Assembly (NCBI GenBank): GCA_001780035.1
Contig: MFEY01000007.1
Span: 6,212-70,211 of the forward strand
DNA from: Candidatus Doudnabacteria bacterium RIFCSPHIGHO2_12_FULL_48_16
GTDB taxonomy: Bacteria; Patescibacteriota; Doudnabacteria; UBA920; O2-02-FULL-48-8
DNA: 64,000 nucleotides
Direction of reading: 5' to 3'
The notes below the pieces were generated by a model. That model saw nothing but the letters and a program-made list of their open reading frames with translations, was not told the origin of the DNA and did not search any database. This document shows, one piece after another, positions 1 to 64,000 of the stretch. The translations under genes and the position numbers were made by a program. How positions within the stretch are numbered: position 1 is the stretch's first letter; the number at the start of each line of letters is the position of its first letter.

Positions 1-639
1 AACCCTCACCTTCCTTTGGGTTGGCCCGCGGGATAATTGTTTTTTCAAAAATTTCCGAGCCGCGCCGAATCGTATAAACGGCAAGCTGGCCCGCTGCTTG
101 TTTGGTCAGGGCCTGGATTTGTTCCACCGAAGTGATTGCCTGCCCGTTAATCTGGAGAATTGAATCCCCGGCCTTAAGGCCGGCCAGCGCCGCCGGACTG
201 GCGGCTTGAATCTCCAAAATTCCCACTGAAACGTTGCGCAAATGCGCGCCAGCGGGCAAGGGGTCGGTTTCGGACACGATGGTGGGCAAACCGGCGGCCA
301 TGCCGACAGAGAGCAAAACCCAGGCCAGAATCACATTCATGCTCACTCCGGCAATCAAGACCCCAAACCGCTGCCAGAAGCTTTTGTTGTTGAACGATCG
401 GGGGTCGGCAGTTTCTGAGCCGTCTTCGCCTAAAATTTTTACAAATCCCCCCAACGGTATCAGGTTTACTGAATAGGTTGTTTCGCCGCGGGTAAAACCG
501 AAAATCCGCGGCGGGAAGCCAAAGCCGAATTCATCCACCCGCATGCCGGCGCGCTTGGCCATAATAAAATGCCCAAGTTCGTGGACGAACACGAGTAAGC
601 CGAGAATGACTATAAAAACCAATATTGTAAGCAGTATCA
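1..639 (-). CDS. rseP: Site-2 protease RseP-like (M50 zinc metalloprotease with PDZ domain), N-terminal part; the gene continues past the window start
   Basis: Minus-strand translation from ATG near 639 gives MILLTILVFIVILGLLVFVHELGHFIMAKRAGM... with the HExxH motif, then a PDZ-like stretch (GDSILQINGQAITS). No stop codon before position 1. Confidence 0.75.
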
Positions 640-1197
640 TTATATCGTCAAAACCTCTTTCTCTTTTGCCTCGGCAATTTTTTTGATTTCGTCATTAAAT
701 TTATCCACCATTTTCTGCAAATCTTCCTTGCCGGAAATTTTACCGTCTTCACCTATCTTGCCGTCCTTTTCCATGGTCTGAATTTCTTTCCAAATATCTT
801 CGCGGATGTTGCGCACGCTGATGCGCGCCTTTTCCGCCATTTGAGACACGACCCTCACCAGCTCCTTGCGGCGGTCCTCGGTCATCTGCGGAATCGTTAA
901 GCGAATGTATAATCCGTCGTTAACCGGGTTGATTCCCAAATTTGAAGCTTGGATGGCTTTTTCAATATCCTTCAGCGAATTTTTATCGAACGGCTGAATC
1001 GCAATCATGCGCGGCTCCGGGACGCTGATCTGAGCCATGTGCATGAGCGGCGTTGCGGTCCCATAAAAATCGACAACGATATTTTCAACCAGGCCGGTAG
1101 AAGCTCTTCCTGTGCGCAGGGTTGCCAGCTCGTTTTTTAAATGATCCACGGCCTTTTGGAATTCCGGCTGTTTCTTGCTGATAATTTCAGGTGTCAT
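640..1197 (-). CDS. frr: Ribosome recycling factor
   Basis: The 185-aa product aligns along its whole length to RRF (…LRTGRASTGLVENIVVDFYGTATPL…RRKELVR…). Confidence 0.9.
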   Translation of the reverse strand: MTPEIISKKQPEFQKAVDHLKNELATLRTGRASTGLVENIVVDFYGTATPLMHMAQISVPEPRMIAIQPFDKNSLKDIEKAIQASNLGINPVNDGLYIRLTIPQMTEDRRKELVRVVSQMAEKARISVRNIREDIWKEIQTMEKDGKIGEDGKISGKEDLQKMVDKFNDEIKKIAEAKEKEVLTI

Positions 1198-1206
1198 AAA
1201 TTTGAA

Positions 1207-2265
1207 TTATGGATTGCTGAGTCCTAAATATAGCTCATTACTTGTTTGCGGGTCAATGACGATCCGCTTAACTTCGGCTCGGGTCGGCAGGATTTTGGTT
1301 TCCCAGGTCACGCCGCCGTTGGAACTCTGAAAAATGGTGCTACCTACGGCAACAAACAGGTTGTTGGAATTGTTGGGATTGACCGCGGCGCTGCTGACCC
1401 GCAAGGAGGCGTTCTTAAGCGGCAAAGACAGAAACGACCAAGTCTTGGCGTCGTTAACCGAGCGGAATAGCCCTTGATCGGTCGCCAAATACAAAACCTG
1501 CGGCTGCTTGCGATCCAGAGCCAGGTCATCAAACTGGCTGACCGACGCCTGAACGCTGGTGCTGCTGCTTAAACTTTGGGCGGTCAGTGCCGGCGTGGCC
1601 TGAGTCCAGGCAATGCCGCCGTCCGAACTGACAAACAAACCTTTGTGCAAAGTCAGGGCGTAAACCCGGCTCGACGACCCGAATTCAATTTCCAAAATCC
1701 GGTCCGCTAAATCTTTGGTCGCTTGCCAAGTATGCCCGCCGTCGAGCGAGCGGATAATTTCACCGCTTGATAACCCGGCCAGCACCAGCGAGGAATTGCC
1801 TTTGGAAACATCAATGGCCAGAACCGGGTTGCTTTTGGACGGCTCGGTGTAAATATCCACCCAAGAAGTGCCGCCATCCAGGCTTTTAATGATCTTGCCA
1901 TTGGTGCCGGACAACCCGGAGGCATAGACCACTTGCGGTTGGTAAGCATCCACCACAATCCCGGCCGCGGAAATGCCGGACAAGATATACCGCCACTGTT
2001 TGGCGGCATCGGTTGTTTTGTAAATACCATTGCTGGCGGCCAGATAAATCGTGGCTGAAGTGGAGGAATCAAACGCTATTGCGTTGACGTTGACTCCCGT
2101 AATGTCACCCTTAGGAAGGCTGCTGGCGAGGCGATAGCTCTCCCCCGCGTCTTCGGATTTAAACACTCCGCGAGCGCCGCCGCCGGTGCCCAAAAGCAGA
2201 TCCACGGTATCACAGGATGCCGCCATCAAGCTTAAGCCTAAAATTAAAAAAATAATTTTCCGCAT
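1207..2265 (-). CDS. BNR/Asp-box repeat beta-propeller lipoprotein (Ycf48-like or sialidase-like fold)
   Basis: Signal peptide with a lipobox (LMAASC). Repeated S-x-D-G-G-x-(T/S)-W Asp-box motifs (SLDGGTSW, SLDGGHTW, SSDGGIAW, SSNGGVTW). Confidence 0.55.
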   Translation of the reverse strand: MRKIIFLILGLSLMAASCDTVDLLLGTGGGARGVFKSEDAGESYRLASSLPKGDITGVNVNAIAFDSSTSATIYLAASNGIYKTTDAAKQWRYILSGISAAGIVVDAYQPQVVYASGLSGTNGKIIKSLDGGTSWVDIYTEPSKSNPVLAIDVSKGNSSLVLAGLSSGEIIRSLDGGHTWQATKDLADRILEIEFGSSSRVYALTLHKGLFVSSDGGIAWTQATPALTAQSLSSSTSVQASVSQFDDLALDRKQPQVLYLATDQGLFRSVNDAKTWSFLSLPLKNASLRVSSAAVNPNNSNNLFVAVGSTIFQSSNGGVTWETKILPTRAEVKRIVIDPQTSNELYLGLSNP

Positions 2266-2266
2266 A

Positions 2267-3049
2267 TTAAATTTTGATCATTAAATTGGCGAGCAATAAT
2301 TTACTGTTGACGTTTTGATTAAGGAGGCGCTGCGCCTCGGCCACGGCAGAGATTTTTTTTGTAAGCGCCAACGAAGGCTCGCGCCTGAGCTCGAGTTGAA
2401 GGTCAGCCAACCAACGCTGCAACAAAACCTGCAGATCCGGACTTTCCCAGTCCGCCAAATCTTGGACCAAAATCAGCTTGTCCGCCAGATCCGCGGCTGT
2501 GACTTTTTTGTAATACTCCGTGGCTTCGGCCAGTTTCGCGCAAGCAGCGGGCTCGAGAGCGGGCAGCTGCCGAATTTCTGATTCGTCCAAAGCTCCAAAG
2601 TTAATCTTTTGAACTCGCGAAATAATGGTCTTCGGCAGGCTACTTGAGTTGCTCGTGATCAAAATGATAACCGTCTGGCTCTTGGGTTCTTCTAAGGATT
2701 TCAAAAGTGCGTTGGCCGCTTCGGAATTCATCTCGTGGGCCGAGTCAATCACCGCCACCTTATAAACGCCCGAGTAAGGTTTAAGGGACAGCTTGTAAAC
2801 CAATTCGCGGATCTGAGCGATTTTGATTTCCCCTTCCTGGGCTATTTCAATGTAGTCGGGATGGAAAAAATCATCTCGATGTTCGAGTCCGGGAAGCAGA
2901 GCCTGGGCTAGCCTGCGGGCCACGGCTTTTTTGCCAATGCCGGCCGGGCCGGCAAACAGGTAAGCGTGGGCCAGCTTCGATAGAGCGATGCTTTGGGCCA
3001 GAAATTCCAGTTGTTTTTTGTGTCCTATAATTTGCCAATCCATAAGCAA
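2267..3049 (-). CDS. holB: DNA polymerase III delta-prime subunit
   Basis: AAA+ clamp-loader signature (FAGPAGIGKKAVARRLAQALL, then a sensor region TSNSSSLPKTIISRVQ). The 260-aa length is typical of HolB. Confidence 0.75.
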   Translation of the reverse strand: MLMDWQIIGHKKQLEFLAQSIALSKLAHAYLFAGPAGIGKKAVARRLAQALLPGLEHRDDFFHPDYIEIAQEGEIKIAQIRELVYKLSLKPYSGVYKVAVIDSAHEMNSEAANALLKSLEEPKSQTVIILITSNSSSLPKTIISRVQKINFGALDESEIRQLPALEPAACAKLAEATEYYKKVTAADLADKLILVQDLADWESPDLQVLLQRWLADLQLELRREPSLALTKKISAVAEAQRLLNQNVNSKLLLANLMIKI

Positions 3050-3070
3050 ATTTTACCACGTTTCCAAAGC

Positions 3071-3099
3071 ATTGACAAAACCACGAAAAAACCGTATAA
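3071..3099 (+). promoter_or_regulatory. Consensus sigma70-type promoter (TTGACA-N17-TATAAT), followed by GGAGG and then ATG at 3131
   Basis: I read ttgacaaaaccacgaaaaaaccgtataat, then ...gcggaggaacatac ATG. The -35, spacer, -10 and Shine-Dalgarno are all textbook, which is unusual for this genome. Confidence 0.4.
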
Positions 3100-3130
3100 T
3101 AGTATGTTCAACTCAAGCGGAGGAACATAC

Positions 3131-3411
3131 ATGCGAATCGATCACCGCGACAAGGACGGCGACGGGAAATTCCAGTCAGTTCGTCTGATCGGCTCGGCGA
3201 CGACGGCAAGGTCGTCTTCGGCGTCGGAATCGCCCTGCCCGGTGAATATCCTTTCGGGGTCCACAAGAACCCGGAAACGATCCGGGTTCTCACGGGCGTA
3301 ATGGAGATCAACGGCGCTATCTACCGGCCCGGCAGCAAACCGTTCCGGATCGAAGCCGGAGAAAGCGCCACAATCAAGGTCGAGGTTCCCTCGGCCTACC
3401 TGCGGACCTAA
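3131..3411 (+). pseudogene. ppnP: PpnP/YaiE-family (DUF1255 cupin) pyrimidine/purine nucleoside phosphorylase-like gene, interrupted by a +1/-1 frameshift near 3175-3190
   Basis: The ATG frame gives MRIDHRDKDGDGKFQSV... Another frame, ending at TAA 3409-3411, gives ...SSSDRLGDDGKVVFGVGIALPGEYPFGVHKNPETIRVLTGVMEINGAIYRPGSKPFRIEAGESATIKVEVPSAYLRT. That second stretch is collinear with E. coli PpnP (SVGVMVEGEYTF…VISGAL…YLCRY). The start and stop are in different frames, and the region is about 60% GC. Confidence 0.5.
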
Positions 3412-3544
3412 ATCAAAGGAGGTGACGCATGAAGCGCAAATCTGATTGAGGGTGTAGTTTGGCGAACACCTTCAATGAGTTAACCTAGGATGTCATTCCT
3501 TGAAGGTGCCGGTTCTCCCGACATCCTTCAAGCGAGCTGACATC

Positions 3545-3877
3545 ATGTCCAAGAAGACCATCGCCAGGTTCAGCACGGTCAGGTGGGTGCGGATGCAGGA
3601 CGAACTCGTGGACAGCGACGAGCAGGCCTACGAGATCTACCTCGCCGAGGGCCGGCTGCTGGTATCCACACCCGAAGCGGCGGCCCTCCCCCTGCTCACA
3701 TTCCTCGAGCGCGAGCAGGCCGGCCGGCGCATCCGCTACCTCTACCGCCGGCTCGGCCATAAGCGCCTAACAGCGCTTAACGGGGCTATCCTCGACTTCT
3801 ACCCGAAGGGGTCGGAGCGGGACGGGTTGCCGAGCATCGGCATCGAGGGCGGCGAGCTGAACGGACGGCAATTCTAG
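3545..3877 (+). CDS. Hypothetical protein inside the high-GC island
   Basis: ORF MSKKTIARFSTVRWVRMQDELVDSDEQAYEIYLAEGRLL… at about 65% GC, versus about 48% for the surrounding sequence. I recognise no domain. Confidence 0.3.
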   Translation: MSKKTIARFSTVRWVRMQDELVDSDEQAYEIYLAEGRLLVSTPEAAALPLLTFLEREQAGRRIRYLYRRLGHKRLTALNGAILDFYPKGSERDGLPSIGIEGGELNGRQF

Positions 3878-3883
3878 GGACAA

Positions 3884-3926
3884 CGGGGATCGTGCCTGCA
3901 AGGCGCGACCCCCGTCTTTTTTTGGA
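3884..3926 (+). terminator. Possible rho-independent terminator after the high-GC ORF
   Basis: An imperfect GC-rich stem (gggatcgtgcc…ggcgcgaccc) is followed by cgtcttttttt. Confidence 0.3.
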
Positions 3927-4184
3927 ACAAAAAACAGTAAGTCCTTTTTGACCGCTGCCGACGTATGGGGTGCGACAACAGTTCGGGCTTACTGATTTTT
4001 CTAAACGTTTAGTTAGGCTTAACCTTAATCAGTTTACGGAAGTGAAATTTTCCCGTCAAAACAATTTAAAACCTCTAACTACATTGGGGTTTCCGCCGTT
4101 GCTGTGACAAATTTGTGCGAAACTTGTGGGTAAGGTGTAAATTAAAAACCCATTCCTTTCGAAATGGGCTTTAATTCGATGTCA

Positions 4185-4568
4185 TTAGGACATTGTTGCC
4201 ATTGACCCTTTGTTCATTGAAGCATAGAGTGCCCAAACGCCAACCGCCAAATGCAGGATGGTGTCGGCCGGATTTTCCAGGTTCGCACCCAGGAAACTCT
4301 GATTGAAAATACTGTAAAGACCGACCAAAATGCCGACAACCCCCAAAACCATAACCAGGACTTTTTGGGAAGCCGCCGGGAAGGTGAATGCGGCCAACAG
4401 GCCGACCACGCCAAGAACTAAGTGGGCCCAGTTCTCGCCGTTATCAAACCACCAGTTGGAGCCGAAGATGCTTTTGTCAGCCGTCGGCCCGATTACGCCG
4501 ACAAAGCCCAAAACCCCCAGCAGGACCAAAATAAGGCCGCCAATAACTAAAAATTGCTTTGAATTCAT
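4185..4568 (-). CDS. Small multi-pass membrane protein
   Basis: 127 aa with four hydrophobic helices (LVIGGLILVLLGVLGFVGVIG, HLVLGVVGLLAAF, VLVMVLGVVGILVGL, LHLAVGVWALYA). Confidence 0.5.
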   Translation of the reverse strand: MNSKQFLVIGGLILVLLGVLGFVGVIGPTADKSIFGSNWWFDNGENWAHLVLGVVGLLAAFTFPAASQKVLVMVLGVVGILVGLYSIFNQSFLGANLENPADTILHLAVGVWALYASMNKGSMATMS

Positions 4569-4617
4569 AAACTCACCCCCTCTCTAGCCACATTATAATA
4601 TAAACTTAAGCAAACGG

Positions 4618-5082
4618 CTATTTGGAAGACGGTTTTTCGATTATGACCGTGCCGACCATTTCATCCGCCAAATGATCATGAAAATTATATTGCCCAGGCC
4701 GATTAAGGACGAATTCAAAACTTTCGCCCTGGTGGAGTCCCCGTCCCGCGTCGAAGCCCGGATAAGAACTGTGTGTGGGATGCGGCCCGACAGCCGGCCA
4801 GCGCAAAACAGAATCGTCGTTGCGGAAAACCAAATGATCGCAGACTGCCGCGGCCAGCGATGCGGGATCAAATTTGCCATCGTTCATAACTACGGTCAGG
4901 GTTTGAGAATTTACCACTCCCAAACAATCATAGGCTTTTGCCGGCGGCAACTTGATAATTCCGGCATGCACGAGCGGATAACCGCCGACCATCAGAAACA
5001 TAACCAAAAACAAAACTTTTTTCCAGAATGCAAGCTGCCTGAATTCCTCCACAAATTGTTTGAAGATGTTTAGCATAAGCAA
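4618..5082 (-). CDS. Membrane-anchored cupredoxin-like protein (HPTH…FHDH motif); paralog of 57511-57918
   Basis: N-terminal transmembrane segment. WPAVGPHPTHSSYPGFDAG…ESFEFVLNRPGQYNFHDHL aligns with WPASAPHPTHTDYPEFDS…ETWSFTFGKVGSWKFHDHL in the later ORF. Confidence 0.5.
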   Translation of the reverse strand: MLMLNIFKQFVEEFRQLAFWKKVLFLVMFLMVGGYPLVHAGIIKLPPAKAYDCLGVVNSQTLTVVMNDGKFDPASLAAAVCDHLVFRNDDSVLRWPAVGPHPTHSSYPGFDAGRGLHQGESFEFVLNRPGQYNFHDHLADEMVGTVIIEKPSSK

Positions 5083-5377
5083 ATTATATCATAACTATAA
5101 AAAACCACCTGACGGTGATTTTTTATTAGACCGGTGTGCTGTCAACTCCACTAATCTTGCCCTTACGGACTCCACTAGCCTAGGAACTGGTTCAAGAGGT
5201 TGCCCTTACTTGTTCTAAACCCGGGTTGTTTCTTCCCCGAGCGCACCAATTCGGATTCAACAGTGCCTGATCCCCGAACGACCTTTTTAGAGCCGTCCAT
5301 CTGGCAAAAGTTGCCTCTCACCAGAACGATCGTAGAGACATTATAGAAATCCCCACTCAGCCGGTCAAGAAAAATAA

Positions 5378-5406
5378 AAACCCTGCCAAATGCAGGGATT
5401 TTTATA
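5378..5406 (-). terminator. Rho-independent terminator downstream of mreB
   Basis: On the minus strand: ccctgc-attt-ggcaggg, followed by tttttattttt. Confidence 0.5.
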
Positions 5407-5491
5407 TGAATGTTTATAACCTGTGAGCAACTTTGGGATAAACTGTGCTCAAATTTTATTTCCAGTAGTTTTACGCGCTCTGCGCCGAGCG

Positions 5492-6499
5492 TCACTTACT
5501 GGCAAGAATGCTTTTTTTGTAACTTTCAAGGTTATCGAGAGCCACGCCGGTGCCTTTCACCACACACAGAATCGCGTCTTCGGCCACATAAGCCGGCACT
5601 CCGGTTGATTGGCCAATCAGCTTGTCCAGGTTCTTAAGTAAGGCGGTGCCGCCGGTCATAACCATACCCTTATCAATAATGTCCGCGGCCAATTCGGGGG
5701 GCGTTTCCTGCAAAACTGATCGGATAGCCTTAATAATCTCCCGCAACTCATCTTGAATCGCCTCCACCACTTCATTGGTTGAAATCTGAATCGTTTTCGG
5801 CAGGCCCTGGACCATATCCCGACCGCGGATTTCAATGGTGGTTTGTTTTTCGACCGGCAAAGCGGAACCAATTTTGATCTTGATTTCCTCCGCGGTCCTA
5901 TCGCCCACCGCCAGGCCGTGGCGCTTCTTGATATAAGCCGCAATGGCCGCGTCCAGTTTATTGCCCGCCACCCGAACCGAAGTTTGGGTTACGATTCCGC
6001 CTAAAGATAAAATTGCCACGTCAGTGGTGCCGCCGCCGATATCGATAATCATGTTGCCGGAGGCAGCAGCGATATCAATCCCCGCTCCGATGGCGGCCGC
6101 CACGGTTTCCTTGATGACATAGGCGGCCTTGGCCCCGGCGGCGGTGGCCGCGTCAATCACAGCGCGGCGTTCGGTCGAGGTAATTCCGCCCGGCACGGAA
6201 ATCATAACTTCCGGCCGAAAAAACCGGATGTTGCCCGCGGCCTTGTTTATAAAATAACGAAGCATTGCTTCGGTTACACGGTAATCGGCAATCACGCCAT
6301 CTTTCATCGGCCGATGCGCGACAATCGTATCCGGCGTGCGGCCCAGCATTTCTTTGGCTTCGCCCCCGACAGCCATAATTTTATTATCCACGGTCGAAAT
6401 GGCCACTACCGTGGGTTCGTTGATTATGATGCCTTTTTTCGGGACAAAAACCAGAGTGTTGGCTGTGCCGAGATCAATGCCTATTTTTTGTAAAAACAT
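5492..6499 (-). CDS. mreB: Rod-shape-determining protein MreB
   Basis: MFLQKIGIDLGTANTLVFV… is an actin-fold MreB. The start is trimmed to the internal Met because the upstream ORF extension is low-complexity. Confidence 0.9.
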   Translation of the reverse strand: MFLQKIGIDLGTANTLVFVPKKGIIINEPTVVAISTVDNKIMAVGGEAKEMLGRTPDTIVAHRPMKDGVIADYRVTEAMLRYFINKAAGNIRFFRPEVMISVPGGITSTERRAVIDAATAAGAKAAYVIKETVAAAIGAGIDIAAASGNMIIDIGGGTTDVAILSLGGIVTQTSVRVAGNKLDAAIAAYIKKRHGLAVGDRTAEEIKIKIGSALPVEKQTTIEIRGRDMVQGLPKTIQISTNEVVEAIQDELREIIKAIRSVLQETPPELAADIIDKGMVMTGGTALLKNLDKLIGQSTGVPAYVAEDAILCVVKGTGVALDNLESYKKSILASK

Positions 6500-6569
6500 A
6501 GGGTTAGTGGGTAGTGCGTAGTGATTAGTTTGTAGAGTAGAGTTATTACCCACTACAAACCACCAACTA

Positions 6570-7823
6570 CTAACCAATTCTTTTAATATCCGCCCCCAAA
6601 GCTTGTAATCTTTCCTCTAATCTTTCATAACCGCGATCAATATGCTCGACGCCGGCGATTTCCGACTGGCCATCCGCCACCAGGGCCGCGATTACCATGG
6701 TCATCCCCATGCGAATATCCAAGCTTTCTATTTTAGCACCCTTCAGGGCCACCGGGCCAATGATTTTTACGCGATGGGGATCCAAAATGTCCGCTTTGGC
6801 CCCCATTTTCTTGAGTTGATCGACATACCCCAGCCGGTTTTCATACAGCCATTCATAAATTAACGATTCGCCCGCGGCCTGGGTGGCCAGCACGGCCAGG
6901 GTCGGCATATCGTCCGAAGCCAGCTTGGGATAAAGGCCGCATTGAATTTTGGTTGCCTTGTAAGCCTCAGCTGGCGGCAAGACATGGACAAAATCATTGC
7001 CGATTTCAAACTTAACTTTCATTTGGGAAAGCTTCAGTAAAAAATCGTCAAGAAAATCCGGATTGAGGCCGCTAACAGTAATATCACTTTTGGTCGCGCT
7101 AGCCAGCGTGATCAAACTTGCCGCCTCATTCGAATCCGGAATTATCCGAACCTGCGCGCCATGGAGCTTGGCCACCCCCTCGATAATAACCGTCGGCGTG
7201 CCGATGCCGAAAATTTTTGCGCCCATGAGGTTCAAAAACTCACAGAGTTGCTGGACATGCGGCTCCATGGCCGCCAGTTTGATCGTAGTCAGTCCTTCGG
7301 CCCGGCATGCGGCCAAAACGATATTTTCTGTCGCGGTCACAGAGGATTCTTCCAAAACAATTTTGGTGCCAATAAGCGCCGTGGCTTCAATTTTGATGCC
7401 ATCGGCAACCATAACACGGGCGCCAAGCTTTTGAAATGCAGATAAATGCGAATCGATCGGCCGTTTACCGATCAAGTCACCGCCCGGAAAAACCATACTG
7501 GCGGATTTTTCACGGCCCAGAAGCGCGCCAAGGAGGACAATCGAACCGCGAAGCTTGGCTGCCAAAACCGAATCCAGGCCGGTTTTTTTTAAATTTACGG
7601 CTTTGATCCAAACTTCGTCGCCGCTTACCGTTACTTCAGCGCCCAAATCTCGGATCAAATCAACAATTACTTCCCTGTCCTTGATCGCCGGCACGTTGGT
7701 GAACCGGCATTCTTCCTTAGTCAAAAGCGCGGCCGCAAACAGCGGAAACATCGCGTTTTTGGAGCCAGCCACCCGAATTTCCCCGGATAATTTTTTACCG
7801 CCTTGGATAATAAATTTAGACAT
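6570..7823 (-). CDS. murA: UDP-N-acetylglucosamine 1-carboxyvinyltransferase
   Basis: The 417-aa product matches MurA along its full length (MSKFIIQGGKKLSGEIRVAGSKNA…). Confidence 0.9.
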   Translation of the reverse strand: MSKFIIQGGKKLSGEIRVAGSKNAMFPLFAAALLTKEECRFTNVPAIKDREVIVDLIRDLGAEVTVSGDEVWIKAVNLKKTGLDSVLAAKLRGSIVLLGALLGREKSASMVFPGGDLIGKRPIDSHLSAFQKLGARVMVADGIKIEATALIGTKIVLEESSVTATENIVLAACRAEGLTTIKLAAMEPHVQQLCEFLNLMGAKIFGIGTPTVIIEGVAKLHGAQVRIIPDSNEAASLITLASATKSDITVSGLNPDFLDDFLLKLSQMKVKFEIGNDFVHVLPPAEAYKATKIQCGLYPKLASDDMPTLAVLATQAAGESLIYEWLYENRLGYVDQLKKMGAKADILDPHRVKIIGPVALKGAKIESLDIRMGMTMVIAALVADGQSEIAGVEHIDRGYERLEERLQALGADIKRIG

Positions 7824-7834
7824 AAATTTAAAAT

Positions 7835-8989
7835 TTATGATTTATCATTTGGAATTTCAAAATATTTCGCCAGTTCTTGCTCGCTAAACCCGACCCATTC
7901 CGGCTCGGAAACCAATCGCATCCCCGTTTTGGCAAAGACTTCCTGCCTGACGAGCTTAAACAAACCGGCCACGTCCCGGGCTTTGGCGCTCCCCGTGTTT
8001 ACTATAACCAAAGCCTGATTTTTCCACAACCGGGCGGCCCCGATGCTTTGGCCCTTGAGGCCGCAAATATCAACCAAAAAAGCCGCCGGAATTTTGATCC
8101 GTTTTTCTTCGGCAAACCGAAGCTTGAGTTCCTGCAACCTGGATACAATTTCCGGCGAAAAATTCCGGCCCAGCGTCTGTTCCAATCTCAAATAGTTTTG
8201 CGGGGTTAAAATTAAATTCTTAAAACACGATCCGGCGCAGCCGAACTCATTAAGATCCGGAAATTTTTTGCTCCGAATAGCGATCACCGCCTGGCGGATT
8301 TCGGGCAACCCCGGCGATGGATTGTTGGCGCCAGCGAAATAATTACTCAGGTCGATATAGCTTAAATTCGGCTTGGGTTGGCGCGCCAAGGTAAAAGTTA
8401 CGCTGAGAATCGCATATTTATTTTTCCAAATCGTATTAAAATTGCTCTGCCGGTATTCAAATCCACACTGGTCATTGTTGAAAATTTGGATTTCCAACTC
8501 TTCGAGGTCCAAAACCTCAACCGAGCTGACTACCCGCGATGCTTCTTGTCCGTAAGCGCCAACGTTTTGAATCGGGATTGCCCCGCTTCGGCCGGGAATA
8601 CCGGAAAGATTTTCGATGCCCCAAAGTTCCTTGAGTGCGCAAAGGGCGGCAATATCGTCCCAAACTTCCCCGCTACCAACCCGGATCTCCACCCGGTTGT
8701 CGTCGTCATGTAAAATTTCAATGCCTTTGATTGCGATGTTGATGACCATTCCGCGAAAGCCGGCATCGGCGAAGAGCAAATTGCTGCCGCCGGCCAAAAT
8801 AAATACCGCCAAATCTTTGCCGCGGGCAAATTTTAGCGCCTCTTTCAGCTCTTCCAGTGTTTGCACCACGCAATAAAAATCGGCCGGGCCGCCGATACGG
8901 AAGGTGGTTACCTGGTCTAAATTAAACTTTTCTTTGATCTCCATAAGCCTGCTTATTTTAGCAGAAATAAGGGCGCTTGAAAATGCCAT
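7835..8989 (-). CDS. murB: UDP-N-acetylenolpyruvoylglucosamine reductase
   Basis: FAD-binding MurB N-terminus (FRIGGPADFYCVVQTLEELKEALKFARGKDLAVFILAGGSNLL). The 384-aa length means a C-terminal extension. Confidence 0.8.
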   Translation of the reverse strand: MAFSSALISAKISRLMEIKEKFNLDQVTTFRIGGPADFYCVVQTLEELKEALKFARGKDLAVFILAGGSNLLFADAGFRGMVINIAIKGIEILHDDDNRVEIRVGSGEVWDDIAALCALKELWGIENLSGIPGRSGAIPIQNVGAYGQEASRVVSSVEVLDLEELEIQIFNNDQCGFEYRQSNFNTIWKNKYAILSVTFTLARQPKPNLSYIDLSNYFAGANNPSPGLPEIRQAVIAIRSKKFPDLNEFGCAGSCFKNLILTPQNYLRLEQTLGRNFSPEIVSRLQELKLRFAEEKRIKIPAAFLVDICGLKGQSIGAARLWKNQALVIVNTGSAKARDVAGLFKLVRQEVFAKTGMRLVSEPEWVGFSEQELAKYFEIPNDKS

Positions 8990-9012
8990 AATTAAAAGGT
9001 AAACTATAAATA

Positions 9013-10278
9013 ATGAACCTCAAAGCTAGATTTTCTCTGATCGGCGCCGGCATTATAATTTTTCTGATTATTACCCCGCTGCTGGTATTATACGCCCGTG
9101 GTTTTAAATATGATTTTAGCACAGGCCAAGTGGTCAAAACTGGCACTTTGGTGGTCAAAACCGACCCGGCCAAGGCCGCCGTCTGGCTCAACGGTAACCA
9201 ACAAAAAAACGACACGCCGCTGGTGGTGCGGTTTCTGTCCCCGAAAGATTATGAAATCAGCGTGACCAAAGACGGTTACCAGCCGTGGACCAAGCGCCTG
9301 AGCGTCAATGCGCAATATGTCACCTGGGCGGCCCAAAATCGCGATTACATCAATTTATTTTTCCAAACCCCGAAATTGGAGCAAACTCAACCGGTCGTCC
9401 TTGCCACTTTTTCAAAAAATCGCGATGAAATATTTTTTACCACTTCGGACAATTCAGCCCGAAGCTTAAATGTCAACAACGGCCAAACTGCACCGCTCGG
9501 TCCGGCCGTCACGTCCGATATCGCCAGTTTAACCGATCCCCGGCTTGTCTGGAGCGATGCGGCAAAAATCTATGAAATGATGCTGACCAAAGATAAACCA
9601 GGCCTGCCGGGCGCCCTGGCCGCTCAAATCGAATATGTGGAATCCAACGACGATCAGGTCTTGTTTATCGCCGGCCATAATCTTTATGTTTACAGTCCCG
9701 CCCAAATCAAATTGATTGAACGCAGCGTGGCGGCCGGAACGCTCACCTCTGATGGGACGATCTGGTATGTTCACGCCAATAATCTCTATCGGTGGCGGCC
9801 CAATTCGGAAAAACCGGACATTATTCAGTCCCGCCTGCCGGCTTCCCAGGCCGCGTCCTTGCTCGTTGCAGATAATCGGATTTTTTTAACCCTCGACCAG
9901 ACGCTTTATACCATCAACGAAACTCTGGAGCCGGTTTATTCCCCGGTAACTTTTGCTCAGTGGAACGCCTCAGCCGGGCAGCTTGTTTATAGCAACGGCC
10001 ACGAAGCTCAAATTTATAACCCGAACACCAAGAAATCCCAGCTGGTCCTGCGCAGCCTGGATGCTTTTACCGACCCGATCTTTAACAATGAAACCGGCTA
10101 CCTCTTCTACCAACAAAACGGCCAAATCAGGGCAATTGAACTCGATGACCGGAACGGTCAAAACTCGTATACAATTATTACAAACGTCAGTGTTGGCGCG
10201 AAATTTGAAATTTCCCGCTCCGGCCAGAAAATCTATGTTTACGATCAAAGAATGATTAAAGAATATACTATCCGTTAA
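9013..10278 (+). CDS. PEGA-domain membrane-anchored protein
   Basis: N-terminal transmembrane segment, then a PEGA-like module (AAVWLNGNQQKNDTPLVVRFLSPKDYEISVTKDGYQPW), then a beta-rich C-terminus. Confidence 0.55.
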   Translation: MNLKARFSLIGAGIIIFLIITPLLVLYARGFKYDFSTGQVVKTGTLVVKTDPAKAAVWLNGNQQKNDTPLVVRFLSPKDYEISVTKDGYQPWTKRLSVNAQYVTWAAQNRDYINLFFQTPKLEQTQPVVLATFSKNRDEIFFTTSDNSARSLNVNNGQTAPLGPAVTSDIASLTDPRLVWSDAAKIYEMMLTKDKPGLPGALAAQIEYVESNDDQVLFIAGHNLYVYSPAQIKLIERSVAAGTLTSDGTIWYVHANNLYRWRPNSEKPDIIQSRLPASQAASLLVADNRIFLTLDQTLYTINETLEPVYSPVTFAQWNASAGQLVYSNGHEAQIYNPNTKKSQLVLRSLDAFTDPIFNNETGYLFYQQNGQIRAIELDDRNGQNSYTIITNVSVGAKFEISRSGQKIYVYDQRMIKEYTIR

Positions 10279-10685
10279 GCTTGTTGTTCGTCCAATGCTT
10301 CGTTGACCAACTGGTCAGCGATTTTATTTTGGGCACGGGGCACGTGATTAAATTCCACCTGCAAAAATTTTTGGGTCAAAGCCAGGACTTCCGCAGCCAG
10401 GGATTTAAGTCCTGGTTCTTTTATTTTATATTGGCCCGTGAGCTGTCTGACGACTAGCTCGGAATCTAACCGGCAAACCACGCGCTCAAACCCGAGTTTA
10501 TTCGCTTCTATCAAGGCAGCGATTAAAGCGCGGTATTCAGCTTGATTGTTAGTCGCCACGCCCAAATAATGCTTAAAACGCTTTAATTCTTTGCCGCCGG
10601 CATCAAAAATAACGAAGCCAATCCCTCCTGGTCCCGGGTTACCCCTTGCTCCTCCGTCCGAATAGATAATTAATTTATCATTCAT
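10275..10685 (-). CDS. rnhA: Ribonuclease HI
   Basis: MNDKLIIYSDGGARGNPGPGGIGFVI… is the RNase H fold, and the catalytic D/E/D pattern is preserved. Confidence 0.85.
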   Translation of the reverse strand: MNDKLIIYSDGGARGNPGPGGIGFVIFDAGGKELKRFKHYLGVATNNQAEYRALIAALIEANKLGFERVVCRLDSELVVRQLTGQYKIKEPGLKSLAAEVLALTQKFLQVEFNHVPRAQNKIADQLVNEALDEQQA

Positions 10686-12388
10686 AATTTTTGATTTATA
10701 ATTCGCATGTCGATAATTTTAAATTCCATATCCTTGCGGCCATTCCATTCATTGGCCGTGAGTTCAAACACCGCGTCGAATTTTGTTCCCAAAATCAACT
10801 GGTTCGCCAAGAATCCTTGATTAAATGCAATTGCGCCTAATCGATGGTCGCCGAACTTTGCTTTTAACTTCAAATGCTGATTAGCGTTACCAACTGTGCG
10901 GTATTCTAAAATTTCCAAATCGCGGCCAGAGAGTTTGGGTTTGGGGTTACCCATACCAAAGGGAGCTAGTTTTTCAATCAGTTCTAGAGTTGGCCACGAA
11001 ACATCTGACGGCGAAACTTCCGCATCAATATGCAAAACCGGATCGCTTAAAGTTAGGCTCAAACTTTCCGCATATTCTAAAAGTTTTTGATGTAAATTCT
11101 CCAACCTTTCGTGAGAGGTGCTAAACCCGGCGGCTTGGGTGTGGCCACCGTATTTTTCTAAATGCTCTTGGGAATACCCCAAACCAGCCACAATGTCGAA
11201 TTCTGCAATTGATCGGGCTGAGCCTGTGGCCGCCCCGGCCGCGTCCACGCTGACCACTAGAACGGGTCGGTTGTGCTCTTCCATCAGCTTGCCGGCAACC
11301 AAGCCCACTACGCCCTTCGGCCAATCTGTGCCGGAAACCAATAATACTTTTTTGTCCAAATTCAATTCAGCCTGGGCCCGCGCTTCGCTAAGCACCTGAT
11401 CAGTCAGAATTTGGCGCTGACGATTAAGATCAATCACTTCTTTGGCCAATTGTTCGGCTTCAGCCTTGTCATCTGAAATCAAAAGTTTGAACGCCACGTC
11501 CGCGTGCTTGATACGGCCGGCGGCGTTGATCGGCGGCGCTAAAATAAAACCCAAAGTGAATGTATCGAATTTCTGGCCCTCAATCCCGGCAGTTTTGATT
11601 AGCGCGGCCAGTCCCGGCCAACGGGTTTTGGGCAAAACTTTAAGCCCGAAATTAACCAGGATACGATTTTCGCCGGTCAGACTCTGCAGGTCAGCCACTG
11701 TGCCGATCGCCACTAAATCCAAGAGCCATTTTTCCCACCCATCCGTAATTCGTAATTCGTAATTCGTAATTCGACTAAATAGGCCTTGAACCAGCTTATA
11801 CGCCACCCCAACCCCGGTCAAATACAGAAACGGATAATTATCCGCCGGATTTTTGGGATTGATCACGGCAAACGCTTCCGGCAAATCGCCGATAACTTCG
11901 TGGTGATCGGTAATAATCAAATCGATCCCCAACTCGCGGCAAATTAATGCTTCGGCGCGGGCGTTAATCCCGCAATCAACCGTAATGATAACTTTGGCAT
12001 TCTGAGCGTGTAGTTGCTTAATTCCTTCGGCGCTCATCCCATAACCTTCGCTAAATCGATCCGGGATATAATAAATCACTTGCGCGCCGAGTTTCTTTAA
12101 GGCCAAGTAAGCGACCGCGCAAGCAGTCACCGCATCCGCGTCATAATCCGCGTAAATCGCGATAATCTCTTTTTGTGCAATCGCGCGCTCGATCCGTTCG
12201 ACAGCCTTCTGCATATCCTGAAACAAGAACGGATCATGCAGTTTGGCGTAATCCGGGTCCAAAAAATCGCGGATCGCTTCGGCCTCAGTAATCCCGCGCA
12301 AAGCGAGCAACCGCAAAATGAGCGGCGAGTATTCTGCCAAATCCGGTATTGCGGTTTTCAGTTCTTTGGTTCGCCACTGTTTTTTCAT
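10682..12388 (-). CDS. recJ: Single-stranded-DNA-specific exonuclease RecJ
   Basis: DHH/DHHA1 motifs (…IITVDCGI…, …ITDHHE…). 568 aa. Confidence 0.85.
   Translation of the reverse strand: MKKQWRTKELKTAIPDLAEYSPLILRLLALRGITEAEAIRDFLDPDYAKLHDPFLFQDMQKAVERIERAIAQKEIIAIYADYDADAVTACAVAYLALKKLGAQVIYYIPDRFSEGYGMSAEGIKQLHAQNAKVIITVDCGINARAEALICRELGIDLIITDHHEVIGDLPEAFAVINPKNPADNYPFLYLTGVGVAYKLVQGLFSRITNYELRITDGWEKWLLDLVAIGTVADLQSLTGENRILVNFGLKVLPKTRWPGLAALIKTAGIEGQKFDTFTLGFILAPPINAAGRIKHADVAFKLLISDDKAEAEQLAKEVIDLNRQRQILTDQVLSEARAQAELNLDKKVLLVSGTDWPKGVVGLVAGKLMEEHNRPVLVVSVDAAGAATGSARSIAEFDIVAGLGYSQEHLEKYGGHTQAAGFSTSHERLENLHQKLLEYAESLSLTLSDPVLHIDAEVSPSDVSWPTLELIEKLAPFGMGNPKPKLSGRDLEILEYRTVGNANQHLKLKAKFGDHRLGAIAFNQGFLANQLILGTKFDAVFELTANEWNGRKDMEFKIIDMRIINQKL
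11744..11773. repeat. Tandem heptamer (CGTAATT)x4 inside the recJ coding sequence
   Basis: I read ccgtaattcgtaattcgtaattcgtaattcgac. On the minus strand it encodes …NYELRITDG…. A seven-nucleotide unit means any unit gain or loss shifts the frame. Confidence 0.7.
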
Positions 12389-13116
12389 GCAATTGCATCC
12401 AAAATAATTTGGTTAACTTTTTTAACTTCGTCCAGATTGCGCCGGTAATCATGACCAACGCCACGAACCAGAATAAATTTTTTCGGTTCATTAGCTTCGT
12501 CAAAAATCTTTTGTATGGTTTCTGGTGGACAGATTGTATCTTTTTCTCCGGCTATTAGTAATATAGGAATATGCAATCCCTTTATCTTGTCCAGCGTATC
12601 GTATTTACTTGAATCTTCAAAAAAGGACAGGGGTACTGAATATTGTTTATTTTGAGTAGGGTTACCAGGAATATCTCGATTGTTAACCTCAACTGCTCGG
12701 TTATTACGTAAAGTTTTTTTGTTGCTCGACATAATAGCCAGAACCTTAGAAATATCTGGATCTGATTCGGCATAAAGTAAAGACATCCTTCCTCCCATAC
12801 TATGGCCGCCGGCGAGGAGAAAATTATATGTGCCATTTGCCAACATATAATTTTTTACGCTTCTTATATCATTTAAATACTGAGTGGTTGTGTAGTCTGA
12901 GATTGATCCCTCGCTTTCCCAAGTACCCGTAGGATCAAAACGGACAACAGTATACCCTTTTGCAGCTAAATCGTTAGCCAAATAAAGCAACCCATTATAA
13001 TCTTTCGAATCCAGATAACCTGGACACAAAATCGCCAACTTGTCAGTAACTTGGGTTGACCGGTGAATCGCCGCTGCTAATTTATTTTTTCCAGATGGGA
13101 TTTTAACTAGTTCCAT
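12385..13116 (-). CDS. Alpha/beta-hydrolase family serine hydrolase
   Basis: GxSxG nucleophile elbow (LLAGGHSMGG) and a later GHD triad residue. This gene is about 38% GC. Confidence 0.6.
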   Translation of the reverse strand: MELVKIPSGKNKLAAAIHRSTQVTDKLAILCPGYLDSKDYNGLLYLANDLAAKGYTVVRFDPTGTWESEGSISDYTTTQYLNDIRSVKNYMLANGTYNFLLAGGHSMGGRMSLLYAESDPDISKVLAIMSSNKKTLRNNRAVEVNNRDIPGNPTQNKQYSVPLSFFEDSSKYDTLDKIKGLHIPILLIAGEKDTICPPETIQKIFDEANEPKKFILVRGVGHDYRRNLDEVKKVNQIILDAIA

Positions 13117-13889
13117 AAAATTTTTTTTAAATTACTACCGGTTTTAATTAAAGTGAATAACTCGTCATAAAATTCCGGGTTACCACCCACAAAAACTCTA
13201 TCCGATGGATTAATATTGGTCGCGCCTTCGATATTAGTAAATTTACCGCCGGCTTCTTGAATAATAAACCCTCCAGCAAACTCTGGAAATGCATCTTTAG
13301 TAAAGGTCGCGATACCATCAACACGGCCGCAAGCGACGGCGCAATATTCAACTGCGATCGAATTCCAGTTATTTTCAACCATATAACCACTTAGTAAGTT
13401 TGCTACTTTCTCGATCACTTCCGGTCTTTTCCATGCAATAGATGGTCTTAAGATAACCTTGCTATGTGCTTGGCTAACTTTTATGGGCCGATTATTTAGA
13501 AATGCTCCCTTACCTGCGAAAGCTGTAAATAATTCATCTGCTGTGGGATTATAGACTGCAGCAAAGACCGTCATATGATTAACTAGATGCGAGATTACTA
13601 TTGAGTATGAATTTGGCGCTCCTTTAATAAACCCACTCGTCCCGCTTATCGGATCCACCACCCAAAGATTATCGGAGTTTTGAAATAAGTCATGTTCCTC
13701 TTCGGCGTAAAGTATGTGGTTGGTTCCAAAACTCGCAATAATATTTTGCAAACCTCTTTCAATGGCCAAATCTTCTTCGGTCAAGTGAACTTTTGTGATA
13801 CCAATATCAACAATATTACCGGCTCGGGTAGCTAATCTTTTACCCGACGCCACCATAAAATCAATTATTTTCTGATAATCTATATCCAT
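13107..13889 (-). CDS. Inositol monophosphatase family protein (SuhB/CysQ-like)
   Basis: IMPase motifs WVVDPISGTSGF and …YAEEE…. 260 aa. Confidence 0.7.
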   Translation of the reverse strand: MDIDYQKIIDFMVASGKRLATRAGNIVDIGITKVHLTEEDLAIERGLQNIIASFGTNHILYAEEEHDLFQNSDNLWVVDPISGTSGFIKGAPNSYSIVISHLVNHMTVFAAVYNPTADELFTAFAGKGAFLNNRPIKVSQAHSKVILRPSIAWKRPEVIEKVANLLSGYMVENNWNSIAVEYCAVACGRVDGIATFTKDAFPEFAGGFIIQEAGGKFTNIEGATNINPSDRVFVGGNPEFYDELFTLIKTGSNLKKILWN

Positions 13890-13986
13890 TTATGCATCAT
13901 AACAAAAAATCGCAGGTTCGGCGATTAAATCAAAACCTATTCATAATCAACCCTTCGTCCAATCTTTTGACCGATCGTCCATAAAG

Positions 13987-14466
13987 TTGTACATTATAAA
14001 TATGCACAAAACTGAATTCCAAGAATTTCTCGAACAAACTGCGGGACTACTGGACGACATGGTTCTCGGCCGTTTAAGTATCCGCAGTCTTTACTATCCC
14101 CGCTCAACTTATTATTACAAATTACGAAAGTTTAAAAAACAAGGATTATTAAAGCCTCAAAACCGCAAAAAGTATCCGAATACCCTTATCCTGACTGATA
14201 AAGGCCGCGAGCTGATCAAAAAATCTAAAGCTGCTGTCAAGCGAACCGACGGTCTGTCTACTATTGTTCTGTTCGATATCCCGGAAGAAAAACGGAAGGC
14301 GCGCAATATTTTGCGGCGCTATTTATTACGTAATGGTTATATCCAGATTCAAAAAAGTGCTTTTCTGGGTCAGATTAGGTTCAGCGACGAACTTCGTGAA
14401 TTAGCCGAGGAATTAAAAATTATTACTGATCTTAAAATTATCTCCGGTCGCATCGACCAAATTTAA
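13987..14466 (+). CDS. Winged-helix N-terminal domain fused to a Cas2-like C-terminal domain (PaaX-like architecture)
   Basis: The C-terminus STIVLFDIPEEKRKARNILRRYLLRNGYIQIQKSAFLG fits the Cas2 beta1-alpha1-beta2 signature (xxVxxYDI…RRRL…GxRVQxSVF). The N-terminus …YKLRKFKKQGLL…LTDKGRELI looks like a winged helix. There is no CRISPR array in the window. Confidence 0.4.
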   Translation: MYIINMHKTEFQEFLEQTAGLLDDMVLGRLSIRSLYYPRSTYYYKLRKFKKQGLLKPQNRKKYPNTLILTDKGRELIKKSKAAVKRTDGLSTIVLFDIPEEKRKARNILRRYLLRNGYIQIQKSAFLGQIRFSDELRELAEELKIITDLKIISGRIDQI

Positions 14467-14513
14467 CATTGTCTAATTTTTTGGCCGATCGACCATTTAG
14501 TTGGACAATTCTG

Positions 14514-14954
14514 TCAAAATAAATTTGCTGGCGGGCGATCGTCTTCTTCCATCGGCTGTAAAGGACGATGGGCCATTCCCCGTTCAGAGTTTTTTAAAAG
14601 AGTTTTGGCGGTATCCAAAATATCAGCGGGCGGGTCGTAGCCTTTAACTTTAAACTCGACGTTAGAAAGCATTTTGGCCTGGTCGCGGTCTTTTTCCCGC
14701 CCTAAGTGGGAAAAAATAATCACCGGCACGGGAGAGAGAGCCTTGTTGTTGCGAATTTTTTCGATCAGCTCAAATCCGGTCATTCGCGGCATCATAATGC
14801 CGGTAAACAGCAAGTCGGGATATTCGCTCTGGGCTTTTTCCCAGGCCTCCTGGCCGTCGTTGGCCGGGATAACTTCATATCCCGCGGCTCTAAAAAGCTC
14901 GACGTATAAATCGCGTTGCAAAAAATCATCATCCGCTACTAGAATTTTTTTCAT
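14514..14954 (-). CDS. Single-domain response regulator (CheY-like receiver)
   Basis: MKKILVADDDFLQRDLYVELF…DLLFTGIMMPRMTGFELIEKIR… has the conserved Asp pocket, and there is no output domain. Confidence 0.75.
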   Translation of the reverse strand: MKKILVADDDFLQRDLYVELFRAAGYEVIPANDGQEAWEKAQSEYPDLLFTGIMMPRMTGFELIEKIRNNKALSPVPVIIFSHLGREKDRDQAKMLSNVEFKVKGYDPPADILDTAKTLLKNSERGMAHRPLQPMEEDDRPPANLF

Positions 14955-15061
14955 CCCGTTAGAAATAATGGTTAGTTAATAAATATAATTTTTTATAATC
15001 AATCCGTTGAGTGTATTCTTTGCGATAAATTCAACTATGTAAAATTTCTAACGGGATTCAT
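14955..15061 (-). mobile_element. IR-A miniature inverted-repeat element, copy 1, inserted at the gpmI stop / response-regulator start junction
   Basis: Minus-strand orientation: ATGAAT-CCCGTTAGAAAT…(75 nt)…ATTTCTAACGGG-ATGAAA. The arms are a perfect 12-14 bp inverted repeat and the loop contains TTAACTAAC. If the element and one ATGAA are removed, gpmI and the regulator overlap as …GGGATATGAAAAAA, an ATGA start-stop overlap. Confidence 0.55.
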
Positions 15062-16701
15062 ATCCCTGCTTGTTTGGTCAGTTGCGGCAACAAACTGATG
15101 CCGGTCATTTCAGCGGGTTTTTCTATCCCCATCAATTCTAGCATGGTCGGCGCTACGTCCGAAAGTACCCCCACGGGGACAATCCCCGCTAGCGACACAA
15201 TTCCCCCTTCTTTGGGGTGCTTGCGCTTGAGTTGGCCCATAACCGCGACTAAGGGCACCGGGTTGGTTGAATGCTCTTTATCGATCCCGCCAGATCGAAT
15301 ATCCAGCAACTCCTCGACATTGCCGTGATCCGCGGTGATCAGCAGCGCAATGTTTTGGTTTAGGCATTCGGCCGACAGTTTTTGTAGGCATTCGTCGATT
15401 ACCTTGATCGCCTTGATCGATGCCTGCATGTTTCCCGTATGCCCAACCATATCAGGGTTGGCGTAATTAATCAGGTAAAACGTATAATTTTCTTTCAGCT
15501 TCCCAATCAACTCGTCCGTTGTCTTGTATGCGGACATTTCCGGCACATCGACATAATTTTGATAATTGGACGCGGGCGAAGTGATGATTTTTCGCTCCTC
15601 GCCGGGAAAAGGATTGATCACTCCGCCGTTGAAAAACACCGAAACATGCGCGTATTTTTCTGACTCGGCAATATGAAACTGCCGCAAGCCCTTCTTGCTG
15701 ATTAACTCGGCCATGCCGTTGGTAATTTCCTGGGGCGGGAAAGCCATTTTGACATTCAGGTCGTGAGCGAATTCGGTCATGGTGACAAATAACAGGTTTT
15801 TAAAAACCTTGGCCGGCTGGGTAAATTTATTGAAATTATTCTCCGCAAACGCGCGGGTGATCTGCAGGGCGCGATCCGGCCGGAAATTAAAATGGATTAC
15901 GGCATCATTGTCGGAAACCAGCGCCGGTTTGCCCAGCCTCGACTCGCCGTCGAGGCGAGGCGGGCCATTTTCCTGCAAAATCACATTCGGCGGCACCATT
16001 TCATCAAAAATATGCTGGGCATAACTATCCTCGATCGCCGCCTGGGCCGAACCCACCTGCTTGCCTTCGCCAAAGACCATGGCACGGTAAGTTTGCTCGG
16101 TCAAATTCCAATGCTCAGCCCGATCCATGGAATAAAATCGGCCGGTCACGGTGGCAATTTTGCCGACATCAAAATTCCGCATTTTCTTGCTCAGTTTATC
16201 CAATGTTTCCAGCGCAATTTGCGGCGGCGTATCGCGGCCGTCCAAAAACATATGAATATAGACGTTTTGGATTTTTTGTTCGGCCGCCAAGCCCAATAGC
16301 GCATAAAGATGCTCGTCATAACTGTGCACGCCGCCCGGACTGACCAGCCCGACCAGATGCAGATTGGAGTTGTTCTTCTTGACATGCTCGCAAGCCTGCA
16401 GGAATGCCGGGTTCCTAAAAAAACTCCGGTCCTCGATGGATAATGTAATCCGCGATAAATCCTGGCCAATAATTCGGCCCGCGCCTAGATTCAAATGCCC
16501 GACTTCGGAATTGCCCATTTCACCCCAGGGCAGGCCCACCGACGGTCCCGAAGCCTGCAAGGTGGTGGCGGGATAATTATCGATCAGGTAATTGATGTGT
16601 GTCGGCTGCGCCATAACAATGGCATTGCCTTGCGATCCGGTGGCAATACCAAACCCGTCGAGGACCACTAAGACTAATTTTTTATAAGGTTGGATGGTCA
16701 T
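15058..16701 (-). CDS. gpmI: 2,3-bisphosphoglycerate-independent phosphoglycerate mutase
   Basis: The 547-aa product is collinear with iPGM (…VVLDGFG…, …SEVGHLNLGAGR…, …ADHGN…). Confidence 0.9.
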   Translation of the reverse strand: MTIQPYKKLVLVVLDGFGIATGSQGNAIVMAQPTHINYLIDNYPATTLQASGPSVGLPWGEMGNSEVGHLNLGAGRIIGQDLSRITLSIEDRSFFRNPAFLQACEHVKKNNSNLHLVGLVSPGGVHSYDEHLYALLGLAAEQKIQNVYIHMFLDGRDTPPQIALETLDKLSKKMRNFDVGKIATVTGRFYSMDRAEHWNLTEQTYRAMVFGEGKQVGSAQAAIEDSYAQHIFDEMVPPNVILQENGPPRLDGESRLGKPALVSDNDAVIHFNFRPDRALQITRAFAENNFNKFTQPAKVFKNLLFVTMTEFAHDLNVKMAFPPQEITNGMAELISKKGLRQFHIAESEKYAHVSVFFNGGVINPFPGEERKIITSPASNYQNYVDVPEMSAYKTTDELIGKLKENYTFYLINYANPDMVGHTGNMQASIKAIKVIDECLQKLSAECLNQNIALLITADHGNVEELLDIRSGGIDKEHSTNPVPLVAVMGQLKRKHPKEGGIVSLAGIVPVGVLSDVAPTMLELMGIEKPAEMTGISLLPQLTKQAGI

Positions 16702-16705
16702 AAAA

Positions 16706-17947
16706 TCACTTCCCTTCCAATGCCTTAATTGCCGGTAATTCTTTGCCGGCTAAAAATTCCAGCATGGCGCCGCCGCCGGTGGAAACATGATCCACGAACT
16801 GCGAGACTTTGGCCAGGTCAAACACTTCCACCGTTTCCCCGCCGCCGATCACTCCGAACGCCTTGCCTTTTGACCGGCTGGCGAACACTTGCGCCAAAGA
16901 CTTGCTGCCAAAAGCAAATTTCGGATTTTCGAACAAGCCAAACGGCCCGTTCCAAACCAAGGTTTGGGCCTGCTTGATCAGGCCGGAAAATTTGCGCACG
17001 CTTTCCGGTCCAATGTCCAGAATCTGCTCGGCTTTTTTTACACCATCCACTTTGACTAAGCTAGCTGTGCCGGCCGGGTTTGGGGCCGTAACCAAATCCA
17101 CGGGTAAAACAATTTTGGTTTTGTAGCTCCGCAGCAATTGCCTGGCCAGCGGAACATCGGAAACTTTTGACCCGCCAATTTCATAACCGTGCGCGGCCAA
17201 AAAGGCATTCGCCACGGCCCCGCCGACAATGATCTGTGAGGCGTGCTGGGCCAGATTGTGAATTGTTTCAATTTTATCATCAATTTTTGCTCCGCCGACC
17301 ATAAACACAAACGGCTGGGCCGGGTTGCTGATGATTTTCTGCAGTGATCTAATCTCTTTGATGAAATTCACACCACCATAGGCCGGCAGCTTACGAGCCA
17401 AGCCGAAGGTCGAAGCATCCTTGCGGTGGGCTACCGAGAACGCCTCATTGACGTAAACGTCGCCAAACCGGGCCAGAACCTCGACAAACTCTTCATCGTT
17501 TTGCTGTTCGCCCGGATAAAACCGCAAATTTTCCAGAAACAAAATGTTACCGGCCGAAATTTTTTTGCTCCAGCCGGAGTGGTCTTGCTTAGTGATGTCT
17601 TGGGCAAAAAAATACAGGTGGGGCACGGAATAGCTCGGTATCCGATCCACTATCTCGACGAATTTAAAATTCAACAGTTGGGCCAATTTTTCGGCCACCG
17701 GCCGCAGACTCTTTGATTTATCCCAACCCTCCGGCCGGCCCAGATGGGACATGACGATAATTTTGGCTTTTTGTCCGATCAAATACTTCAAGGTCGACAA
17801 AACGTCTTTGATTCTCGTATCATCTGCAACTATCAATTCTTCCCCCTCCCCCTTCCCCCCTCTACCCTCTTTTAATGGCACGTCAAACCCGGCGCGCAAA
17901 ATCACGCGCCGGCCAGTTACTTTGACACTTGTAATGCTTTTTATCAT
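16706..17947 (-). CDS. pgk: Phosphoglycerate kinase
   Basis: 413 aa with PGK motifs (…VIVMSHLGRP…, …FLENLRF…, …GGGA…). Confidence 0.9.
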   Translation of the reverse strand: MIKSITSVKVTGRRVILRAGFDVPLKEGRGGKGEGEELIVADDTRIKDVLSTLKYLIGQKAKIIVMSHLGRPEGWDKSKSLRPVAEKLAQLLNFKFVEIVDRIPSYSVPHLYFFAQDITKQDHSGWSKKISAGNILFLENLRFYPGEQQNDEEFVEVLARFGDVYVNEAFSVAHRKDASTFGLARKLPAYGGVNFIKEIRSLQKIISNPAQPFVFMVGGAKIDDKIETIHNLAQHASQIIVGGAVANAFLAAHGYEIGGSKVSDVPLARQLLRSYKTKIVLPVDLVTAPNPAGTASLVKVDGVKKAEQILDIGPESVRKFSGLIKQAQTLVWNGPFGLFENPKFAFGSKSLAQVFASRSKGKAFGVIGGGETVEVFDLAKVSQFVDHVSTGGGAMLEFLAGKELPAIKALEGK

Positions 17948-17971
17948 AAATCGTATAATCTCCTCGAAACC

Positions 17972-18085
17972 GTCTTTGCGAGCGGCCGCTTTATAATCTA
18001 TATAAACTTAGCGGCCGCGAAGCAATCTCTTTATTGGGGTAAGATTGCTTCGTCGTCCCGACAAGTCGGGACTCCTCGCAAAGAC
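17972..18085. repeat. IR-B element, copy a (GTCTTTGCGAG … CCTCGCAAAGAC)
   Basis: The terminal inverted repeats flank internal hairpins agcggccgc…gcggccgct, cgaagcaatct…agattgcttcg and gtcccgac-aa-gtcgggac. The element sits just upstream of the pgk start. Confidence 0.55.
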
Positions 18086-18099
18086 AGAAAAAATAATAT

Positions 18100-18279
18100 C
18101 TATCTTTTCTTCGTCTTCGCATCCCTGATCATCACTCCGCCCGGGACTTTCGTCAGCAGCAAATACTGACGTTCGCGCCAGCCAAACGACCGGATAAACT
18201 CTGCGGGAACAATCAGCGCCAGGGATTTTCCCGCGCCAACTCTGGTCAGTTTTCTTTTTGAATTGATCGGCCTTGCCAT
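18100..18279 (-). CDS. AbrB/MazE/SpoVT-family small DNA-binding protein (59 aa). It is not in the ORF track, which only lists ORFs of 60 aa or more
   Basis: MARPINSKRKLTRVGAGKSLALIVPAEFIRSFGWRERQYLLLTKVPGGVMIRDAKTKKR is a swapped-hairpin AbrB/MazE signature (…vG.S.a..iP.e…g…). A paralog lies at 22836-23009. Confidence 0.5.
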   Translation of the reverse strand: MARPINSKRKLTRVGAGKSLALIVPAEFIRSFGWRERQYLLLTKVPGGVMIRDAKTKKR

Positions 18280-18321
18280 ATTTAACTACTTACTTAAGTA
18301 AGTAGTTTAGTGCTGAGTTAC

Positions 18322-18927
18322 TTATTTCGTAAACTTGAAAGTGGACAGGATTTGATCCACCAAAGGAGATACTTTATTAACATAATCATTACTATCGCTT
18401 AAAACATCCGTAAAACTTAGAAAATAAGTTAGAGCAAATGCATTGTTGTTTTTTTCAAAGACAACAATTCTCATGACCCCTAATCCTGTATCGTAGACCA
18501 ATTCGAACGCATCTTCCTGCGCAAATACTATTTTCTGGTTAGATATTAATTTGAACCCTCTAGCCGCGTTGTAAACATTTAACCAATTATTTGCTACTGT
18601 CGATGCCGCTTTATTTTCATATACATACCAGACTGTACCCGAGGGTGCCTGACCTTGAACTTTAGGACCTGTTACCGATACTAAATTCTCATACCACAGC
18701 GAATCGCTCGCGTCGGACTTTGGAAGATGTCTGTCGATTAACTCCCAATTGCTTGGATACTTAAACTCAAACCCGTATTTGGTATTGGTATAAGTTTTCC
18801 AATTCACGGTTTCATTTGTTGTGACTGGAGCCTTAACAATTCTGGGATTCTGCCACAGGTAAATGCCACCGACCACAACGATGGCGGCCGCAGCGAGAAA
18901 TAGATAGCCTAAAATTTTATGCTTCAT
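18322..18927 (-). CDS. Membrane-anchored extracytoplasmic protein, member of the W-TY-N-KYGFEF-YP family, paralog 1
   Basis: N-terminal transmembrane segment, motif [20 protein letters not shown], and a C-terminus …ILSTFKFTK shared with 22033, 23093, 23907 and 45219. Confidence 0.5.
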   Translation of the reverse strand: MKHKILGYLFLAAAAIVVVGGIYLWQNPRIVKAPVTTNETVNWKTYTNTKYGFEFKYPSNWELIDRHLPKSDASDSLWYENLVSVTGPKVQGQAPSGTVWYVYENKAASTVANNWLNVYNAARGFKLISNQKIVFAQEDAFELVYDTGLGVMRIVVFEKNNNAFALTYFLSFTDVLSDSNDYVNKVSPLVDQILSTFKFTK

Positions 18928-19655
18928 TTTAATTCTTTAATTTTCTTAATTAAATTTTCTGGATACCAAACTGGTCCGATTATAACTGGTGCTATTGAAT
19001 TATAATCTGTTGTTCGCAGAACCACATTACCACTTTTGGAATCAGATAATTTAGCCAAAGATCCTAACACAGCGGTCGCTGGTATCGTCCGGCCCCGTGT
19101 TGAAATCATCTGCCAATAAGAAAACTTGGTTGGATAAATTTCAGTAATATTTTTGATATAAATCGTGCGGAGATTATACATTAATGGCAGCAATCCTTTG
19201 ATCTCAACTCTGTCGCTATAAAGGATAAATTTTCTGGAAAATGCGCTAAAACCTAGAAAAATAATAATAATTAATATAACCAATCCGACTATTAATAACC
19301 TTATATCCAGTTGATCAAATGCTTTAAGTGCTCCATACAGAATAAATACACTCATAAAGCCAAAATATCCTAATACCACATAAAATCCGGATCTATCTTG
19401 CTTAATTTCAATCCCGTTCGTAATGAACTCATATTTATCAGCTGTCTTATTTTGTTCTTGAGGTATATTGCCCAGGCCAGAAAAGAAAAGAATCGCGCCC
19501 AACACCATCATAAAAATGCCGACAATTTGCAAATTCTCGTTTGGTTTTAATCCCCAAACCAATACTGCTCCGGCAATGGCGAAAATTAAACCAAATAAAA
19601 TTAACGTTTTAGATGAGATAAATTCTGACTTCTGTTCCATATTACTCTTTCCCAA
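18924..19655 (-). CDS. Polytopic membrane protein with a possible bacterial PH-like (YdbT/DUF304-like) segment
   Basis: 243 aa with several transmembrane helices. Its stop overlaps the start of 18322-18927 by 4 nt. Confidence 0.35.
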   Translation of the reverse strand: MGKSNMEQKSEFISSKTLILFGLIFAIAGAVLVWGLKPNENLQIVGIFMMVLGAILFFSGLGNIPQEQNKTADKYEFITNGIEIKQDRSGFYVVLGYFGFMSVFILYGALKAFDQLDIRLLIVGLVILIIIIFLGFSAFSRKFILYSDRVEIKGLLPLMYNLRTIYIKNITEIYPTKFSYWQMISTRGRTIPATAVLGSLAKLSDSKSGNVVLRTTDYNSIAPVIIGPVWYPENLIKKIKELK

Positions 19656-20733
19656 TTAAGATTGCCTGCTCCACAAAGCGGTTGGCATAGCCGAATTCAT
19701 TGTCATACCAGGCCACAACCTTAACCATATCGCCGTCGACCACTTGGGTCAGGGACAAATCAACTACCGCGGAGTGCGGGTTACCAATGATATCAGAAGA
19801 AACGATTGGATCGGTCGTAACTTCCAGAATGTTTTTCCACATCGGATGCTTGGCCATCTCAATAAAAGCGTTGTTCACTTCCTCAACCGTGGTTCTTTTG
19901 TTCAACAGCGCGGTAAAATCTGAAAGAGAACCGCAGGCCACCGGCACCCGGAATGCAATTCCGCCAAACTCACCCTTGAGCTCCGGGATAACTTCAGTCG
20001 CCGCGATCGAGGCGCCGGTCGAGGTCGGTGTGATGTTGAAACCGGCGGCGCGCATTCGGCGCAGATCTTTATGCAATGGCGGCGGCGGCCCATCCACCAA
20101 ATTCTGCTCCACGGTCAGGGCATGAATCGTCGACATCATCATTTTTTTGACGCCAAACTTGCTATGCAGAATGGCTGCCACCGGCGTGATACAGTTGGTG
20201 GTGCAAGAGGCGTTGGAAATCACATTCTGGCCTTTGTATTGATCGCTGTTGACCCCCAAAATAAACGTCGGGGTAATTCCATCATCTTTCGCCGGGGCGG
20301 AAATAATGACTTTTTTGGCGCCGGCTTTGAGGTGAGCGGAGGCCAGCTCGGTGGTAATAAATCGGCCAGTCGATTCCAGCACCACGTCCACATTTAAATC
20401 CCGCCAGGGCAGCATAGCCGGGTCTTTTTCGGCGAAAATCGGAGTTTTCCGGCCATCGACGGTCAGTGTCCCGGCCGAAGAAATCAACGGGTTGGCTTTT
20501 TCTTTTTTGGTATCAAAACTCACCGGCTTGTCGTAAACGCCGTAGACCGAATCGTATTTTAAAAGGTTGGCCAGCACATCCGGTTCGGTCAGATCGTTGA
20601 TGGCCACCACCTGCAGTTCGGGTTTGGTCAGGGCAATTTTAAAGGCCTGCCTCCCGATCCGGCCAAATCCGTTGATCGCTATGCGAATTTTGCTCGCCCC
20701 GTTAGATTTTACAGAATTTTTATCGTTAATCAT
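19642..20733 (-). CDS. gap: Glyceraldehyde-3-phosphate dehydrogenase, type I
   Basis: INGFGRIGR Rossmann motif and the ASCTTNC active site. The N-terminal 14 aa (MINDKNSVKSNGAS) are encoded by the IR-A2 element, so the ancestral start is probably near KIRIAINGFGRIGR. Confidence 0.9.
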   Translation of the reverse strand: MINDKNSVKSNGASKIRIAINGFGRIGRQAFKIALTKPELQVVAINDLTEPDVLANLLKYDSVYGVYDKPVSFDTKKEKANPLISSAGTLTVDGRKTPIFAEKDPAMLPWRDLNVDVVLESTGRFITTELASAHLKAGAKKVIISAPAKDDGITPTFILGVNSDQYKGQNVISNASCTTNCITPVAAILHSKFGVKKMMMSTIHALTVEQNLVDGPPPPLHKDLRRMRAAGFNITPTSTGASIAATEVIPELKGEFGGIAFRVPVACGSLSDFTALLNKRTTVEEVNNAFIEMAKHPMWKNILEVTTDPIVSSDIIGNPHSAVVDLSLTQVVDGDMVKVVAWYDNEFGYANRFVEQAILIGKE

Positions 20734-20782
20734 AAGTTATCATCCCCGTATTGATTTTTCTAAAAAATCTAACGGGGTGAAT
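20697..20782 (-). mobile_element. IR-A2 element, copy 2, at the 5-prime end of gap
   Basis: Arms CCCCGTTAGATTTT / AAAATCTAACGGGG. The interior is homologous to the 42555-42637 copy, including an ATG that is in frame with gap. Confidence 0.5.
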
Positions 20783-20905
20783 TTATTTTACAATAGTTAA
20801 AAGAAACGCTGCCACAAACAGAGCCCACGCCATAAAAATGATATGTTCGGTGGGGTCCGAGAAATGGAAGTATTCATGCAATTTTTTGGTCTGCTTTTTT
20901 GCCAT
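20783..20905 (-). CDS. Possible 40-aa small membrane peptide
   Basis: MAKKQTKKLHEYFHFSDPTEHIIFMAWALFVAAFLLTIVK ends in a single hydrophobic helix. It sits between fba and gap. This is a weak call. Confidence 0.2.
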   Translation of the reverse strand: MAKKQTKKLHEYFHFSDPTEHIIFMAWALFVAAFLLTIVK

Positions 20906-20938
20906 TTGAATTATTCCTGGTGAATTAATTATTATTTT

Positions 20939-21820
20939 CTAAATTTGGTTGCTTGTTTTCAAAACCTTCAGCTTGTGTTCGGCGACCTTTTGTAAGGCGT
21001 CAGTCGCGGGGGCCAGGAGTTTTCGCGGATCATAGATTTGAGGATTCTTTTTGAGATTGGCCCTTAAAGCTTTGTTAAATGCCACTCGCAGATCGGTATC
21101 GATATTGAACACGGCGACATTAAATTTGATTGCCGCCCGCAGCTGGGCATCGGGCACGCCGGACGCGCCATGCACGACCAGGGGAATTTTGACCTTCTGC
21201 CGGATCGCGGCCAGACGTTTGAGATCGATATGCTCCCTCAGGGTGGTTAAAACTTTTTTAATTCGCGGATCAATCGGAATGCCGTGCATCGACCCCACGG
21301 CTACCGCCAGCGTATCGATTCGGGTTTGAGCCACAAAATCCGCGGCCTGATCCGGATCTGTCATCAAATCTTCCCCCGATTTCACGTTTTGCCAATCTTC
21401 GTTGCCGAGGATCCGGCCGAGTTCGGCCTGGACCCAGACTCCCCGCTTGTGCGCGTAAGCAACCACTTGTTTGGTCAGCTTCAAATTTTCTTTGTAGGGC
21501 AAATGCGAGGCATCAATCATGACCGAGCTATAACCGAGATCGATTAATTTTTTTAATAAATTAAAATCATGGCAATGATCCTGATGCAGAGCAATCGGCA
21601 CGCGGGCTTGCCGCGCTTCGGTTTTGATCAAACCAACCAGTTCTTCGATCCCGGCGTATTCGAGAGCGCCAACCGAGGTCTGGATGATGATTGGAGCTTT
21701 CTGCGCTTGTGCGGCTCTTACGATCCCCAGTGTGGTTTCCAAATCCTGGGTGTTGAATGCCGGCACGGCATATTTGCCGAGCATGTGTCTGTTGATCAGT
21801 TTGCCAATATGGACGAGCAT
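20939..21820 (-). CDS. fba: Fructose-bisphosphate aldolase, class II
   Basis: Class II FBA metal-binding motifs (…IALHQDHCHDF…, …HGASG…). 293 aa. Confidence 0.9.
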   Translation of the reverse strand: MLVHIGKLINRHMLGKYAVPAFNTQDLETTLGIVRAAQAQKAPIIIQTSVGALEYAGIEELVGLIKTEARQARVPIALHQDHCHDFNLLKKLIDLGYSSVMIDASHLPYKENLKLTKQVVAYAHKRGVWVQAELGRILGNEDWQNVKSGEDLMTDPDQAADFVAQTRIDTLAVAVGSMHGIPIDPRIKKVLTTLREHIDLKRLAAIRQKVKIPLVVHGASGVPDAQLRAAIKFNVAVFNIDTDLRVAFNKALRANLKKNPQIYDPRKLLAPATDALQKVAEHKLKVLKTSNQI

Positions 21821-22027
21821 TTAGAATTTGATTCCGGCCTTAAAGATATCCATCAGGCTGGGCAGTTTGGGGTTGCCGGCCTTGGGCTTGCAAACAGCAT
21901 AAATCAATTTGTATTCGCAATTAAAATTCTTCGCGGTCGAGGCGGTTAGGCCGCGCCAAAATATGAAGCCGAGCACTATTACTACAACCAGGATAATTCG
22001 ATTTCTCATTTTTTTCTTGATGTACAT
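21821..22027 (-). CDS. Small hypothetical secreted or membrane protein
   Basis: 68 aa with an N-terminal hydrophobic segment. Its stop abuts the fba start. Confidence 0.3.
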   Translation of the reverse strand: MYIKKKMRNRIILVVVIVLGFIFWRGLTASTAKNFNCEYKLIYAVCKPKAGNPKLPSLMDIFKAGIKF

Positions 22028-22032
22028 ATTAA

Positions 22033-22839
22033 TTATTGTATTTCAAGGGTGGATAATAGCTTTTGAAACTCAAGTTTCTTATGAGCTAAATCTGGATCCT
22101 TATCAGGATTTGGGATATAGAGCTCGAAGGCAATTCCTGAAAAATCCTTCGATGACTTGAGATTAAAAATAGCACCATAACGCCAGGGATAATACCACTC
22201 CATCCCGACGTAAGTTATAGGGTCAATAAAAATACCTGTAGTATTCACACCTGTAACCTCACTAATTAATTTGGAATCAAGCAGATATTTGGTGTTTTGA
22301 ATATATTTGAAGTAATATGCTGTAAGATTTTTAACGTAACCTGTACTATCAAAAAATTGTCCACCTCGATTAGTCTGGAAATCGGAACTAATGCCACCAA
22401 ATAATGCATAACGACTGTTTTGCCCTGGTGGTTTATAATATGCAGCAAATGTTTTCCCTTTGACCTGATCGGGATAAGATGTGTACCCGTAAGTTTCACC
22501 ATTTTTAATTTCGAGGGATATCTCGCCCCAATCGGATGGATATTCAAACTTTACCCCAAGCTCTTTACTTTCAAATGTCTTCCAGTTCAAGGTGTCATTT
22601 GTAGTTTCGGATTTTCTACAATTAGTTCCAGCATCAGGAAAATTGTCTTCCGGGATACAGGTATATCCAGAAGTCGGACAAGGAATGCCGGCAACACTAC
22701 CGCAAAAAATTTCACCTTTGTCTTGGTGGACCACTGGGCCTGGGATCGCCTGGTGCGCCACCTGCCAATAATAAAGCACTGACACGACTGCCGCGCCGAT
22801 CGCCACCAGAAATATGATTCCTAAAACTTTGTATTTCAT
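22033..22839 (-). CDS. Membrane-anchored extracytoplasmic protein, same family, paralog 2
   Basis: LNWKTFESKELGVKFEYPSDW motif with an N-terminal transmembrane segment. Its ATG overlaps the TGA of the upstream AbrB-like gene (ATGA). Confidence 0.5.
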   Translation of the reverse strand: MKYKVLGIIFLVAIGAAVVSVLYYWQVAHQAIPGPVVHQDKGEIFCGSVAGIPCPTSGYTCIPEDNFPDAGTNCRKSETTNDTLNWKTFESKELGVKFEYPSDWGEISLEIKNGETYGYTSYPDQVKGKTFAAYYKPPGQNSRYALFGGISSDFQTNRGGQFFDSTGYVKNLTAYYFKYIQNTKYLLDSKLISEVTGVNTTGIFIDPITYVGMEWYYPWRYGAIFNLKSSKDFSGIAFELYIPNPDKDPDLAHKKLEFQKLLSTLEIQ

Positions 22840-23009
22840 TTGGTTTTCTTATGTTTCGTCATGGCGTCCCGGATCGAAATGCCCCGGGGCATACGCTTCA
22901 CCAAAACCCTTTGTCGCTCGCGCCAGCCCAAGGTTTTCAGTAATTCTTTTGGAATTACAACGGCCAATGATCTTTTGCCAACTCTGGTTACTTTATAAAC
23001 GTTTTTCAT
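22836..23009 (-). CDS. AbrB/MazE/SpoVT-family small protein (57 aa, not in the ORF track)
   Basis: MKNVYKVTRVGKRSLAVVIPKELLKTLGWRERQRVLVKRMPRGISIRDAMTKHKKTK is a paralog of 18100-18279. It is translationally coupled to the downstream family member. Confidence 0.5.
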   Translation of the reverse strand: MKNVYKVTRVGKRSLAVVIPKELLKTLGWRERQRVLVKRMPRGISIRDAMTKHKKTK

Positions 23010-23092
23010 TTGCTTTTGCTACGTAGCATGCTACGTAATTATATTATTTTTTAGGGAGTTTTCTCGAAGCCAATTAGCAAGCTATCTAACAT

Positions 23093-23818
23093 TTATTTAC
23101 TAAATTTAAATGTTGAGAAAATTTGATTAAGCAAATCCATTCGGCCGGAAATATGATATACACGTCCACTTAATTCTGTTAAATAGTCTGAATCACCGAG
23201 TTTCGTCCAAGAAATTCCGTAATAATTTGCAGACGTTTCTGTTTTATTTTTTAAATACTGGTTATCTCTTTTCACTATTGCGAGTTGTGAATTATAAACA
23301 TCAACCCGGGCATTGAAATCTTGTACCGGATACCTCTCAAATATCGCCACAAAAGTTCGAGAATCTGGCATATAGTCAATAGAACTAGCTGGATATTCTT
23401 TTGCTGTCCAGGTTTTTGGATATTGGAACTCAAAACTATATTTTTCGCTGCAGTAAGTCTTAAATTCTCGAGTTTCAACAATACCTGTACAGAAATTGGT
23501 TGTACTTTCATGATGTATAATCTCGGATATAGATTTATCTGGCAAAAATTTTATCAGTAACACTAAACTTACAATACCAAGACCTAATAACGTTACCAAG
23601 ACCGAAGTTAATTTTGATTTCTTCCGCAATTGCCATGCAAATAGCATAAGCAGTATTACAAACATCAACGCTAGTAAATCTAAATTTTCAGTCAACCAAT
23701 TGCCTGAATTATCGCTAAAAGATGTCACTAGAACTAAAAAGAATACGAATCCGCCAAAAATAATCAGTCCAATTACGAACCAAAACCATCCTTCGTTCTT
23801 CTGATCTTGTGGGTTCAT
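23093..23818 (-). CDS. Membrane-anchored extracytoplasmic protein, same family, paralog 3
   Basis: …EFKTYCSEKYSFEFQYPKTW… and a C-terminus …IFSTFKFSK. Confidence 0.5.
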   Translation of the reverse strand: MNPQDQKNEGWFWFVIGLIIFGGFVFFLVLVTSFSDNSGNWLTENLDLLALMFVILLMLFAWQLRKKSKLTSVLVTLLGLGIVSLVLLIKFLPDKSISEIIHHESTTNFCTGIVETREFKTYCSEKYSFEFQYPKTWTAKEYPASSIDYMPDSRTFVAIFERYPVQDFNARVDVYNSQLAIVKRDNQYLKNKTETSANYYGISWTKLGDSDYLTELSGRVYHISGRMDLLNQIFSTFKFSK

Positions 23819-23906
23819 AAGCTATATTTCCCTTGCTCTAAATTTCGGATGCTTTTTCATATAGGCTTCGATTTCCGGAATTTTTATGATAAATGCTTTC
23901 ATAAAA

Positions 23907-24752
23907 TCAATAAAATTTGAAGCTGGAAAGGATTTGATTGATAGTTTCAATGTTATTAACAAATACTTGTCCTGCGGTGAAAACTTGCACTTCAACCACT
24001 TTTTGCTCATGCTCAAAGAAATAAAGATTACCACCACCAAAAACATTAGGTCCAGCTTCCGCCTTATATCCAATATTATCCCCGACTATTATCCTCTCCG
24101 CATTTATGATATAAGGATCTGGTCCTAAAGAATATTTGCTTATAAAATCATTTAAGTCTTTTGTTCCCAATTTTTTCCAGTCAAGTTGTGAAAGTTGAGA
24201 ATATAGAGTGGCTCTAAATAAGTAAGGTAAATCCGTGTCGACATGACTACTGGAAGAAACAGAAGGAGGATCAGCTAACAAGACATCAGCTCCCCTATTC
24301 GACAGGCTAGTTTGAAAATGCCAATCGCCTGGATACTTAAGCTCAAAACCGTATTTCTCATCCCTATATACTTTCCAATTCCCGGTTTCAGCAGCCTCCT
24401 TGGCCTTCCTTTGTTGTATTAGTTGGTCAGCATTATATAAAAAACTGTTTTGTGTACTTATGTTTTGCAAATACGAAATAGCGCCAAGTACTATTCCCAC
24501 AATTAATAATAAAACGGCATATTTAAAAATTTTCTTCCTGATATTTTCTTTCTTTATGGGGAGATCATGTGCTCCAACGAGTAATAATAGTCCTACCAAA
24601 AGCAACATGATAAGTATAAGATAGTTTCCTCCTGAATCGAGTTCTCCTAAAGCAGTCTTGACATAAAACCAAAAAGCAATTGATCCAAGGGCCAAAATAA
24701 CGAATGAAACGCCAATGATATATAATATAGTTTTTATCATTTTTATATTCAT
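23907..24752 (-). CDS. Membrane-anchored extracytoplasmic protein, same family, paralog 4
   Basis: …NWKVYRDEKYGFELKYPGDW… and a C-terminus …ILSSFKFY. Two N-terminal transmembrane helices. Confidence 0.5.
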   Translation of the reverse strand: MNIKMIKTILYIIGVSFVILALGSIAFWFYVKTALGELDSGGNYLILIMLLLVGLLLLVGAHDLPIKKENIRKKIFKYAVLLLIVGIVLGAISYLQNISTQNSFLYNADQLIQQRKAKEAAETGNWKVYRDEKYGFELKYPGDWHFQTSLSNRGADVLLADPPSVSSSSHVDTDLPYLFRATLYSQLSQLDWKKLGTKDLNDFISKYSLGPDPYIINAERIIVGDNIGYKAEAGPNVFGGGNLYFFEHEQKVVEVQVFTAGQVFVNNIETINQILSSFKFY

Positions 24753-24755
24753 AAT

Positions 24756-25196
24756 CTATATTTCTCTGGCTCGAAATTTCGGATGCGTCTTTAAATATTT
24801 TTCAATCTGCGGCCTGGTCTGTAGCCCGGCATGCGGCCCGATATGCATCACGACATTGCCGCCGTTTATAGTTCCCCAGGCCATAGCTTCTCCGACATTT
24901 TTTCCGTAAAAAATCGCGGCAGTAAATGCGGTGCCAAACGCGTCCCCGGCTCCGGTGGCTTCGATATGCGGGCCTACAAATTCATCCATTTTAAGCTGGC
25001 TACCAACCGCATCCAAGACTTCTGCGTCTATTTTATCTACAAGCTGAGACAAAATCGCGTCAAAACCCGCTGTTTCCAGCTTTAGTTCGTCTTTAGACAA
25101 TGGCCTATCCAAAGAGGATACTTTTACATCATGACCGGCCTGAGCCAATAAATCCAAACCTGTTTGTGGAATTTTTCTTGTAACGAATATTTTCAT
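24756..25196 (-). pseudogene. Chimeric gene remnant: an N-terminal fragment of a D-2-hydroxyacid dehydrogenase fused to the C-terminal third of a PfkB kinase
   Basis: MKIFVTRKIPQTGLDLLAQAGHDVKV…DKIDAEVLDAVGSQLK looks like a 2-Hacid_dh N-terminus. It is followed by GPHIEATGAGDAFGTAF…YLKTHPKFRAREI, which matches the last roughly 75 aa of the pfkB product at 25637-26611. A third 13-aa copy (…YMKKHPKFRAREI) ends ORF 23822-24073. Confidence 0.45.
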
Positions 25197-25208
25197 AGAA
25201 TTTTTTCT

Positions 25209-25317
25209 GTCTTTGCGAGGAGGAACGTCTGACGTTCCGACGAAACAATCTCTGGAAGAGATCGCCGCGCGACTGCCGAGAATAATACTTATTGATAAAG
25301 CAGTCGCTCGCGAAGAC
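25209..25317. repeat. IR-B element, copy b
   Basis: gtctttgcgaggagg … cgctcgcgaagac, with internal hairpins ggaacgtctgacgttcc and caatctctggaagagatcg. Confidence 0.5.
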
Positions 25318-25359
25318 GTAATTTATTGATTAATTTTTCTTGTGACAAATATTTTCATG

Positions 25360-25635
25360 TTAAATCAAGGAGTTGAATATATTTTTCCAGATATTAAAGG
25401 TTAAAACCACGAAAGAAACAATAAACAACAATGCCCCCGGTATAAATTGCCTTCTCATAAAAATAGCGCCACCATACAGCAAACCAAATAACGCCAGTGG
25501 ATAAAGAAAAATAGCGATCATGAGTTTGCCGTAATCGATAAATCCAATCTCTCCGCGTAAACCAAAAAACATTAGCAACTCAACAGCTGACAATACTAAA
25601 GGCAAAACCCAATTTAGCAACATCTCTTTTTTCAT
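25360..25635 (-). CDS. Small two-helix membrane protein
   Basis: 91 aa, hydrophobic throughout. Confidence 0.3.
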   Translation of the reverse strand: MKKEMLLNWVLPLVLSAVELLMFFGLRGEIGFIDYGKLMIAIFLYPLALFGLLYGGAIFMRRQFIPGALLFIVSFVVLTFNIWKNIFNSLI

Positions 25636-25636
25636 C

Positions 25637-26611
25637 TTAAATCTCCCGCGCCCTAAACTTAGGGTGCTTATTCAGATAATTCTCGATCTGCGCTCTAGTT
25701 TGCAATCCTTTGTGCGGTCCCACATGCATTACCACATTGCCGCCGTTGATCGTGCCCCAGGCGATGGCTTCGCTGACAGGTTTACCCAAGGCAATGGCTG
25801 CGGTAAACGCGGTTGAGTAGGCATCACCCGCCCCGGTGGCTTCGATATGCGGGCCCGGATATTCATCCAGATACCAAACGCGGGTCTGGCCCGAAGCATA
25901 AGACCCCTGCCGGCCGTCAGTCAGCACGGCAATTTTGGCGCCCAGCTTGTGCATGCCTTTGAGCAATGTTTTAACATTGCGCGTATTTTCCTTCAGCACC
26001 AGCTGCGCTTCTTCCCGATTGAGGAACAAAATTTCCGTGCGCTTGTAAATCCCGTTCAGTTTTGAAGCCCCCATCCGCATCTGGAACGTGCCGGGGTTGA
26101 ACGACAACCTGATTTTGGAATTTCGGTTCAAAAAACTTTCGATCTCCTTGTGAAATTTCTCGGTGCCGGCAGCCATGGAGGAAAAATAAATCCAATCGGT
26201 ATTCAGTTTCGGCAATTTATAAGCGAACTTGTTGTGCTTAATCAAGATCGTGCGCTCACCCTGAAACGACAGGACGAAATGGAAATTGGTCAAGACGCCC
26301 TGGTTGGCATGGATAAACTGCGTGTCGATTCCTTCGGCCTTCAGCTCCCGGACAATCTTACGGCCGTTTTCATCATCGCCGACCGAGGTCACAAACGCGT
26401 TACGCAAGCCGAGGCGAGCCGAACCCACGGCATTATTGGTCGAATTGCCGGCCGGGAGCATGGTCAAGCTTTCATAAGGAACTTTATCCGCATAAGAAAG
26501 ACAAAGCTGGCAGTTGGTATGGTCAACTGAGCAATGAACCGACGCCTCGTGCAGTTCAATAAACGCATCGATGGTCGTATCACCAATTGAAACTATGTCG
26601 TATTTCGGCAC
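25637..26611 (-). CDS. PfkB-family carbohydrate kinase (ribokinase/fructokinase-like)
   Basis: …VGDDENG… and a C-terminal GAGDAYSTAF…TINGGNV motif. 324 aa. Confidence 0.8.
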   Translation of the reverse strand: MPKYDIVSIGDTTIDAFIELHEASVHCSVDHTNCQLCLSYADKVPYESLTMLPAGNSTNNAVGSARLGLRNAFVTSVGDDENGRKIVRELKAEGIDTQFIHANQGVLTNFHFVLSFQGERTILIKHNKFAYKLPKLNTDWIYFSSMAAGTEKFHKEIESFLNRNSKIRLSFNPGTFQMRMGASKLNGIYKRTEILFLNREEAQLVLKENTRNVKTLLKGMHKLGAKIAVLTDGRQGSYASGQTRVWYLDEYPGPHIEATGAGDAYSTAFTAAIALGKPVSEAIAWGTINGGNVVMHVGPHKGLQTRAQIENYLNKHPKFRAREI

Positions 26612-26684
26612 TTTTTTGTTTCGGAAAGTTACTTTTACCTGTTTATTATAATGAATTGTTAAAAAATATGCAAATTAAAAAACC

Positions 26685-26781
26685 GTCTTTGCGAGGAGGC
26701 CAATTTTTGAGCCTTAACTTAGTGGCTGATGAAGCAATCTCTTTTCTCGTGATGAGATTGCTTCGTTTCGCTCGCAAAGAC
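26685..26781. repeat. IR-B element, copy c
   Basis: gtctttgcgaggagg…gaagcaatctcttttctcgtgatgagattgcttcg…cgctcgcaaagac. Confidence 0.55.
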
Positions 26782-26789
26782 AATCTTTT

Positions 26790-27821
26790 CTATCTTTTTC
26801 TCTGGATAACTTTCTTTACCGCCGCGATGATCGCTTTTGAATCCATACCCCACTTGGCAATCAGTTCGTTGGGTTCGCCGCTTTCGCCAAAGTGATCAGG
26901 CATACCCACAAATTCCTGCGGCACCGGGAAATTTCTGGATAAAACTTCCGCCACCGCGCCCCCAACGCCGCCGGTAATCTGGTGCTCTTCGGCGGAAACC
27001 ACACAGCCGGTTTTTTTCACAGAAGTAACCAGAGTTGGCTCATCGATCGGCTTGACCGAAACTAAGTTGATCACTTCGCATTCAATTCCTTCTTTCGACA
27101 GCTGGTCCGCGGCTTGGAGCGCGTAGTAAACTTGCGGCCCGGCCGCCGCGATCGTGCAATCCTTGCCTTGGCGGAAAATAAAAGCCCGGCCAATTTCAAA
27201 GGGCGTCTCTTCCGTGGTAAATTGGGGGGTTTTTTCTCTGGCCAGGCGGATATACACCGGCCCGTTGAATTTGGCGCTCGCAACGGTGGCCTTGCGGGCC
27301 TCCAGGGCGTCACACGGCACCAGCACGCTCATCCGCGGTAGGACGCGGGTCATGGCGATGTCTTCCATGGCCTGGTGCGTGGCGCCATCCGGCCCCACCG
27401 AAATACCCGCGTGGGAGCCCACGATTTTCACATTATTGCCAGAATAGCAGATCGAAACCCGGATCTGATCCCAGTTGCGCCCGGGCGAAAATGTGGCGTA
27501 GGATGTGATAAACGGAATCTTGCCTTCGTGGGCCATGCCAGCGCCAAGGCCCGCTAAGTTCTGTTCAGCCACGCCGACTTCCACGAACCGGTCCGGATAG
27601 GCCCGGGCGAATTCTTGCGAGCGGGTCGATTCGGTCAGATCGCAGCAAAGCACGATGACATTGGGATTTTCTTTGCCCAAAACCATAAGCCCATCGCCGT
27701 AACCGTTACGGATCGGGACTTGCTTGATATCGGGCGCAAATAAATTATCTGTTAATTTAGCTGGCATTTGTATCTTTGTTCTCGTGAATAAAGGCTTTGT
27801 ATTCGGATAATTTTTTATCAA
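26790..27821 (-). CDS. tktB: Transketolase C-terminal subunit (pyrimidine-binding and C-terminal domains)
   Basis: 343 aa covering the second half of transketolase (…GPDGATHQAMEDIA…). Together with 28173-29078 this is a split transketolase. Confidence 0.85.
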   Translation of the reverse strand: MIKNYPNTKPLFTRTKIQMPAKLTDNLFAPDIKQVPIRNGYGDGLMVLGKENPNVIVLCCDLTESTRSQEFARAYPDRFVEVGVAEQNLAGLGAGMAHEGKIPFITSYATFSPGRNWDQIRVSICYSGNNVKIVGSHAGISVGPDGATHQAMEDIAMTRVLPRMSVLVPCDALEARKATVASAKFNGPVYIRLAREKTPQFTTEETPFEIGRAFIFRQGKDCTIAAAGPQVYYALQAADQLSKEGIECEVINLVSVKPIDEPTLVTSVKKTGCVVSAEEHQITGGVGGAVAEVLSRNFPVPQEFVGMPDHFGESGEPNELIAKWGMDSKAIIAAVKKVIQRKR

Positions 27822-27960
27822 TCAATTCTAAATCATCACTTTTCATGGCTTCTTCCAAAACTAGCATTTTTTCATCTGCTAGATTTGTATATTTTTCATG
27901 CTCTTCGTCGCGGAACATGCGGCTCCGACGAGCGGCAAATTCTCTTCCTAATTCGCTCAT
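27757..27960 (-). CDS. Small hypothetical protein inserted between the two transketolase subunit genes
   Basis: 67 aa, charged and helical (…EEHEKYTNLADEKMLVLEEAMKSDDLELIDKKLSEYK…). Confidence 0.3.
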   Translation of the reverse strand: MSELGREFAARRSRMFRDEEHEKYTNLADEKMLVLEEAMKSDDLELIDKKLSEYKAFIHENKDTNAS

Positions 27961-28148
27961 GCCGCCTCCTCTTCAAAGGTCGGGTCAATGGCCCGAATCT
28001 CCCCGGTTAAAATACTCCTTTGCTCTTGAATTTCTTTGATCTTTGAGGTATCTCTGTCTTTTATAGCTTGGTCTAAATGCGGCTGCAAAGCATACCATTC
28101 TGTGAGTAATTCATCAATCCTTGAGCTACGTTCTGGTATTGTATTCAT
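27957..28148 (-). CDS. Small hypothetical coiled-coil protein inserted between the two transketolase subunit genes
   Basis: 63 aa (…IDELLTEWYALQPHLDQAIKDRDTSKIKEIQEQRSIL…). Its stop overlaps the next gene's start by 4 nt. Confidence 0.3.
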   Translation of the reverse strand: MNTIPERSSRIDELLTEWYALQPHLDQAIKDRDTSKIKEIQEQRSILTGEIRAIDPTFEEEAA

Positions 28149-28172
28149 AAATTATTTTTCCTTTCTTTGCGA

Positions 28173-29078
28173 CTATTCATGTTCGCTCCTAATCTTCCCT
28201 CCCAGGGTTCTTAATTCTTTTAAGGCAATATGGGCTTGCTCATTTTTCGGCGGCGCGCCGGACGGCTCGATTGTGCCTGGCGGGTTGCCATGCCACTCGT
28301 AGCGATATTCCATAAAATCCACGCCCTTGCCCGGAATGGTGTGGCAAATGATGACCGTGGGCTTTTCGTAGATGGCCTTGGCCTGATTGCAGGCGTCGAT
28401 AATCTCGCGCATGTTGTGCCCGTCGATTTCCAAAACATGCCAGCCAAACGCTTCCCATTTGGCCGCAAGAGGCTCGAGCGGCATAATGTCTTCCGTGTAG
28501 CCGTCAATCTGGATGTTGTTCCGGTCAATTAACGCGGTTAAATTCCGAAGTTTGTTTTTGGCCGCAAACATCGCGGCTTCCCAAGTCTGGCCTTCTTCCT
28601 GCTCACCGTCGGACATGACGCAATACACGCGCCATGGCTCTTGTTTTCCGCCAGAGGCGGATCCGCCTTTGGCGGACATTCTCAGCCCGACATAAGCCAT
28701 ACCGGCGGCCTGCGACAATCCCTGGCCCAAAGGCCCGGAAGAATTCTCGGCGCCCGGCAATTCCTCGCCGTGCGGATGGCCCTGCAGCCGGCTTCCCAGT
28801 TTGCGCAGCGTGGCCAATTCCGCATGGGGAAAAAATCCGGCATGAGCCAAAGTCGCATACCAGACCGGACAAATGTGCCCGCAGGACAGAACAAACCGGT
28901 CGCGATCGGCCGCCGCCGGATTCTTACCGTCGACATTCATGACCGCGAAATAAAGCGCCGTGAACACATCCGCCATGCCCAAAGGGCCGGCTGAGTGCCC
29001 GGACTTGGCATGCACCAGCATCTTAATAATATCCTGACGGATTTCGTTGGCTTTTTGTTCCAGTTGCTGAATGGTCAT
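28173..29078 (-). CDS. tktA: Transketolase N-terminal subunit (thiamine-diphosphate-binding)
   Basis: …SGHSAGPLGMADVF…GHPHGEELPGAENSSGPLGQGL… The start is trimmed to the MTIQQLEQKANEIRQ Met. Confidence 0.85.
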   Translation of the reverse strand: MTIQQLEQKANEIRQDIIKMLVHAKSGHSAGPLGMADVFTALYFAVMNVDGKNPAAADRDRFVLSCGHICPVWYATLAHAGFFPHAELATLRKLGSRLQGHPHGEELPGAENSSGPLGQGLSQAAGMAYVGLRMSAKGGSASGGKQEPWRVYCVMSDGEQEEGQTWEAAMFAAKNKLRNLTALIDRNNIQIDGYTEDIMPLEPLAAKWEAFGWHVLEIDGHNMREIIDACNQAKAIYEKPTVIICHTIPGKGVDFMEYRYEWHGNPPGTIEPSGAPPKNEQAHIALKELRTLGGKIRSEHE

Positions 29079-29083
29079 AATTT

Positions 29084-29293
29084 TTATAGTGGCAACGGAC
29101 AGCTTTGATTGAGGCAATTTTGCTTCTGAACCCTTTGCTCGGCTTTCCATTTCAAATAATCGTTCATCGTTTTTCTGGAAGTATAATTATTTGGCCAATA
29201 TCCTTCCGTAACCTTAACAATCGGGATTTGGAACCAACCATACAAGCCCACGGCCGTCAGAATCAATATCGTGCTAATAACTTTATTAGTCAT
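29084..29293 (-). CDS. Small membrane protein
   Basis: 69 aa with one transmembrane helix (VISTILILTAVGLYGWF). Confidence 0.3.
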   Translation of the reverse strand: MTNKVISTILILTAVGLYGWFQIPIVKVTEGYWPNNYTSRKTMNDYLKWKAEQRVQKQNCLNQSCPLPL

Positions 29294-29309
29294 ATTTATG
29301 TTTCTCGAC

Positions 29310-29439
29310 GTCTTTGCGAGGAACCGCTTTATTATTTTAGGTTTAACCTTGGCGGCGACGAAGCAATCTCTTTTAAGCGGCGAGATTGCTTCGCGGCGGC
29401 TTAAACTAATTCTTAATAAGTTCCGCCGCTCGCAAAGAC
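29310..29439. repeat. IR-B element, copy d
   Basis: gtctttgcgagg…cgaagcaatctcttttaagcggcgagattgcttcg…cgctcgcaaagac. Confidence 0.55.
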
Positions 29440-29452
29440 AAAAGCTTTTTAC

Positions 29453-30127
29453 TTATGTTTCAATGTCTGCTTTCAAAGATTCGATTGCCATTTCTTCATC
29501 TTCGGAACGCGTAATTGCGGAGCCAGCGACCAAAATATCGGCTCCGGCTTTGGCCAGCTGCCGGGCAATTCCCACTTTCACGCCCCCATCTACACAAATT
29601 ATGACACTTTTGGATAGCTGCCGCAATTCTTTGACTTTTTCAATAATGGCGACCTGAAACGGCCGGCCCTGGAACCCGGGGTGAATGCCCATGAGCTGAA
29701 TCAGCGGCACCTGATCGAGAAATTTGGCGGCGGAATAAAGCGGCGTTTCGGGATTGAGCACCAGGCCGGGCTTTAAGCCCAAGGCCGCGGCCGCGGCGAT
29801 CGTGGCCGCAAACTCCTGATCGTTTGTCATGGCTTCGTAGTGAAACAAAACCCATTCGAACCCGGCGGCTTTGGCGGCGGCAAAATATTTTTGGGGGTCA
29901 ATGGTCATAAAATGCGCAACGAGCGTAAACGGCGAAGATTTAAGAAAACCCAGGTCCGCCGGCAGAACGGTCAGGTTGTGTATAAATTTATCATCAATGA
30001 AATCAACGTGGAGTTTTTTAAAATAGTGGCCTAAAGCAAAAAGTTCCGCGTATTTTTTGCGGAAGTCCGAAACATCATTGGTTAGTATCGCTGGTGAAAT
30101 CTCCGTCATGGCATTACTACGATACAT
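29453..30127 (-). CDS. rpe: Ribulose-phosphate 3-epimerase
   Basis: A TIM-barrel RPE (…KLHVDFIDDKF…, …VDGGV…). 224 aa. Confidence 0.85.
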   Translation of the reverse strand: MYRSNAMTEISPAILTNDVSDFRKKYAELFALGHYFKKLHVDFIDDKFIHNLTVLPADLGFLKSSPFTLVAHFMTIDPQKYFAAAKAAGFEWVLFHYEAMTNDQEFAATIAAAAALGLKPGLVLNPETPLYSAAKFLDQVPLIQLMGIHPGFQGRPFQVAIIEKVKELRQLSKSVIICVDGGVKVGIARQLAKAGADILVAGSAITRSEDEEMAIESLKADIET

Positions 30128-30279
30128 GGAAGTATCATAGTAGTAAATCCTTATTTAGAAGAATTACGTTTAATTCTGTTCCTTATAGACTTTTGTATGG
30201 CCCGAGCGCCGACAGAGACAGCGTCAAACAATACCGTTTCTCCTGTCAGTTTTGGTCGAGTTCGTCTTTCAAGATAATC

Positions 30280-30627
30280 TTATTTTTTTATGATTTTACG
30301 CTGTCTGCTGCGATCCAATCTGTTTAATTTATCATGAGCCTTTCTATAGCCATTGCCTTTTTGGGCCAAAATATTGCTAACTTGGGCAATCGTGCCCTGA
30401 GTTACATGGAGTTCTTCAGAGATCTGATCGTATTTTTGTGCTTCAAGAAGACGTCGTGCGATTTCCAAACGTTTTGCAAACATTTTGTATTCTGTATGCG
30501 TAAACATGTCTTTAAAAAGTAACTGGATATCATCCTTACTGTCCATCAAAGCAAAAGCTGCCCCTAGGTTATTCACGTATAAACCGAAGTCTTTTGGATC
30601 AAGCCCTAATTTAGATAATTTCGCCAT
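30280..30627 (-). CDS. TrpR/YerC-family small DNA-binding protein
   Basis: …ISEELHVTQGTIAQVSNIL… is an HTH in the Trp-repressor-like YerC/YecD family. 115 aa. Confidence 0.55.
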   Translation of the reverse strand: MAKLSKLGLDPKDFGLYVNNLGAAFALMDSKDDIQLLFKDMFTHTEYKMFAKRLEIARRLLEAQKYDQISEELHVTQGTIAQVSNILAQKGNGYRKAHDKLNRLDRSRQRKIIKK

Positions 30628-30678
30628 TTTTATTTATTAGCACTACGATACATGGAACTATTAGAGTATTTAAACTGA

Positions 30679-31167
30679 TTAAAGATTGATATCAATCTTC
30701 TTAACTTTGTTGACGCGGCGGACGAATCGTTCCTGCGGATCAAACGGCGTGGTCAGAAAAGTGTGGACAATTTTTTTGGCTTCGGGAATGCTCGTGTAGT
30801 CGGCGGCCAGACACAAAATATTCGCGTCATCGTCATTTCTTGCCGCATGAGCGGTTTTGTCATTCCAGGCCAGGGCCGCCCGGGCGCCTTTGGCTTTGTT
30901 GGCCACGATCGATTCACCTTGCCCCGAACGGCAGATCAGCACGCCCATGGAGCCTTGCATGCTGCCCACTTTCACCGCCACCGGCCAGGAAAAATCCGGA
31001 TAATCATCATCGGGTGTATATGTATGAGCGCCGAGATCTTGAAATTCGAAGTGCCACTCCGCGAGCCAAGTTTTAATTTCTTCTTTCAATTTATAACCAC
31101 CATGGTCAGCCCCTAAATATACTTTCATTTTTTTCTTTAAGCGAGGGCTGCTATTTTTTGAGGACAA
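30679..31167 (-). CDS. rpiB: Ribose-5-phosphate isomerase B
   Basis: MKVYLGADHGGYKLKEEI…GVLICRSGQGESIVANK… is the RpiB/LacAB fold. Confidence 0.85.
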   Translation of the reverse strand: MSSKNSSPRLKKKMKVYLGADHGGYKLKEEIKTWLAEWHFEFQDLGAHTYTPDDDYPDFSWPVAVKVGSMQGSMGVLICRSGQGESIVANKAKGARAALAWNDKTAHAARNDDDANILCLAADYTSIPEAKKIVHTFLTTPFDPQERFVRRVNKVKKIDINL

Positions 31168-31248
31168 CGTCGAGGACTTTCCAATGTCCGAGACTTTAGT
31201 CCGCCTACAGCGGACGTGTCCGAAAAAAATAATCTGCCCGAGCGGCCC

Positions 31249-32043
31249 TTACCGATGTATACTTTCACGTTCGAACTCCTTGATTATTTCATAAAAATTA
31301 TCGGCGTTGAGGCTGGCCGCGCCGACCAAAGCGCCGCTGATTTCCGGATAGCGAGCATAGAGGCTGACATTGTCTTTGTTCACGGTGCCGCCATAAAGCA
31401 CTTTGGCCTTTCGGGCCTTAGCTGCCGGCATATGGCGCTCCAATATTTGGTAAATATGCTCGATGACATCCCGCGCATGTTCGCCGCTGGCCGGTTTGGA
31501 ATTTTTCATGGTCGAGATGGCCCAGACCGGTTCATAGGCATAGACAATTTTTTTCAGATCCTCCGCGGCAACATTGTGGATGCATTTAACAAACTGTTTG
31601 GTGACCAGAGTTTTCATTTCGCTCTCAATCGCCCCCTCTTCGCCGCCTAGGCACAAAATCGGAATCAGTTTGTGTTGCAGAGCGGCAATCAATTTGGCAT
31701 TAACTACTGAATCGGTTTCACCCTGATACATCCGCCGCTCCGAATGACCCAAAATCACATACTCAACGCCGAGATCGGCCAGTTCGCCGGCGGAAATTTC
31801 ACCAGTCATGCTGCCCGCTGCCGCAAAGCTTACATCCTGGGCGCCTAATTTTAAATTATGGCGCCGCTTGGCACATTCCGCCAAAAATACAAACGGCGGG
31901 CAAATCACGTTCTCGCAATTTGGCTCGCTGTCCTTCAAATAACGCTCCAGCGATTTGATCAGTTCGACGGCTTGCTCTTGCGTCTCCGGGTTCATTTTCC
32001 AATTACCGACAACCAACTTTTTCAAGTGCAAATTAGTCCTCAA
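31249..32043 (-). CDS. tpiA: Triosephosphate isomerase
   Basis: …VVGNWKMN…, …ILGHSERR…, …YEPVWAI… 264 aa. Confidence 0.85.
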   Translation of the reverse strand: MRTNLHLKKLVVGNWKMNPETQEQAVELIKSLERYLKDSEPNCENVICPPFVFLAECAKRRHNLKLGAQDVSFAAAGSMTGEISAGELADLGVEYVILGHSERRMYQGETDSVVNAKLIAALQHKLIPILCLGGEEGAIESEMKTLVTKQFVKCIHNVAAEDLKKIVYAYEPVWAISTMKNSKPASGEHARDVIEHIYQILERHMPAAKARKAKVLYGGTVNKDNVSLYARYPEISGALVGAASLNADNFYEIIKEFERESIHR

Positions 32044-32563
32044 TGGGAATAAGATTAAAAGTCAAAAGAATTTTGTTAATGTCGGATTTGGATCCCCGGA
32101 TAACGTAAATATGCCGGTCCGTTTTGGCTAAGACGACACCCTCCACACGGCCACCGCCCAAATCATTGACGATACCGGTGGCTTTCACGCCGTCAACCAT
32201 GACTGGGCTTTCCGAGATAACGTTCAACGGTTTGCGGATCGTTCGTTCGGCATTCGGTTTATAAACGCTGACTTCGATTCCCTGTCCGCTCTCCGGTGCA
32301 AATATGGCGCTGACCTCATCGGCTTCCACGGCCCAGGAGGCCGGATAGCGCAGCGAAAAACCCAATTTGGGGTTTTCGTAAGTGTGCCAGGAAACAAAGG
32401 TTTGTTCGGCGACCTGGCTGCTCTGAGCTTCGTCGCTGACTTTGATGTATCCGATCAATGCGATAGCCACGAATAATACATAGGCAATGGCCCAAATCAG
32501 CCAGCGGTTATGATGGACTTTAATTTTATGCAAGCGGTAGATTGGGTGTTTTTGTTTGGCCAT
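32033..32563 (-). CDS. Membrane-anchored extracytoplasmic protein, distantly related to the paralog family
   Basis: An N-terminal transmembrane segment, then …VSWHTYENPKLGFSLRYPASW…. Confidence 0.4.
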   Translation of the reverse strand: MAKQKHPIYRLHKIKVHHNRWLIWAIAYVLFVAIALIGYIKVSDEAQSSQVAEQTFVSWHTYENPKLGFSLRYPASWAVEADEVSAIFAPESGQGIEVSVYKPNAERTIRKPLNVISESPVMVDGVKATGIVNDLGGGRVEGVVLAKTDRHIYVIRGSKSDINKILLTFNLIPIED

Positions 32564-32592
32564 AGATTTATTTCTGATTTTTAATTTAAAAT

Positions 32593-32997
32593 TTATAATT
32601 TTTTGTCGAGGTATTGCTGCAGCATTAGCTGGGCCGCGATATTGTCTTTCATGTCTCGTTGCGATTTTTCCGACAGGCCCTGGCTGGCCAGGGTTTTGCC
32701 GGCGGCCACGGAACTAAATCGCTCGTCCAATATTTCAACCGGCTGAACCAGCTGGCTTTTCAACAGGGCGATGAACACCTCAGCGCTCTGGGTGCTGGCC
32801 GTATCCTGTCCGGCCAATCCTTTAGGCAGGCCAATCAACACCTTTTCCACGCCCAGGTCGCTGATTATCTGTTTAATTTCCGCCAGGGCGTTTTTGCTGT
32901 CAATGAATTTTTCGAGCGGAAAAGAAAATTTTCCCTCCGGATCCGACACAGCGCCGCCGATCCGCACTGTCCCCCAATCAAGCGCCAGCATTCTCAT
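32593..32997 (-). CDS. ruvX: Holliday-junction-resolvase-like nuclease YqgF/RuvX
   Basis: MRMLALDWGTVRIGGAVSD…LIGLPKGLAG… is the RNase H-like YqgF signature. Confidence 0.8.
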   Translation of the reverse strand: MRMLALDWGTVRIGGAVSDPEGKFSFPLEKFIDSKNALAEIKQIISDLGVEKVLIGLPKGLAGQDTASTQSAEVFIALLKSQLVQPVEILDERFSSVAAGKTLASQGLSEKSQRDMKDNIAAQLMLQQYLDKKL

Positions 32998-33003
32998 CGG
33001 ATA

Positions 33004-34239
33004 TTATTTCGTTTCCCCCAAAGTAACCGTGATATCCTTCGTGGTCCCCTTGGTTAAAATTTTCATCTTCACCACATCATCGGGATTGTAATCTTTGATC
33101 ACCTGAGCCAGACTGTGCTCCTGGTTGATTTGAACGCCGTTAAATTCCAAAATAATATCGCCCTCCTTAAGACCGGCCTTTTCCGCAGACGAGCCAGGGG
33201 CCACGGCCGGATTGCCGGCTGTGCCGGGGACGATGAACGCCCCATAATTTACGGCCAGTTTGTTTTCTTCTTTGATCGTATCGTTGATTAAGACATAGCG
33301 CACCCCCAGAAACGGCTTCACGATCCGGCCAAATTTATTGAAACTTTCGAGGTCTTTTTTGAAATCGTTGATTGGAATGGCAAAGCCCACCAGCTGGCCC
33401 TGCCGATCAATGGCTGTATTAATGCCGATCACGCTGCCGCCGATATCGAGCAGCGGCCCGCCGGAATTTCCCGGATTGATGGCAGCATCGGTTTGGATGA
33501 CTCCCTCCAACTGTTCCGAACCGGAACTGACCCCATTGGCCGTGATGGTTCGACCGATGCCGGAGACAACCCCGGTCGTGACCGTGTTGCGATACTGGCC
33601 CAAAGAATTGCCGATCGCGATGACTTTCTGGCCGATCTCGAGTTTCGTCGTGTCGCCGAGGCTCAGCGTCGGCAGGCCGCTGGCCTTAATTTTAACCAAA
33701 GCCAAATCGTTGATCGGGTCGCGCGACAGCACTTCCGCGTCATATTTTTTGCCGTCATTGGTCAATACGGTATAAGTGGCGGCGGTGTCTTCCACCACAT
33801 GCTTGTTGGTCGCGATCAATCCGTCACTCGAAATAATAAAGCCGCTGCCGCCACCGACTTCTTGAATGTTCGGCTGAACGGAGCCAGAATTGTTGCGGTT
33901 GTTATAAAACGGATCGAGGCCGAACGGCCCCAGATCAAACGGCGAAGTTGAGTAACCGGGAATCTTGTTTAAATCCTTGGAAATAATAATCGAGACCACG
34001 GCCGGGCTGGCCCGCTTAACCACGTCGACCACGGCCGACTCTTCCGAAACCTGGATGGTTCTGACTCCGGTTAGCGATTGATTGGCCGGACCTTGGGAGA
34101 GAAAAGTCGAACCAAAGATCGAACCGGCAATGCCGAATAAAAAACTTAGTAAAATTACGAACGTAATCTGCCGGATACTGGATTTGTCCCCGTCCCGCGG
34201 GATGTCCGCAGTCAAGGCTTTATGAGTGTTATCGTCCAT
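33004..34239 (-). CDS. htrA: HtrA/DegP-family serine protease with a C-terminal PDZ domain
   Basis: Trypsin-like catalytic GNSGGPL, an N-terminal transmembrane segment, and a PDZ domain (…GDIILEFNGVQI…). Confidence 0.85.
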   Translation of the reverse strand: MDDNTHKALTADIPRDGDKSSIRQITFVILLSFLFGIAGSIFGSTFLSQGPANQSLTGVRTIQVSEESAVVDVVKRASPAVVSIIISKDLNKIPGYSTSPFDLGPFGLDPFYNNRNNSGSVQPNIQEVGGGSGFIISSDGLIATNKHVVEDTAATYTVLTNDGKKYDAEVLSRDPINDLALVKIKASGLPTLSLGDTTKLEIGQKVIAIGNSLGQYRNTVTTGVVSGIGRTITANGVSSGSEQLEGVIQTDAAINPGNSGGPLLDIGGSVIGINTAIDRQGQLVGFAIPINDFKKDLESFNKFGRIVKPFLGVRYVLINDTIKEENKLAVNYGAFIVPGTAGNPAVAPGSSAEKAGLKEGDIILEFNGVQINQEHSLAQVIKDYNPDDVVKMKILTKGTTKDITVTLGETK

Positions 34240-34316
34240 GTTTTAATCTTAATTTCTTTATTTTTTTATCGTTTTGAATCATTCGGCATTACAGTGATGA
34301 GTTTATTATACCATAT

Positions 34317-35078
34317 TTACGCTGTAAGTATGTCGCAACCAGTTGCGGTCACGAGCAGCGTATGTTCCATATGAGCCGAGCGGGAGCCGTCCGCAGTGCG
34401 GATCGTCCACCCGTCCGGATCAAAGGTGATGGCCCAATCCCCGGCGTTGACCATGGGCTCCACTGCAATAACCATGCCTTCAACCAGTTTTGTTCCCACG
34501 CCTTTCTTGCCAAAACCCGGAATTTCCGGTTCCTCGTGGACCGCAGCTCCGACGCCGTGGCCGACCAGATTCCTTACCACCTGAAACCCGTAGCGGGTGG
34601 CGGCCGATTCGGTCGCGAAGCCGACATCGCCCGTGGTTTTTCCCGGAGCAACCTGTTCAATCGCCTTCTTTAGGCATTCAGTGGCAGCTTCAATCAGCTT
34701 CAAGGATTGCTTGTCGACCTGCCCAACCGGAACGGTTATGGCGGCATCGGTAAAAAATCCTTGGTAGTTGACTCCCAAATCCAGGCCGACGATATCGCCG
34801 TTTTTTAAAATTTTATTCTTAGCCGGGATGCCGTGGACAACCTCATCGTTGACCGAAACGCAAAGGGTCGCCGGAAACGGCTTGTCGTCCGGGCTGGATT
34901 TATAATTTTTAAATGCCGGGACCGCCCCCGCCTTGCTGATTTCCTCTTCTGCCAATTGATTCAGCTCATAGGCGGAAACGCCGGGAGCCACCCGGCGAGC
35001 GACAAGCTTTAAAGTCCGGGCCAAAATTTGCCCGCTTTGTCTAAGTAGTTCGATTTGCTTGGGATCGTGCGTAATCAT
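34317..35078 (-). CDS. map: Methionine aminopeptidase, type I
   Basis: Pita-bread fold with metal ligands (…VDGV…, …HGIGR… replaced here by the HGVG context). The 253-aa product is collinear with MAP. Confidence 0.9.
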   Translation of the reverse strand: MITHDPKQIELLRQSGQILARTLKLVARRVAPGVSAYELNQLAEEEISKAGAVPAFKNYKSSPDDKPFPATLCVSVNDEVVHGIPAKNKILKNGDIVGLDLGVNYQGFFTDAAITVPVGQVDKQSLKLIEAATECLKKAIEQVAPGKTTGDVGFATESAATRYGFQVVRNLVGHGVGAAVHEEPEIPGFGKKGVGTKLVEGMVIAVEPMVNAGDWAITFDPDGWTIRTADGSRSAHMEHTLLVTATGCDILTA

Positions 35079-35637
35079 TTATTGTTTTTTGAATATCGCG
35101 GGTAACCTTAAATATGTGCTGGTTCCCATTTATAAATTTAAGTTTGCCCAAAGCCTGAAAATATTTTACGGTCTGCCCCACTTGTTTTTTGTGCCAATTA
35201 ATCCGCCGTTCAATCAGGGCCTTCCTTAAATCATCGTGGCGCATCCGATAAAAACTCCGCTTGATAATTTCCTTAACCGGAAGTTTGACGTAAAAAGCCA
35301 AAAAATCCCGACTGTGTTTCTTCAAAAGTTTGACTAAAAACTGGGCTTCGGGTTTAAGTTTGGGGTTGCCGACGAAAACCAGATTCTTCTTTTTCGGGGC
35401 GATTTGAATTTCTTTGGTTAGAAAAATTTTCATGACGGCCACCGGGGCCGGTTTGGCCTGGCCGACCGTGCGCCGCAGGGTTTTTCCGAACGCAGATTTG
35501 TCCCTTATGTGCCGCCGAAAATACTCACCTGATTCCACTCGTTTTAATTCGTAGTGGTTCGCTAACAGACGGGCCTGGGTGTCTTTGCCCGAAGCCGGAG
35601 CGCCCAAAAAAATTAAATCAAATCCAAGCTTTTTCAT
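35041..35637 (-). CDS. Divergent P-loop nucleoside-monophosphate kinase (adenylate-kinase-like paralog)
   Basis: LIFLGAPASGKDTQARLLANHYELKRVESGEYFRR resembles the adk P-loop and NMP-binding region GAPGSGKGTQ…ISTGDLLR. The rest is divergent. 198 aa. Confidence 0.5.
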   Translation of the reverse strand: MKKLGFDLIFLGAPASGKDTQARLLANHYELKRVESGEYFRRHIRDKSAFGKTLRRTVGQAKPAPVAVMKIFLTKEIQIAPKKKNLVFVGNPKLKPEAQFLVKLLKKHSRDFLAFYVKLPVKEIIKRSFYRMRHDDLRKALIERRINWHKKQVGQTVKYFQALGKLKFINGNQHIFKVTRDIQKTINDYARSQANRTT

Positions 35638-35646
35638 AGATTAGGT

Positions 35647-35748
35647 TGTCTTTCGGGACTGCCGCTTAAGCTAAAGGTCCGACCTTTTGCTTAAACTGGC
35701 GCTTTGTATCAAGGTCGGACCTTGAACCAAGCGGTCGCTCGCAAAGAC
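35647..35748. repeat. IR-B element, copy e (variant left arm)
   Basis: gtctttcggga…aaggtccgaccttt…aaggtcggaccttg…cgctcgcaaagac. Confidence 0.45.
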
Positions 35749-35749
35749 A

Positions 35750-36328
35750 TTACTTAATTCCCAATTTTTTCAATATCTCCTGGTGCACAGCTTCAATCGG
35801 CTGATCGCCGTTAATGTGGATCAAAAAGCCCTTCTGTTCGTAATAATCCTTAACCGGAGCGGTTTTTAACATGTATTGATCGAATCTTTTTTCAACTACA
35901 GCCGGATCGTCATCCGCGCGGCCGGCAACTGAGCCGCGTTTGAGTATCCGGTCTTTTAATTTTTTCTTATCGACTTCCAAAAATAAAGCTTGAAGATTGC
36001 GAATCTCATACCTTTCCATTATGTTTTCGAGCAGTTGGGCTTGTTCAATCGTTCTGGGGTATCCATCCAAGATGACACCGGGTTTGTCGACCAGAGTTTC
36101 AAATTTTTTGGTAAAAATTTCCGTAATGATATCAATCGGCAAAATAAACCCCTGATCGATAATTGATTTTATCTTATGGCCAAAATCATCTTTATGAGTT
36201 GCATATTCGCGCGACAAGGCTCCGGTGCTGAAATATTCATAACCTGATTTTTTCGCTAAAAGTTCGGTCTGCGTTCCTTTGCCCGAACCGGGCGCGCCCA
36301 TGAAGACAATGATATTTTCGAGTTTCAC
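35750..36328 (-). CDS. adk: Adenylate kinase
   Basis: VFMGAPGSGKGTQ P-loop, …GFILDGYPRT… and the LID-region motifs. It uses a GTG start immediately after the IR-A arm. Confidence 0.9.
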   Translation of the reverse strand: MKLENIIVFMGAPGSGKGTQTELLAKKSGYEYFSTGALSREYATHKDDFGHKIKSIIDQGFILPIDIITEIFTKKFETLVDKPGVILDGYPRTIEQAQLLENIMERYEIRNLQALFLEVDKKKLKDRILKRGSVAGRADDDPAVVEKRFDQYMLKTAPVKDYYEQKGFLIHINGDQPIEAVHQEILKKLGIK

Positions 36329-36434
36329 CCCGTTAGAAATAATGATTAGTTAGTAACTGATTTAATTTATAATCTGTGCAATAAATACTCGTTGATCCTG
36401 TAGAATACTATGTGCAATTTCTAACAGGATTCAT
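36329..36434 (-). mobile_element. IR-A element, copy 2, upstream of adk
   Basis: Minus orientation: ATGAAT-CCTGTTAGAAAT…CTAACTAATCATT-ATTTCTAACGGG-GTGAAA. Confidence 0.55.
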
Positions 36435-36516
36435 GTAATTATTATAGCCAATTTTAAGCAAAATTTAAAGGGTCAACCGCTGTTGGCCCTTTAAATAATA
36501 CTGATTTAAATCAGTA

Positions 36517-37812
36517 TTAAAAATCCTCGTAGTCCCGCATGACCATTTGGGCCTGAACCTGTTTCATAACTTCGATCACCACCGCCACTACGATCAGAAG
36601 GCTGGTGCCGCCCAGAGCCAGACTCTGCGCACCGGTAAAGTATTGCATGATGTTTGGCAAAACCGCGATCAGGCCCAAAAAGATGGCGCCGACCAAAGTG
36701 ATCCGGTTTAAAACCTTATAGAGGAACTCGGCGGTTTGCCGGCCTGGCCGTAGGCCCGGAATGAATCCGCCTTGCTTCTGGATATTTTCCGAAATTTCAT
36801 CGGGATTGAATACGATGGCGGTATAGAAATAAGTAAAAGCCACAACCAAGATAAAGTAAATGATCCCCTGGTAAGTCTGGTTTTGGAAAAAAGTGTTTAG
36901 AGCCGTTGCAGCGTGAGCCAGCCAAACGGTTTTGGCGCTGGAAAAAAAGTTCGCGATCAAGCCCGGGAACAACAGGATGGAAATGGCAAAAATGATCGGA
37001 ATGACGCCGGCCTGGTTGACGCGCAGCGGCAGATGGGTGTTGACCCCGCCATACATTTTGTTGCCGCGAATCCGCTTGGCATACGACACCGGGATATTGC
37101 GCTGGGCTTCGGTAATCATAACCACTCCGGCAATAACCACCAATGCCAACGCCAGATACGACAATCCGGTGACCAAAGATTGCGGGCTGATTCCGCCCGA
37201 GGTGTTCAAGCTCAAGAATGATTGCTGGGCCACAACTGGAATGCGGGCAACGATCCCGGCAAAGATAATTAAGGAGATGCCGTTGCCAATTTTGAATTCC
37301 GAAATCATTTCGCCCAGCCAGAGCAACACCATGGTACCGGCCGTAACCGACAATAAGGTAATAAACCACTGAAACGGGCTGAAGTTCGAGGCAATGTTGG
37401 AACCGGCCTGCCGCGACAACAGCATAATCGTGCCGTAAGCCTGGATTGCAGCCAGCGGCACAGTCAAATATCGCATATATTGGTTGATTTTGGCCCGGCC
37501 CGCTTCGCCGCCTTCCTTGGACAGTTCCCCGAGCTTGGGGATGATCACGGTCAGCAACTGGATGATAATCGAAGCCGTGATGTAAGGCCCAACGCCGAGC
37601 ATAGCCACGGAAAAAGTGCTCAAGCCGCCGCCGGAAAAGATATCGAACAAGCCCAACAGCTGGTTGCTGTTGATCAATTGTCTCAAATCAGTGATGCCTA
37701 TTCCCGGAATCGGGATATGGGACAGGATTCTGGTGGCCACCAACAAACCCGCCACAATCAGAATTCGATTGCGAAGTTCTTTGACCTTCCAGATTTGAGA
37801 AATTCTCGACAT
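36517..37812 (-). CDS. secY: Preprotein translocase subunit SecY
   Basis: 431 aa with ten transmembrane segments and SecY-conserved loops. Confidence 0.9.
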   Translation of the reverse strand: MSRISQIWKVKELRNRILIVAGLLVATRILSHIPIPGIGITDLRQLINSNQLLGLFDIFSGGGLSTFSVAMLGVGPYITASIIIQLLTVIIPKLGELSKEGGEAGRAKINQYMRYLTVPLAAIQAYGTIMLLSRQAGSNIASNFSPFQWFITLLSVTAGTMVLLWLGEMISEFKIGNGISLIIFAGIVARIPVVAQQSFLSLNTSGGISPQSLVTGLSYLALALVVIAGVVMITEAQRNIPVSYAKRIRGNKMYGGVNTHLPLRVNQAGVIPIIFAISILLFPGLIANFFSSAKTVWLAHAATALNTFFQNQTYQGIIYFILVVAFTYFYTAIVFNPDEISENIQKQGGFIPGLRPGRQTAEFLYKVLNRITLVGAIFLGLIAVLPNIMQYFTGAQSLALGGTSLLIVVAVVIEVMKQVQAQMVMRDYEDF

Positions 37813-37816
37813 GATT

Positions 37817-38257
37817 TTAGCTGATCTTGCCGCCGGCCTTTTCGATTTTATCCTTCGCCGCGGCGGACACTAATACTTTTTCAAATGACAGGGACTTTTT
37901 AAGTTCGCCCTGATTGAGGATTTTGATCTTACCGTTGGCATCTTTAACCAAGCCCTTGTTGAACAAGGTTTTAGGATTAACCATTTCGCCGGCCTGAAAT
38001 TTCTGTTCCAGCAAATCCAGACTGATCGGTATGGCTTTGGGAATTCGGCTGGTAAAGCCGCGGCGCTTGGGAATCTGCCGGTGCAACGGCATGCGGCCGC
38101 CTTCAAAACCGACCGGAATTGAGGCGCCCGAACGGGCCAGCTGGCCCTTGGCGCCGCGGCCCGAAAAGGTGCCGTGGCCGGAGCCAACACCACGTCCGAC
38201 AGTTTTGCGGCGCTTGGTTGATCCCTTGTATGGCCTGAGTTCAGAGAGTTTCAGCAT
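37817..38257 (-). CDS. rplO: 50S ribosomal protein L15
   Basis: MLKLSELRPYKGSTKRRKTVGRGVGSGHGTFSGRG. It directly follows rpsE with no L30 gene between them. Confidence 0.9.
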   Translation of the reverse strand: MLKLSELRPYKGSTKRRKTVGRGVGSGHGTFSGRGAKGQLARSGASIPVGFEGGRMPLHRQIPKRRGFTSRIPKAIPISLDLLEQKFQAGEMVNPKTLFNKGLVKDANGKIKILNQGELKKSLSFEKVLVSAAAKDKIEKAGGKIS

Positions 38258-38258
38258 A

Positions 38259-38762
38259 TTATTTCTTAAAATTCAGCATGGTGTCTTTGGACTTCATTTT
38301 AGACAAAGCCAGATAGGTCGCCATGACATTATTTACCTTGTTGGAAGAACCGATCATTTTCGACAGCACATTCTTGACGCCGACCAAGTCGAGCACCTGG
38401 CGGATCGAGCCGCCGGCGATAATTCCCGTGCCCGGCCGGGCCGGTTTGAGAAAGACCACCGAGGATTTATACTTCAGCTTCATTTCGTGCGGAATGGTAT
38501 CGTTGACCAGGTTGATGCTCACCAGAGTTTTCTTGGCCGCGTTAACCGCCTTGTTCACAGCTTCCGAAACATCGGCGCCTTTGCGCAGACCGATGCCCAC
38601 CCGCCCTTTTTTGTCCCCGATCACCACTAGGGCGCGGAAACGCATGCGCTTGCCGCCAGCGACCACGCGCGTCACGCGCTTGATCTCGACGATCTTTTGC
38701 TCAAATTCTCTGGGGCCCTGTTCGCCTTGGCGGCCGCGACCGCGGCCTCTGTTAAATGCCAT
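38259..38762 (-). CDS. rpsE: 30S ribosomal protein S5
   Basis: …RVTRVVAGGKRMRFRALVVIGDKKGRVGIG…. Confidence 0.9.
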   Translation of the reverse strand: MAFNRGRGRGRQGEQGPREFEQKIVEIKRVTRVVAGGKRMRFRALVVIGDKKGRVGIGLRKGADVSEAVNKAVNAAKKTLVSINLVNDTIPHEMKLKYKSSVVFLKPARPGTGIIAGGSIRQVLDLVGVKNVLSKMIGSSNKVNNVMATYLALSKMKSKDTMLNFKK

Positions 38763-38781
38763 AAAGATTCTTTCTTCTCTT

Positions 38782-38945
38782 TCTTCTCCCCTTGCGGGAG
38801 AAGATGTCAGCCTTAGAGATTTTATTAAAGCCGGCTGACAGATGAGGGGTATCTAAGGGTTAGTAGGCTCCTAAATCACCCTCACCTGTCACTCAACGAA
38901 GTTGAGTGACATCCTCTCCCGTCAAGGGAGAGGATAAAACTGAAA
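38782..38945. repeat. SR-C structured repeat, copy 1, upstream of rpsE
   Basis: Modules: TCTTCTCCC-cttgc-GGGAGAAGA, tgtcagc…gctgacagatg, gaggggtatctaag…, aaatcaccctcacctgtc…, ATCCTCTCCC-gtcaa-GGGAGAGGAT. Confidence 0.6.
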
Positions 38946-38952
38946 GTTACGT

Positions 38953-39294
38953 TTAAAACTCCAATCCCGCAGCGCGAGCGCTGTCAGCTAATTCTTTTAC
39001 CCGGCCGTGATACTGGTATCCGCCGCGGTCAAACACAACTTTTTTAATCCCGGCCGCCTGGGCTTTCTGGGCGGCGAGCTTGCCGACCTCAACCGAGGCC
39101 TGCTTCTTGCTGTTTTTACCCTTAAGTTCCGAACTGGCGGCGCTGGCCATGGTCTTACCGTTTTCATCATCGATGAATTGCACGTAAATCTGGCTTAACG
39201 ATCGGAAAACATTCATGCGCGGAACTTGCGCCGTTCCTTTGACTTTCGAGCGAATCCGGTTATGTCTAAATTTTCTCTGGGTTCTTTTGTTCAT
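38953..39294 (-). CDS. rplR: 50S ribosomal protein L18
   Basis: …RPRLSVFRSLKHIYAQ…-type L18. 113 aa. Confidence 0.9.
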
Positions 39295-39314
39295 AGAATT
39301 ATAATTTCTAGATT

Positions 39315-39869
39315 CTATTTTCCGCCTCCGACGGCCTTAACGACTTTGCCCGCTTTACGCCGAATAACTTCATCGGAATATTTTATGCCTTTGCCCTTGT
39401 AAGGCTCCGGTTCCCGCTGGGAGCGCACAACAGCCGCAAACTGGCCGACCAACTGGCGGTCAATGCCGGCTACGGTCATAACGTTCTTTTCCACTTTGAC
39501 GTCCAGACCATCCGGGATTTCCATTTCAATCGGGTGCGAATAACCAAGATTCATGACCAATTTTTTTCCGGTCACCGCGGCTTTGTAACCGACCCCGTTG
39601 ATTTCCAAGGTTTTGCTAAACCCGGCGGTCACACCAGAGACCATATTGTTAATCAGCGCGCGCGATAATCCCCACAACGCCCGTTCGCTCTTTACCTTCT
39701 CGTTTTTTACGCTGACGACCAGATCCTGGCCATTCTGAGCAACAGTAACTTTGGGATGAACATGCAGCGTTAATTCGCCCTTGGGTCCTTTGACCTTCAG
39801 AGTCTGATCCTGAATCTCGGCGGTCACACCGGATGGCAGGGTTACTGGTTTTTTACCGATTCTGCTCAT
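39315..39869 (-). CDS. rplF: 50S ribosomal protein L6
   Basis: [33 protein letters not shown]…. Confidence 0.9.
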
Positions 39870-39887
39870 TTGATTCTTTCTTCTTGT

Positions 39888-40036
39888 TCTTCTCCCCTTG
39901 CGGGAGAAGATGTCAGCGTTATTTGGGTTATTATTAGTCGCTGACAGATGAGGGGTATCTAAGCTTACTTAGCTCTTAAATCACCCTCACCTGTCCCGAC
40001 TTTGTCGGGACATCCTCTCCCGTTGAGGGAGAGGAT
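39888..40036. repeat. SR-C structured repeat, copy 2, upstream of rplF
   Basis: About 96% identical over roughly 150 nt to copy 3 (40469-40617). Same module order, with an inner hairpin gtcccgac-tttgtc-gggac. Confidence 0.65.
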
Positions 40037-40052
40037 TAAGCTGAAAATTACA

Positions 40053-40451
40053 TTACCAAATTTGGCAGACAATTTCGCCGCCGACTTTGGCCTTGCGGGC
40101 TTCCTTGTCCGTCATTAATCCTTTCGAAGTCGAAACTACCGTGGTGCCCATGCTGCCCATGACACGCGGCAAATTTTCCCGGGAAGCATAAATACGCTGT
40201 CCCGGCTTGCTGACCCGTTTGATGCCGGAAATCGTCGGTTGGCCGGAGGCATCGTATTTGAGCTGCAGCATCAAATTTTTGAAGCCGCCGTCTTCCGACA
40301 CTTCCACTTTCTTAATCCAGCCTTCTGTTTCCAGAACTTTGGCCAGGCTGAGCTTGAAATTGGAGTGCGGCAAAGAAACTTCGCTCTTGCGGGCGAGCAA
40401 TGCATTGCGAATGCGGGTTAGCATATCTGAAATTGTGTCGTTCATCGTCAT
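40053..40451 (-). CDS. rpsH: 30S ribosomal protein S8
   Basis: MTMNDTISDMLTRIRNALLARK…. Confidence 0.9.
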   Translation of the reverse strand: MTMNDTISDMLTRIRNALLARKSEVSLPHSNFKLSLAKVLETEGWIKKVEVSEDGGFKNLMLQLKYDASGQPTISGIKRVSKPGQRIYASRENLPRVMGSMGTTVVSTSKGLMTDKEARKAKVGGEIVCQIW

Positions 40452-40468
40452 AAGGTTTTTTCTTATTT

Positions 40469-40617
40469 TCTTCTCCCCTTGCGGGAGAAGATGTCAGCGT
40501 TATTTGGGTTATTATTAGTCGCTGACAGATGAGGGGTATCTAAGCTTACTTAGCTCTTAAATCACCCTCACCTGTCCCGACTTTGTCGGGACATCCTCTC
40601 CCGTTGAGGGAGAGGAT
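40469..40617. repeat. SR-C structured repeat, copy 3, upstream of rpsH
   Basis: Near-identical to copy 2. It ends …caaggggagaagaaaataagaaaaaacctt just before the ATG. Confidence 0.65.
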
Positions 40618-40633
40618 TAAGCTGAAAATTACA

Positions 40634-40828
40634 TTACCAGGAAGATTTAACTATACCGGGGATTTCACCATTGGAAGCCAGTTCTCGGAAACAAATGCGG
40701 CAGATATCAAAATCGCGCATATAACCATGCTTGCGGCCACAGCGCCAGCAGCGGCGCACGACCCGGGTCGAATATTTCGCCTGGGTGCGGGATTTAAGAG
40801 ATTTTAAGTATTGAGCCTTGGTTGCCAT
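40634..40828 (-). CDS. rpsZ: 30S ribosomal protein S14, type Z (zinc-binding)
   Basis: 64 aa with CWRCGRKHGYMRDFDICRICFRE, a CxxC…CxxC zinc motif. Confidence 0.9.
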   Translation of the reverse strand: MATKAQYLKSLKSRTQAKYSTRVVRRCWRCGRKHGYMRDFDICRICFRELASNGEIPGIVKSSW

Positions 40829-40833
40829 AGTTG

Positions 40834-41370
40834 TTATTTGGAAAACGGGAACCCTAATGATTTAAGAAGCGCTAAAGCCTGTTTGTCATCGTCAGTCGAA
40901 GTTTGGATGTTAACTTCCAGGCCGAAAGTGTATTCAAAGTGTTCCCGCGTGGTCTCCGGAAATACAATCTGCTCCCGCAGACCAATGTTGTAGTTACCAT
41001 GGCCGTCAAATTTCTTGGGATCCAGGCCGCGGAAATCGCGAACGCGAGGAAGAGCAACCTTCACCAGTTTTTCCAAAAAATCATACATTCGATTGCCGCG
41101 CATGGTGACGACCAGACCAACTACCTGCCCCTCGCGGATTTTAAACCCGGCGATGGATTTCTTGGCCAGGGTTTTGACCGGAGTTTGGCCGGTAATGCGC
41201 TTGACGTCTTCCACAATCGCCTCGAGCATTTTGGCATCTTTCAATGTTTTACCGACGCCGACATTGACCACAACTTTCTGGATTTTCGGTACAGCCATAA
41301 CATTGCCCAAATGCAAATCCTGCATCAGGCTCTTGGTTACTTTTTCTTTGTATAAAGTCTTGAAATTCAT
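40834..41370 (-). CDS. rplE: 50S ribosomal protein L5
   Basis: MNFKTLYKEKVTKSLMQDLHLGNVMAVPKIQKVVVNVGVG…. Confidence 0.9.
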   Translation of the reverse strand: MNFKTLYKEKVTKSLMQDLHLGNVMAVPKIQKVVVNVGVGKTLKDAKMLEAIVEDVKRITGQTPVKTLAKKSIAGFKIREGQVVGLVVTMRGNRMYDFLEKLVKVALPRVRDFRGLDPKKFDGHGNYNIGLREQIVFPETTREHFEYTFGLEVNIQTSTDDDKQALALLKSLGFPFSK

Positions 41371-41476
41371 CCCGTTAGAAATAATAATTAGTTAATCGAC
41401 AATCTTTGTTATAGCCAGCCCGTTGAATATTATGCTCACTATTGGTTAAATATGCAAAATTTCTAACGGGATTCAT
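41371..41476 (-). mobile_element. IR-A element, copy 3, between rplX and rplE
   Basis: TAA-TGAAT-CCCGTTAGAAAT…TTAACTAATTATT-ATTTCTAACGGG-ATGAAT: a perfect 6-bp direct repeat ATGAAT flanks a 14-bp inverted repeat. Removing the element and one repeat gives TAATGAAT, the common TAATG stop-start overlap. Confidence 0.6.
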
Positions 41477-41781
41477 TAGATTACCTTTCCACACTTTTTA
41501 CATTTGCGAAAATTGCCGCGATCGGAAAGTTCGCGTCCGACCCGGGTCGGCTTGCCGCAGAGGGGGCAAATTAACTGAGTTTTGGAAGCATCGATCGCCC
41601 CAGGAAGTTCCAAGCGCTGTCCTTTTTCGCCCTGCCGTTTCGGCCGAGAAAATCGGACCCGGATGTGCAGCCCTTCGACGACCAGCTTGCCGGTTTTGGG
41701 AAACACGTCCAAAACCTTGCCGGTCTTACCCCGTTCTTTGCCTGCCAAAATTTTAACTGTATCGCCTTTCTTTATTCTCAT
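41476..41781 (-). CDS. rplX: 50S ribosomal protein L24
   Basis: MRIKKGDTVKILAGKERGKTGKVL… is the KOW motif. Confidence 0.9.
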   Translation of the reverse strand: MRIKKGDTVKILAGKERGKTGKVLDVFPKTGKLVVEGLHIRVRFSRPKRQGEKGQRLELPGAIDASKTQLICPLCGKPTRVGRELSDRGNFRKCKKCGKVI

Positions 41782-41794
41782 ATAATTCTTAATT

Positions 41795-41880
41795 TACGTC
41801 TACGAACTTACGAAATTTTTACGAAAATACGAAGTGAGCTAACCCTTTTCGTATGTTCGTATTCTGTTCGTAATTTCGTA
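41795..41880. repeat. Long imperfect hairpin built from iterated TACGAA (x4) and TTCGTA (x4) units, between rplN and rplX
   Basis: ctacgaacttacgaaatttttacgaaaatacgaag-tgagctaaccctt-ttcgtatgttcgtattctgttcgtaatttcgtag. The same TTCGTAAT unit is the recJ heptamer repeat. Confidence 0.55.
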
Positions 41881-41884
41881 GCCA

Positions 41885-42256
41885 TTACACTACTTCTTCG
41901 GCTAATGAAATAATTTTAGTGAACCCCAGATCGCGCAACTCCCTCGGCATCGGGCCAAAAATACGGGTGCCCCGCGGTTCCGGATCATCTTTGTTAACCA
42001 AAACTGCGGCGTTGTCATCAAATCTGATGTAAGATCCGTCAGAGCGGCGCACTTCCTTGCGGGTGCGGACGATCACGGCGTAAACCTTATCGCCCTTCTT
42101 GACTTGGCCTTTCGGACTGGCGATTTTGACGGAAGCGGAGATAACATCACCGATCGTCGCGAAACGGCGCTTGTTTTTCCCGTTCACGCTAAAAGCCGCG
42201 ATCTCGCGAGCGCCGGTATTATCTGCAACTTTTAAACGTGTTCTTAACTGTATCAT
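41885..42256 (-). CDS. rplN: 50S ribosomal protein L14
   Basis: [19 protein letters not shown]…. Confidence 0.9.
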
Positions 42257-42315
42257 AATTTATTAGGTTGTTGTCCGCCGGAGGCGGATCCGCCTTTGGC
42301 GGAAATCATAAAATA

Positions 42316-42588
42316 TTAAATCTTGCTGACAACTTTCCAATTAACGGTTTTACTGTAAGGCCGGGATTCTTCGATTATGACCTTATCGCCGATTTTCAAT
42401 CCTTCCAAATCGTTATGGGAAGGGTATTTCTTTGAAACCGTGTAGCGCTTGTGATACTTCGGGTGCACTTTCACGGAATCGACTTCCACGATGACCGTCT
42501 TGGTCATTTTGTCGGAAATAACCCTGCCGGTTAATTTTCTGTGAATCTTATTCACCCCGTTAGATTTTACTGAATTATTATCTGTCAT
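42316..42588 (-). CDS. rpsQ: 30S ribosomal protein S17, with about 10 extra N-terminal residues encoded by an IR-A2 element
   Basis: MTDNNSVKSNGVN-KIHRKLTGRVISDKMTKTVIV… The S17 core starts at KIHRKLTGRVISDK. An alternative GTG at 42553-42555 directly follows the inverted-repeat arm. Confidence 0.85.
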   Translation of the reverse strand: MTDNNSVKSNGVNKIHRKLTGRVISDKMTKTVIVEVDSVKVHPKYHKRYTVSKKYPSHNDLEGLKIGDKVIIEESRPYSKTVNWKVVSKI

Positions 42589-42637
42589 AATTTTCTGCTT
42601 ATCCCATTGATTTTTCTAAAAATCTAACGGGGTCAAT
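42555..42637 (-). mobile_element. IR-A2 element, copy 1, between rpmC and rpsQ
   Basis: Minus orientation: TAA-TATTGA-CCCCGTTAGATTTTT…TTATGACAGATAATAATTCAGT-AAAATCTAACGGGG-TGAAT. The interior is homologous to the gap copy. Confidence 0.55.
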
Positions 42638-42638
42638 A

Positions 42639-42821
42639 TTATTTGGAATTAATGAGAGTTAAAATGCGGGCAATGTCTTTCTTGATATTCTGGAGGGTGT
42701 GGCTGTTCTTAACTTCCTTGGAATGAATCTTGAAAGTCAGATCACGAACCTGTTCGCGCAGGCTCGCCAGCTGGCGGCCCAGTTCCTGTTCACCCATGGC
42801 TTGCAATTCTTTCATTTTCAT
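42639..42821 (-). CDS. rpmC: 50S ribosomal protein L29
   Basis: MKMKELQAMGEQELGRQLASLREQVRDLTFK…. Confidence 0.9.
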   Translation of the reverse strand: MKMKELQAMGEQELGRQLASLREQVRDLTFKIHSKEVKNSHTLQNIKKDIARILTLINSK

Positions 42822-42822
42822 C

Positions 42823-42924
42823 CCGTTAAAAATTAATAACTAAATTAATCATATCTGTGATCGATAATCCTGCTAATATACTTTGCCCATCAACGAACGT
42901 CTCAAAATTTCTAACGGGATTCAT
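42823..42924 (-). mobile_element. IR-A element, copy 4, between rplP and rpmC
   Basis: TAA-ttt-ATGAAT-CCCGTTAGAAAT…TTTAGTTATTAATT-TTTAACGGG-ATGAAA. Confidence 0.55.
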
Positions 42925-42927
42925 AAA

Positions 42928-43341
42928 TTAAGCCTGATCCCTTAAGACAAACCGAGTCTTGATCGGCAGTTTGTGCGAGGCCAAGCGCATCGCTTCCGCA
43001 GCCTGGTCGGCGGTTACCCCGTCCATTTCAAACATAATCCGGCCCTTCTGGACGACGGCGACGAAATGGTCAACAGCTCCTTTGCCGGAACCCATCGGGG
43101 ATTCATTACCGTGAGAAGTGATCGGCTTATCTGGAAAAATGCGGATCCAAATCTTGCCGCCGCGCTGGACATATCGGGTCATGGCTCGGCGCGCTGATTC
43201 AATCTGGCGCGAAGTCACCCAGCTGTTTTCCAGGGCTTTGAGGCCATAGCTGCCAAAGGCAACATAATTGCCGGACATGGCCTTGCCGGAAGACTTTCCG
43301 CGGTGGTGCTTTCGATGCTTGACCTTTTTAGGTATTAACAT
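42928..43341 (-). CDS. rplP: 50S ribosomal protein L16
   Basis: [16 protein letters not shown]…. Confidence 0.9.
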
Positions 43342-43453
43342 AGTAGTTTAACTTAAAATCAATAAATATTCTTAAATATTTCCGGTTCTCGCCCCGTACC
43401 GGAGCGAAGCGACTGGTGCGGGGTGTTTTACTTTCTTGGGAATCAACATAAAA

Positions 43454-44131
43454 TTATACGCCTTTCAGTCTAAGTTTATTACCGGTAAACACTTCACCTT
43501 TGTTAATCCAAACCTTGACTCCGATCGTGCCGTATGTGGTAAAGGCGGTGACGCGGGCAAAATCAATGTTGGCGCGCAGGGTGTGCAAGGGCAGTTTGCC
43601 TTTAAACAACCGTTCGCTGCGGGCGATTTCTGCGCCGCCCAACCGGCCGGCGCATTCGATTTTGACGCCCAAAGCCCCGGATTCCATAACCTGTTCAATG
43701 GCGCCTTTCATGGCGCGGCGAAAGGCAATCCGTTTTTCAATCTGATCCGCGATATTCTGCGCGACCACTTGAGACTGCAGATTGACGTCTTTGACTTCTT
43801 CGATGTTCAACTTCAAATCCAGCTTTTTTAAATTCAAGTGGGCCAAAATTTTCTTTTTTAAATCCTCAACGCCGCCCCCGCCCTTGCCGATAATCATTCC
43901 GGGCTTGGTGGTTTTGACCGTGACGCTCACGGTGGGACCGAAACGTTCGATATCGATCCGAACTAGGCCGCATTTTTTCAGTTGCAGCATCAAAAACGCG
44001 CGGATGCGGGTATCCTGTTCCAGCTTGGCGGCAAAACCGGTCTTGGAAAGCCATTTGGATTTCCAAGTGTCGGTAATGTTCATTCTTAAACTGTTGGCGT
44101 TGACTTTCTGTCCCATAAAATTTACCCCCAC
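43454..44131 (-). CDS. rpsC: 30S ribosomal protein S3
   Basis: MGQKVNANSLRMNITDTWKSKW… with the KH and S3-C domains. Confidence 0.9.
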   Translation of the reverse strand: MGVNFMGQKVNANSLRMNITDTWKSKWLSKTGFAAKLEQDTRIRAFLMLQLKKCGLVRIDIERFGPTVSVTVKTTKPGMIIGKGGGGVEDLKKKILAHLNLKKLDLKLNIEEVKDVNLQSQVVAQNIADQIEKRIAFRRAMKGAIEQVMESGALGVKIECAGRLGGAEIARSERLFKGKLPLHTLRANIDFARVTAFTTYGTIGVKVWINKGEVFTGNKLRLKGV

Positions 44132-44135
44132 ACCA

Positions 44136-44252
44136 AACGAGCTTCTGTTTCGGCTACGCCGAAACAGTTTACTCGCAGATTAGTTCGCTCGTTGATTATT
44201 GGTATTCTAATTATCATAAATTTATTATAACTGATTAAGCTCGTTCTGGTGT
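44136..44252. repeat. IR-flanked element between rpsC and rplV
   Basis: A 19-bp inverted repeat acccccacaccaaacgagc / gctcgttctggtgtgggggt encloses the hairpin ctgtttcgg-cta-cgccgaaacag. Confidence 0.5.
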
Positions 44253-44258
44253 GGGGGT

Positions 44259-44843
44259 TTATTCTCCAGATTTACGGTTAAATAATCGGCGCTTCAAACT
44301 GATAAAACTATTCTTGCGTTTTTCGCTCGAGCGCGGGGCCAATTTCGGCCCTTGCTGCTTGGTCGGTTCAACTTCGCCGGCTTCCCGTTCAACTTCGTTG
44401 AATGATGCTCGCCCCTTCGGGACGGCCGGTTCCGTTGATTTAGGGCGGAGTGTGAAAATAGATCGCTTGCTGACTGATTTCTTCGGGGCTCGTTCGCCCA
44501 ACACAAGATTGATGTGGCTGGTACGCTTGCGTTCAACGAAAGCCCGGCCCTGGGCACGCGGCGCGTATCGTTTGAAAACCGGTCCGCCGTCGATGGTTAC
44601 GGATTTAATATATAAATTATCCCTATTCAGATTAAAATTGTGGATGGCGTTGGCGATAGCGGAGTTGATAACCTTGGTTAAAGGCAGGGCGGCATTTTTG
44701 GAAGAAAAACGCAGCTGTTCCAACGCCACGTCCACTGAATTCGTGCGCACCAAATCCGCCACCAACCGCAGCTTGCGGGGGCTGACATGGATATAGCGGG
44801 CAAATGCCTTCACTTCCTTGATTTTAGACTTTTCTTGTGCCAT
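44259..44843 (-). CDS. rplV: 50S ribosomal protein L22, with a long C-terminal extension
   Basis: The L22 core is MAQEKSKIKEVKAFARYIHVSPRKLRLV…, followed by an extra Lys/Pro/Glu-rich tail of about 80 aa. Confidence 0.85.
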   Translation of the reverse strand: MAQEKSKIKEVKAFARYIHVSPRKLRLVADLVRTNSVDVALEQLRFSSKNAALPLTKVINSAIANAIHNFNLNRDNLYIKSVTIDGGPVFKRYAPRAQGRAFVERKRTSHINLVLGERAPKKSVSKRSIFTLRPKSTEPAVPKGRASFNEVEREAGEVEPTKQQGPKLAPRSSEKRKNSFISLKRRLFNRKSGE

Positions 44844-44848
44844 AAAAG

Positions 44849-45217
44849 TTATTTTTTAACTCCTTCAGCCGGGGCTTTGGATGCTTCTTGGGCCCGCTTT
44901 TCGGCTTCGGCCGCAGCCATGGCTTCGTCTTTGGCCATTTTGCCGCCGTGTCTGGTAAATTTGCGGGTGGGGGAAAATTCGCCGAGCTTGTGGCCAACCA
45001 TATTTTCCGAGCAGAGAACTGAGATAAAAATCTTCCCGTTGTGCACGAGGAAAGTCATGCCGACCATTTCTGGAAAAATCGTGGAGTCGCGAGACCAGGT
45101 TTTGATCTCAACTTTAAGTTTTCCGCCGGAGGCGGATCCGCCGCTGGCGGAAACTTTCTGGATTTTGGCCAGCAGTTTCGCGTCGATAAAGGGTCCTTTT
45201 TTTAACGATCTTGACAT
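44849..45217 (-). CDS. rpsS: 30S ribosomal protein S19, with a C-terminal extension
   Basis: [21 protein letters not shown]…, followed by an Ala/Lys/Glu-rich tail. Confidence 0.85.
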
Positions 45218-45218
45218 A

Positions 45219-45764
45219 TTATTTAGTGAATTTAAAACTGGAAAGAATCAGCTTTATCTCGTCCAGATTATATTTCTGGGTCAAAATATAATAAATTGTA
45301 CCGTTATGTTTAACTAAAACTTCGTATGAGGAAACGCTCACACTGCCGTCTTCATTCGTTCCGGGATACTTTTCAACAAATGCATATCCATTTTCGCCGG
45401 CAAAAGTAATTGCGGATTCAACCGGTACGCTGCCACCCACTGCCTTCTTTAACTGCTGTCTGACGGTTTCAAAAGGCTTGGTTTCTATTCGGACAGCTAG
45501 ATAAACTGTCATATTGTCAGCATCAGATTTACTTTGCAAAACAGTGTTTTCAAAGTCAATTCCGTCACTACCGTTCAGTAAATATTTGTCAGCGGGATAT
45601 TCAAATTCAAAACCATACTTAGTATTTGTGTAGGTTTTCCAGGTCGCGGGGTCAGTATCAGTTTTAGTAATTGTTTGATTCTGGGCAGGCTGAACAGCGG
45701 CTTGCTGGTTGCAGGCGGCGGCGATGAACAACATTGAAATTGTCAGAAATAAAAGTTTCTTCAT
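45219..45764 (-). CDS. Lipoprotein of the W-TY-N-KYGFEF-YP family, paralog 5, inserted between rpsS and rplB
   Basis: Lipobox LFIAAAC, motif [21 protein letters not shown], and a C-terminus …[10 protein letters not shown]. Confidence 0.55.
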
Positions 45765-45765
45765 A

Positions 45766-46599
45766 TTACCTTCGTCTCTTAACGATAAATTTATTCGAGG
45801 ATCTCTTCTTGTTGCGGGTCTTCACGCCCAAGGCATGCTTGCCCCAGGGAGTCTTCGGGTATTTCAAACCAATTGGGTTGTGGCCTTCGCCGCCGCCATG
45901 TGGATGGTCAATCGGGTTCATGGCTTTGCCGCGCACCGATGGGCGGATGCCCCGGTGGCGGTTGCGCCCCGCTTTGCCGATTCTAACATACATCCAGTCC
46001 GTATTGGAAACCTGGCCGACGGTGGCCAGCGAATTGCCCGGAATTTTGCGGATTTCACCGGACGGCAGCTTCAATGTCGAATAATCGGGATCCTGGGATT
46101 GCACGATTGCATAAGACCCGGCGGCGCGGACCATCTGTCCCCCGCCCTGGCCGAGAATTTCCACATCGTGAACATTGGCGCCGATCGGAATATTTCGGAG
46201 CATCATCCGGTTGCCCGGCTTAATTTCGGTCCGATCCGCAGTCAGTAAAATCTCGCCGACTTTGACGCCATCCGGAGCCAAAATATACCGTTTTTCACCG
46301 TCAAGGTAAGACAATCGGGTAATAAAGGCGCTGCGTCCCGGATCGTATTCCAGAGTTTCCACCTTGGCCGGAATATTCATTTTGTCGCGGCGGCTAAAGT
46401 CCAAAGTTCGAACTTTCAGTTTATGACCTCCGCCCTGATGGCGAGTGGTAATCTTGCCCTGGTTATTGCGGCCGGCGGTGCGGCCAAACGACTTGATCGC
46501 CGATTTCATGGGCCGCGTGTTCTTGGTCAAAACCGAATAATCTGTAACCGAATGAATGCGGCGGCCGGCGGAAGTTGGTTTATAAATCTTAATTGCCAT
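45766..46599 (-). CDS. rplB: 50S ribosomal protein L2
   Basis: 277 aa (…GGGHKLKVRTLDF…, …GRNNQGKITTRHQGGG…). Confidence 0.9.
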   Translation of the reverse strand: MAIKIYKPTSAGRRIHSVTDYSVLTKNTRPMKSAIKSFGRTAGRNNQGKITTRHQGGGHKLKVRTLDFSRRDKMNIPAKVETLEYDPGRSAFITRLSYLDGEKRYILAPDGVKVGEILLTADRTEIKPGNRMMLRNIPIGANVHDVEILGQGGGQMVRAAGSYAIVQSQDPDYSTLKLPSGEIRKIPGNSLATVGQVSNTDWMYVRIGKAGRNRHRGIRPSVRGKAMNPIDHPHGGGEGHNPIGLKYPKTPWGKHALGVKTRNKKRSSNKFIVKRRR

Positions 46600-46602
46600 A
46601 AA

Positions 46603-47010
46603 TTAAATCCCTTCGGCCAAACTGGAAATTTTTTCCCCGGTTTTTAATGTCACGATCGCTTTCTTCCAGTCCTGGGTCTTGCCGGTGCTGTGGCCGTGGC
46701 GGCGTTTTTTGCCGGTCACGCTGATCATATTGACCGAAACCACATGAACATCGTAAACCTGTTCGACCGCTTTTTTAACCTCAATCTTGTTTGTATTTTT
46801 GGCGACGCGGAAGACATAGCGGCCGGATTGTGAAAATAAATTGCTCTTCTCGGACAAATGGTAATTGCGCAAAACCCGGTGGGCCCGGCCGGTGTTTTCT
46901 TTTAACGCCTGGTGAGTCTTGGTCTCCACGGGCTCCTTGACCATGTCCAAAACATTCTCGTCTTTCTGAGCGGGCTTCACAGCGTCTTTTTTTCGTCCAA
47001 ATAATGCCAT
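46603..47010 (-). CDS. rplW: 50S ribosomal protein L23, with an N-terminal extension
   Basis: The C-terminal part is …YVFRVAKNTNKIEVKKAVEQVYDVHVVSVNMI…. 135 aa. Confidence 0.85.
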   Translation of the reverse strand: MALFGRKKDAVKPAQKDENVLDMVKEPVETKTHQALKENTGRAHRVLRNYHLSEKSNLFSQSGRYVFRVAKNTNKIEVKKAVEQVYDVHVVSVNMISVTGKKRRHGHSTGKTQDWKKAIVTLKTGEKISSLAEGI

Positions 47011-47011
47011 A

Positions 47012-47650
47012 TTACTTTAGGTAAGTTTTTTCAATTATCGGCAGGGCATCCGCCGTTACGATCGCATCGGCTCGCATTAAATCCAAAACATTCAAATGAG
47101 TCGCGGGTAAAATTTTAACATTGGGCAAGTTGCGGGCGGCGTTTTCCAGTTCGGCGTTATGAGTGGCAATGATCAAAATAAATTTTTTGCCCAATCCGGC
47201 TTTGGCCGCGATAGTGTTAAGCTGTTTGGCCAATTCCCCGGTTTTCGCCGTCTGGCCGATTTTATCCACGACAATCAACTTGCTCTCCTTAAACTTGTCA
47301 GTCAAAACCGTAAACAGCGCTTTGCGCCAGGCGGAGCGGTTCATTTTGAGCGACCAGTCGCGATTATTGCGCGGTCCAAACGTAATGCCGCCGTGTCGCC
47401 ACAGTGGCGAACGAACCGAACCGGCGCGCGCCCGACCAGTGCCTTTTTGCTTCCACGGCTTTTTGCCGCTGCCGGCAACCTCGCCCATCATTTTGGTGTG
47501 GGCCCAAGGGCCGCGAACGTTGTTGCGCTGCGTTCTGACAGCCGCGTGAATTAAATTGGCGTCGAGTTTTTCAATGCCAAAAATCTTCGGATTCAAAGTG
47601 AGTTCCGAAATTTTCTCGCCGCTTTGGTTGTAGACTGAGGCCTTAGTCAT
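47012..47650 (-). CDS. rplD: 50S ribosomal protein L4
   Basis: MTKASVYNQSGEKISELTL…. The start is trimmed to the Met whose ATG overlaps the upstream stop as ATGACTAA. Confidence 0.85.
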   Translation of the reverse strand: MTKASVYNQSGEKISELTLNPKIFGIEKLDANLIHAAVRTQRNNVRGPWAHTKMMGEVAGSGKKPWKQKGTGRARAGSVRSPLWRHGGITFGPRNNRDWSLKMNRSAWRKALFTVLTDKFKESKLIVVDKIGQTAKTGELAKQLNTIAAKAGLGKKFILIIATHNAELENAARNLPNVKILPATHLNVLDLMRADAIVTADALPIIEKTYLK

Positions 47651-48242
47651 AGTTCTTGATAATGTTTGGATAATCGGTAAACACTCCGTCAATTCCCAAT
47701 GCTTTCAGCTTTTGAAATTGAGTGGGATTGTTGACGGTCCAGACAAATACTTTTTTACCCAAGCGCCGGAAGCGCTGAATCAACAGTTTCTTTGCCAGGA
47801 AAGTTTTTGGATGAATGGAATAAAGTTTGAGAACTTTATCAAGCTTCGGGATAAAGGGAATCAGAAACCAGTTGGCTTTTCCGATCACTAGTCCCAGCTG
47901 GACGCTTTCGTCCAAAGCCCTAATTTTCTGCAGTATCTTGGGATACTTAGAGGAAATCAGAACACTGGATGAAAAATTTTTAATGGCGCTTAATACTTCC
48001 CGCTCAAGCCCCGCTTGTTTCAGTTCCAGATTGACCGGAACTGTGATTACGCCCAAGGCTTCAGCCAAAGTCGTAAGATTCAATTTAGAAGAGTTATTGT
48101 GGCTTAAAACTATTTGGCCCGCTTTATCACGGCGCAAATCTGTTTCAACCATATCGACGCCCAACTCCACCGCCTTTTGAAAAGAACCGATCGTGTTTTC
48201 CTTCGCAAGCCCTGCTGCTCCCCGGTGCCCGATGATCAGCAT
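47643..48242 (-). CDS. Glycerophosphodiester phosphodiesterase family protein, inserted between rplC and rplD
   Basis: MLIIGHRGAAGLAKENTIGSFQKAVELGVDMVETDLRRDKAGQIVLSHN is the GDPD signature (HRG…E.D). Confidence 0.8.
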   Translation of the reverse strand: MLIIGHRGAAGLAKENTIGSFQKAVELGVDMVETDLRRDKAGQIVLSHNNSSKLNLTTLAEALGVITVPVNLELKQAGLEREVLSAIKNFSSSVLISSKYPKILQKIRALDESVQLGLVIGKANWFLIPFIPKLDKVLKLYSIHPKTFLAKKLLIQRFRRLGKKVFVWTVNNPTQFQKLKALGIDGVFTDYPNIIKNYD

Positions 48243-48243
48243 G

Positions 48244-48834
48244 CTAGGATGCCTGAATCTTCACTATACCACCGTTGGCTCCCGGCACCGCCCCTTTCAC
48301 GGCGATCAGATTGCGCTTTACATCCACATCGATGACTTCGAGATTGGTAACGGTCCTAACCCCGGCCATATGGCCTGCCATACGCAATCCTTTGCGGACA
48401 TGCTGCGGGAACCGGCCGCCGATCGCACCGACGGCGCGGGGGTGGTCATGGCCGTGGGACGCCGGGGCGCCTTTGAAACCGTGGCGTTTAATCGGACCGG
48501 CAAAGCCGCGGCCTTTCATTTCGGCCGTGACTTTAACTTTGTCGCCGATGACAAAAGTATCAACTTTAATCTCCTGCCCTTTGGTAAAAATATCCTTGTC
48601 GGAAGTTCGAAATTCAGCCAAGGTTTTGAACGCCCCATGGCCGGCTTCGGCCTTGGTCGGATGCTTCTTTTTGCCAAAACCCACCTGCACCGCGGTATAT
48701 TTGTCCTTATCTGCAGTTTTGACCTGGACGACCATCACCGGACCGGCCTTCAACACGGTCACCGGCACGACTTTGCCGTCCTTGGTGAACATCTGCGACA
48801 TATTCAGTTTTTCCGCGATGATGAATTTGGCCAT
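48244..48834 (-). CDS. rplC: 50S ribosomal protein L3
   Basis: MAKFIIAEKLNMSQMFTKDGKVVPVTVLKAGP…. Confidence 0.9.
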   Translation of the reverse strand: MAKFIIAEKLNMSQMFTKDGKVVPVTVLKAGPVMVVQVKTADKDKYTAVQVGFGKKKHPTKAEAGHGAFKTLAEFRTSDKDIFTKGQEIKVDTFVIGDKVKVTAEMKGRGFAGPIKRHGFKGAPASHGHDHPRAVGAIGGRFPQHVRKGLRMAGHMAGVRTVTNLEVIDVDVKRNLIAVKGAVPGANGGIVKIQAS

Positions 48835-49039
48835 TTGATTCTCTTCAAATTGGTGCCACCCTCTCCCTCTGGGAGAGGGGCTGGGGGTGAGGGTTTACTT
48901 TCTTAAACAAAAACCATTCAGATCCCAGAGTAATTCAGAAACCTGAATGGTTCTTCTTGAGGATCGCCGTTGTCCATCTTGTCCGCCGAAGTTTTAGCGT
49001 AGGCGGAATCGGACCTGACACAATCTAAATATTTAATTT

Positions 49040-49363
49040 TTACATTTTAATTTCGATGTCCACGCCAGCCGGAAGGTTCATATTGGAGAGGGCATCGATG
49101 GTTTTGGGGGTTGGACTGCCGATATCAATCAATCGCTTATGAATGCGCATTTCAAACTGTTCGCGGGAGTTCTTATGGACAAAGGTCGAACGGTTAACCG
49201 TATACTTGGTCTTTTCGGTTGGAAGCGGAACCGGACCAATGACCGCCGCCCCGGAACGCTTGGCGGTTTCCACAATCTGGCGGGCTGATTGGTCAATGAG
49301 CTTATGGTCATAAGCTCTGATCTTGATCCTGATTCTTCCTGATTCGGTCTTATCTTGCGGCAT
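49040..49363 (-). CDS. rpsJ: 30S ribosomal protein S10
   Basis: …[39 protein letters not shown]…. Confidence 0.9.
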
Positions 49364-49540
49364 TCGATTGAGTTGGTAAGTTAACTGCGGGTTAATAAAT
49401 TTAGTTGGGTAACTTCAGTATTTTACACAAATTGAGGGTATTTGTCAAACCCGACGCTTACGGGTCGGGTCCCCGACAAAACGTCGGGGCAGAAGGCAGA
49501 TTAAAGGACTAGCCGGGAATTGGCTAGTCCTTTCTTGTCA

Positions 49541-50728
49541 TTATTTGCTGATTTTCAGAACCACTCCGGCGCCGACGGTGTGTCCGCCTTCGCGGATGGC
49601 AAACCGCATCTTTTCTTCGATGGCAACTGGGGTAATGAGCTTGATTTTCAAGGTCACGGTGTCGCCGGGCATGACCATTTCCTGGCCGGCAGGCAACTCA
49701 ACTTCTCCGGTCACGTCAGTGGTTCGAATGTAGAACTGAGGCTTATAACCTTTGAAAAACGGGGTATGGCGGCCACCTTCTTCCTTGGTCAGAATGTAAA
49801 CTTCGGCGTCGAATTCAGTATGTGGCGTAACCGATCCAATCTTAGCCAAAACCTGGCCACGCTCAACTTCTTCCTTCTTGGTGCCGCGAAGCAGGATCCC
49901 GGCGTTATCACCGGCCCGGCCTTCATCAAGCTGCTTGTTGAACATTTCAATTCCGGTCACAACCGTCTTGGTGGTCGGGCGGATGCCGACGATTTCGACT
50001 TCTTCGCCAACCTTGATGATACCCCGTTCGATTCTGCCGGTGACAACGGTACCGCGGCCTTCAATCGAGAAGATGTCTTCAATCGGCATAAGAAACGGCT
50101 TGTCTGTTTCGCGAACCGGATCCGGGATATAGGTGTCGAGAGCTTCCACCAGCTTCAAAATTGCCGGCTCGCCCAATTCAGAGGCATCGCCTTCCAAAGC
50201 TTTCAAGGCGCTGCCGCGAATAATCGGAGTGTCTTTGCCCGGGAAACCGTATTTAGTCAATAAATCCCGGATTTCTTCTTCCACCAAGTCCAAAAGTTCC
50301 TTATCAGGCACGGTGTCAACTTTGTTCATAAACACGACGATATAAGGCACGCCGACCTGTTTGGCGAGCAAAATGTGTTCGCGAGTCTGAGGCATCGGAC
50401 CGTCCGCAGCGGACACAACCAAGATCGCACCGTCCATCTGAGCGGCGCCGGTGATCATGTTCTTGATGTAGTCAGCGTGACCCGGACAATCCACGTGCGC
50501 ATAGTGGCGTTTGTCGGATTCGTATTCGACGTGGGTGGTATTGATGGTAATACCGCGGGCTTTTTCTTCCGGCGACTTGTCGATATCGTCATAAGCCCGG
50601 GCCTTGGCCTTGCCGGTTTTGGCCAAAACATTGGTGATCGCCGCGGTCAGCGTGGTCTTACCGTGGTCAACGTGGCCAATGGTGCCGATGTTGACGTGCG
50701 GCTTGGACCGGTCAAATTTATCTGCCAT
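49541..50728 (-). CDS. tuf: Elongation factor Tu
   Basis: [27 protein letters not shown]… with the G1-G5 motifs. The start is trimmed to the conserved Met. Confidence 0.95.
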
Positions 50729-50996
50729 TTGATTAGATTCCTTGTGGCGTTTAAGTATCAAGGTCTCCTGATGCTAGGCGAAGTTCCCCATGCCCGGGGT
50801 GCTTAGCCAAGTTCAGAAGCCAACTTAAAAAACCGCCTTAAATTAATGGTTTTTACCCGCTTAAACCCTAAGGATTTTACACAGGCTTCCAAATTATAAA
50901 GCAAACATGTCGTTTTGGCAAGCCCTGTGGATTACTTTACTAACAATTCCCAAATTGATAGTATTTAGCCGAAGGAGGAGCCTCTAAAGGCGCATT

Positions 50997-51173
50997 ATGA
51001 CCAAAACCACCCGAACCCGGGCCCTGCTGGCCATTGCGGCGCTGTGCTTTAGCACGGCAACCGGCCAACACGCGATCGCGGTCGGTATTCGTTTTTCAAT
51101 CACTTTAGCCCACTCAGCGTTCGGCACGGACGCGGCCGCCGACCTGTTCCGGTTCATCCACTAGGAGTCCTCA
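50997..51173 (+). CDS. Hypothetical small protein in the second high-GC island (signal-peptide-like N-terminus)
   Basis: MTKTTRTRALLAIAALCFSTATGQHAIAV… at about 65% GC. A weak call. Confidence 0.2.
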
Positions 51174-51358
51174 TGAGCCTGACAACCCGAGCGCGCAGCC
51201 TTGAGAGCGCGATCGATCTGATCCGAGCGACCCGGCAAGCCCAGCCAAAGCGCCGAATCGAAGTCACGGTGGATGACGAAAGCCGGATCAGCCCCTTGCT
51301 TCGGGCCGGGGCCGATTTCGTCTGCGTCGCGCCACCGGCCGGAAAGGCAACCCACTAA
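51173..51358 (+). CDS. Hypothetical small protein in the second high-GC island
   Basis: 61 aa (MSLTTRARSLESAIDLIRATRQAQPKRRIEVTVDDESRISPLLRAGADFVCVAPPAGKATH). High GC, and on the strand opposite to the operon. Confidence 0.2.
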   Translation: MSLTTRARSLESAIDLIRATRQAQPKRRIEVTVDDESRISPLLRAGADFVCVAPPAGKATH

Positions 51359-51538
51359 TGAACTGGCACTGGCGAGAGTGGGTTGCAAACAATCGAAACG
51401 GCGAACGCGTGTTGCCTAAAGCAACACCCGCGAGCCGTTTTTCATTTGGGACGGTTGCAACTTACGCGACAACATATAAATTCATAAAAATAAAAACACC
51501 TCCTCGCAAATGCAAGAAAGCGTTTCTAAAAATCTATT

Positions 51539-53671
51539 CTACTTACCAACCTGTCCCACCCGGATCTTACCGGTTTCACCGATAATCTTATCCGCGACAT
51601 TTCGCGGGACTTCTTCGTAGTGATGAAATTCCATGCTGTAGGAAGCCTGGCCCTGGGACATGGACCGGATCTGGGTGGCATAGCCGAACATTTCGGCCAG
51701 CGGCACTTCGGCGTCCACCACTTTGAGATTGCCCCGCTCCGTCATTTCATTGATCTTGCCGCGCTTGGCGTTCAAATCGCCGATGACATCCCCCAAAGAT
51801 ACTTCAGGAGTTAAAACCTCCACTTTCATAATCGGCTCCAACAGAATCGGCTGAGCTTTCCGGACCGCGGCCTGGAACGCCATGGAGCCGGCAATTTTAA
51901 ACGCGATTTCCGAGGAGTCAACTTCATGATAAGAGCCGTCGAGCAAGGTTGTTTTCACGTTCAAGACCGGGAACCCGGCGATGACGCCGCGATCCTCGGC
52001 TTCTTCGATGCCTTTTTGAATGGGCTTGATATATTCCTTGGGAATCACGCCACCCACGATTTCATTGATAAATTCGTTGCCCTTGGTCGGGTCATCTTGG
52101 GGTTCGATTTTAATCACGGCATGACCATACTGGCCGCGGCCACCGGTTTGACGAATGTATTTACCTTCCGCTTCGGCGCTGCCCTTGATCGTTTCTTTAT
52201 ACGCCACTTGCGGCCGACCAACATTGGCTTCCACTTTAAACTCGCGCTTCATGCGGTCGACGATGATCTCCAAATGCAATTCGCCCATGCCCGCAATCAA
52301 AGTCTGATTGGTTTCTTCGTCGGATTTGATGCGGAAAGTCGGATCTTCTTCAGCCAGTTTCTGTAAGGCCAACCCCATTTTTTCCTGGTCTTGTTTGGTT
52401 TTCGGTTCAATCGCGACCGAAATAACCGGTTCCGGAAATTTGATGGATTCCAATTGAACCGGAAAATCAACATCACAAAGCGTATCCCCGGTAAAGGTAT
52501 CCTTGGGCCCGACCAACGCGGCGATATCGCCGGAATAAACCTCTTTCACTTCCTCACGGGAATCAGCATGAAGTCGGACCAAGCGGCCGACGCGTTCTTT
52601 GTTGCCCGAGCGGGAGTTTAAAATATAGGAGCCGGCCTGCAGCGTGCCGGTATAAACGCGGAAGAACGCCAGTTTGCCAACAAAGGGGTCGGTGGCAATC
52701 TTAAAAGCCAGGGCCACAAATTTACCTTCGTCATTCGCCGTCAGCAACAATTCTTCTTTGGTTTTGGTGTTTATCGCTTTCACCGCGGGCTTATCGAGCG
52801 GGCTAGGCAGATAATTGACCACGGCGTCTAAAATTGAGGTCACGATCAGCCCCCGGCCGTCGCCGCCTAAAACCGGATAAAATTTACCGGTCAGCGTAGC
52901 TTTCCGGATCGCAGTTTTAAACTCCGCTTCAGTCAGTTCCTTTCCAGCTAAATATTTTTCCATTATTGCGTCATCGGACTCGACTACCCGTTCCATCAGC
53001 CGGTGACGGTATTCTTTGCATTTTTCCAGCATATCAGCCGGCACTTCACCTTCCGTAAATCCCTTATCCTTGTGTTCCTTATATGTGTAGGATTTCATGC
53101 GGACCAAATCCACGATGCCGTTGATATCTTTTTCAAATCCGATCGGCAATTGAATTGGGTAAGCATTGGGCGAAAGGCGCTTATGGATCGCATCCAATGA
53201 TTTATAAAAATCCCCGCCAGTTTGGTTGATCTTATTGATGAAGCACATGCGCGGGACCGCGTATTTGTCAGCCTGGCGCCAGACGGTTTCGGATTGAGGC
53301 TCGACACCCATTTTGCCGTCAAAGACGACGACTGCGCCGTCCAGAACGCGCAAAGAGCGCTCCACCTCGACCGTGAAGTCTACGTGGCCCGGAGTATCGA
53401 TGATATTGATGCGATGGGTATCGGAGACGTGTTCCCCATTTTGCACAGACGGTGACCAAAAAGAAGTGGTTGCGGCAGCCGTAATGGTAATGCCGCGCTC
53501 CCGTTCCTGTTCCATCCAGTCCATGGCTGTGTTGCCTTCGTGGACTTCGCCGATCTTGTGGATTTTACCGGTATAAAATAAAATCGACTCGGTCGTGGTG
53601 GTCTTACCAGCATCGATATGGGCAATAATTCCAATGTTTCTCGTGTGTTCTAAACTATATTCTCTGGGCAT
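51539..53671 (-). CDS. fusA: Elongation factor G
   Basis: [28 protein letters not shown]…. 710 aa. Confidence 0.95.
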
Positions 53672-53738
53672 AATTTTAGATTAGAGCGTTCAGCGTAGAG
53701 CGTTCAGGATCTGCGCCCTGCACGCTACCCGCTGTACG

Positions 53739-54224
53739 CTATCTTCGCTGGAATCGGGCGAAGTGGGCGAACGCTTTGTTCGCTTCCGCCATTTTATGCA
53801 CGTCTTCGCGTTTTTTGATGGCGGCGCCCGTCTTGTTATAGGCTTCCATAAATTCCGTAGCCAATTTTTCGGCCATTGGCTTGCCCTTTTTGGATCGAGC
53901 CGCGTCAATCAGCCATTTCATGCCGAGGGCGGTTTTGCGGGGTTCCTGGACTTCCATCGGAACCTGGTAGTTGGCCCCGCCGATGCGGCGACCTTTAACT
54001 TCCACAATCGGGGTGACGTTGCGGATCGCCTGTTCGAACACAGCCTTCGGATCGGTCTTCATGTCCGCTTCGATTTTGTTGAACGCGTCATAAACAATCT
54101 TCATGGCCACGGTCTTCTTGCCCCGTTCCATAATGTAATTGATAAATTTGCCGATTTTCACGCTGTTGTATTTGTGATCAGCTTCGGCCAGATGTCGTTT
54201 ATAACTTCGAGCTTTACGAGGCAT
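53739..54224 (-). CDS. rpsG: 30S ribosomal protein S7
   Basis: MPRKARSYKRHLAEADHKYNSVKIGKFINYIM…. Confidence 0.9.
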   Translation of the reverse strand: MPRKARSYKRHLAEADHKYNSVKIGKFINYIMERGKKTVAMKIVYDAFNKIEADMKTDPKAVFEQAIRNVTPIVEVKGRRIGGANYQVPMEVQEPRKTALGMKWLIDAARSKKGKPMAEKLATEFMEAYNKTGAAIKKREDVHKMAEANKAFAHFARFQRR

Positions 54225-54254
54225 AATTTATAATTTAAAATCTATAATTTCTAA

Positions 54255-54671
54255 TTACTCAGTTCTCTTGGCGCCGTATTTGCTGCGGCCCTGTTTGCGG
54301 CCTTCCACTCCGGAGGCGTCTAATTTTCCGCGGACAATATGATAGCGCACGCCCGGCAAATCTTTGACGCGGCCGCCACGAATCATAACGACGGAATGCT
54401 CCTGCAAATTATGGCCGATACCCGGAATATAAGCGGTGACTTCCATGCCGTTAGACAGACGGACGCGGGCAATTTTCCGCAAAGCAGAGTTTGGCTTTTT
54501 TGGGGTGGTGGTGGTGACTTTGATACAGACCCCGCGCTTAAACGGCGAGCCTTTCGGCAATTGGTAAGGGCGCCCTTGAAGCAGGTTAAACCCGCGGTCC
54601 AGTGCCGGGGTTTTGGATTTGTAAACTTGCTTGATTCGTCCGTGACGGACTAATTGGTTGATAGTAGGCAT
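54255..54671 (-). CDS. rpsL: 30S ribosomal protein S12
   Basis: [27 protein letters not shown]…. The 32-codon upstream ORF extension is read-through of an SR-C-like repeat (cctctccccttgtgggagaggg…). Confidence 0.9.
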
Positions 54672-54988
54672 AATGGTTATCTTCAGATTGCCCCTCTCCC
54701 CTTGTGGGAGAGGGTGGTGCGAAGCACCGGGTGAGGGGTCTAAACCCTCTCTGTCGCTTCGCGACATCTCCCCCAGAGGGGGAGAATTATTTTGAACAAT
54801 TTACTGGCAATTAAAAACGGTCTTTTAGGACCGCGTGCAACTCAATCCGCCAGCAGGCGGATTGTCCGGTCGCTTGACCGGACCTTACGGCTTTAAAAGC
54901 TCAAAACAATTAATTCTTTTAATTATCCGCCTTCGCTAAAGCTTCGGCGGACTTCGCTGCCAAATCTTAACAGATTTTTCTTGTTATG

Positions 54989-55639
54989 TCAAATCCCAAT
55001 ATTGGATCCGAGCAGGAAATTAAGCAGGAAATTCAGCGGGGGTATTAATACTGTATTTAACAAACCGCTATAAAGAAATAAAATTATCAAAATAAAGCCG
55101 AATTTTTCCATAGACAAAATGGCATACATCCAATTCCGGTCCAGGAAGCCAAACAAACTTGCCAAAATTTTCGAGCCATCCAGTGGTGGAATCGGGATGA
55201 GGTTAAACAAACCAAGTACTAAATTCAGCAAAATCGTTTGAAATAATAATTCTTGGCCCATGTTTGATAAATTCGGACTCAACCGGTAAACAATCGCGGC
55301 CAGCACGGCCAAAACAAAATTTGTGGCTGGCCCGGCCAGCGAAACCAGAATCATATCCCATTTGAGGTTGCGCAAATTGCGGTAATCAACCGGCACCGGC
55401 TTGGCGGCGCCGAACAGAATCGGGGAATTGATCAGCAGTAAAAACACTGGTAAAAGAATCGAGCCGAACAAATCGATATGAGGTATAGGGTTTAGCGTCA
55501 GCCGGCCAGCATAGCGGGCCGTCGGATCCCCCAGTTTATCAGCCACCAGTCCGTGCGCAACCTCGTGAAAAATTACGGAAAACAGCAGAATGGCGACGTA
55601 GATTACAATTGATAGTGGATCCATAGGATTTATATGCAA
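54989..55639 (-). CDS. Site-2 protease family (M50) membrane metalloprotease, SpoIVFB-like
   Basis: The HEVAHGLVADKLGD HExxH motif sits in a transmembrane helix, there is a second LNLVLGLFNLIPIPPLDGS motif, and the protein has six transmembrane segments. Confidence 0.75.
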   Translation of the reverse strand: MHINPMDPLSIVIYVAILLFSVIFHEVAHGLVADKLGDPTARYAGRLTLNPIPHIDLFGSILLPVFLLLINSPILFGAAKPVPVDYRNLRNLKWDMILVSLAGPATNFVLAVLAAIVYRLSPNLSNMGQELLFQTILLNLVLGLFNLIPIPPLDGSKILASLFGFLDRNWMYAILSMEKFGFILIILFLYSGLLNTVLIPPLNFLLNFLLGSNIGI

Positions 55640-55785
55640 CCCTGAACTTGTTTCAGGGTCTCTTCGATGAGATCCTGACTTTCGTCAGGATTGCGAATGC
55701 GTAAGTCTTGCTTAATTTACTCAACCATGTTAATATATCCGAAGTTGCTCTAATTTTAACAAGCTTTAACCAGCCCTACAAATAT

Positions 55786-55977
55786 ATGGCAAGAGTCTGC
55801 CAAGTTTGCGGCAAAGGTTATCTCGCTACTTTTACCCGGTCGCATTCCATGCGCAAAACCAAAGTTCGGCTTTATCCCAATCTCCAGTGGATGAAGCTCG
55901 AACACGGCAAGCGCGTCAAGTCGTGCGTTAAATGCATCAAAACCCGGACTAAGCGGATGGCCGCAGTTGCTGCCTAA
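55786..55977 (+). CDS. rpmB: 50S ribosomal protein L28
   Basis: MARVCQVCGKGYLATFTRSHSMRKTKVRLYPNLQ… is collinear with L28 (MSRVCQVTGK…NRSHA…). Confidence 0.8.
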   Translation: MARVCQVCGKGYLATFTRSHSMRKTKVRLYPNLQWMKLEHGKRVKSCVKCIKTRTKRMAAVAA

Positions 55978-56046
55978 AAATCTCTAGAATTTCTAGAGAT
56001 TTTTTAATCTGTTCATAATATCCTCGCTATCGTTTATAATAACGAT

Positions 56047-57510
56047 ATGATCAAAACTTGGTTATCGCAAACTTCCATGTATCGCCTGATGATTTATTAT
56101 CTGGGGGCATTATTGCTCGCGGGCATGGCATTGAGCATGTTCGGCATCTTGCCATATGTCTGGTGGCACATCGGTTTTGATTTTGCCATCCTCTGGCTCT
56201 CCTGCGCCCTTACCAGCTGGTTATGCGCGAAGATTTTCAGAACCCAGCGGAACCCCGAATCAGAACTGATCACCGCGTTGATCCTGGCCTTAATTGTTGG
56301 GCCGCTGGATCCGTTAATTTATTCCAATTTATTGTTGCTCGCCGGGGTCGGGGCAATTTCACAGGCCAGCAAATATCTGCTGGCGATCAACAAAAAACAT
56401 ATTTTTAACCCGGCCGCGGTGGCCGTGCTGCTGGCGGCGCTGTTCCTGCATCAAGGCGCTTCGTGGTGGGTCGGTGACCGACACCTGCTCTGGATCATGG
56501 TAATTGGCGGCGCTCTGATTTTGCACAAATTGCGGTGGTTCCATCTAAGTCTGAGTTTTCTAATCCCTTATCTGGCCGTCCTTACAGCCCAGCAAGGATG
56601 GCGGCTCGATTATCTGGCCATCCTCTCGCCGCTGCTCTTTTTTTCAACAGTAATGCTGATTGAACCGTTAACCAGCCCGACTGGCCGACGAAAAAGGATC
56701 CTTTACGGGGTTTGTACCGCCTTGATCTTGGCCGGACTGATTAACTATTCCTCGCTGCCTTATACGCTCGAGCTCGCTTTGATAATAGCAAATTTTGCAT
56801 TTTGGTGGACCAAAATCAAGCAGCGAATAATTTTAAAATTTATAAACAAGGAGCCGGGAGCCAAGGACATCTATAAATTTTGGTTTGAACCGTTAAAAAA
56901 ATTCAGCTTCCGCCCCGGCCAGTTTCTCCAGTGGACCCTGCCACATTCGCGCGCCGATGACCGCGGCACCCGGCGCTGGTTTACTATTGCCTCGTCACCG
57001 ACCGAAGAAAAAGTATTGTTAACCACCAAATTTTCCGATCGATCGAGCACCTTCAAACAGGCGCTACGCGAGCTCAAGCCCGGCGCGGAGATTGCCACCA
57101 GTGATCCGGATGGCGATTTTATCCTGCCGATTGATCCGACAATGAAGCTAGTTTTTATCGCCGGCGGCATCGGCATCACTCCATACCGTAGCATGATCAA
57201 ATATTTGCTCGATACGAAGCAGTCGCGGGATATAATTATAATCTATGCGGCCAAAACGGCTGAAGAATTCAGCTTTAAAGAATTACTCGCCCAAGCAACC
57301 GAAATAGGACTGAATACTATTTACATTCAAACCGAAAAAACTGGTTTTATTACGCCGGAAATGATAAAAAAAGAAATTCCGGATTGGGCCCAGCGCACGT
57401 TTTACATTTCCGGCCCGGAACCCATGGTTGAAGCCTATGAAAAAATGCTAAAAGAAACCGGCATCAAGGATGCCGGAATCAGAACTGATTTCTTTCCAGG
57501 ATACGAATAA
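56047..57510 (+). CDS. Membrane-anchored ferredoxin-NADP reductase-type FAD/NAD(P)-binding oxidoreductase
   Basis: An N-terminal multi-helix membrane domain of about 270 aa. The C-terminus carries RPGQFLQW…RWFTIASSP (FAD-binding) and FIAGGIGITP (NAD-binding). Confidence 0.6.
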   Translation: MIKTWLSQTSMYRLMIYYLGALLLAGMALSMFGILPYVWWHIGFDFAILWLSCALTSWLCAKIFRTQRNPESELITALILALIVGPLDPLIYSNLLLLAGVGAISQASKYLLAINKKHIFNPAAVAVLLAALFLHQGASWWVGDRHLLWIMVIGGALILHKLRWFHLSLSFLIPYLAVLTAQQGWRLDYLAILSPLLFFSTVMLIEPLTSPTGRRKRILYGVCTALILAGLINYSSLPYTLELALIIANFAFWWTKIKQRIILKFINKEPGAKDIYKFWFEPLKKFSFRPGQFLQWTLPHSRADDRGTRRWFTIASSPTEEKVLLTTKFSDRSSTFKQALRELKPGAEIATSDPDGDFILPIDPTMKLVFIAGGIGITPYRSMIKYLLDTKQSRDIIIIYAAKTAEEFSFKELLAQATEIGLNTIYIQTEKTGFITPEMIKKEIPDWAQRTFYISGPEPMVEAYEKMLKETGIKDAGIRTDFFPGYE

Positions 57511-57918
57511 TTATTCAGTCACCGTAATCTTACCGAAAGAGCTGGAATTCAGATGGTCATGAAACTTCCAGCTGCCGACTTTTCCGAAAGTGAATGACCA
57601 AGTTTCGCCCGGAGCAATGGCGCGTTTGGAATCAAACTCCGGATAATCGGTGTGCGTCGGATGCGGCGCGGAAGCCGGCCAATGAGGCTTGCTGTCAGTG
57701 TTTACAAATTTAACCAAGTCGCCTTTTTTAATGGTCAGGGTGGCGGGATTAAATCCAGCGGCCATATTAATTTCGTATGTTTTGGGAGCCGCGGGTGCTG
57801 CTTGGTTTTGGTTGTTGTCTTGGCTGCTTGGGGGATTTGGATTGGCCGCCGGTTGGGATTTATTGCAGGCCGCGGCCAGAAGCGCCAGGCCCAGAAACAA
57901 AATTGCAAGTTTTCGCAT
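57511..57918 (-). CDS. Cupredoxin-like lipoprotein (paralog of 4618-5082)
   Basis: Lipobox LLAAAC, a Pro/Gln/Asn-rich linker, then WPASAPHPTHTDYPEFD…FHDHL. Confidence 0.5.
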   Translation of the reverse strand: MRKLAILFLGLALLAAACNKSQPAANPNPPSSQDNNQNQAAPAAPKTYEINMAAGFNPATLTIKKGDLVKFVNTDSKPHWPASAPHPTHTDYPEFDSKRAIAPGETWSFTFGKVGSWKFHDHLNSSSFGKITVTE

Positions 57919-57942
57919 ATTTTTTGTGGTTAATTGTTTTAA

Positions 57943-58338
57943 TTATAATTGAGAGGTACAGAAAGGACACCGAGTCGCGTTGATACTGACGCTGTTGCGG
58001 CAATAAGGACATTCCTTGGTGTGCACAATGTCGGATTGCCGGCGGCGAAACCGGTTCATTTGCTTGACCACGAGGAAAATCACAAAGGAGACGACGGTGA
58101 AATTGATAACCGTATTAATAAACGAGCCTAAGGCCAAGGTGTGTCGCCCGGGCAAACCGATGGTAATATTGTGGAAATCAACTTGGCCGATGATTAAAGA
58201 TAATATCGGGTTGAATAAATCATTGATAATCGAATTCACGACTTGGCCGAACGCGGCCCCGATAATTACGCCGACCGCCAGATCCAGGGCATTGCCTCTG
58301 ACCGCGAATTCCTTAAATTCTTTCCAGATTTGCCTCAT
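57943..58338 (-). CDS. mscL: Large-conductance mechanosensitive channel MscL, with a C-terminal CxxC…CxxC tail
   Basis: …[31 protein letters not shown]… is the MscL TM1 signature. The C-terminus [23 protein letters not shown] is zinc-ribbon-like. Confidence 0.8.
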
Positions 58339-59233
58339 GAGCTTCGCTGTTAACCAAGGTTAGTTTAGTAATTCCTATCAATAAAATCAAGCCGCCGATG
58401 ATCTGCATGCTCTCCAGCGTGGCACCCAAAAATATCCAGTTCACGATCACGGCCGCAACCGGAAAGGCCAGTTCGCAAAGCGTAGCCACGGCCGCCTTGG
58501 TCGAGCGCAGACCGTAATAGTAGAGCAAAAGCGAGGCAAATCCCGCAATAATCGCGGTTATAAACACAAACAGCCAATCCTTGCGCGTGGTCAAATTAAT
58601 TTGGGACAGCGTGTGGTAGTAAACGTTCATGAAAAATAGAAAGACCAACGCCGACAAAAACCGCAGGGATGTCATCATCTGGAAGCTTACTTTATTGAGC
58701 ACGTAGCGGCCAAAAACTGTGGAACCGCCCCAGAAAAACGCCGCGCCGAGCGCCAGCAGAACGCCAAGCGTGTCGGAATTCCACGTCCAGCCAGCCGGTT
58801 TGAAATCCGGAAACGTCACCAGGTAGGCGCCAAAAACAGCCACAACCGTCCATGTCCAGAAATCTTTCGATAATTTCTCACCCAACACCCATACTGCCAG
58901 TAGTATGGCGATCAGCGGCTGCAGCTTTTGCAGCAAAATTGCCACCGTGGGATTAAGATAGTGGAAGCTCTGAGTAAACAGCACTGTGGCCAAGGCCGAG
59001 CCGCCAAAACCGATAAAAATCACGGACAACCACTCGCGGCCGGATAAATTTTTTAACTCCCTCAGGCGCGGTAAGAAAATCGGCAGGACGAAAAACGCGA
59101 TCAGGATATGCTCCATGAGCACAATTACGGTCGAAGACAGCTGACCGCTTAAATATTTGCGAAACGGCGCGTCCACTGCCCAAAGCACCGCAGCCAAAGC
59201 CACCATCCAGGGACCAAAATTTTTATTAGTCAT
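58313..59233 (-). CDS. EamA/DMT-family transporter
   Basis: Ten transmembrane helices with duplicated EamA halves. The start is trimmed to MTNKNFGPW…; the upstream ORF extension is read-through of SR-C copy 4. Confidence 0.7.
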
Positions 59234-59243
59234 TTCAGATCTT

Positions 59244-59385
59244 TCTTCTCCCCTTGCGGGAGAAGATGCCCGCAGGGCAGATGAGGGGTAAAAAAAATAA
59301 TAGCCCTCGTTCGGGGCATAGCGAGAAATCACCCTCTCCTGTCCGGTCAGTTGACCGGACATCCTCTCCCGTCGAGGGAGAGGAT
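59244..59385. repeat. SR-C structured repeat, copy 4, upstream of the DMT transporter
   Basis: TCTTCTCCCCTTGCGGGAGAAGA…AAATCACCCTCTCCTGTCCGGTCAGTTGACCGGACATCCTCTCCCGTCGAGGGAGAGGAT: the same module order as copies 1-3, with the middle modules diverged. Confidence 0.55.
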
Positions 59386-59593
59386 TAAGCAGAAAGAGTC
59401 TTTCGCCTTCTTTCATCCAGACTATACTGTCGCCTCCGGAATCAAACCGGATCGTGCTCTTTCAAGCTCGCGGGGTATACCGCCGGTGGGGAATTCTCTG
59501 CCCGCCGAAGCCTCGGCGAAGGAGGGTCACCCCGCCCTGAAGGTTAATTGCTTTGATTATAGCTTATACAAAATTGGTAGGCAAACTATTCGC

Positions 59594-59950
59594 CTATTCG
59601 CGCGAATTAGACCCAAAGAATTCTCTAGCCGCCTTTTCGTCTTTCTTCATTTGCTCCACTAACTCAGATTGCGAATCAAATTTTTTATTCTCGCGAATTT
59701 TTTTTAGAATTTCAACTTCTATCTCCTGGCCGTACAAATCGCCATTATAATCCAAAATATGAACTTCGCCATGTCTGACAGTTTCGCCGAAGGTTAGATT
59801 GGACCCAATGAAAACTAGTGACGGCCGATTATTCGCCAAACCAACATAAATACCATCCTTAACCTCTTGGGCCAAATCAAAATTCGCCGTGGGAAATCCC
59901 ATCGCTCTTCCTCGTCCCTGGTCTTTTTTTACTAATACTTTATACTTCAT
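59594..59950 (-). CDS. Riboflavin kinase (stand-alone RibF C-terminal domain)
   Basis: …GRGRAMGFPTANFDL… is the riboflavin kinase beta-barrel motif. 118 aa. Confidence 0.75.
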   Translation of the reverse strand: MKYKVLVKKDQGRGRAMGFPTANFDLAQEVKDGIYVGLANNRPSLVFIGSNLTFGETVRHGEVHILDYNGDLYGQEIEVEILKKIRENKKFDSQSELVEQMKKDEKAAREFFGSNSRE

Positions 59951-60380
59951 ACCTTATACTTCTTCGCAACTTCGAACTCTTATAAATCTGCGGCCAATGG
60001 GGTTTGAGCCGCACGACCTTGGTTTTCTTCAACCCATGCTTCTGCAACTCTGTCTCGAGGGTTATTATCTGTTTTCTGTTATCTGTTATCTGACTAATAT
60101 ACAATCCTTGATCATACCCCAGGGCAATCACATCCGGTCGTGCTTTCACAATATGCGGCCAAGGGTCAATTTTGCCCCCCAAAACGATTTTATCGACATA
60201 AGGGACGCTTCCCAGGTTTGCCAGGCGCTGTTTTTCATCGTGGACCGGCCGCTGACCTTTGATTTTGATGACATTTACATCGCGGGCCACGGACACGATC
60301 AGAAAATCACCCAAAGCTTTGGCCTGCTTGATAAAATCCACATGTCCGGGATGCAACAAATCAAAGACTCCAAATACCAT
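59940..60380 (-). CDS. FMN adenylyltransferase / cytidylyltransferase-like nucleotidyltransferase (stand-alone RibF N-terminal domain)
   Basis: MVFGVFDLLHPGHVDFIKQAKALGD… has the HxGH nucleotidyltransferase motif. It overlaps the riboflavin kinase gene by 11 nt. Confidence 0.65.
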   Translation of the reverse strand: MVFGVFDLLHPGHVDFIKQAKALGDFLIVSVARDVNVIKIKGQRPVHDEKQRLANLGSVPYVDKIVLGGKIDPWPHIVKARPDVIALGYDQGLYISQITDNRKQIITLETELQKHGLKKTKVVRLKPHWPQIYKSSKLRRSIRYEV

Positions 60381-60396
60381 GACTTTAATTTTTTTT

Positions 60397-60663
60397 CTAA
60401 CTGTAAATATCATGATCACCGATATCGATAAAACCAACCCGGCCTTTCCCTAGAAACTCAAAAAGCACTCGATATGAGTGCGTAATTGAAAAAGACCAAT
60501 ATTTTTTCTGTTTACCGCCAAGCTTATGGGTCTTCAGTCTAGGATCGAAGCAGTTATTTTTAAAAATTTTTTCCCGTTCTATAACAATTACTTTTTGATC
60601 TCGATCCAATTTTCTTAACGCTCTCAAAAAATGATTAGAATAACTAATCTCTTTGATTTGCAT
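60397..60663 (-). CDS. RelE/ParE-family type II toxin
   Basis: …KKYWSFSITHSYRVLFEFLGKGRVGFIDIGDHDIY is the RelE/ParE C-terminal signature. 88 aa. Confidence 0.7.
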   Translation of the reverse strand: MQIKEISYSNHFLRALRKLDRDQKVIVIEREKIFKNNCFDPRLKTHKLGGKQKKYWSFSITHSYRVLFEFLGKGRVGFIDIGDHDIYS

Positions 60664-60666
60664 AAT

Positions 60667-60894
60667 TTAGCCCATCAAATCCGCCAAAGAACCTTTAAGA
60701 ACCTTTAATTTGCCTTCCCGCTTCTCTTTTTTATAAATCTTAATTGCTTGTTCCATTTCCATCTCCTCCAAATAGCGGCGTAAGGCTGTCCTTAAAAATT
60801 CCGAACGGGTCATGTGTTGTTTTCTTGCAGCTTTCTCTGATTGAGCCACCATTTCCGGCGGCAATGACACCGTAACTAAAGACGAAGTTCTCAT
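60667..60894 (-). CDS. Ribbon-helix-helix (CopG/ParD-like) antitoxin
   Basis: …LVTVSLPPEMVAQSEKAARKQHMTRSEFLRTALRRYLEE… is an RHH fold, and the gene is immediately upstream of the toxin. Confidence 0.65.
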   Translation of the reverse strand: MRTSSLVTVSLPPEMVAQSEKAARKQHMTRSEFLRTALRRYLEEMEMEQAIKIYKKEKREGKLKVLKGSLADLMG

Positions 60895-60985
60895 ATATTA
60901 TTAGTTAATACTAAGTATTAATAGTGTATCATGTCATAATTATTACGTCAATTAGTCTGCTTGCCGTTTTCTTTTTTTTGCCATT

Positions 60986-62365
60986 TTACTTTTTACCTTT
61001 TGATTTTAACTTTCGAACAATCCCCATATTCGCATCGACTTCGACCAGCTCGCCGTCTTTTAATGATTTGGTCGCTATCTTGGTTCCAATTATACATGGA
61101 ATATTAAGCTCCCTGGAAACGATTGCCGCATGGCAAGAAAGACCTCCTTCATCAGTTACAATTCCTCCAGCCTTTTTCATAATTACTGTATAGTCCGGCG
61201 TAGTCATGTTAGTTACCAAAATATCACCAGGTTTTAGCTTATTAAATTCAGCCTGCCTAAGAATGATTTTGGCCTCACCTTGTACTAACCCACGGCAGGC
61301 TACCTGACCCTCAAGTCCATTTTTATTGATTTTGTCCGGCTTAGTAACGTGACTATATAATTTCTTTACAATTGGGCCGGTCCATAAAATTTCCCGATTA
61401 TTTAAATAACCATGCGCGTATCCCTGATGACGGTTTTTGACATCACGCTTGGCTACCAATATGTTGTTATTGCGCAAAGACTGAACGACTTCCTCATCAC
61501 GCATCTGAAAAAAATCCTCCCTTTTAATATTCAAATCAGCCGCCAGTTGCTGGGCCAAGGGTTCAAAACTAAACCAAATTTGCTGAGAAATTTCTTTCAT
61601 TCGGTTACGTAAATAAATGCCAGCCTGAAGGCCAACGAGTATATAATTATTTCCCACATGGGGATGGCCGGATAGTTTTTTCGAACTAATATTTTTTATT
61701 TCTTCTCGAACATCCTTTTCTGTATAGTTATCAATAATATTGTATGCTGTTTTTATCCAACCATATTTCTTAACATGGTTACGGATCATTTCCTTCTGTT
61801 TGCTTCCCGAATTAGATTTAATCGAGATCAAAGATAGGTGGAGGCGGTCAACGTCCAACACTTTATAAGATCTGGCACCCGCAAGGAGTGTCGGATTTTT
61901 CAATTGTAACTCCTTCTCACAATAGTTAGTTAAAGGAACGGCTACGATATAATACTTTTGTATGCGCAAAAGCAGAGTCTTATATTTTTTTAAAGTAGTC
62001 AATTTCTCGGTTACGGTGGCCTGTGACCAGTTTTTATGCTTTAAATATTTACAGAACGAATGAGCCTCTCCCGCTGCCTTGTCGATTTGTTGAACCAACT
62101 TCAGAGGCCATTTTTTATCCTGCTTGAATGCAGCGATAAATTTATCGTAGAAATTTTTTGTCGCTGCATTATCGTATAAGTTAGCATCGTTAACCCAAAA
62201 AATTGAATTATATTTAAGCACAACCGACCGCGAAATATTTAAGGGTTGCAACTCTGCCTGACTTACAATTGCGCGTGATTGCAAATACCCGGGTCTTTTA
62301 ACCCTTAAATCCCAATCCTGAGAAACAAATTCTTTTTCAAGTTGTTTAGTGGGTATGGTAATCAT
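60986..62365 (-). CDS. Protein with a C-terminal PEP-utilising-enzyme mobile (swivel phosphohistidine) domain and an uncharacterised N-terminal region
   Basis: The C-terminus …GDILVTNMTTPDYTVIMKKAGGIVTDEGGLSCHAAIVSRELNIPCIIG… matches PF00391-type swivel domains. The start is trimmed to MITIPTKQ, whose ATG overlaps the upstream stop (ATGA). Confidence 0.6.
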   Translation of the reverse strand: MITIPTKQLEKEFVSQDWDLRVKRPGYLQSRAIVSQAELQPLNISRSVVLKYNSIFWVNDANLYDNAATKNFYDKFIAAFKQDKKWPLKLVQQIDKAAGEAHSFCKYLKHKNWSQATVTEKLTTLKKYKTLLLRIQKYYIVAVPLTNYCEKELQLKNPTLLAGARSYKVLDVDRLHLSLISIKSNSGSKQKEMIRNHVKKYGWIKTAYNIIDNYTEKDVREEIKNISSKKLSGHPHVGNNYILVGLQAGIYLRNRMKEISQQIWFSFEPLAQQLAADLNIKREDFFQMRDEEVVQSLRNNNILVAKRDVKNRHQGYAHGYLNNREILWTGPIVKKLYSHVTKPDKINKNGLEGQVACRGLVQGEAKIILRQAEFNKLKPGDILVTNMTTPDYTVIMKKAGGIVTDEGGLSCHAAIVSRELNIPCIIGTKIATKSLKDGELVEVDANMGIVRKLKSKGKK

Positions 62366-63975
62366 AACTTCCTCACAATCCCCTTGTTCGCATCGACTTC
62401 GACCAGCTCGCCGTCTTTGAAATTCGTCATGGCGTTTTTTAACGCCACTACGCACGGAATGCCAAATTCCCGCGACACCACGGCCGCATGGCAAGTCAGG
62501 CCCCCGACCTCGGTGACGATCGCTGCCGCGCGCTTCATCGCCGGCAGATGATCCACACATGTCGCATAGGTAACCATAACATCTCCATTTCTAACCTTGT
62601 CATTCTGACCGGAAAAAGCCACGATCCGAATTTTGCCCCTGACTTTTCCCGGGCTGGCGCAGGTTCCCTTACTTTCATCCCCACCCTGGATGGGTTTAAC
62701 ATAACTTTCTATATGTTTAAATAAATTTTCCGCTTCGATAGGGTTAAGGTTAAGTCTTTTTTTCATACCCAAATCATAACCCCAGCCTCCATACTTTCCC
62801 TTTTTCGCCTGTATATTTTCTATGAACTGTTTACCCCGCAATGCATCCACTAGTTCTTTTTCGGTTAACCCACGCAGCTGTTTAGAAGAAAGATATAATC
62901 TCGCCTGGGATTCGTTGAATAAAGGCATGAGAAACTTGCCTGCATAACTTACAAAATATTCGGCTTCGTTTCTTACGTCTAAAGCCAAACCAAAATCTAT
63001 GAATATTTGCAGACTTTTTTTCCCAAGCCTGTATTTTTTTACAATCTTAGAAATATCGCGGTTGCGAATAATCCTATAGTACTTTAGTTCTTCCAGTTCT
63101 TTTATTAAATCTTTTAATTTACTTTTGGTTAAGTCTTTTAATCCCTGGGTATAATGTTCAGCTTGCCAACCATCTCCGTAAGTAAATATCGGCATCCAGC
63201 CAAATTGCTGGGCTAATATTTTAGACGCGGCTAAAAAAGAGGTTTTCTTATTTTTTATTTTTATCGCTTGAAACAAAACAGCTCTTTTCTCAGTCAGTGT
63301 GGTTGAAATTTGTTCGGGTTTGATTAAAGCAAACATGACTTCGTTATACTCTTTGCTTCCGAAATTTAAACCGGCTTCTTTTTGCAGAATGTTCTTCATC
63401 AATGGGGTCCAGTATTCTTCCCCCAGCCAGCCAAATTGATCAAAAACCACCACATGATGGACCCAACGTCTGATCTCCTCTATAGATTTAGCCAAACCTG
63501 CATTCGAAAGTTTATGAGGGTTTTTATAAATTCCTCGCACCGCGGCCTTGGCTTTTTCGTCTAAGGAATAAAAAGTTCTAAGCTTACGGCTTAAGGCCAG
63601 GTAATCGTTTTGGTTTATTTGGACAATTTGCTTGTGCAGTAAAGTGAAATATTTGGTGGGCACATAGGCGTGCATATATCCATCCTCGCCTGTATACATC
63701 GTCAGAATACCCTTGGGGATGCCAAAGGTTTGTTTGAAAAATTCATTGGTATTTTCGCCATACCAAGTGCCGGTGTCCAACGGCGGGGTATTCCACTTCC
63801 CCATTTTGGTCACCCTAGTTTTGAAATAATGATTCCGCATTGCGTTCATTATACGATAAACCGCAGCATTGACAAAATCGCCAAAAAGTGCTAATATATA
63901 TAGTTCGTAGCTGTTCTTTTTTAGATGCTGAATTCTGTGAGTTTTTCTGTGCCCTGGAATTTCCAGTTCAGACAC
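62362..63975 (-). CDS. Paralogous PEP-utilising swivel-domain protein with an uncharacterised N-terminal domain of about 430 aa
   Basis: The C-terminus …GDVMVTYATCVDHLPAMKRAAAIVTEVGGLTCHAAVVSREFGIPCVVA… is swivel-domain-like. The N-terminus has no ATP-grasp signature I can recognise. Confidence 0.6.
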   Translation of the reverse strand: MSELEIPGHRKTHRIQHLKKNSYELYILALFGDFVNAAVYRIMNAMRNHYFKTRVTKMGKWNTPPLDTGTWYGENTNEFFKQTFGIPKGILTMYTGEDGYMHAYVPTKYFTLLHKQIVQINQNDYLALSRKLRTFYSLDEKAKAAVRGIYKNPHKLSNAGLAKSIEEIRRWVHHVVVFDQFGWLGEEYWTPLMKNILQKEAGLNFGSKEYNEVMFALIKPEQISTTLTEKRAVLFQAIKIKNKKTSFLAASKILAQQFGWMPIFTYGDGWQAEHYTQGLKDLTKSKLKDLIKELEELKYYRIIRNRDISKIVKKYRLGKKSLQIFIDFGLALDVRNEAEYFVSYAGKFLMPLFNESQARLYLSSKQLRGLTEKELVDALRGKQFIENIQAKKGKYGGWGYDLGMKKRLNLNPIEAENLFKHIESYVKPIQGGDESKGTCASPGKVRGKIRIVAFSGQNDKVRNGDVMVTYATCVDHLPAMKRAAAIVTEVGGLTCHAAVVSREFGIPCVVALKNAMTNFKDGELVEVDANKGIVRKL

Positions 63976-64000
63976 AAACTCATAGCAATTCCCATCAACC

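Follow-up and report, generated by a model that had tools for sequence, protein, structure and literature searches.

The order rplC-rplD-rplW-rplB-rpsS serves as a near-invariant marker of bacterial genomes. In the stretch of DNA analysed here (the window, 64 kb in full), this order is interrupted twice, by a gene for a glycerophosphodiester phosphodiesterase (GDPD) and by a gene for a predicted lipoprotein. The locus raises the question of how the two genes came to lie there, whether they share one history, and how strongly they are expressed; the GDPD insert is also a concrete case in which to ask what benefit a cell draws from coupling an enzyme to the production of ribosomes. The explanation favoured here, at a probability of roughly 70%, is an S10 operon with two extra cistrons of different kinds: an ancestral GDPD gene and a variable lipoprotein slot.

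Gene order, junctions and assembly of the operon

The genes lie on the minus strand in the order rpsJ, rplC, GDPD, rplD, rplW, rplB, lipoprotein, rpsS, rplV (Table 1), and Pfam identifies the neighbours of both inserts as L3, L4, L23, L2, S19 and L22. The original prediction of two non-ribosomal genes inside the operon was correct in its coordinates, and both genes are co-directional and flush with their neighbours. The junctions are TAG-c-ATG from rplC to GDPD and TAA-t-ATG on either side of the lipoprotein gene, each with a gap of +1 nt; from GDPD to rplD the junction is ATGACTAA, a gap of −8 nt in which the GDPD stop overlaps the rplD start, as had been predicted. This overlap is also 8 nt in the closest relative, L089, and 11 nt in L004. 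Gaps from rplC to rplV range from −8 to +5 nt, versus 50–190 nt at the other junctions of the cluster. No tRNA genes are found within the 64-kb window.

Table 1. Features of the S10 operon region in the window, in order of transcription.
Feature	Positions	Strand	Basis
Candidate promoter-like site (TTGACA-17-TAAAAT, 11/12 matches), 5' of rpsJ	49420..49448	-	Consensus scan
rpsJ (S10)	49040..49363	-	Pfam Ribosomal_S10 on called gene
Structured RNA in rpsJ/rplC spacer, terminator/attenuator-like	48902..49028	-	Covariation, 31 pairs
rplC (L3)	48244..48834	-	Pfam
GDPD family gene, 199 aa	47643..48242	-	Pfam GDPD, PF03009
ATGACTAA, GDPD stop / rplD start overlap, 8 nt	47643..47650	-	Read from sequence
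rplD (L4), 212 aa from ATG at 47650	47012..47650	-	Pfam
rplW (L23)	46603..47010	-	Pfam
rplB (L2)	45766..46599	-	Pfam
Predicted lipoprotein, PsbP_2 / PsbP-Mog1-LpqN fold family, rplB/rpsS slot	45219..45764	-	Pfam PsbP_2
5' module of slot lipoprotein genes (signal peptide, lipobox Cys, linker)	45675..45764	-	DNA comparison
rpsS (S19)	44849..45217	-	Pfam
rplV (L22), final gene of the tightly packed block	44259..44843	-	Pfam

Chimeric joins in a metagenome-assembled genome would be one explanation of such inserts: the window derives from a metagenome bin, and a second assembly (L002) differs from it in the tuf region by a 23-nt indel and, at an alignment break, by about 70 nt in length. However, at least 24 contigs, which come from independent Rifle samples, encode the identical GDPD protein, and on 23 of them its neighbours are also the same; L001 is 100% identical to the window across 12.6 kb; and the order rplC-GDPD-rplD recurs in 11 divergent relatives from other studies. 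The exclusion of misassembly, proposed together with the original prediction, is provided by these independent contigs, and the probability left to an artefact is negligible. These inserts should not be taken as signs of chimerism by marker-gene pipelines or in synteny-based checks of bins.

The GDPD gene: history and predicted function

The position of the GDPD gene is conserved throughout one clade. All 12 carriers examined have it at the rplC/rplD junction (the window, L004, L088, L089, L091, L093, L094, the P0094 contig, L095, L097, L098 and L100), at 39–100% GDPD identity, which gives strong synteny support across candidate phyla radiation (CPR) relatives. In a ribosomal-protein tree (built, like the GDPD tree, by a distance method), the carriers and L003 form one clade with 100% bootstrap, whereas the sister lineage L008 is without the gene. 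L003 also lacks it, with an rplC/rplD spacer of 8 nt, yet is nested within the carrier clade at 94–100% support, which points to secondary loss. The insert is a synapomorphy-like marker for the Doudnabacteria carrier clade.

Base rates were taken from an L4-alignment scan of metagenome contigs, whose listed matches comprise 80 CPR-like loci at 34–53% identity, a comparison sample rather than a set of close relatives; a single-protein L4 scan of genome contigs gave 5 loci. None of the 80 other CPR loci among the matches listed has GDPD at the S10 operon. A spacer of at least 250 nt occurs at rplC/rplD in 2 of 72 and at rplB/rpsS in 5 of 47 of the CPR-like loci among those 80 listed, so that the former junction is seldom interrupted and the latter is in about 10% of these loci. 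The expectation that insertions in this gene order are rare thus applies to the site of the GDPD gene and less well to that of the lipoprotein gene. A literature search on GDPD in ribosomal operons and on S10 operon structure in CPR bacteria found no paper on either subject. That one class-level CPR lineage has kept a metabolic enzyme between L3 and L4 down to about 40% identity indicates that even the operon core can gain a stable member.

In the favoured explanation, the gene would have entered the rplC/rplD junction in an ancestor of the clade; its descendants would have inherited it at that place, apart from a single clean loss later on. Its inheritance was not purely vertical: the trees of GDPD and of the ribosomal proteins agree only in part, the GDPDs of L093 and L094 pair with 100% bootstrap while their ribosomal proteins do not, and a short form of the protein with an identical deletion is scattered over the ribosomal-protein tree. 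Outside the clade, a homologue at 34% identity has an archaeal gene context unrelated to this one.

The encoded protein matches the Pfam GDPD family (E=1.8e-29, 104 bits versus a cut-off of 23.6), and its AlphaFold model (pLDDT 97.1) has eight strand/helix units, a complete TIM barrel. Foldseek aligns the model with 2pz0, 4oec and 1o1z at TM-scores of 0.88–0.90 (E about 1e-16). Residues H6, R7, E33, D35, H48 and E73 align with the H-R, E-x-D, H and E-x-K positions of 2pz0, the Thermoanaerobacter tengcongensis GDPD, and we take them, from the literature on that structure, to be the catalytic and metal-binding positions. H6, R7, G8, E33, D35, H48 and K75 are invariant in 92 GDPD homologues; position 73 is E, H or D. 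Clade-wide position, invariant catalytic residues and a complete predicted barrel together indicate that the GDPD gene is a long-selected member of the operon.

The protein resembles the cytosolic or small GDPDs (Escherichia coli UgpQ; 2pz0; TM1621 of Thermotoga maritima, 1o1z; 4oec of Thermococcus kodakarensis) in its (beta/alpha)8 fold, in having no signal peptide, and in the H-R-G/E-x-D/H/E-x-K pattern of 2pz0. It is shorter than these (199 aa versus about 225–250 aa) because the GDPD-I insertion, a small lid domain after strand 2, is trimmed to about 10 residues. The 24–26-aa deletion begins and ends at the same points in every short-form relative, while long-form relatives (220–228 aa) retain the insertion, which helps to shape the substrate pocket in GDPD structures. 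Further differences lie in specificity, charge and gene context. Within the NCBIfam UgpQ/GlpQ set (NF006989, NF008354), the protein falls far below the equivalog cut-offs, with 60.8 versus 264 bits for UgpQ and 22.1 versus 254 bits for GlpQ. The median pI of in-clade GDPDs is 9.28 versus 5.85 for out-clade homologues, and the window protein, at 9.96, is similar to ribosomal proteins. The gene is part of the S10 operon and not of a ugp or glp transport locus.

In the favoured explanation, the gene encodes a glycerophosphodiesterase that is intact, cytosolic and metal-dependent. Most likely the enzyme would act on glycerophosphodiesters or lyso-lipid head groups that the cell scavenges, setting free sn-glycerol-3-phosphate and an alcohol, and in that role its synthesis would track ribosome synthesis, i.e. 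growth. A plain metabolic role does not explain the basic shift in pI of the clade. The enzyme might instead have been recruited to the translation apparatus, where it would either be a ribosome-associated factor or use its phosphodiesterase activity on an RNA- or protein-linked glycerophosphate group. The basic pI fits such a recruitment, as do the unvarying place between L3 and L4, the trimmed lid, which would give larger substrates access to the active site, and the distance from the UgpQ and GlpQ equivalogs. But the protein is a bare TIM barrel without an RNA-binding domain or extension, it is most similar, in structure and in sequence, to ordinary GDPDs, the in-clade pI ranges from 6.0 to 10.7 so that basicity is not universal, and one lineage has lost the gene with no visible replacement in the operon. 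Recruitment to translation is therefore considered highly unlikely, and head-group salvage is retained as the probable role.

The lipoprotein gene and the variable rplB/rpsS slot

The second insert encodes a predicted lipoprotein of 181 aa with an N-terminal signal peptide that ends in a lipobox Cys. It matches Pfam PsbP_2 (PF18933; E=6.7e-8, 33.2 bits versus a cut-off of 27) over profile positions 6–183 of 184. The structural model is of low confidence (pLDDT 59); all its top fold matches are nevertheless PsbP, CyanoP, LpqN or DcrB, with weak TM-scores of 0.45–0.52 for PsbP/CyanoP/LpqN. With the PsbP/CyanoP/Mog1p-fold lipoproteins, such as Mycobacterium tuberculosis LpqN and Salmonella DcrB, it shares the PsbP_2 match and a lipoprotein-type envelope character, but sequence identity to this group is only 12–18%. 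The predicted local expansion of the W.TY.N.KYGFEF.YP family is real: five more copies lie in the window (18322-18927, 22033-22839, 23093-23818, 23907-24752 and 32033-32563). The slot gene is not a recent duplicate of one of these, as it has no DNA-level similarity to them and at most 29% protein identity.

The content of the rplB/rpsS junction varies among relatives, from none to one or three lipoprotein genes or a 19-codon remnant. The slot is empty in the sister genome L089 and in six others; in L004 it is occupied by a different lipoprotein gene and in the P0094 contig by a 278-aa ORF. L100 has three lipoprotein genes, one homologous to the window gene; the third starts with a duplicated rpsS start (MSRSLKK). 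In L091, the sister of L100, the slot holds the decayed 19-codon remnant, identical at 38 of 43 nt to the first slot gene of L100. The first 70–90 nt or so of the window gene are 72–81% identical in DNA to the L100 slot genes, and the DNA 3' of this module is mostly unalignable. The same signal-peptide/lipobox module is found in P0122, P0123, P0125, P0126 and the L100 slot genes; Pfam LPAM_1 matches the L100 paralogue only weakly. The AACNQQ lipobox common to the window and L004 counts for little as evidence of homology, because the alignment spans only 27 aa and lipoboxes of this sort occur in other window lipoproteins (57511-57918, LLAAACNK). Homology of slot genes is backed by the longer AAACN(Q/K)QAAVQP module, by L100 and by the L091 remnant.

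On this sequence comparison, the window lipoprotein gene appears to be a recent occupant of a variable slot, acquired, on this view, once the lineage had separated from its closest sampled relative. Surface lipoprotein genes at this junction may borrow the transcription of the operon, with turnover by gain, loss and probably recombination at the shared 5' signal-peptide module. The original prediction treated the two genes as parallel insertions; both are real, but the GDPD gene is old and clade-wide whereas the lipoprotein gene is recent and absent from L089, and the two have different histories and are not equivalent insertions.

A parallel is offered by families of variable surface lipoproteins in which the 5' signal-peptide region is conserved, such as Mycoplasma Vlp and Vsa. 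In the slot genes, too, a conserved 5' end is joined to a divergent mature part, and copy number varies among close relatives. The slot genes differ in that neither an invertible promoter nor a homopolymer tract is seen that could act as a phase-variation switch, expression would be via read-through of a ribosomal-protein operon, and the mature domains are of differing folds (PsbP_2, DUF5818 and others). A variable slot of this kind suggests how promoter-poor, genome-reduced episymbionts might express fast-evolving surface proteins.

Both inserts could also be neutral hitch-hikers that persist only because excision is hard, their position having no functional meaning. The cluster has indeed taken up other insertions (MITE-like repeats, one of them in frame within rpsS), unrelated genes interrupt rplB/rpsS and rplC/rplD in other CPR lineages, neither insert is codon-adapted, and the lipoprotein gene is low in GC (0.396) and missing from the sister genome. 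Against this, the 8-nt spacer of L003 indicates that clean excision of the GDPD gene is possible, and 12 of 13 sampled lineages have nonetheless kept it in place, with an invariant active site, despite divergence to about 40% identity. Tight spacing is retained in most lineages, and the slot is repeatedly filled by one kind of gene, its 5' module conserved, which speaks for an expression site under selection. Neutral persistence is accordingly thought unlikely, and selection on both sites remains the preferred reading. The in-frame repeat of rpsS is a 41-nt palindrome at 45118-45158, and MITE-like repeats occupy many spacers of the ribosomal cluster.

Probable co-transcription and coupling, and expression level

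The architecture supports co-transcription and translational coupling well. A consensus scan finds no promoter- or terminator-like site flanking either insert, and both have the attributes of the S10 transcription unit (same strand, no intervening site, minimal spacing). Their positions are kept in relatives, for GDPD in 12 of 12 carriers and for slot genes in the window, L004, the P0094 contig and L100, with the remnant in L091. Almost no gene of the cluster has an SD-like motif upstream, which makes reinitiation plausible for translation start. Both inserts would thus be transcribed with rplC through rplV and translated by termination–reinitiation coupling; the start/stop overlap and the 1-nt spacing fit the coupling originally proposed.

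Stably co-transcribed non-ribosomal genes within a ribosomal-protein operon have a precedent in the spc operon, which embeds secY, adk, map and infA; in the window, a gap of 4 nt separates secY from the preceding rplO. The spc genes are distal and almost universal, whereas the present inserts lie in the proximal S10 core, at L3/L4 and L2/S19, and in one CPR clade only.

Expression at ribosomal-protein levels, as was also proposed, is no more than a suggestion, against which two observations may be set. The CAI of both inserts is 0.60, below every ribosomal and elongation-factor gene (minimum 0.624) and lower than the median of 0.649 for other genes, and an attenuator-like hairpin lies upstream. 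This conserved structured RNA, in the rpsJ/rplC spacer and hence upstream of rplC-GDPD-rplD, consists of a P1 hairpin, a long P2 hairpin and then a U-run. Ten of its 31 pairs show compensatory changes, 95% of cells are paired, and its covariation score is 0.35 versus 0.19 in shuffles, a value reached by none of 500 shuffles. The model matches only loci of the carrier clade, and the operon region, this spacer included, has no Rfam match at E<=1. The U-run lies 15–70 nt before the rplC ATG, leaving no room for a promoter in between in most relatives.

In Escherichia coli, the S10 operon leader mediates L4-dependent transcription attenuation. The spacer RNA resembles it in having a hairpin followed by a terminator-like hairpin and U-run, 5' of genes that include rplD; the E. 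coli leader precedes rpsJ, whereas the Doudnabacteria element follows it and is without an Rfam match. Covariation and form make it a candidate new ribosomal-protein leader of attenuator-like type. With a terminator-like hairpin 5' of rplC, the output of the block may be attenuated rather than maximal.

A more far-reaching reading would make the S10 core a two-part expression platform, composed of an attenuator-governed GDPD and a lipoprotein cassette slot. If true, a new attenuator after rpsJ would hold a minimal, basic, lid-less GDPD in fixed ratio with L3 and L4, and the target of the enzyme would be either the translation apparatus or a lipid substrate that comes from a host and limits growth; a recombination-driven slot would put a changing set of lipoproteins, transcribed at ribosomal-protein levels, on the cell surface, where they would serve to interact with a host. 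The odds given to this reading as a whole are slim.

Elsewhere in the cluster, the fusA/tuf gap (50729-51538) is unconserved except for about 160 nt 5' of tuf.

A glycerophosphodiester phosphodiesterase gene within the S10 operon

In the window, part of a Candidatus Doudnabacteria genome from the Rifle aquifer, the minus strand reads rpsG, fusA, tuf, rpsJ, rplC, ORF-199, rplD, rplW, rplB, ORF-181, rpsS, rplV, rpsC and onward to rplO and secY. ORF-199 matches the glycerophosphodiester phosphodiesterase (GDPD) family and ORF-181 encodes a PsbP_2 lipoprotein (see table), so that the S10 operon does contain two non-ribosomal genes. The junctions read TAG-c-ATG from rplC to GDPD, an 8-nt overlap (ATGACTAA) between GDPD and rplD as the original prediction describes, and TAA-t-ATG on either side of the lipoprotein gene (rplB to lipoprotein, lipoprotein to rpsS). 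From rplC to rplV all gaps are -8 to +5 nt; the majority of the remaining junctions in the cluster span 50-190 nt. A consensus scan placed a strong promoter-like site ahead of rpsJ and gave no promoter-like or terminator-like site adjoining either insert. From this architecture we infer co-transcription and translational coupling of the inserts. Misassembly, which the prediction had marked for checking, was ruled out by independent assemblies with the same arrangement: the identical GDPD protein occurs in independent samples on 24 or more contigs, of which 23 show the same neighbours, and one independent contig is 100% identical to the window across 12.6 kb. Within 37817-49363, almost no ribosomal-protein gene is preceded within 20 nt by a Shine-Dalgarno-like motif, and purine-rich tracts (GAGAAGAAnAAGAAGAAAGAA) close several long spacers directly before the start codon.

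GDPD is long established and fixed in the S10 operon of this clade. Comparison of S10 structure across relatives, also proposed originally, places it between rplC and rplD in 12/12 carriers, the window included. Homologues at 62, 62, 61, 56, 48, 45, 42, 40 and 39% identity each occupy this position by genomic context, as do two more loci found by other routes (L004, 41%; L100). The next-best homologue beyond the clade has 34% identity and an unrelated, archaeal neighbourhood, and none of 80 other CPR-like loci among the matches listed carries GDPD in its S10 locus. When 10-11 ribosomal proteins are used for a neighbour-joining tree, all carriers fall in a single clade (100% bootstrap), and the sister lineage L008 is without GDPD. 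Only L003 (rplC/rplD spacer 8 nt) among the Doudnabacteria loci shows the canonical order; it has lost the gene, since it is nested inside the carrier clade (94-100% support). Most lineages keep tight GDPD junctions (overlapping by 8-11 nt or 1-5 nt apart); an exception is the relative L091, where a 150-nt element with terminal inverted repeats separates rplC from GDPD.

Rarity depends on the junction. Among 80 CPR-like loci in the matches listed (L4 identity 34-53%), spacers of at least 250 nt occur at rplC/rplD in 2/72, rplD/rplW in 1/71, rplW/rplB in 0/61 and rplB/rpsS in 5/47. By these counts rplB/rpsS is a soft spot in CPR generally and rplC/rplD is seldom interrupted; the proposed rarity of insertions holds for the GDPD junction, and that of the lipoprotein is interrupted in about 10% of these loci. 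The contents of the long spacers are mutually unrelated (23S-rRNA-IVP protein, opposite-strand histidine kinase, TrpR-like gene, unknown ORFs), the first of these lying between rplC and rplD in L017 and the histidine kinase in L071. In the same listed loci the rpsJ/rplC spacer is long (median 213 nt; at least 250 nt in 18/51), and several hold ORFs at rpsJ/rplC or rplB/rpsS. Insertions in Gammaproteobacteria and Bacilli are described mainly between operons (PMC8046335), and full-text literature searches returned no paper on GDPD in a ribosomal operon or on S10 operon structure in CPR. Non-ribosomal genes within ribosomal-protein operons are already known; the present case has clade-wide depth, with two unexpected additions, a lipoprotein cassette slot and an attenuator-like RNA.

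GDPD diverges much faster than its neighbouring genes (37-70% versus 76-89% identity), and its tree agrees only in part with that of the ribosomal proteins. L093 and L094 have GDPDs that are 70% identical and pair at 100% bootstrap, and the ribosomal proteins of these loci are not sisters. Some relatives have a long form (220-228 aa) that retains the GDPD-I lid; in the short form (197-203 aa), which includes the window protein, the lid is reduced to ~10 residues compared with known GDPDs. The distribution of the two forms (L093 and L094 against L097, L003 and the window) disagrees with the ribosomal-protein tree, and the short form is scattered over that tree with identical deletion boundaries. 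This scatter, together with the discordant L093/L094 pairing, suggests in-place exchange of alleles at this operon position, for which the conserved genes on either side may have served. Alternatively, the scattered short form may reflect parallel deletions.

The protein resembles a working enzyme, judging by sequence and model. Across 92 homologues, down to ~37% identity, there is no variation at H6, R7, G8, E33, D35, H48 or K75, and position 73 (E in the window) carries E, H or D. Aligned with Thermoanaerobacter tengcongensis GDPD (2pz0), these residues fall on its H-R, E-x-D, H and E-x-K positions, which we take to be catalytic and metal-binding. AlphaFold predicts a complete TIM barrel (pLDDT 97.1), and its superposition on solved GDPDs gives TM-scores of 0.88-0.90; the 199-aa protein has no signal peptide and scores far under both the UgpQ and GlpQ equivalog cut-offs. 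GDPD would probably be a cytosolic glycerophosphodiesterase synthesized in step with ribosomes. It might yield glycerol-3-phosphate from lipid head groups scavenged by an organism that is likely to be host-dependent for lipids, as CPR bacteria are in general. A role linked to translation has low probability; its sole support is the operon position and the basic pI (clade median 9.28, range 6.0-10.7, against 5.85 in homologues outside the clade; window protein 9.96).

Lipoprotein genes at the rplB/rpsS junction

The window lipoprotein sits in a variable slot. It is empty in L089, the nearest relative (89% identity in ribosomal proteins, sister at 100% bootstrap), where rplB and rpsS lie 3 nt apart, as they do in six other clade members. 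The slot of L004 holds a 154-aa lipoprotein whose mature domain is different, and the P0094 contig of a further relative a 278-aa ORF. L100, a near-complete Doudnabacteria genome, carries four lipoprotein genes around and inside the operon: one placed after the tuf terminator and before the rpsJ promoter, and three in the slot. The slot proteins are 213 aa (no assigned family), 195 aa (PsbP_2-like, homologous to the window lipoprotein) and 151 aa (DUF5818) long. Slot genes share a 5' module, MKK..AAACN(Q/K)QAAVQP, with 72-81% DNA identity across ~70-90 nt; the remainder is mostly unalignable. The third L100 slot gene begins with MSRSLKK, a duplication of the first seven rpsS codons that looks like an insertion footprint. 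Loss is documented in L091, sister of L100 (100% bootstrap), because the 19-codon ORF that alone occupies its slot matches the start of the first L100 slot gene (38/43 nt identical).

The GC content of the window gene, 0.396, is well under the window average (0.474) and close to that of the five PsbP_2 paralogues there (0.34-0.40 in four), with none of which the gene shares DNA similarity. Its low-confidence structure model (pLDDT 59) has PsbP, CyanoP, LpqN and DcrB as top fold matches. The slot may serve to express changing surface lipoproteins through operon read-through. Neutral hitch-hiking is plausible for the lipoprotein in its variable slot, and much less so for the fixed GDPD.

A structured RNA upstream of rplC and the expression of the inserts

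Between rpsJ and rplC, the window and 10/10 clade relatives whose spacers were examined share a conserved structured RNA, its U-run ending 15-70 nt ahead of the rplC ATG. Compensatory changes affect ten of its 31 pairs, 95% of cells pair, and the covariation score of 0.35 exceeds that of shuffles (0.19; 0/500 reach 0.35) and that with partners slid (at most 0.10). Its covariance model matches in this clade only, and an Rfam search gave no match. In most loci a promoter does not fit between the U-run and rplC; the essential downstream genes must therefore depend on read-through, the logic of an attenuator. The RNA may be a new ribosomal-protein leader or attenuator, confined to this Doudnabacteria clade, with L4 as candidate regulator by analogy with E. 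coli. Downstream of it, rplC-GDPD-rplD-rplW-rplB-lipoprotein-rpsS-rplV would probably form one coupled translational unit.

This terminator-like structure upstream of rplC speaks against expression of the inserts at ribosomal-protein levels, and so does their codon usage: both have a CAI of 0.60, below every ribosomal and elongation factor gene (0.624-0.776) and also below the median of other genes (0.649). The original observation is confirmed, its interpretation in part.

Coordinates of features in the window and in loci of relatives (L numbers)
Feature	Position	Strand	Detail
GDPD gene (ORF-199)	window 47643-48242	-	Pfam GDPD match, E=1.8e-29
Lipoprotein gene (ORF-181)	window 45219-45764	-	signal peptide ending in Cys; PsbP_2 score above curated cut-off
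Strong promoter-like site	window 49448-49420	-	upstream of rpsJ; consensus scan
rpsJ/rplC structured RNA	window 48902-49028	-	P1 hairpin, long terminator-like P2 hairpin, U-run
Same RNA in relatives	L003 5300-5393; L004 4614-4705; L088 2294-2396; L089 4308-4401; L091 4145-4240; L093 4298-4393; L094 4290-4379; L097 4300-4398; L098 1390-1491
Lipoprotein genes	L100 (also L099) 129-677, 4358-4999, 5001-5588, 5607-6062		near-identical signal-peptide module
~175-nt structured repeat	window 38763-38952, 39870-40052, 40452-40633; partial 59233-59395
FMN riboswitch	window 59401-59548	-	Rfam RF00050, 87.7 bits
41-nt palindromic repeat	window 45118-45158, 42270-42310, 28643-28683		TTTCCGCCnnnGGCGGATCCGCCnnnGGCGGAAA; within rpsS, rpsQ/rplN, within ORF 28173-29150
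Terminal-inverted-repeat element	window 44117-44258; L091 ~4851-5000		rplV/rpsC; rplC/GDPD

Repeats and spacers around the operon

A ~175-nt highly structured repeat (fold energy ~-82 kcal/mol) fills rplR/rpsE, rpsH/rplF and rpsN/rpsH in the spc part; identity between two of the copies is 100% along 172 nt, and a partial fourth adjoins the FMN riboswitch. The 41-nt palindrome is in frame in rpsS, adding 10 residues missing from S19 of all relatives, and in ORF 28173-29150 (11 residues); it resembles the palindromic elements that insert into coding sequences in Rickettsia. The terminal-inverted-repeat element, ACCCC(C/T)ACACCAGAACGAG...CTCGTTTGGTGTG(G/A)GGGT, occupies differing ribosomal-operon spacers in differing genomes, which suggests that it is mobile and MITE-like. 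More palindromic elements (CCCGTTAGAAAT...ATTTCTAACGGG) lie in rplP/rpmC, in rplX/rplE and near 14950 and 36324. The fusA/tuf gap (50729-51538, 810 nt) has raised GC (0.58) and no tRNA or Rfam match; the sister genome conserves only the ~160 nt adjoining tuf, and relatives have small ORFs on the opposite strand in this gap.

Follow-up and report, generated by a model that had tools for sequence, protein, structure and literature searches.

Phage morons have reportedly been described by Hendrix and colleagues as units of promoter, gene and terminator, deviant in composition, that sit between conserved genes. The str operon is normally among the most stable gene orders in bacteria. Hotspots of gene turnover that contain no mobile elements and are bounded by recombining core genes have been described (Oliveira, Touchon, Cury and Rocha, 2017; PMC5635113), and CPR Saccharibacteria have been shown to undergo natural transformation with homologous recombination (PMC10187176). 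Here we report on the spacer between fusA and tuf in a 64-kb stretch of Doudnabacteria DNA (the window, to which all coordinates refer), and show that it is one species' version of a gene-turnover hotspot, and neither an assembly error nor a hidden RNA gene.

Results

Organization of the fusA-tuf spacer

The spacer consists of three parts: a strong terminator of fusA, a convergent GC-rich cassette of two ORFs, and a conserved tuf-promoter region that carries a divergent promoter-like site (Table 1). The first-pass annotation had recognized the separation of fusA from tuf and a GC-rich core with two small ORFs on the opposite strand, all of which stand, while several of its values are revised here. 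The spacer is 810 nt long (50729-51538) rather than about 780 nt, and the core (50990-51450) is 61.2% GC rather than about 65%. One ORF (ORF B) does encode the 61-aa protein reported; the other (ORF A) is present but encodes 55 aa from its ATG, the 58 aa given earlier being the length of the stop-to-stop frame. The nested hairpin with a T tract that had been placed at about 51395-51445 was recovered with both arms and the T run.

Table 1. Features of the fusA-tuf spacer and its flanking genes, in window coordinates.
Feature	Position	Strand	Description
tuf	49541..50728	-	ATG at 50728
tuf 5' leader, ~160 nt	50729..50892	-	includes conserved stem-loop 50768-50816
tuf promoter	50893..50921	-	TTGCCA, 17 nt, TATAAT; 11/12 consensus positions in scan
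Putative cassette promoter	50936..50964	+	-35 TTTACT (50936-50941), 17-nt spacer, extended -10 TGaTAGTAT (50956-50964); read from sequence
Strong SD-like AAGGAGGA	50972..50979	+	GC-rich DNA starts just 3' of it
ORF A, 55 aa	50997..51164	+	basic N-terminus, then moderately hydrophobic stretch
ORF B, 61 aa	51173..51358	+	small alpha/beta protein (predicted)
Second hairpin	51347..51386	+	perfect 10-bp stem GCAACCCACT / AGTGGGTTGC; inverted repeat; spans ORF B stop codon
Nested hairpin with T tract	51396..51445	+	arms 51396-51415 / 51421-51440, 80% complementary
Intrinsic terminator of fusA	51491..51528	-	17-bp hairpin, then TTTTTATTTTTA; terminator scan
fusA	51539..53671	-

The window as a whole is 47% GC, and the level of the core is reached by just 0.34% of its 461-nt windows; the others at this level fall in a second GC-rich island (island 1, 3060-3930) and in a stretch of a transketolase gene. 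The core is flanked by AT-rich DNA on both sides (42% GC at 50729-50984 and 33% at 51451-51538), and ORF B by itself is 64.5% GC. A repeat search found no direct or inverted repeats suggestive of transposition at the flanks, and neither the window nor a set of 168 related loci, together 1.18 Mb, contains a second copy of the cassette.

The fusA terminator has a predicted fold of -21.0 kcal/mol (z -8.7; 0 of 200 shuffles as stable) and, read from 51528 to 51491, shows the GC-rich stem-loop and following U tract of an intrinsic terminator. An analogous hairpin and T run lie directly 3' of fusA in alignments of the sister species. At the other end of the spacer, the tuf promoter, which is expected to be among the strongest in the cell, is kept in all sister Doudnabacteria aligned. 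The leader is 84% identical to that of locus L172 across 163 aligned nt, and RNAalifold predicts its stem-loop with 17 pairs, of which four show compensatory changes. No DNA of the spacer other than the tuf promoter and leader is conserved between species.

The spacer is an occupied slot across Doudnabacteria

The expectation that fusA and tuf are adjacent, on which the first-pass annotation rested, fails in this lineage: gene-filled spacers of 0.4-3 kb separate the two genes in all nine sister Doudnabacteria and in the majority of sampled CPR loci. The two genes do adjoin in most of the other bacteria that were sampled. The nine sisters were gathered by an EF-G protein search and contig look-ups, and their EF-G proteins are 79-93% identical; a metagenome scan with the EF-G C-terminus gave distant relatives, at 74% identity or less, among the matches listed. 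Every sister has ORFs on the opposite strand between fusA and tuf. Eight carry one to seven small slot ORFs that have no Pfam match, and the ninth has an orphan together with a Guanylate_kin gene; the spacer measures 688-2991 nt in the eight sisters with DNA. Counting this window, the slot is thus occupied in 10 of 10 Doudnabacteria genomes. The slot ORFs are 4-15 GC points higher than their loci.

What fills the slot differs from species to species. Among the eight relatives with DNA, a clear relationship between slot proteins is limited to two pairs (one BLAST pair at E=3e-12 and one pair with a motif shared by eye), and three share a motif. As judged from these sequences, slot content is mostly unrelated between species. 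The gap is shared, and the content found in this species is specific to it. Between species, the same interval flanked by core genes therefore holds different accessory families, which corresponds to the definition of a hotspot in PMC5635113. The small proteins that would count as cargo include those of the ORF B family, others that carry an HxxxCxxC motif, and putative membrane peptides. In more distant CPR the spacer is filled by a small Phd/YefM-like ORF on the same strand; neither the window nor the Doudnabacteria loci have this ORF.

The slot ORFs also form a distinct class by their use of Shine-Dalgarno (SD) sequences: 17 of 22 slot ORFs are preceded by GGAGG, as against none of 48 neighboring core genes, and the core genes of the 64-kb window likewise have no SD.

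Signals of the plus-strand cassette

The putative cassette promoter stands back to back with the tuf promoter and agrees with the consensus at 8 of 12 positions, the threshold of the scan being 9. Alignments place a -10-like box (TATACT, TATAAT, TATGCT or TATTAT) at the same position in relatives. The AAGGAGGA site matches the position of the SD of the first slot gene in the sister species, and lies 3-9 nt 5' of the start codon in eight of eight relatives aligned; here it is the nearest SD to ORF A but ends 17-18 nt 5' of the ATG, which is too far. The SD of ORF B (AGGAG, 51163-51167) is 5 nt 5' of its ATG and overlaps the stop codon of ORF A (TAG, 51162-51164).

Two hairpins follow. The one that spans the end of ORF B folds at -20.8 kcal/mol (z -4.9), with none of 200 shuffles as stable, and the nested hairpin folds at -24.1 kcal/mol over 51396-51440 (z -2.0). 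The consensus terminator scan did not report the nested hairpin because its stem is interrupted; it is nevertheless the likely terminator of the plus-strand cassette. On the minus strand an A run and a T-rich stretch flank this hairpin, so that read-through from fusA may be stopped there as well.

Putative proteins of the cassette

A database search of both small proteins, which the first-pass annotation had proposed, left ORF A an orphan and gave ORF B a single homologue. ORF A matches only itself among 5.8 billion proteins and has no match in PHROGs, PADLOC or NCBIfam. Judged by eye, its MTKTTRTR and the ALLAIAALCFSTA that comes next fit the n- and h-regions of a Sec-type signal peptide, and its AlphaFold2 model is one long helix. 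Its highest 19-residue Kyte-Doolittle hydropathy is 1.45, compared with 2.1-2.95 for the first slot ORFs of four relatives, whose membrane helices are clear. ORF A may code for a small peptide of the membrane or for secretion; alternatively, its frame may be spurious or poorly translated.

For ORF B, a search of 1.84 billion representative proteins returned one homologue, P0126, a 62-aa protein that is encoded on an 802-nt contig (ENA ERZ27297570) next to a 103-aa neighbor, and that aligns over the full length without gaps at 43% identity (E=1.2e-5). The AlphaFold2 model of ORF B has a pLDDT of 83 and a beta-alpha-beta-alpha-beta order. Three features make ORF B probably a real gene: a homologue of nearly equal length that aligns without gaps, a confident model, and an SD 5 nt before its ATG. 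Its product is most likely a small alpha/beta protein of a two-member family. No match to it was found in Pfam, NCBIfam, PHROGs or PADLOC, and sequence searches of the PDB and Pfam gave nothing significant. The model resembles the Rossmann-like (beta-alpha)2-beta units of RCK/TrkA-N domains, CheY-like receivers and TIM barrels, with query-normalised TM-scores of 0.72-0.78 and rmsd values of 1.1-1.9 Å over about 51-55 residues. Unlike those proteins, ORF B does not have their ligand-binding motifs and covers just 9-41% of the domains; its best Foldseek E-value is 2e-3, with no match at E<=0.001. As far as the model can be read, this likeness is a generic supersecondary resemblance and not membership. 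A resemblance to a fragment of NadC/QPRTase is unsupported by Pfam and NCBIfam, and QPRTase is just one among many generic beta-alpha matches in Foldseek.

We consider it unlikely that the ORFs are non-functional and the core is decaying junk, for example a remnant of older cargo, tolerated between the terminator and the promoter, with frames open by chance in GC-rich DNA. The misplaced SD of ORF A and the lack of any homologue for it would fit such a remnant, as would the fold of ORF B, which looks like a piece of larger alpha/beta domains, and frameshifted remnants do occur in this genome, in island 1. Long frames are moreover open on both strands: minus-strand ORFs of 75 aa and 57 aa share one frame, split by a single stop codon; one gene caller picked the 75-aa ORF instead of ORF B (L008), and GC3 gives no separation of the plus-strand frames from their antisense frames. 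Chance does not readily account for ORF B, however, given its gapless homologue of equal length, its confident model and an SD that stands at the right distance and overlaps the stop codon of ORF A. Two stable hairpins exactly 3' of ORF B and a spacer that is unchanged in every sample also speak against decay.

Composition and origin of the cassette

The first-pass annotation had suggested that the core and island 1 were foreign DNA from the same source, on the grounds of composition. The comparison it proposed was run and goes against this idea, with the reservation that the sequences are short and such tests have little power: in a GC-normalised dinucleotide signature the fusA-tuf core (island 2) is host-like, at 109 against a null of 105 +/- 32, and island 1 is atypical, at 186. 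The two islands lie 206 apart by this measure, no different from random genome windows and island 1, and GC3 is 0.73-0.75 in ORFs A and B as against 0.89 in the 110-aa ORF of island 1. What the islands do have in common is their architecture, in which a promoter, SD-led ORFs and a terminator run counter to the genes on either side. A host-like signature is as compatible with imported DNA as with a native gene that is long resident and evolves fast.

These data bear on the reading of the cassette as a recent import from a high-GC donor shared with island 1, which we regard as improbable. The GC content of the core, which places it in the top 0.34% of windows, the orphan status of both ORFs and the occurrence of SD-led ORFs in a genome whose core genes have no SD would all be expected of an import. 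So would the layout shared with island 1, which contains a frameshifted Ppnp-like gene (Pfam E=3.8e-5) that is a plausible imported remnant. The dinucleotide signature and GC3 of the cassette nevertheless set it apart from island 1, and native genes (transketolase, rplC and an mreB-like gene, identified from their translations) locally reach 60-64% GC. Searches of 5.8 billion proteins and of phage, plasmid and viral contigs turned up no donor, and no empty site for the cassette was found.

Searches for known mobile and defence systems were negative throughout. The genes called in the loci show no integrase domain in their Pfam listings, the multi-gene slots have no repeated sites between their ORFs (8-20 nt apart) of the kind found in an integron, and the cassette hairpins, judged by eye, do not fit the RYYYAAC/GTTRRRY of integron attC sites. 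PHROGs gave no match for nine of ten slot and island proteins and one match at chance level (E 0.078), to a relative's slot protein; scans of the relatives' slot proteins in PHROGs and PADLOC were without significant match. IMG/VR scans with ORF A, ORF B, P0126 and one relative's protein found no relative, a phage collection gave no protein match and no significant DNA similarity (22-25-nt matches, E about 0.5), and DNA and protein searches of plasmids returned nothing. No significant match to known toxin-antitoxin or anti-phage defence proteins was found in Pfam, NCBIfam or PADLOC.

Tests for an RNA gene and for misassembly

The intergenic position of the core, its high GC content, its several hairpins and a 17-nt long-range complementarity (51066-51082 with 51398-51414) could suggest that it is a structured RNA without coding function (a riboswitch, a large ncRNA or an array of tRNAs that had been missed) or that it regulates the str operon in cis. 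This is highly improbable. ARAGORN found no gene in the window, in line with the earlier observation that no tRNA was recognizable, and at the gathering score Rfam has nothing in the spacer, its sole match in the window being an FMN riboswitch at 59401-59548. A structured RNA explaining the spacer had been named as what would overturn the first reading; a scan of 50650-51650 at E<=10 gave just chance-level matches to PyrR (E 2.5) and mir-5928 (E 9.3), and the minimum free energy folds of the core are unremarkable on both strands (z -1.7 and -1.2). The core is also unconserved in any sister species, falls between the fusA terminator and the tuf promoter when the minus strand is read, and encodes in ORF B a product conserved at the protein level.

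A misassembly or chimeric join inside the MAG, of which the compositional jump and a contig break 380 nt upstream of tuf in relative L012 are hints at most, is practically excluded: the spacer is 100% identical over its 810 nt, with both flanking genes, in 9 of 11 loci, and over the 754 nt before the contig end in the other two. The loci come from 8 assemblies of three sources (2 NCBI, 3 JGI and 3 ENA), and there are no Ns and no repeat at the junctions.

Discussion

Taken together, these results suggest that the insert between fusA and tuf is probably a composite, made up of the terminator of fusA, the promoter and structured leader of tuf and, between them, a lineage-wide variable slot that holds an accessory unit on the plus strand. 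In this species the slot is occupied by a unit of about 480 nt and 61% GC, which appears to be an independent transcription unit running from the putative promoter through ORF A and ORF B, the latter with its SD overlapping the ORF A stop, to the two hairpins, the second with its T tract. Transcription would start at the divergent promoter and both ORFs would be translated. Cargo would be exchanged by recombination, with fusA and tuf as the homology arms, and the left junction in this species would fall between the retained SD (50979) and the ATG of ORF A (50997). Our best guess, made with low confidence, is that the cassette is a fast-turnover pair of accessory small proteins, for example envelope or host-interaction proteins or a conflict system.

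A further-reaching proposal, which we put forward as a doubtful but conceivable one, is that the Doudnabacteria spacer is a dedicated expression slot, with a conserved bidirectional promoter, a retained SD and terminators on both sides, in which small orphan proteins are swapped between species and translated in an SD-dependent manner that core genes do not use. If so, these episymbionts could gain fast-evolving surface, host-interaction or defence factors by this route, and a comparable slot may exist in other CPR lineages, given that there too the fusA-tuf spacer is long and filled.

For the window itself the outcome is mainly a clarification, in that the insert is real and is one species' version of a variable slot. 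More broadly, a terminator and a promoter interrupt one of the most conserved gene junctions of bacteria in this lineage, and the junction is used for rapid gene turnover. Slot genes with a canonical SD amid translation genes that have none may be of interest for CPR/Patescibacteria genomes, where the contrast provides a simple marker of accessory genes and could aid annotation, because gene callers disagreed on the strand here. The fusA-tuf site may also serve as a natural neutral or expression site for CPR genetic tools.

Among known systems, type II toxin-antitoxin pairs resemble the cassette in having two small adjacent ORFs, an overlap of stop codon and SD, and a location in a variable region, but Pfam, NCBIfam and PADLOC link neither ORF to a family of toxins or antitoxins, and ORF A is secreted- or membrane-like. 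Like phage morons, the cassette looks autonomous: a putative promoter and a terminator enclose one or two small ORFs, the GC content is deviant, and the genes around it are neighbors in most other bacteria sampled. Unlike morons, it lies in a bacterial chromosome and not in a prophage, and is without PHROG or viral-contig matches. The turnover hotspots of PMC5635113 differ from the fusA-tuf slot in that the slot lies inside the str operon, is tiny (0.5-3 kb) and has cargo that is always on the opposite strand and SD-led, and our comparison with them is one between species, made from slot content alone. The slot shares with these hotspots an absence of any integrase, transposase or phage gene seen in the interval, flanking genes (fusA and tuf) so highly conserved that they would suit as homology arms, and a single interval between the same two core genes that holds different accessory genes in each of 10 genomes.

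A convergent two-ORF unit between fusA and tuf

In this Candidatus Doudnabacteria (CPR/Patescibacteria) genome from the Rifle aquifer, the spacer between fusA and tuf holds a real, compositionally deviant unit of two ORFs (ORF A and ORF B; hereafter the cassette) on the strand opposite to its neighbors, as the first-pass annotation had described. The GC content of its core (50990-51450) is 61.2%, against a window average of 47.4%, and is reached by only 0.34% of equal-length windows; the core is GC-rich as annotated, while the earlier value of about 65% was too high. Both small ORFs exist, ORF B with the 61 residues first given; ORF A has 55 residues from its ATG rather than 58, the codon count from stop to stop. 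The putative cassette promoter, matching 8 of 12 consensus positions, lies back to back with that of tuf, and ORF B is preceded by AGGAG, 5 nt before its ATG and overlapping the stop codon of ORF A. The nested hairpin with a T tract noted earlier was found as the second of two hairpins after ORF B. This anatomy identifies the GC-rich DNA as a self-contained convergent unit, with a terminator on one side and a promoter on the other; no operon is interrupted by it. Within ORF A, 17 nt (51066-51082) have 88% complementarity to the terminator hairpin's 5' arm (51398-51414), 315 nt away, and could on that basis compete with terminator formation.

Features of the fusA-tuf spacer in the window and of corresponding or neighboring intervals in other genomes (L numbers)
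Feature	Position	Strand	Remark
fusA	51539-53671	-	810 nt from tuf
fusA terminator	51528->51491	-	17-bp hairpin + T run, ~10 nt past fusA; z (fold energy vs shuffled sequence) -8.7
Nested hairpin	51396-51440	+	with T tract, to 51445
First hairpin after ORF B	51347-51386	+	z -4.9
ORF B	51173-51358	+	61 aa
ORF A	50997-51164	+	55 aa from ATG
AAGGAGGA	50972-50979	+	strong SD-like sequence
Putative cassette promoter	50936-50941; 50956-50964	+	-35 TTTACT; extended -10 TGaTAGTAT
tuf promoter	50921->50893	-	near-consensus: TTGCCA, 17 nt, TATAAT
tuf leader	50729-50892	-	~160 nt
tuf	49541-50728	-	810 nt from fusA
HxxxCxxC proteins	L173 6754-7089; L178 5915-6292; L179 6091-6378	opposite	sister Doudnabacteria
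Same-strand CPR spacer ORF	L013 3591-3836; L015 3524-3898; L017 3461-3835; L021 3654-3833; L036 3446-3778	same as fusA/tuf	
M50 peptidase-rpsL slot	L173 1383-2347; L174 1477-2112; L175 1669-2346; L176 341-2243; L179 837-2441		sister Doudnabacteria

DNA conservation between species in the spacer is confined to the tuf promoter and leader, with a divergent -10-like box. The 5' UTR of tuf contains a stem-loop (50768-50816, minus strand; CUGAACUUGGCUAAG...CUUCGCCUAGCAUCAG) common to sister Doudnabacteria, in which 4 of 17 predicted pairs show compensatory changes (RNAalifold, six sequences). It matches nothing in Rfam and could act as a leader or regulatory element.

Predicted products of the cassette

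The database search proposed for the two small proteins returned one credible homologue for ORF B; ORF A matched only itself among 5.8 billion proteins. ORF B is identical to NCBI 'hypothetical protein A3J07_03670' of Candidatus Doudnabacteria bacterium RIFCSPLOWO2_02_FULL..., and a word-index search of the 5.8 billion proteins retrieved nothing besides ORF B. An exhaustive HMMER search of 1.84 billion representatives yielded the one credible relative (P0126, E=1.2e-5), a 62-residue protein with 43% identity over the full length, no gaps and the same terminal histidine; the remaining matches were long repeat proteins. The gene for P0126 is on a contig of 802 nt; 248 nt away, a divergent gene extends past the contig end. 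The AlphaFold2 model of ORF B, built from a two-row alignment, has a pLDDT of 83 and a beta-alpha-beta-alpha-beta fold, for which the Foldseek matches in the PDB were all generic fragments of RCK, CheY-like and TIM-barrel domains (best E 2e-3); a profile search of PDB sequences gave nothing significant. Given the homologue, the confident model and the well-placed Shine-Dalgarno (SD) sequence, ORF B is taken to be a real small protein with no assigned function.

ORF A is a less certain gene. The hydrophobicity of its putative peptide is moderate, with a highest 19-residue Kyte-Doolittle hydropathy (KD19) of 1.45, and the SD-like AAGGAGGA is misplaced, ending 17-18 nt before its ATG. In four relatives the first ORF of the interval clearly encodes a small membrane protein (KD19 2.1-2.95); by position, ORF A could be a weak analogue of these. 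Neither predicted product resembles any protein from the relatives' intervals, and neither matches toxin-antitoxin, defence or phage families.

Alternative origins of the GC-rich DNA

The first-pass annotation had proposed that the cassette shares a source with island 1, another GC-rich stretch of the window (3060-3930). The two have the same architecture of promoter, SD-led ORFs and terminator on the strand opposite to their neighbors, the island 1 promoter being perfect (TTGACA, 17 nt, TATAAT). The first frame of island 1 (3133-3411, plus strand) belongs to a frameshifted Ppnp/DUF1255-like (pyrimidine/purine nucleoside phosphorylase) gene, either a pseudogene or a sequencing frameshift; its joined frames match Pfam PF06865 with E=3.8e-5 over profile positions 8-89 of 92, at 24.4 bits against a cut-off of 25. 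The second ORF (3545-3877, plus strand; 110 aa) finds no match in Pfam, NCBIfam, PHROGs or PADLOC, and its GC content at third codon positions (GC3), 0.89, is a strong coding signal typical of a high-GC donor. By dinucleotide relative abundance, the cassette lies 109 from the remainder of the window, where same-size windows give a null of 105 +/- 32; island 1 lies at 186, above the 95th percentile (161). The two islands are 206 apart, as far as random windows are from island 1. GC3 is 0.73-0.75 in ORF A and ORF B, against 0.89 in the 110-aa ORF, and native genes locally reach 60-64% GC. These comparisons, weak at ~460 nt, provide no link between the islands: a common donor finds no support, and foreignness of the cassette is not proved by them.

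The spacer contains no tRNA, as first noted, and no Rfam family. A structured RNA as the identity of the core is very unlikely: its fold is unremarkable, with shuffled versions folding equally well (z -1.7 for the plus strand and -1.2 for the minus strand), and it is conserved in none of the relatives compared. The only Rfam family in the window is an FMN riboswitch at 59401-59548 on the minus strand (87.7 bits; gathering score 66.2). Misassembly is ruled out by the 100% identity of the 810-nt spacer and flanking genes at 11 loci in eight assemblies (2 NCBI, 3 JGI, 3 ENA), including contig MFEP01000036 of GCA_001777635.1, with the contig stopping 754 nt into the spacer at two of these loci.

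The fusA-tuf interval in related genomes

The premise that fusA and tuf are normally adjacent fails for this lineage, because sister species have long, occupied spacers. In an EF-Tu scan of reference genomes, loci that are non-CPR by title had spacers of 0-150 nt, with one of 366 nt, against 396-1548 nt in most loci marked CPR by title or content. An EF-G search retrieved many Doudnabacteria at 74-93% identity, and all nine looked up carry opposite-strand ORFs in the interval (hereafter the slot), which spans 688-2991 nt in the eight with DNA. Eight of the nine have one to seven small slot ORFs without Pfam hits, and one contig has a Guanylate_kin gene adjoining an orphan. At L179 the gene caller took the wrong strand; our own ORF calls with SD detection gave two opposite-strand ORFs. 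Slot contents are mostly unrelated between species, with one protein pair matching (E=3e-12) and a C-terminal motif, 'LSPENDRWNKMALG', common to L176 and L178. Slot proteins of three species carry, behind a leucine-rich helix, an HxxxCxxC motif (HAHRCSAC, HIRECRQC, HLETCPRC) that resembles in sequence the zinc-binding anti-sigma (zf-HC2) motif; an N-terminal membrane helix is present in two of these proteins as well. What varies is the cargo, in a gap that is ancestral.

Several CPR spacers hold a small ORF, co-directional with fusA and tuf, with the pattern KKIxxLIKKTGDRVIIL...YVxMxLxxYExL. All five examples are related to one another (BLAST E down to 3e-16); three have a Phd/YefM-antitoxin-like N-terminus (Pfam E 1e-6 to 0.04, below cut-off), and the ORF is absent from Doudnabacteria. 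At L012 (1-388), whose EF-Tu is the closest in the genome collection (88% identical), the contig begins inside the spacer, 380 nt ahead of tuf. The portion of the spacer on this contig includes its own promoter (TTGACA...TAAAAT) and does not resemble the window. Relatives also have a second variable slot between the M50 peptidase gene and rpsL, with opposite-strand ORFs mostly lacking Pfam hits; the corresponding interval of the window (~54672-54988) is empty. In the S10 operon, a GDPD (glycerophosphodiester phosphodiesterase) gene (47643-48242, minus strand) lies between rplC and rplD and overlaps the rplD start, an arrangement shared with L172, L174 and L179; in L177 and L178 rplC leads directly to rplD.

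Slot ORFs and core genes differ in Shine-Dalgarno sequences

At 46603-55977 of the window and in the eight relatives (L172-L179), the core genes rpsL, rpsG, fusA, tuf, rpsJ, rplC, rplD, rplW, rpmB and the M50 peptidase gene have AT-rich upstream regions without an SD. Among 48 core genes of the relatives, none is preceded by GGAGG, and in only five does any 5-nt stretch match the SD consensus. By contrast, GGAGG, as part of AAGGAGG, precedes 17 of 22 slot ORFs, and GGAG or GAGG 21 of 22, 3-9 nt before the start codon; the whole window has only a handful of GGAGG-led ORFs. Slot ORFs also exceed their loci in GC content (0.50-0.60 against 0.445-0.49 in the relatives; 0.61-0.65 against 0.47 in the window). 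This pattern in upstream sequence suggests that Doudnabacteria initiate translation in two ways, SD-led in accessory slot ORFs and SD-less in core genes. AAGGAGGA occupies the position of the SD of the relatives' first slot gene, and the rise in GC starts just past it; a promoter-SD module may thus have been kept while the cargo downstream was replaced.

The slot as a probable gene-turnover hotspot

The evidence best supports reading the slot as a hotspot of gene turnover such as Oliveira et al. described. The called slot genes include no integrase, transposase or phage protein, their Pfam listings showing a single Guanylate_kin domain, and the subset of slot proteins scanned in PHROGs matched no phage family. 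Many hotspots have no mobile elements and show recombination in the core genes on either side, most notably in bacteria capable of natural transformation (PMC5635113), and natural transformation with homologous recombination has been demonstrated in CPR Saccharibacteria (PMC10187176). Slot cargo would likewise be exchanged by recombination. Of greater interest, as by-products of this analysis, are the lineage-wide slot and the contrast between its SD-led cargo and core genes without an SD. The cassette itself is new and specific to this species, but the kind of locus it occupies is known; here the flanks are two of the most conserved genes known.

Follow-up and report, generated by a model that had tools for sequence, protein, structure and literature searches.

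A ten-gene array of candidate dikinase carrier subunits with C-terminal swivel domains in a Doudnabacteria genome

Close to one end of a 64-kb stretch of Doudnabacteria DNA (hereafter the window, i.e. the whole stretch of 64,000 nucleotides analysed), two overlapping genes, A and B, encode proteins that end in a PEP-utiliser swivel domain. Which fold precedes this domain, where does the phosphate for its histidine come from, and what is it passed on to? The original prediction suggested phosphotransferases or dikinases with a novel substrate, and an enzyme of this kind, acting on an uncharacterised substrate, is still the best reading of two intact swivel-His proteins that contain neither an ATP-grasp domain nor a TIM barrel.

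Genes A and B and their swivel domains

The features of the gene pair are as follows.

62362..63840, minus strand: gene A, putative 492-aa carrier subunit with an RPH rifampin-binding-like N-domain and a C-terminal His swivel domain
62593..63840, minus strand: gene A N-domain, substrate-binding-like, mostly helical, ~415 aa
62380..62592, minus strand: gene A swivel domain (PF00391), catalytic His codon CAT at 62488-62490 (GGLTCHAAV)
60986..62365, minus strand: gene B, putative 459-aa carrier subunit with the architecture of gene A, start MITIPTKQ
61235..62365, minus strand: gene B N-domain, substrate-binding-like, with a fold match to the RPH rifampin-binding domain
61022..61234, minus strand: gene B swivel domain (PF00391), catalytic His codon CAT at 61130-61132 (GGLSCHAAI)
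63869..63919, minus strand: 51-nt repeat that shortly precedes gene A and holds the region's best promoter-like site

Both minus-strand ORFs were found where they had been placed; they are intact and translationally coupled. Gene A terminates with K-L-TGA at 62362, and hence overlaps gene B by ATGA (62362-62365), as had been proposed. The predicted length of ~460 aa holds for the B protein (459 aa), whereas the ~537 aa given for A corresponds to the maximal GTG ORF (starting at 63975) and 492 aa is the likelier length. An alternative start is located at 63849, and the public gene call begins at 63804. Given that orthologs of A are ~492-496 aa long and retain an N-terminal 'HYxKxKxVKMGxW' motif, we place the start at 63840 (MRNHYF, 492 aa) or 63849. 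The promoter-like site in the 51-nt repeat (TTGTCA-16-TATAAT, 63875 to 63848) derives from a consensus scan only, in which the number of such sites in the region was not above shuffled expectation. A second copy of the repeat (92% identical) is located 9.5 kb away in the same locus, upstream of hicB-hicA-P1.

PF00391 matches over its full profile at the C-terminus of both proteins, well above the gathering score of 23.1 (A: 79.9 bits, E 1e-22; B: 90.5 bits, E 5e-26), and the Pfam search of A and B returned no other family. The histidine is present within the T/SxxGGxxxH context (TEVGGLTCH in A, TDEGGLSCH in B), and is conserved in 10/10 paralogs of the locus described below, as GG[ILV][TS][SC]HA[AS]. 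Hence, the proposal that a phosphohistidine swivel domain ends both proteins is borne out. The closest sequence relatives of these swivels are found in PEP synthase 8a8e (~50% identity, E 1e-24 to 1e-25). BLASTP comparison of A with B detects similarity over the last 188 residues only, at 38% identity. The C-terminal location of the swivel, pointed out in the original prediction, is the normal arrangement in RPH, HpeH and PpsA (PMC4844700, PMC12167813).

The N-terminal domains and their predicted fold

Searches with A and B match the swivel only and reveal neither an ATP-grasp nor a PEP/pyruvate TIM-barrel domain, in agreement with the original prediction; the ATP-grasp of PPDK or PEP synthase does not align with the N-domains, and the N-domain of A has no Pfam or NCBIfam match. 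They are nevertheless not unrecognisable as had been supposed. Structure prediction followed by a fold search, the check suggested at the outset, yielded confident AlphaFold (AF2) models (pLDDT 94.6 for A, 92.2 for B), for which the best Foldseek matches are RPH-Lm structures (5fbt/5fbu with E 9e-14 and TM 0.57 for A; 5fbu/5fbt/5fbs/5hv1 with E 3e-15 and TM 0.57 for B). RPH-Lm chains match both models along their entire length (E 1e-13 to 3e-15, TM 0.55-0.57, 14-18% identity in the structural alignments), while PDB matches other than RPH cover the swivel only (TM ~0.2). On these models, the N-domains adopt the rifampin-binding-domain fold of RPH and not a new fold. As RPH alone matches over the whole length, through the rifampin-binding domain, A and B have a carrier architecture of the HpeH/PpsA/CreH kind.

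Sequence comparison reaches part of the way into this domain. NCBIfam RPH-type models align to the B protein from residue ~257-281 and so reach the final helices of the rifampin-binding domain, and the gene B profile aligns to RPH-Lm 699-866. In sequence and profile searches of the PDB, including those started from P0028, a fused relative, residue 699 of RPH is the furthest upstream that any alignment reaches. A long apex-like helix, some 30 residues ahead of the part that aligns to RPH 699, carries an Arg in 9/10 paralogs (R253-N-R-M-K257 in B, R293-N-E-A-E297 in A). This Arg is at best a candidate equivalent of Arg666 in RPH, whose catalytic Arg666/Glu667/Lys670 are located in the apex subdomain, facing the phospho-His (PMC4844700). 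An hhalign comparison of B with the A family covered 384 columns. Within the gene A orthogroup the mean column identity is 59%, with D291/R293/E295/E297/Y298 invariant. Full-length orthologs with invariant polar residues number in the hundreds, and only 64 representative clusters (50% identity) match the gene A N-domain among 1.84 billion proteins.

A ten-gene array with a stand-alone ATP-grasp gene

The locus extends beyond the window. On the source contig, from a member of the CPR, ten paralogs share one strand, with A and B at the end of the series, so that the tandem pair of the original prediction exists, but as the tail of a ten-gene array. This array amounts to ~14 kb of coding sequence in the Doudnabacteria genome and encodes carriers of 350-500 aa, with HAD and histidine-phosphatase genes interspersed among them. 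The ten swivels are ~54% identical and the N-domains ~17% (10-24%); with N-domains this divergent, the substrates are expected to differ from carrier to carrier. Recent duplication with homogenisation by gene conversion was rejected, as copies share only 61-76% identity in their swivel-coding DNA. Of five paralog types examined, A, B and P-1 have widely distributed orthogroups of their own; for S1 and S2, orthologs occur at other loci. A 227-aa minus-strand ORF upstream of A that resembled a histidine phosphatase by eye was not called as such: it has no Pfam or NCBIfam match, and reaches only E 0.08 against the 206-aa His_Phos_1 gene.

A single stand-alone PPDK_N ATP-grasp gene (311 aa) heads the locus. 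It has the same orientation as the carriers and lies outside the 64-kb window, ~17 kb upstream of A. The ATP-grasp missing from A and B is thus encoded separately in the same locus. The upstream 10 kb of the source contig was read via the exact cluster member P0361; a scan of a genome-contig collection lacked the source genome (best match 63% identity), and an exact-match scan of metagenomes gave one 5-kb contig only. The closest sequence relative of this ATP-grasp is PEP synthase 8a8e (E 5e-72). Matches further include archaeal PEP synthase, the 387-aa chain 9goj (E 1e-45) and, over its full extent, 5hv6, the RPH ATP-grasp domain in isolation (E 4e-65). Residues K20/R112/T131 are retained and correspond, via the alignment of P0028 with RPH, to the ATP-phosphate ligands K22/R117/T136 of RPH. 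The PEP synthase C-terminal domain, used as tblastn query, found no match in the window or the locus.

The genomic context of homologs, a further check suggested at the outset, shows that such arrays recur. Arrays of 2-8 carriers were found at 20/24 CPR/DPANN loci from one collection scan. An ATP-grasp coding region is present at 10 of the 24, none of which has more than one that stands alone; in one of these ten, L011, the region belongs to a complete PEP synthase. In three loci fetched separately (L030, L034 and L035), a single ATP-grasp accompanies between 3 and at least 8 carriers, and the ATP-grasp gene directly adjoins carriers in L003, L010, L024, L030 and L035. Elsewhere, although not in the locus of this genome, B-type (P0028), P-1-type (P0320) and A-type (P0366, P0363) carriers are fused to an ATP-grasp in the RPH order of ATP-grasp, N-domain and swivel. 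B-type genes without a companion also occur: in some genomes, the surrounding 7-10 kb contain no ATP-grasp. Across distant CPR and DPANN lineages, full-length identity within the A, B and P-1 orthogroups is still 47-76%, and the repertoire of N-domains is extremely diverse, differing even between two Doudnabacteria. In the genomes compared, the ATP-grasp is better conserved (64-86% identity) than the orthologous carriers (42-66%), which fits a hub that must suit many partners. HAD, histidine-phosphatase, IMPase, NUDIX, nucleotidyltransferase and nucleoside-phosphorylase genes recur in the neighbourhood of the carriers. A literature search of limited coverage found no description of such arrays in CPR/DPANN, which does not prove their absence.

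The original prediction took the block to be AT-rich and consistent with an accessory region. The GC content of gene A (0.42), gene B (0.39) and the RelE-like gene (0.34) is indeed below that of the window (0.474). The position of the locus, however, is conserved: in another genome too it lies upstream of genes for FMN adenylyltransferase, riboflavin kinase and EamA, and further rpsL-rpsG-fusA. The content of this region varies but its site is fixed, which sets it apart from a simple acquired island. Two small genes adjoin the array downstream.

60667..60894, minus strand: RHH (CopG/RelB-like) antitoxin
60397..60663, minus strand: putative RelE/StbE/YafQ-like toxin, 88 aa

The predicted RHH antitoxin is supported above threshold (RHH_1, 35.7 bits vs a cut-off of 20.5), whereas the RelE/StbE, YafQ, HigB-like and ParE-like models match the toxin over its full length but below their cut-offs (TIGR02385: 22.3 vs 27.9 bits). 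These genes are 3 nt apart and represent one of several selfish modules scattered across the locus; nothing ties the pair to the function of the array, and we do not count it among the components of the dikinase system. A PADLOC search with A, B, the ATP-grasp and six neighbours returned no match, hence no link to a known defence system is drawn.

Proposed mechanism, alternatives and known systems

We propose that the ten paralogs, A and B among them, are probably the carrier subunits of an RPH-like, ATP-dependent dikinase that is split over separate proteins and in which one ATP-grasp charges many carriers in trans. The stand-alone 311-aa protein would bind ATP, after which the C-terminal swivel of a carrier would dock on it and the His attack the beta-phosphate. 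With the gamma-phosphate lost as Pi, the phospho-His domain would swing back onto its own N-domain and phosphorylate a hydroxyl group of the small molecule bound there, with the net reaction ATP + X-OH + H2O -> AMP + Pi + X-O-P. The system would thus resemble a hub with spokes, a single ATP-binding partner being common to all ten carriers. The distance of 17 kb between the ATP-grasp gene and A/B, which probably places them in different transcription units, argues against this proposal, as do the solitary B-type genes. Phosphatase, nucleotidyltransferase and NUDIX genes recur nearby, a hint that the system serves hydrophilic metabolites or the salvage of cofactors and not phenols.

The N-domain repertoire could instead serve to inactivate antibiotics or toxic secondary metabolites from hosts or neighbours, each N-domain being tuned to one compound. 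RPH is the sole solved structure matching the N-domains, their diversity is what a detoxification arsenal would lead one to expect, one A-type context contains SMR, ABC-exporter, Ddl and VanX-like M15 genes, and a survey has counted rph-like matches in CPR genomes (PMC8651080). We nonetheless consider this unlikely: the strong conservation of the A, B and P-1 orthogroups fits housekeeping-type substrates better, the recurrent neighbours act on phosphorylated metabolites, and a phosphatase adjoining an inactivating kinase would undo resistance.

It is also conceivable, if very unlikely, that the carriers act without the ATP-grasp, as shuttles of phosphate between metabolites or as phospho-relay or regulatory proteins. 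A swivel-like domain that is not a dikinase domain occurs in Bacillus pyruvate kinase, several B-type genes have no ATP-grasp nearby, and histidine-phosphatase-family genes are embedded in arrays. Furthermore, HpeH alone moves phosphate from 4-phosphoacetophenone to acetovanillone (PMC12167813), so that the carriers may possess some ATP-grasp-independent activity. Against this stand the ATP-grasp region in or beside arrays at 10/24 loci and three further contexts, the independent fusion of three carrier types to an ATP-grasp, and the retention of the nucleotide-phosphate ligands by the ATP-grasp.

We give still less credence to a ligase-like activity, in which the phospho-His would activate a substrate for bond formation (cf. 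PigC/RedH) and the array would represent a biosynthetic pathway or a set of ligases. PigC and RedH have RPH architecture, and their NCBIfam models match the A/B swivel and the ATP-grasp; however, these matches are limited to the shared domains (68-74 bits vs cut-offs of 1300-1350), the locus contains no PKS, NRPS or tailoring-enzyme genes, and the arrays differ in make-up from genome to genome more than a fixed pathway would allow. Decay from PEP synthase or PPDK into remnants with no function of their own, suggested by the likeness of the swivels to that of 8a8e, is refuted for practical purposes by N-domains that align to neither the ATP-grasp nor the TIM barrel of PEP synthase, by intact and coupled ORFs, by hundreds of full-length orthologs and by confidently folded models.

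Returning to the split dikinase, it appears to be a many-carrier version of a known two-part kinase, and this version is common in ultra-small bacteria and archaea. To our knowledge, two-component RPH-like dikinases are a recently recognised subfamily known only for phenol-type substrates in aromatic catabolism. The present locus points to a much larger and more diverse branch in CPR/DPANN, with one ATP-binding subunit apparently shared by up to ten different carriers. As ~14 kb are kept despite reduced genomes, these ultra-small symbionts likely need the array. We tentatively suggest, as a possibility we consider rather doubtful, that a conserved ATP-grasp charging fast-diversifying carriers supplies much of the small-molecule kinase capacity of CPR/DPANN organisms. 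If so, scavenged sugars, nucleosides, polyols or cofactor precursors, for example, could be trapped as phosphate esters, with the embedded phosphatases, nucleotidyltransferases and NUDIX enzymes acting on carrier products. Once identified, the substrates could explain how host-derived metabolites are captured or modified, and could provide kinases of new specificity driven by ATP-to-AMP conversion. For annotation, a 350-500-aa 'PEP-utilizing enzyme' with a C-terminal swivel would be better read as a dikinase carrier than as a PEP synthase fragment.

The closest counterparts are HpeHI (Rhodococcus), CreHI (Corynebacterium) and the phenylphosphate synthase PpsAB (Thauera), in which A and B correspond to HpeH, CreH and PpsA (~45% identical to one another). 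All divide the functions between two proteins, an ATP-grasp on its own and a partner that combines an RPH rifampin-binding-like domain with a His swivel at its C-terminus; the C-terminal His swivel, the RPH-type N-fold and the separate PPDK_N gene are each found here. HpeHI is a biochemically characterised two-component dikinase, and its carrier HpeH is reported to be related to RPH in the way seen here for A and B; by analogy, ping-pong catalysis via phospho-His to AMP, Pi and phosphorylated substrate would be expected (PMC12167813). The array differs in its smaller carriers (350-500 aa vs about 600-640 aa), in the Thr/Ser two residues before the His, as in PEP synthase, where the HpeH type has Met (PMC12167813), in the ratio of one ATP-grasp gene to 3-10 carrier genes rather than 1:1, and in its CPR and DPANN hosts with no aromatic-catabolism context. 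At the sequence level, membership in the characterised families fails, as the PRK08296 and RPH models match the swivel and a short lead-in only, far below their cut-offs. Models PRK08296.1-1 to -5 align to residues 375-479 of A and 330-454 of B (48-93 bits vs cut-offs of 578-730); we take the PRK08296 models to cover the PpsA-like group of 570-630 aa. The RPH equivalog model NF041857 is likewise not reached (A 61.4, B 74.9 bits vs 999).

RPH itself (RPH-Lm, 5FBS/5FBT/5FBU/5HV1) orders its domains likewise, ending in the swivel, and the fused A, B and P-1 relatives reproduce its full architecture. It is, however, a single polypeptide of 860 aa, whereas A and B contain no ATP-grasp, and its rifampin-binding domain of 428 aa compares with ~345-415 aa for the N-domains. 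PEP synthase shares the GGxT[SC]HAA motif; in contrast, the swivel of PEP synthase and PPDK is central rather than C-terminal, and their second substrate domain has another fold, the PEP/pyruvate TIM barrel, for which the window and the locus contain no counterpart.

Genes A and B and their N-terminal domains

Region 60986-63975 holds two ORFs, both on the minus strand:
62362-63840, minus: gene A, 492 aa; catalytic His codon at 62488-62490
60986-62365, minus: gene B, 459 aa; catalytic His codon at 61130-61132

PF00391, the phosphohistidine (swivel) domain, is the sole Pfam match in either protein, and is full-length and C-terminal in both (79.9 bits in A, 90.5 bits in B, cut-off 23.1). This bears out the original prediction of tandem proteins ending in a swivel domain that keeps its His. 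The stated ATGA overlap is also confirmed: the start codon of gene B (ATG) shares bases with the stop codon of gene A (TGA), in the context aagttATGAtt. The predicted length of about 460 aa holds for B, while the 537 aa proposed for A corresponds to the maximal, GTG-started ORF. Given that gene A orthologs measure 492-496 aa and that conserved residues extend upstream of the publicly called start, the start of gene A is most likely 63840. The block is AT-rich as stated (GC 0.34-0.42 vs 0.474 for the window). Downstream, the RHH protein scores above the Pfam cut-off; its proposed toxin partner (88 aa) is RelE/StbE/YafQ-like, with full-length matches that all lie below cut-off.

By BLASTP, similarity between A and B is confined to the last 188 residues (38%). 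NCBIfam models for PEP synthase, rifampin phosphotransferase (RPH), PigC/RedH and the PRK08296 group match A over the swivel only, and B over the swivel and ~100 preceding residues, where RPH-type proteins have the last part of their rifampin-binding domain. Confident AlphaFold2 models were built from 53 homologs for B (pLDDT 92.2, pTM 0.90) and 56 for A (pLDDT 94.6, pTM 0.93). For each model, the six best Foldseek matches in the PDB are Listeria RPH entries (top E 3e-15 for B, 9e-14 for A); query-normalised TM scores for the four that are wild-type run from 0.50 to 0.57. The remaining matches (PPDK, enzyme I, pyruvate kinase) cover the swivel only, with TM ~0.2. Profile-profile comparison of the A and B families aligns 384 columns at 100% probability; on this basis the two N-terminal domains are homologous despite 10% identity. 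As RPH entries alone match beyond the swivel and the two families align, the N-domains are, on the evidence of predicted models and one search program, divergent RPH rifampin-binding domains. The earlier reading saw no ATP-grasp or TIM-barrel signature in them, and neither fold is present; its description of them as unrecognised does not hold.

A ten-carrier locus with a single ATP-grasp

The window derives from a 282 kb contig of a Candidatus Doudnabacteria (CPR) genome, on which A and B are the final two among ten same-strand genes ending in PF00391, hereafter carriers (S1, S2, P1-P6, A and B). The order of genes in this locus (L028), which extends beyond the window, is:

PaaX_M-like protein, 184 aa, at the head of the locus
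MazE/AbrB-like protein, 67 aa
L028 2309-3244: stand-alone PPDK_N ATP-grasp, 311 aa
DUF5674 protein, 114 aa
unassigned protein, 97 aa
carrier S1, 473 aa
L028 5340-5624: GIY-YIG protein, 94 aa
carrier S2, 492 aa
HAD phosphatase, 201 aa
minus strand in L028: 297-aa gene, sub-threshold His_Phos_1
minus strand in L028: 206-aa gene, His_Phos_1 at 28.5 bits
L028 9569-10004: HicB/HicA pair, 72 and 74 aa, just upstream of P1
carriers P1-P6, 498, 353, 474, 477, 495 and 448 aa
minus strand in L028: 227-aa ORF without family assignment
carriers A and B, 492 and 459 aa, ending the array

The carriers sum to 4,661 codons, and 4-nt overlaps join most of their genes. Identity among the ten averages 54% for the swivel domains (range 41-65%) and 17% for the N-domains (10-24%). 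The motif GG[ILV][TS][SC]HA[AS], with its His, is retained in every carrier, and an Arg in a long helix ahead of the swivel in 9/10; P2 (L028 11494-12555) has Lys instead. P2 also belongs to a short class (~345-380 aa), lacking roughly the first 120-150 N-domain residues, that recurs in L011, L016, L017, L019, L020 and L030. Neither the window nor the locus yielded a PEP/pyruvate-binding domain.

End to end, the ATP-grasp aligns with the isolated RPH ATP-grasp domain (5hv6; E 4e-65); it also matches an archaeal PEP synthase (E 5e-72) and chain 9goj, which is 387 aa long (E 1e-45). It keeps K20, R112 and T131, which align, through the fusion protein P0028, with RPH K22, R117 and T136, the residues holding the ATP phosphates (PMC4844700). 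Its identity to counterparts in L035, L030, L003 and L034 is 86%, 82%, 73% and 64%, and that of the orthologous carriers there 42-66%. The flanking FMN adenylyltransferase (58%) and riboflavin kinase (53%) are also far less conserved between genomes.

Several accessory elements were observed. DUF5674 and an unassigned 97-109-aa protein are paired within carrier/ATP-grasp loci of two genomes (L028 3241-3880, directly 3' of the ATP-grasp, and L021 8698-9374). The 206-aa and 227-aa minus-strand genes are GC-rich (0.63 and 0.60, against 0.39-0.49 around them); both are followed 3' by a 26-nt repeat (96% identical; L028 8710-8735 and 18328-18353) and preceded 5' by a 51-nt repeat (92% identical; 63869-63919, i.e. 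L028 19017-19067, and L028 9499-9549). Of the two 51-nt copies, the one upstream of gene A carries the best promoter-like site there and the other precedes hicB-hicA-P1; the arrangement looks like a duplicated divergent-promoter cassette. Toxin-antitoxin-type genes stud the locus: HicB/HicA before P1 (HicA 50.9 bits, its stop overlapping the P1 start), RHH/RelE-like after B and MazE/AbrB-like before the ATP-grasp. The GIY-YIG gene is translationally coupled between S1 and S2, and L035 also has one near its array.

Relatives, arrays and neighbours

In CPR bacteria and DPANN archaea, A, B and the P-1 carrier type each have a full-length orthogroup that is well conserved (identity 47-71%, 39-81% and 53-76%, respectively). 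Scanning species-representative genomes yielded 24 loci; in 20, carrier genes form arrays of 2-8 members that repeat every ~1.2-1.6 kb. Ten loci include a coding region for ATP-grasp, mostly at the array 3' end; the stand-alone form (~315-329 aa) never exceeds one copy per locus, and L011 carries a complete PEP synthase. Some carriers have no ATP-grasp nearby. A second Doudnabacteria genome (L030) has an ATP-grasp, then at least eight carriers and two minus-strand His_Phos-like genes. L034 runs CTP_transf_like, three carriers, HAD gene, ATP-grasp; L035 runs ATP-grasp, three carriers (the last A-type), FMN adenylyltransferase-like, riboflavin kinase, EamA and, further on, rpsL, rpsG and fusA. 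Since synteny between L035 and the window continues up to rpsL-rpsG-fusA, the array occupies a conserved chromosomal site. Its repertoire differs strongly between genomes: at 150 bits, 95 array proteins sort into 69 N-domain clusters, and the two Doudnabacteria clearly share only S1 and P1.

Fusions ordered ATP-grasp, N-domain, swivel exist for all three types (B-type P0028; P-1-type P0320; A-type P0366 and P0363). Double units also occur (P0077, P0079, P0083, P0091, L006 10859-13615, L020 694-3078), as swivel, N-domain, swivel or as two complete carriers per ORF, one of them starting with a winged-helix-like segment. These may represent genuine fusions or tandem-gene read-through.

Recurrent neighbours include HAD phosphatases directly 3' of a carrier (5 loci) and His_Phos_1, CTP_transf_like, nucleoside phosphorylase and TrmB-type regulator genes. 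Around solitary B-type genes lie three inositol-monophosphatase-family genes (L031 8262-12857) and, 7 nt 3', a NUDIX gene (L033 8372-8839). Taken together, these neighbours point, if only faintly, to phosphorylated hydrophilic metabolites instead of phenols. CTP_transf_like genes abut the array in three genomes (window 59594-60437, L035 8531-9628, L034 5043-5468), accompanied by riboflavin kinase in the window and L035, and in a Micrarchaeota genome a glycerate-kinase-like DUF4147/MOFRL gene abuts a solitary B-type gene (L032 2481-3791).

Proposed mechanism and known dikinases

Architecture, fold, retained catalytic residues, gene neighbourhood and fusions together favour reading A and B as carrier subunits that the locus ATP-grasp charges in trans. 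Each carrier would hand the ATP beta-phosphate to a hydroxyl of a separate substrate, presumably a small molecule, and one ATP-grasp would serve many carriers. Run on A, B, the ATP-grasp and six neighbours, PADLOC gave no link to known defence systems. The plan is that of known two-component/RPH-like dikinases; what appears new is the one-to-many gene ratio, the repertoire size and the concentration in CPR/DPANN, for which no description was found in the literature searched, one survey just counting rph-like matches in CPR genomes (PMC8651080).

The two-component dikinases HpeHI, CreHI and PpsAB are the characterised analogues of this split system. HpeI consists of an ATP-grasp alone, and the model of HpeH has a substrate-binding domain of RPH type joined to a swivel. 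The HpeH His is essential and the HpeHI complex transient (PMC12167813); RPH carries out this chemistry within one polypeptide (PMC4844700). A and B resemble the HpeH/PpsA/CreH class in their swivel His, RPH-like N-domain and separate ATP-grasp, but at the sequence level the PRK08296 and RPH models score far below cut-off, with matches confined to the shared C-terminal part. Furthermore, the residue two before the His is Thr/Ser in the carriers, as in PEP synthase, in contrast to Met in RPH and the phenol kinases (PMC12167813).
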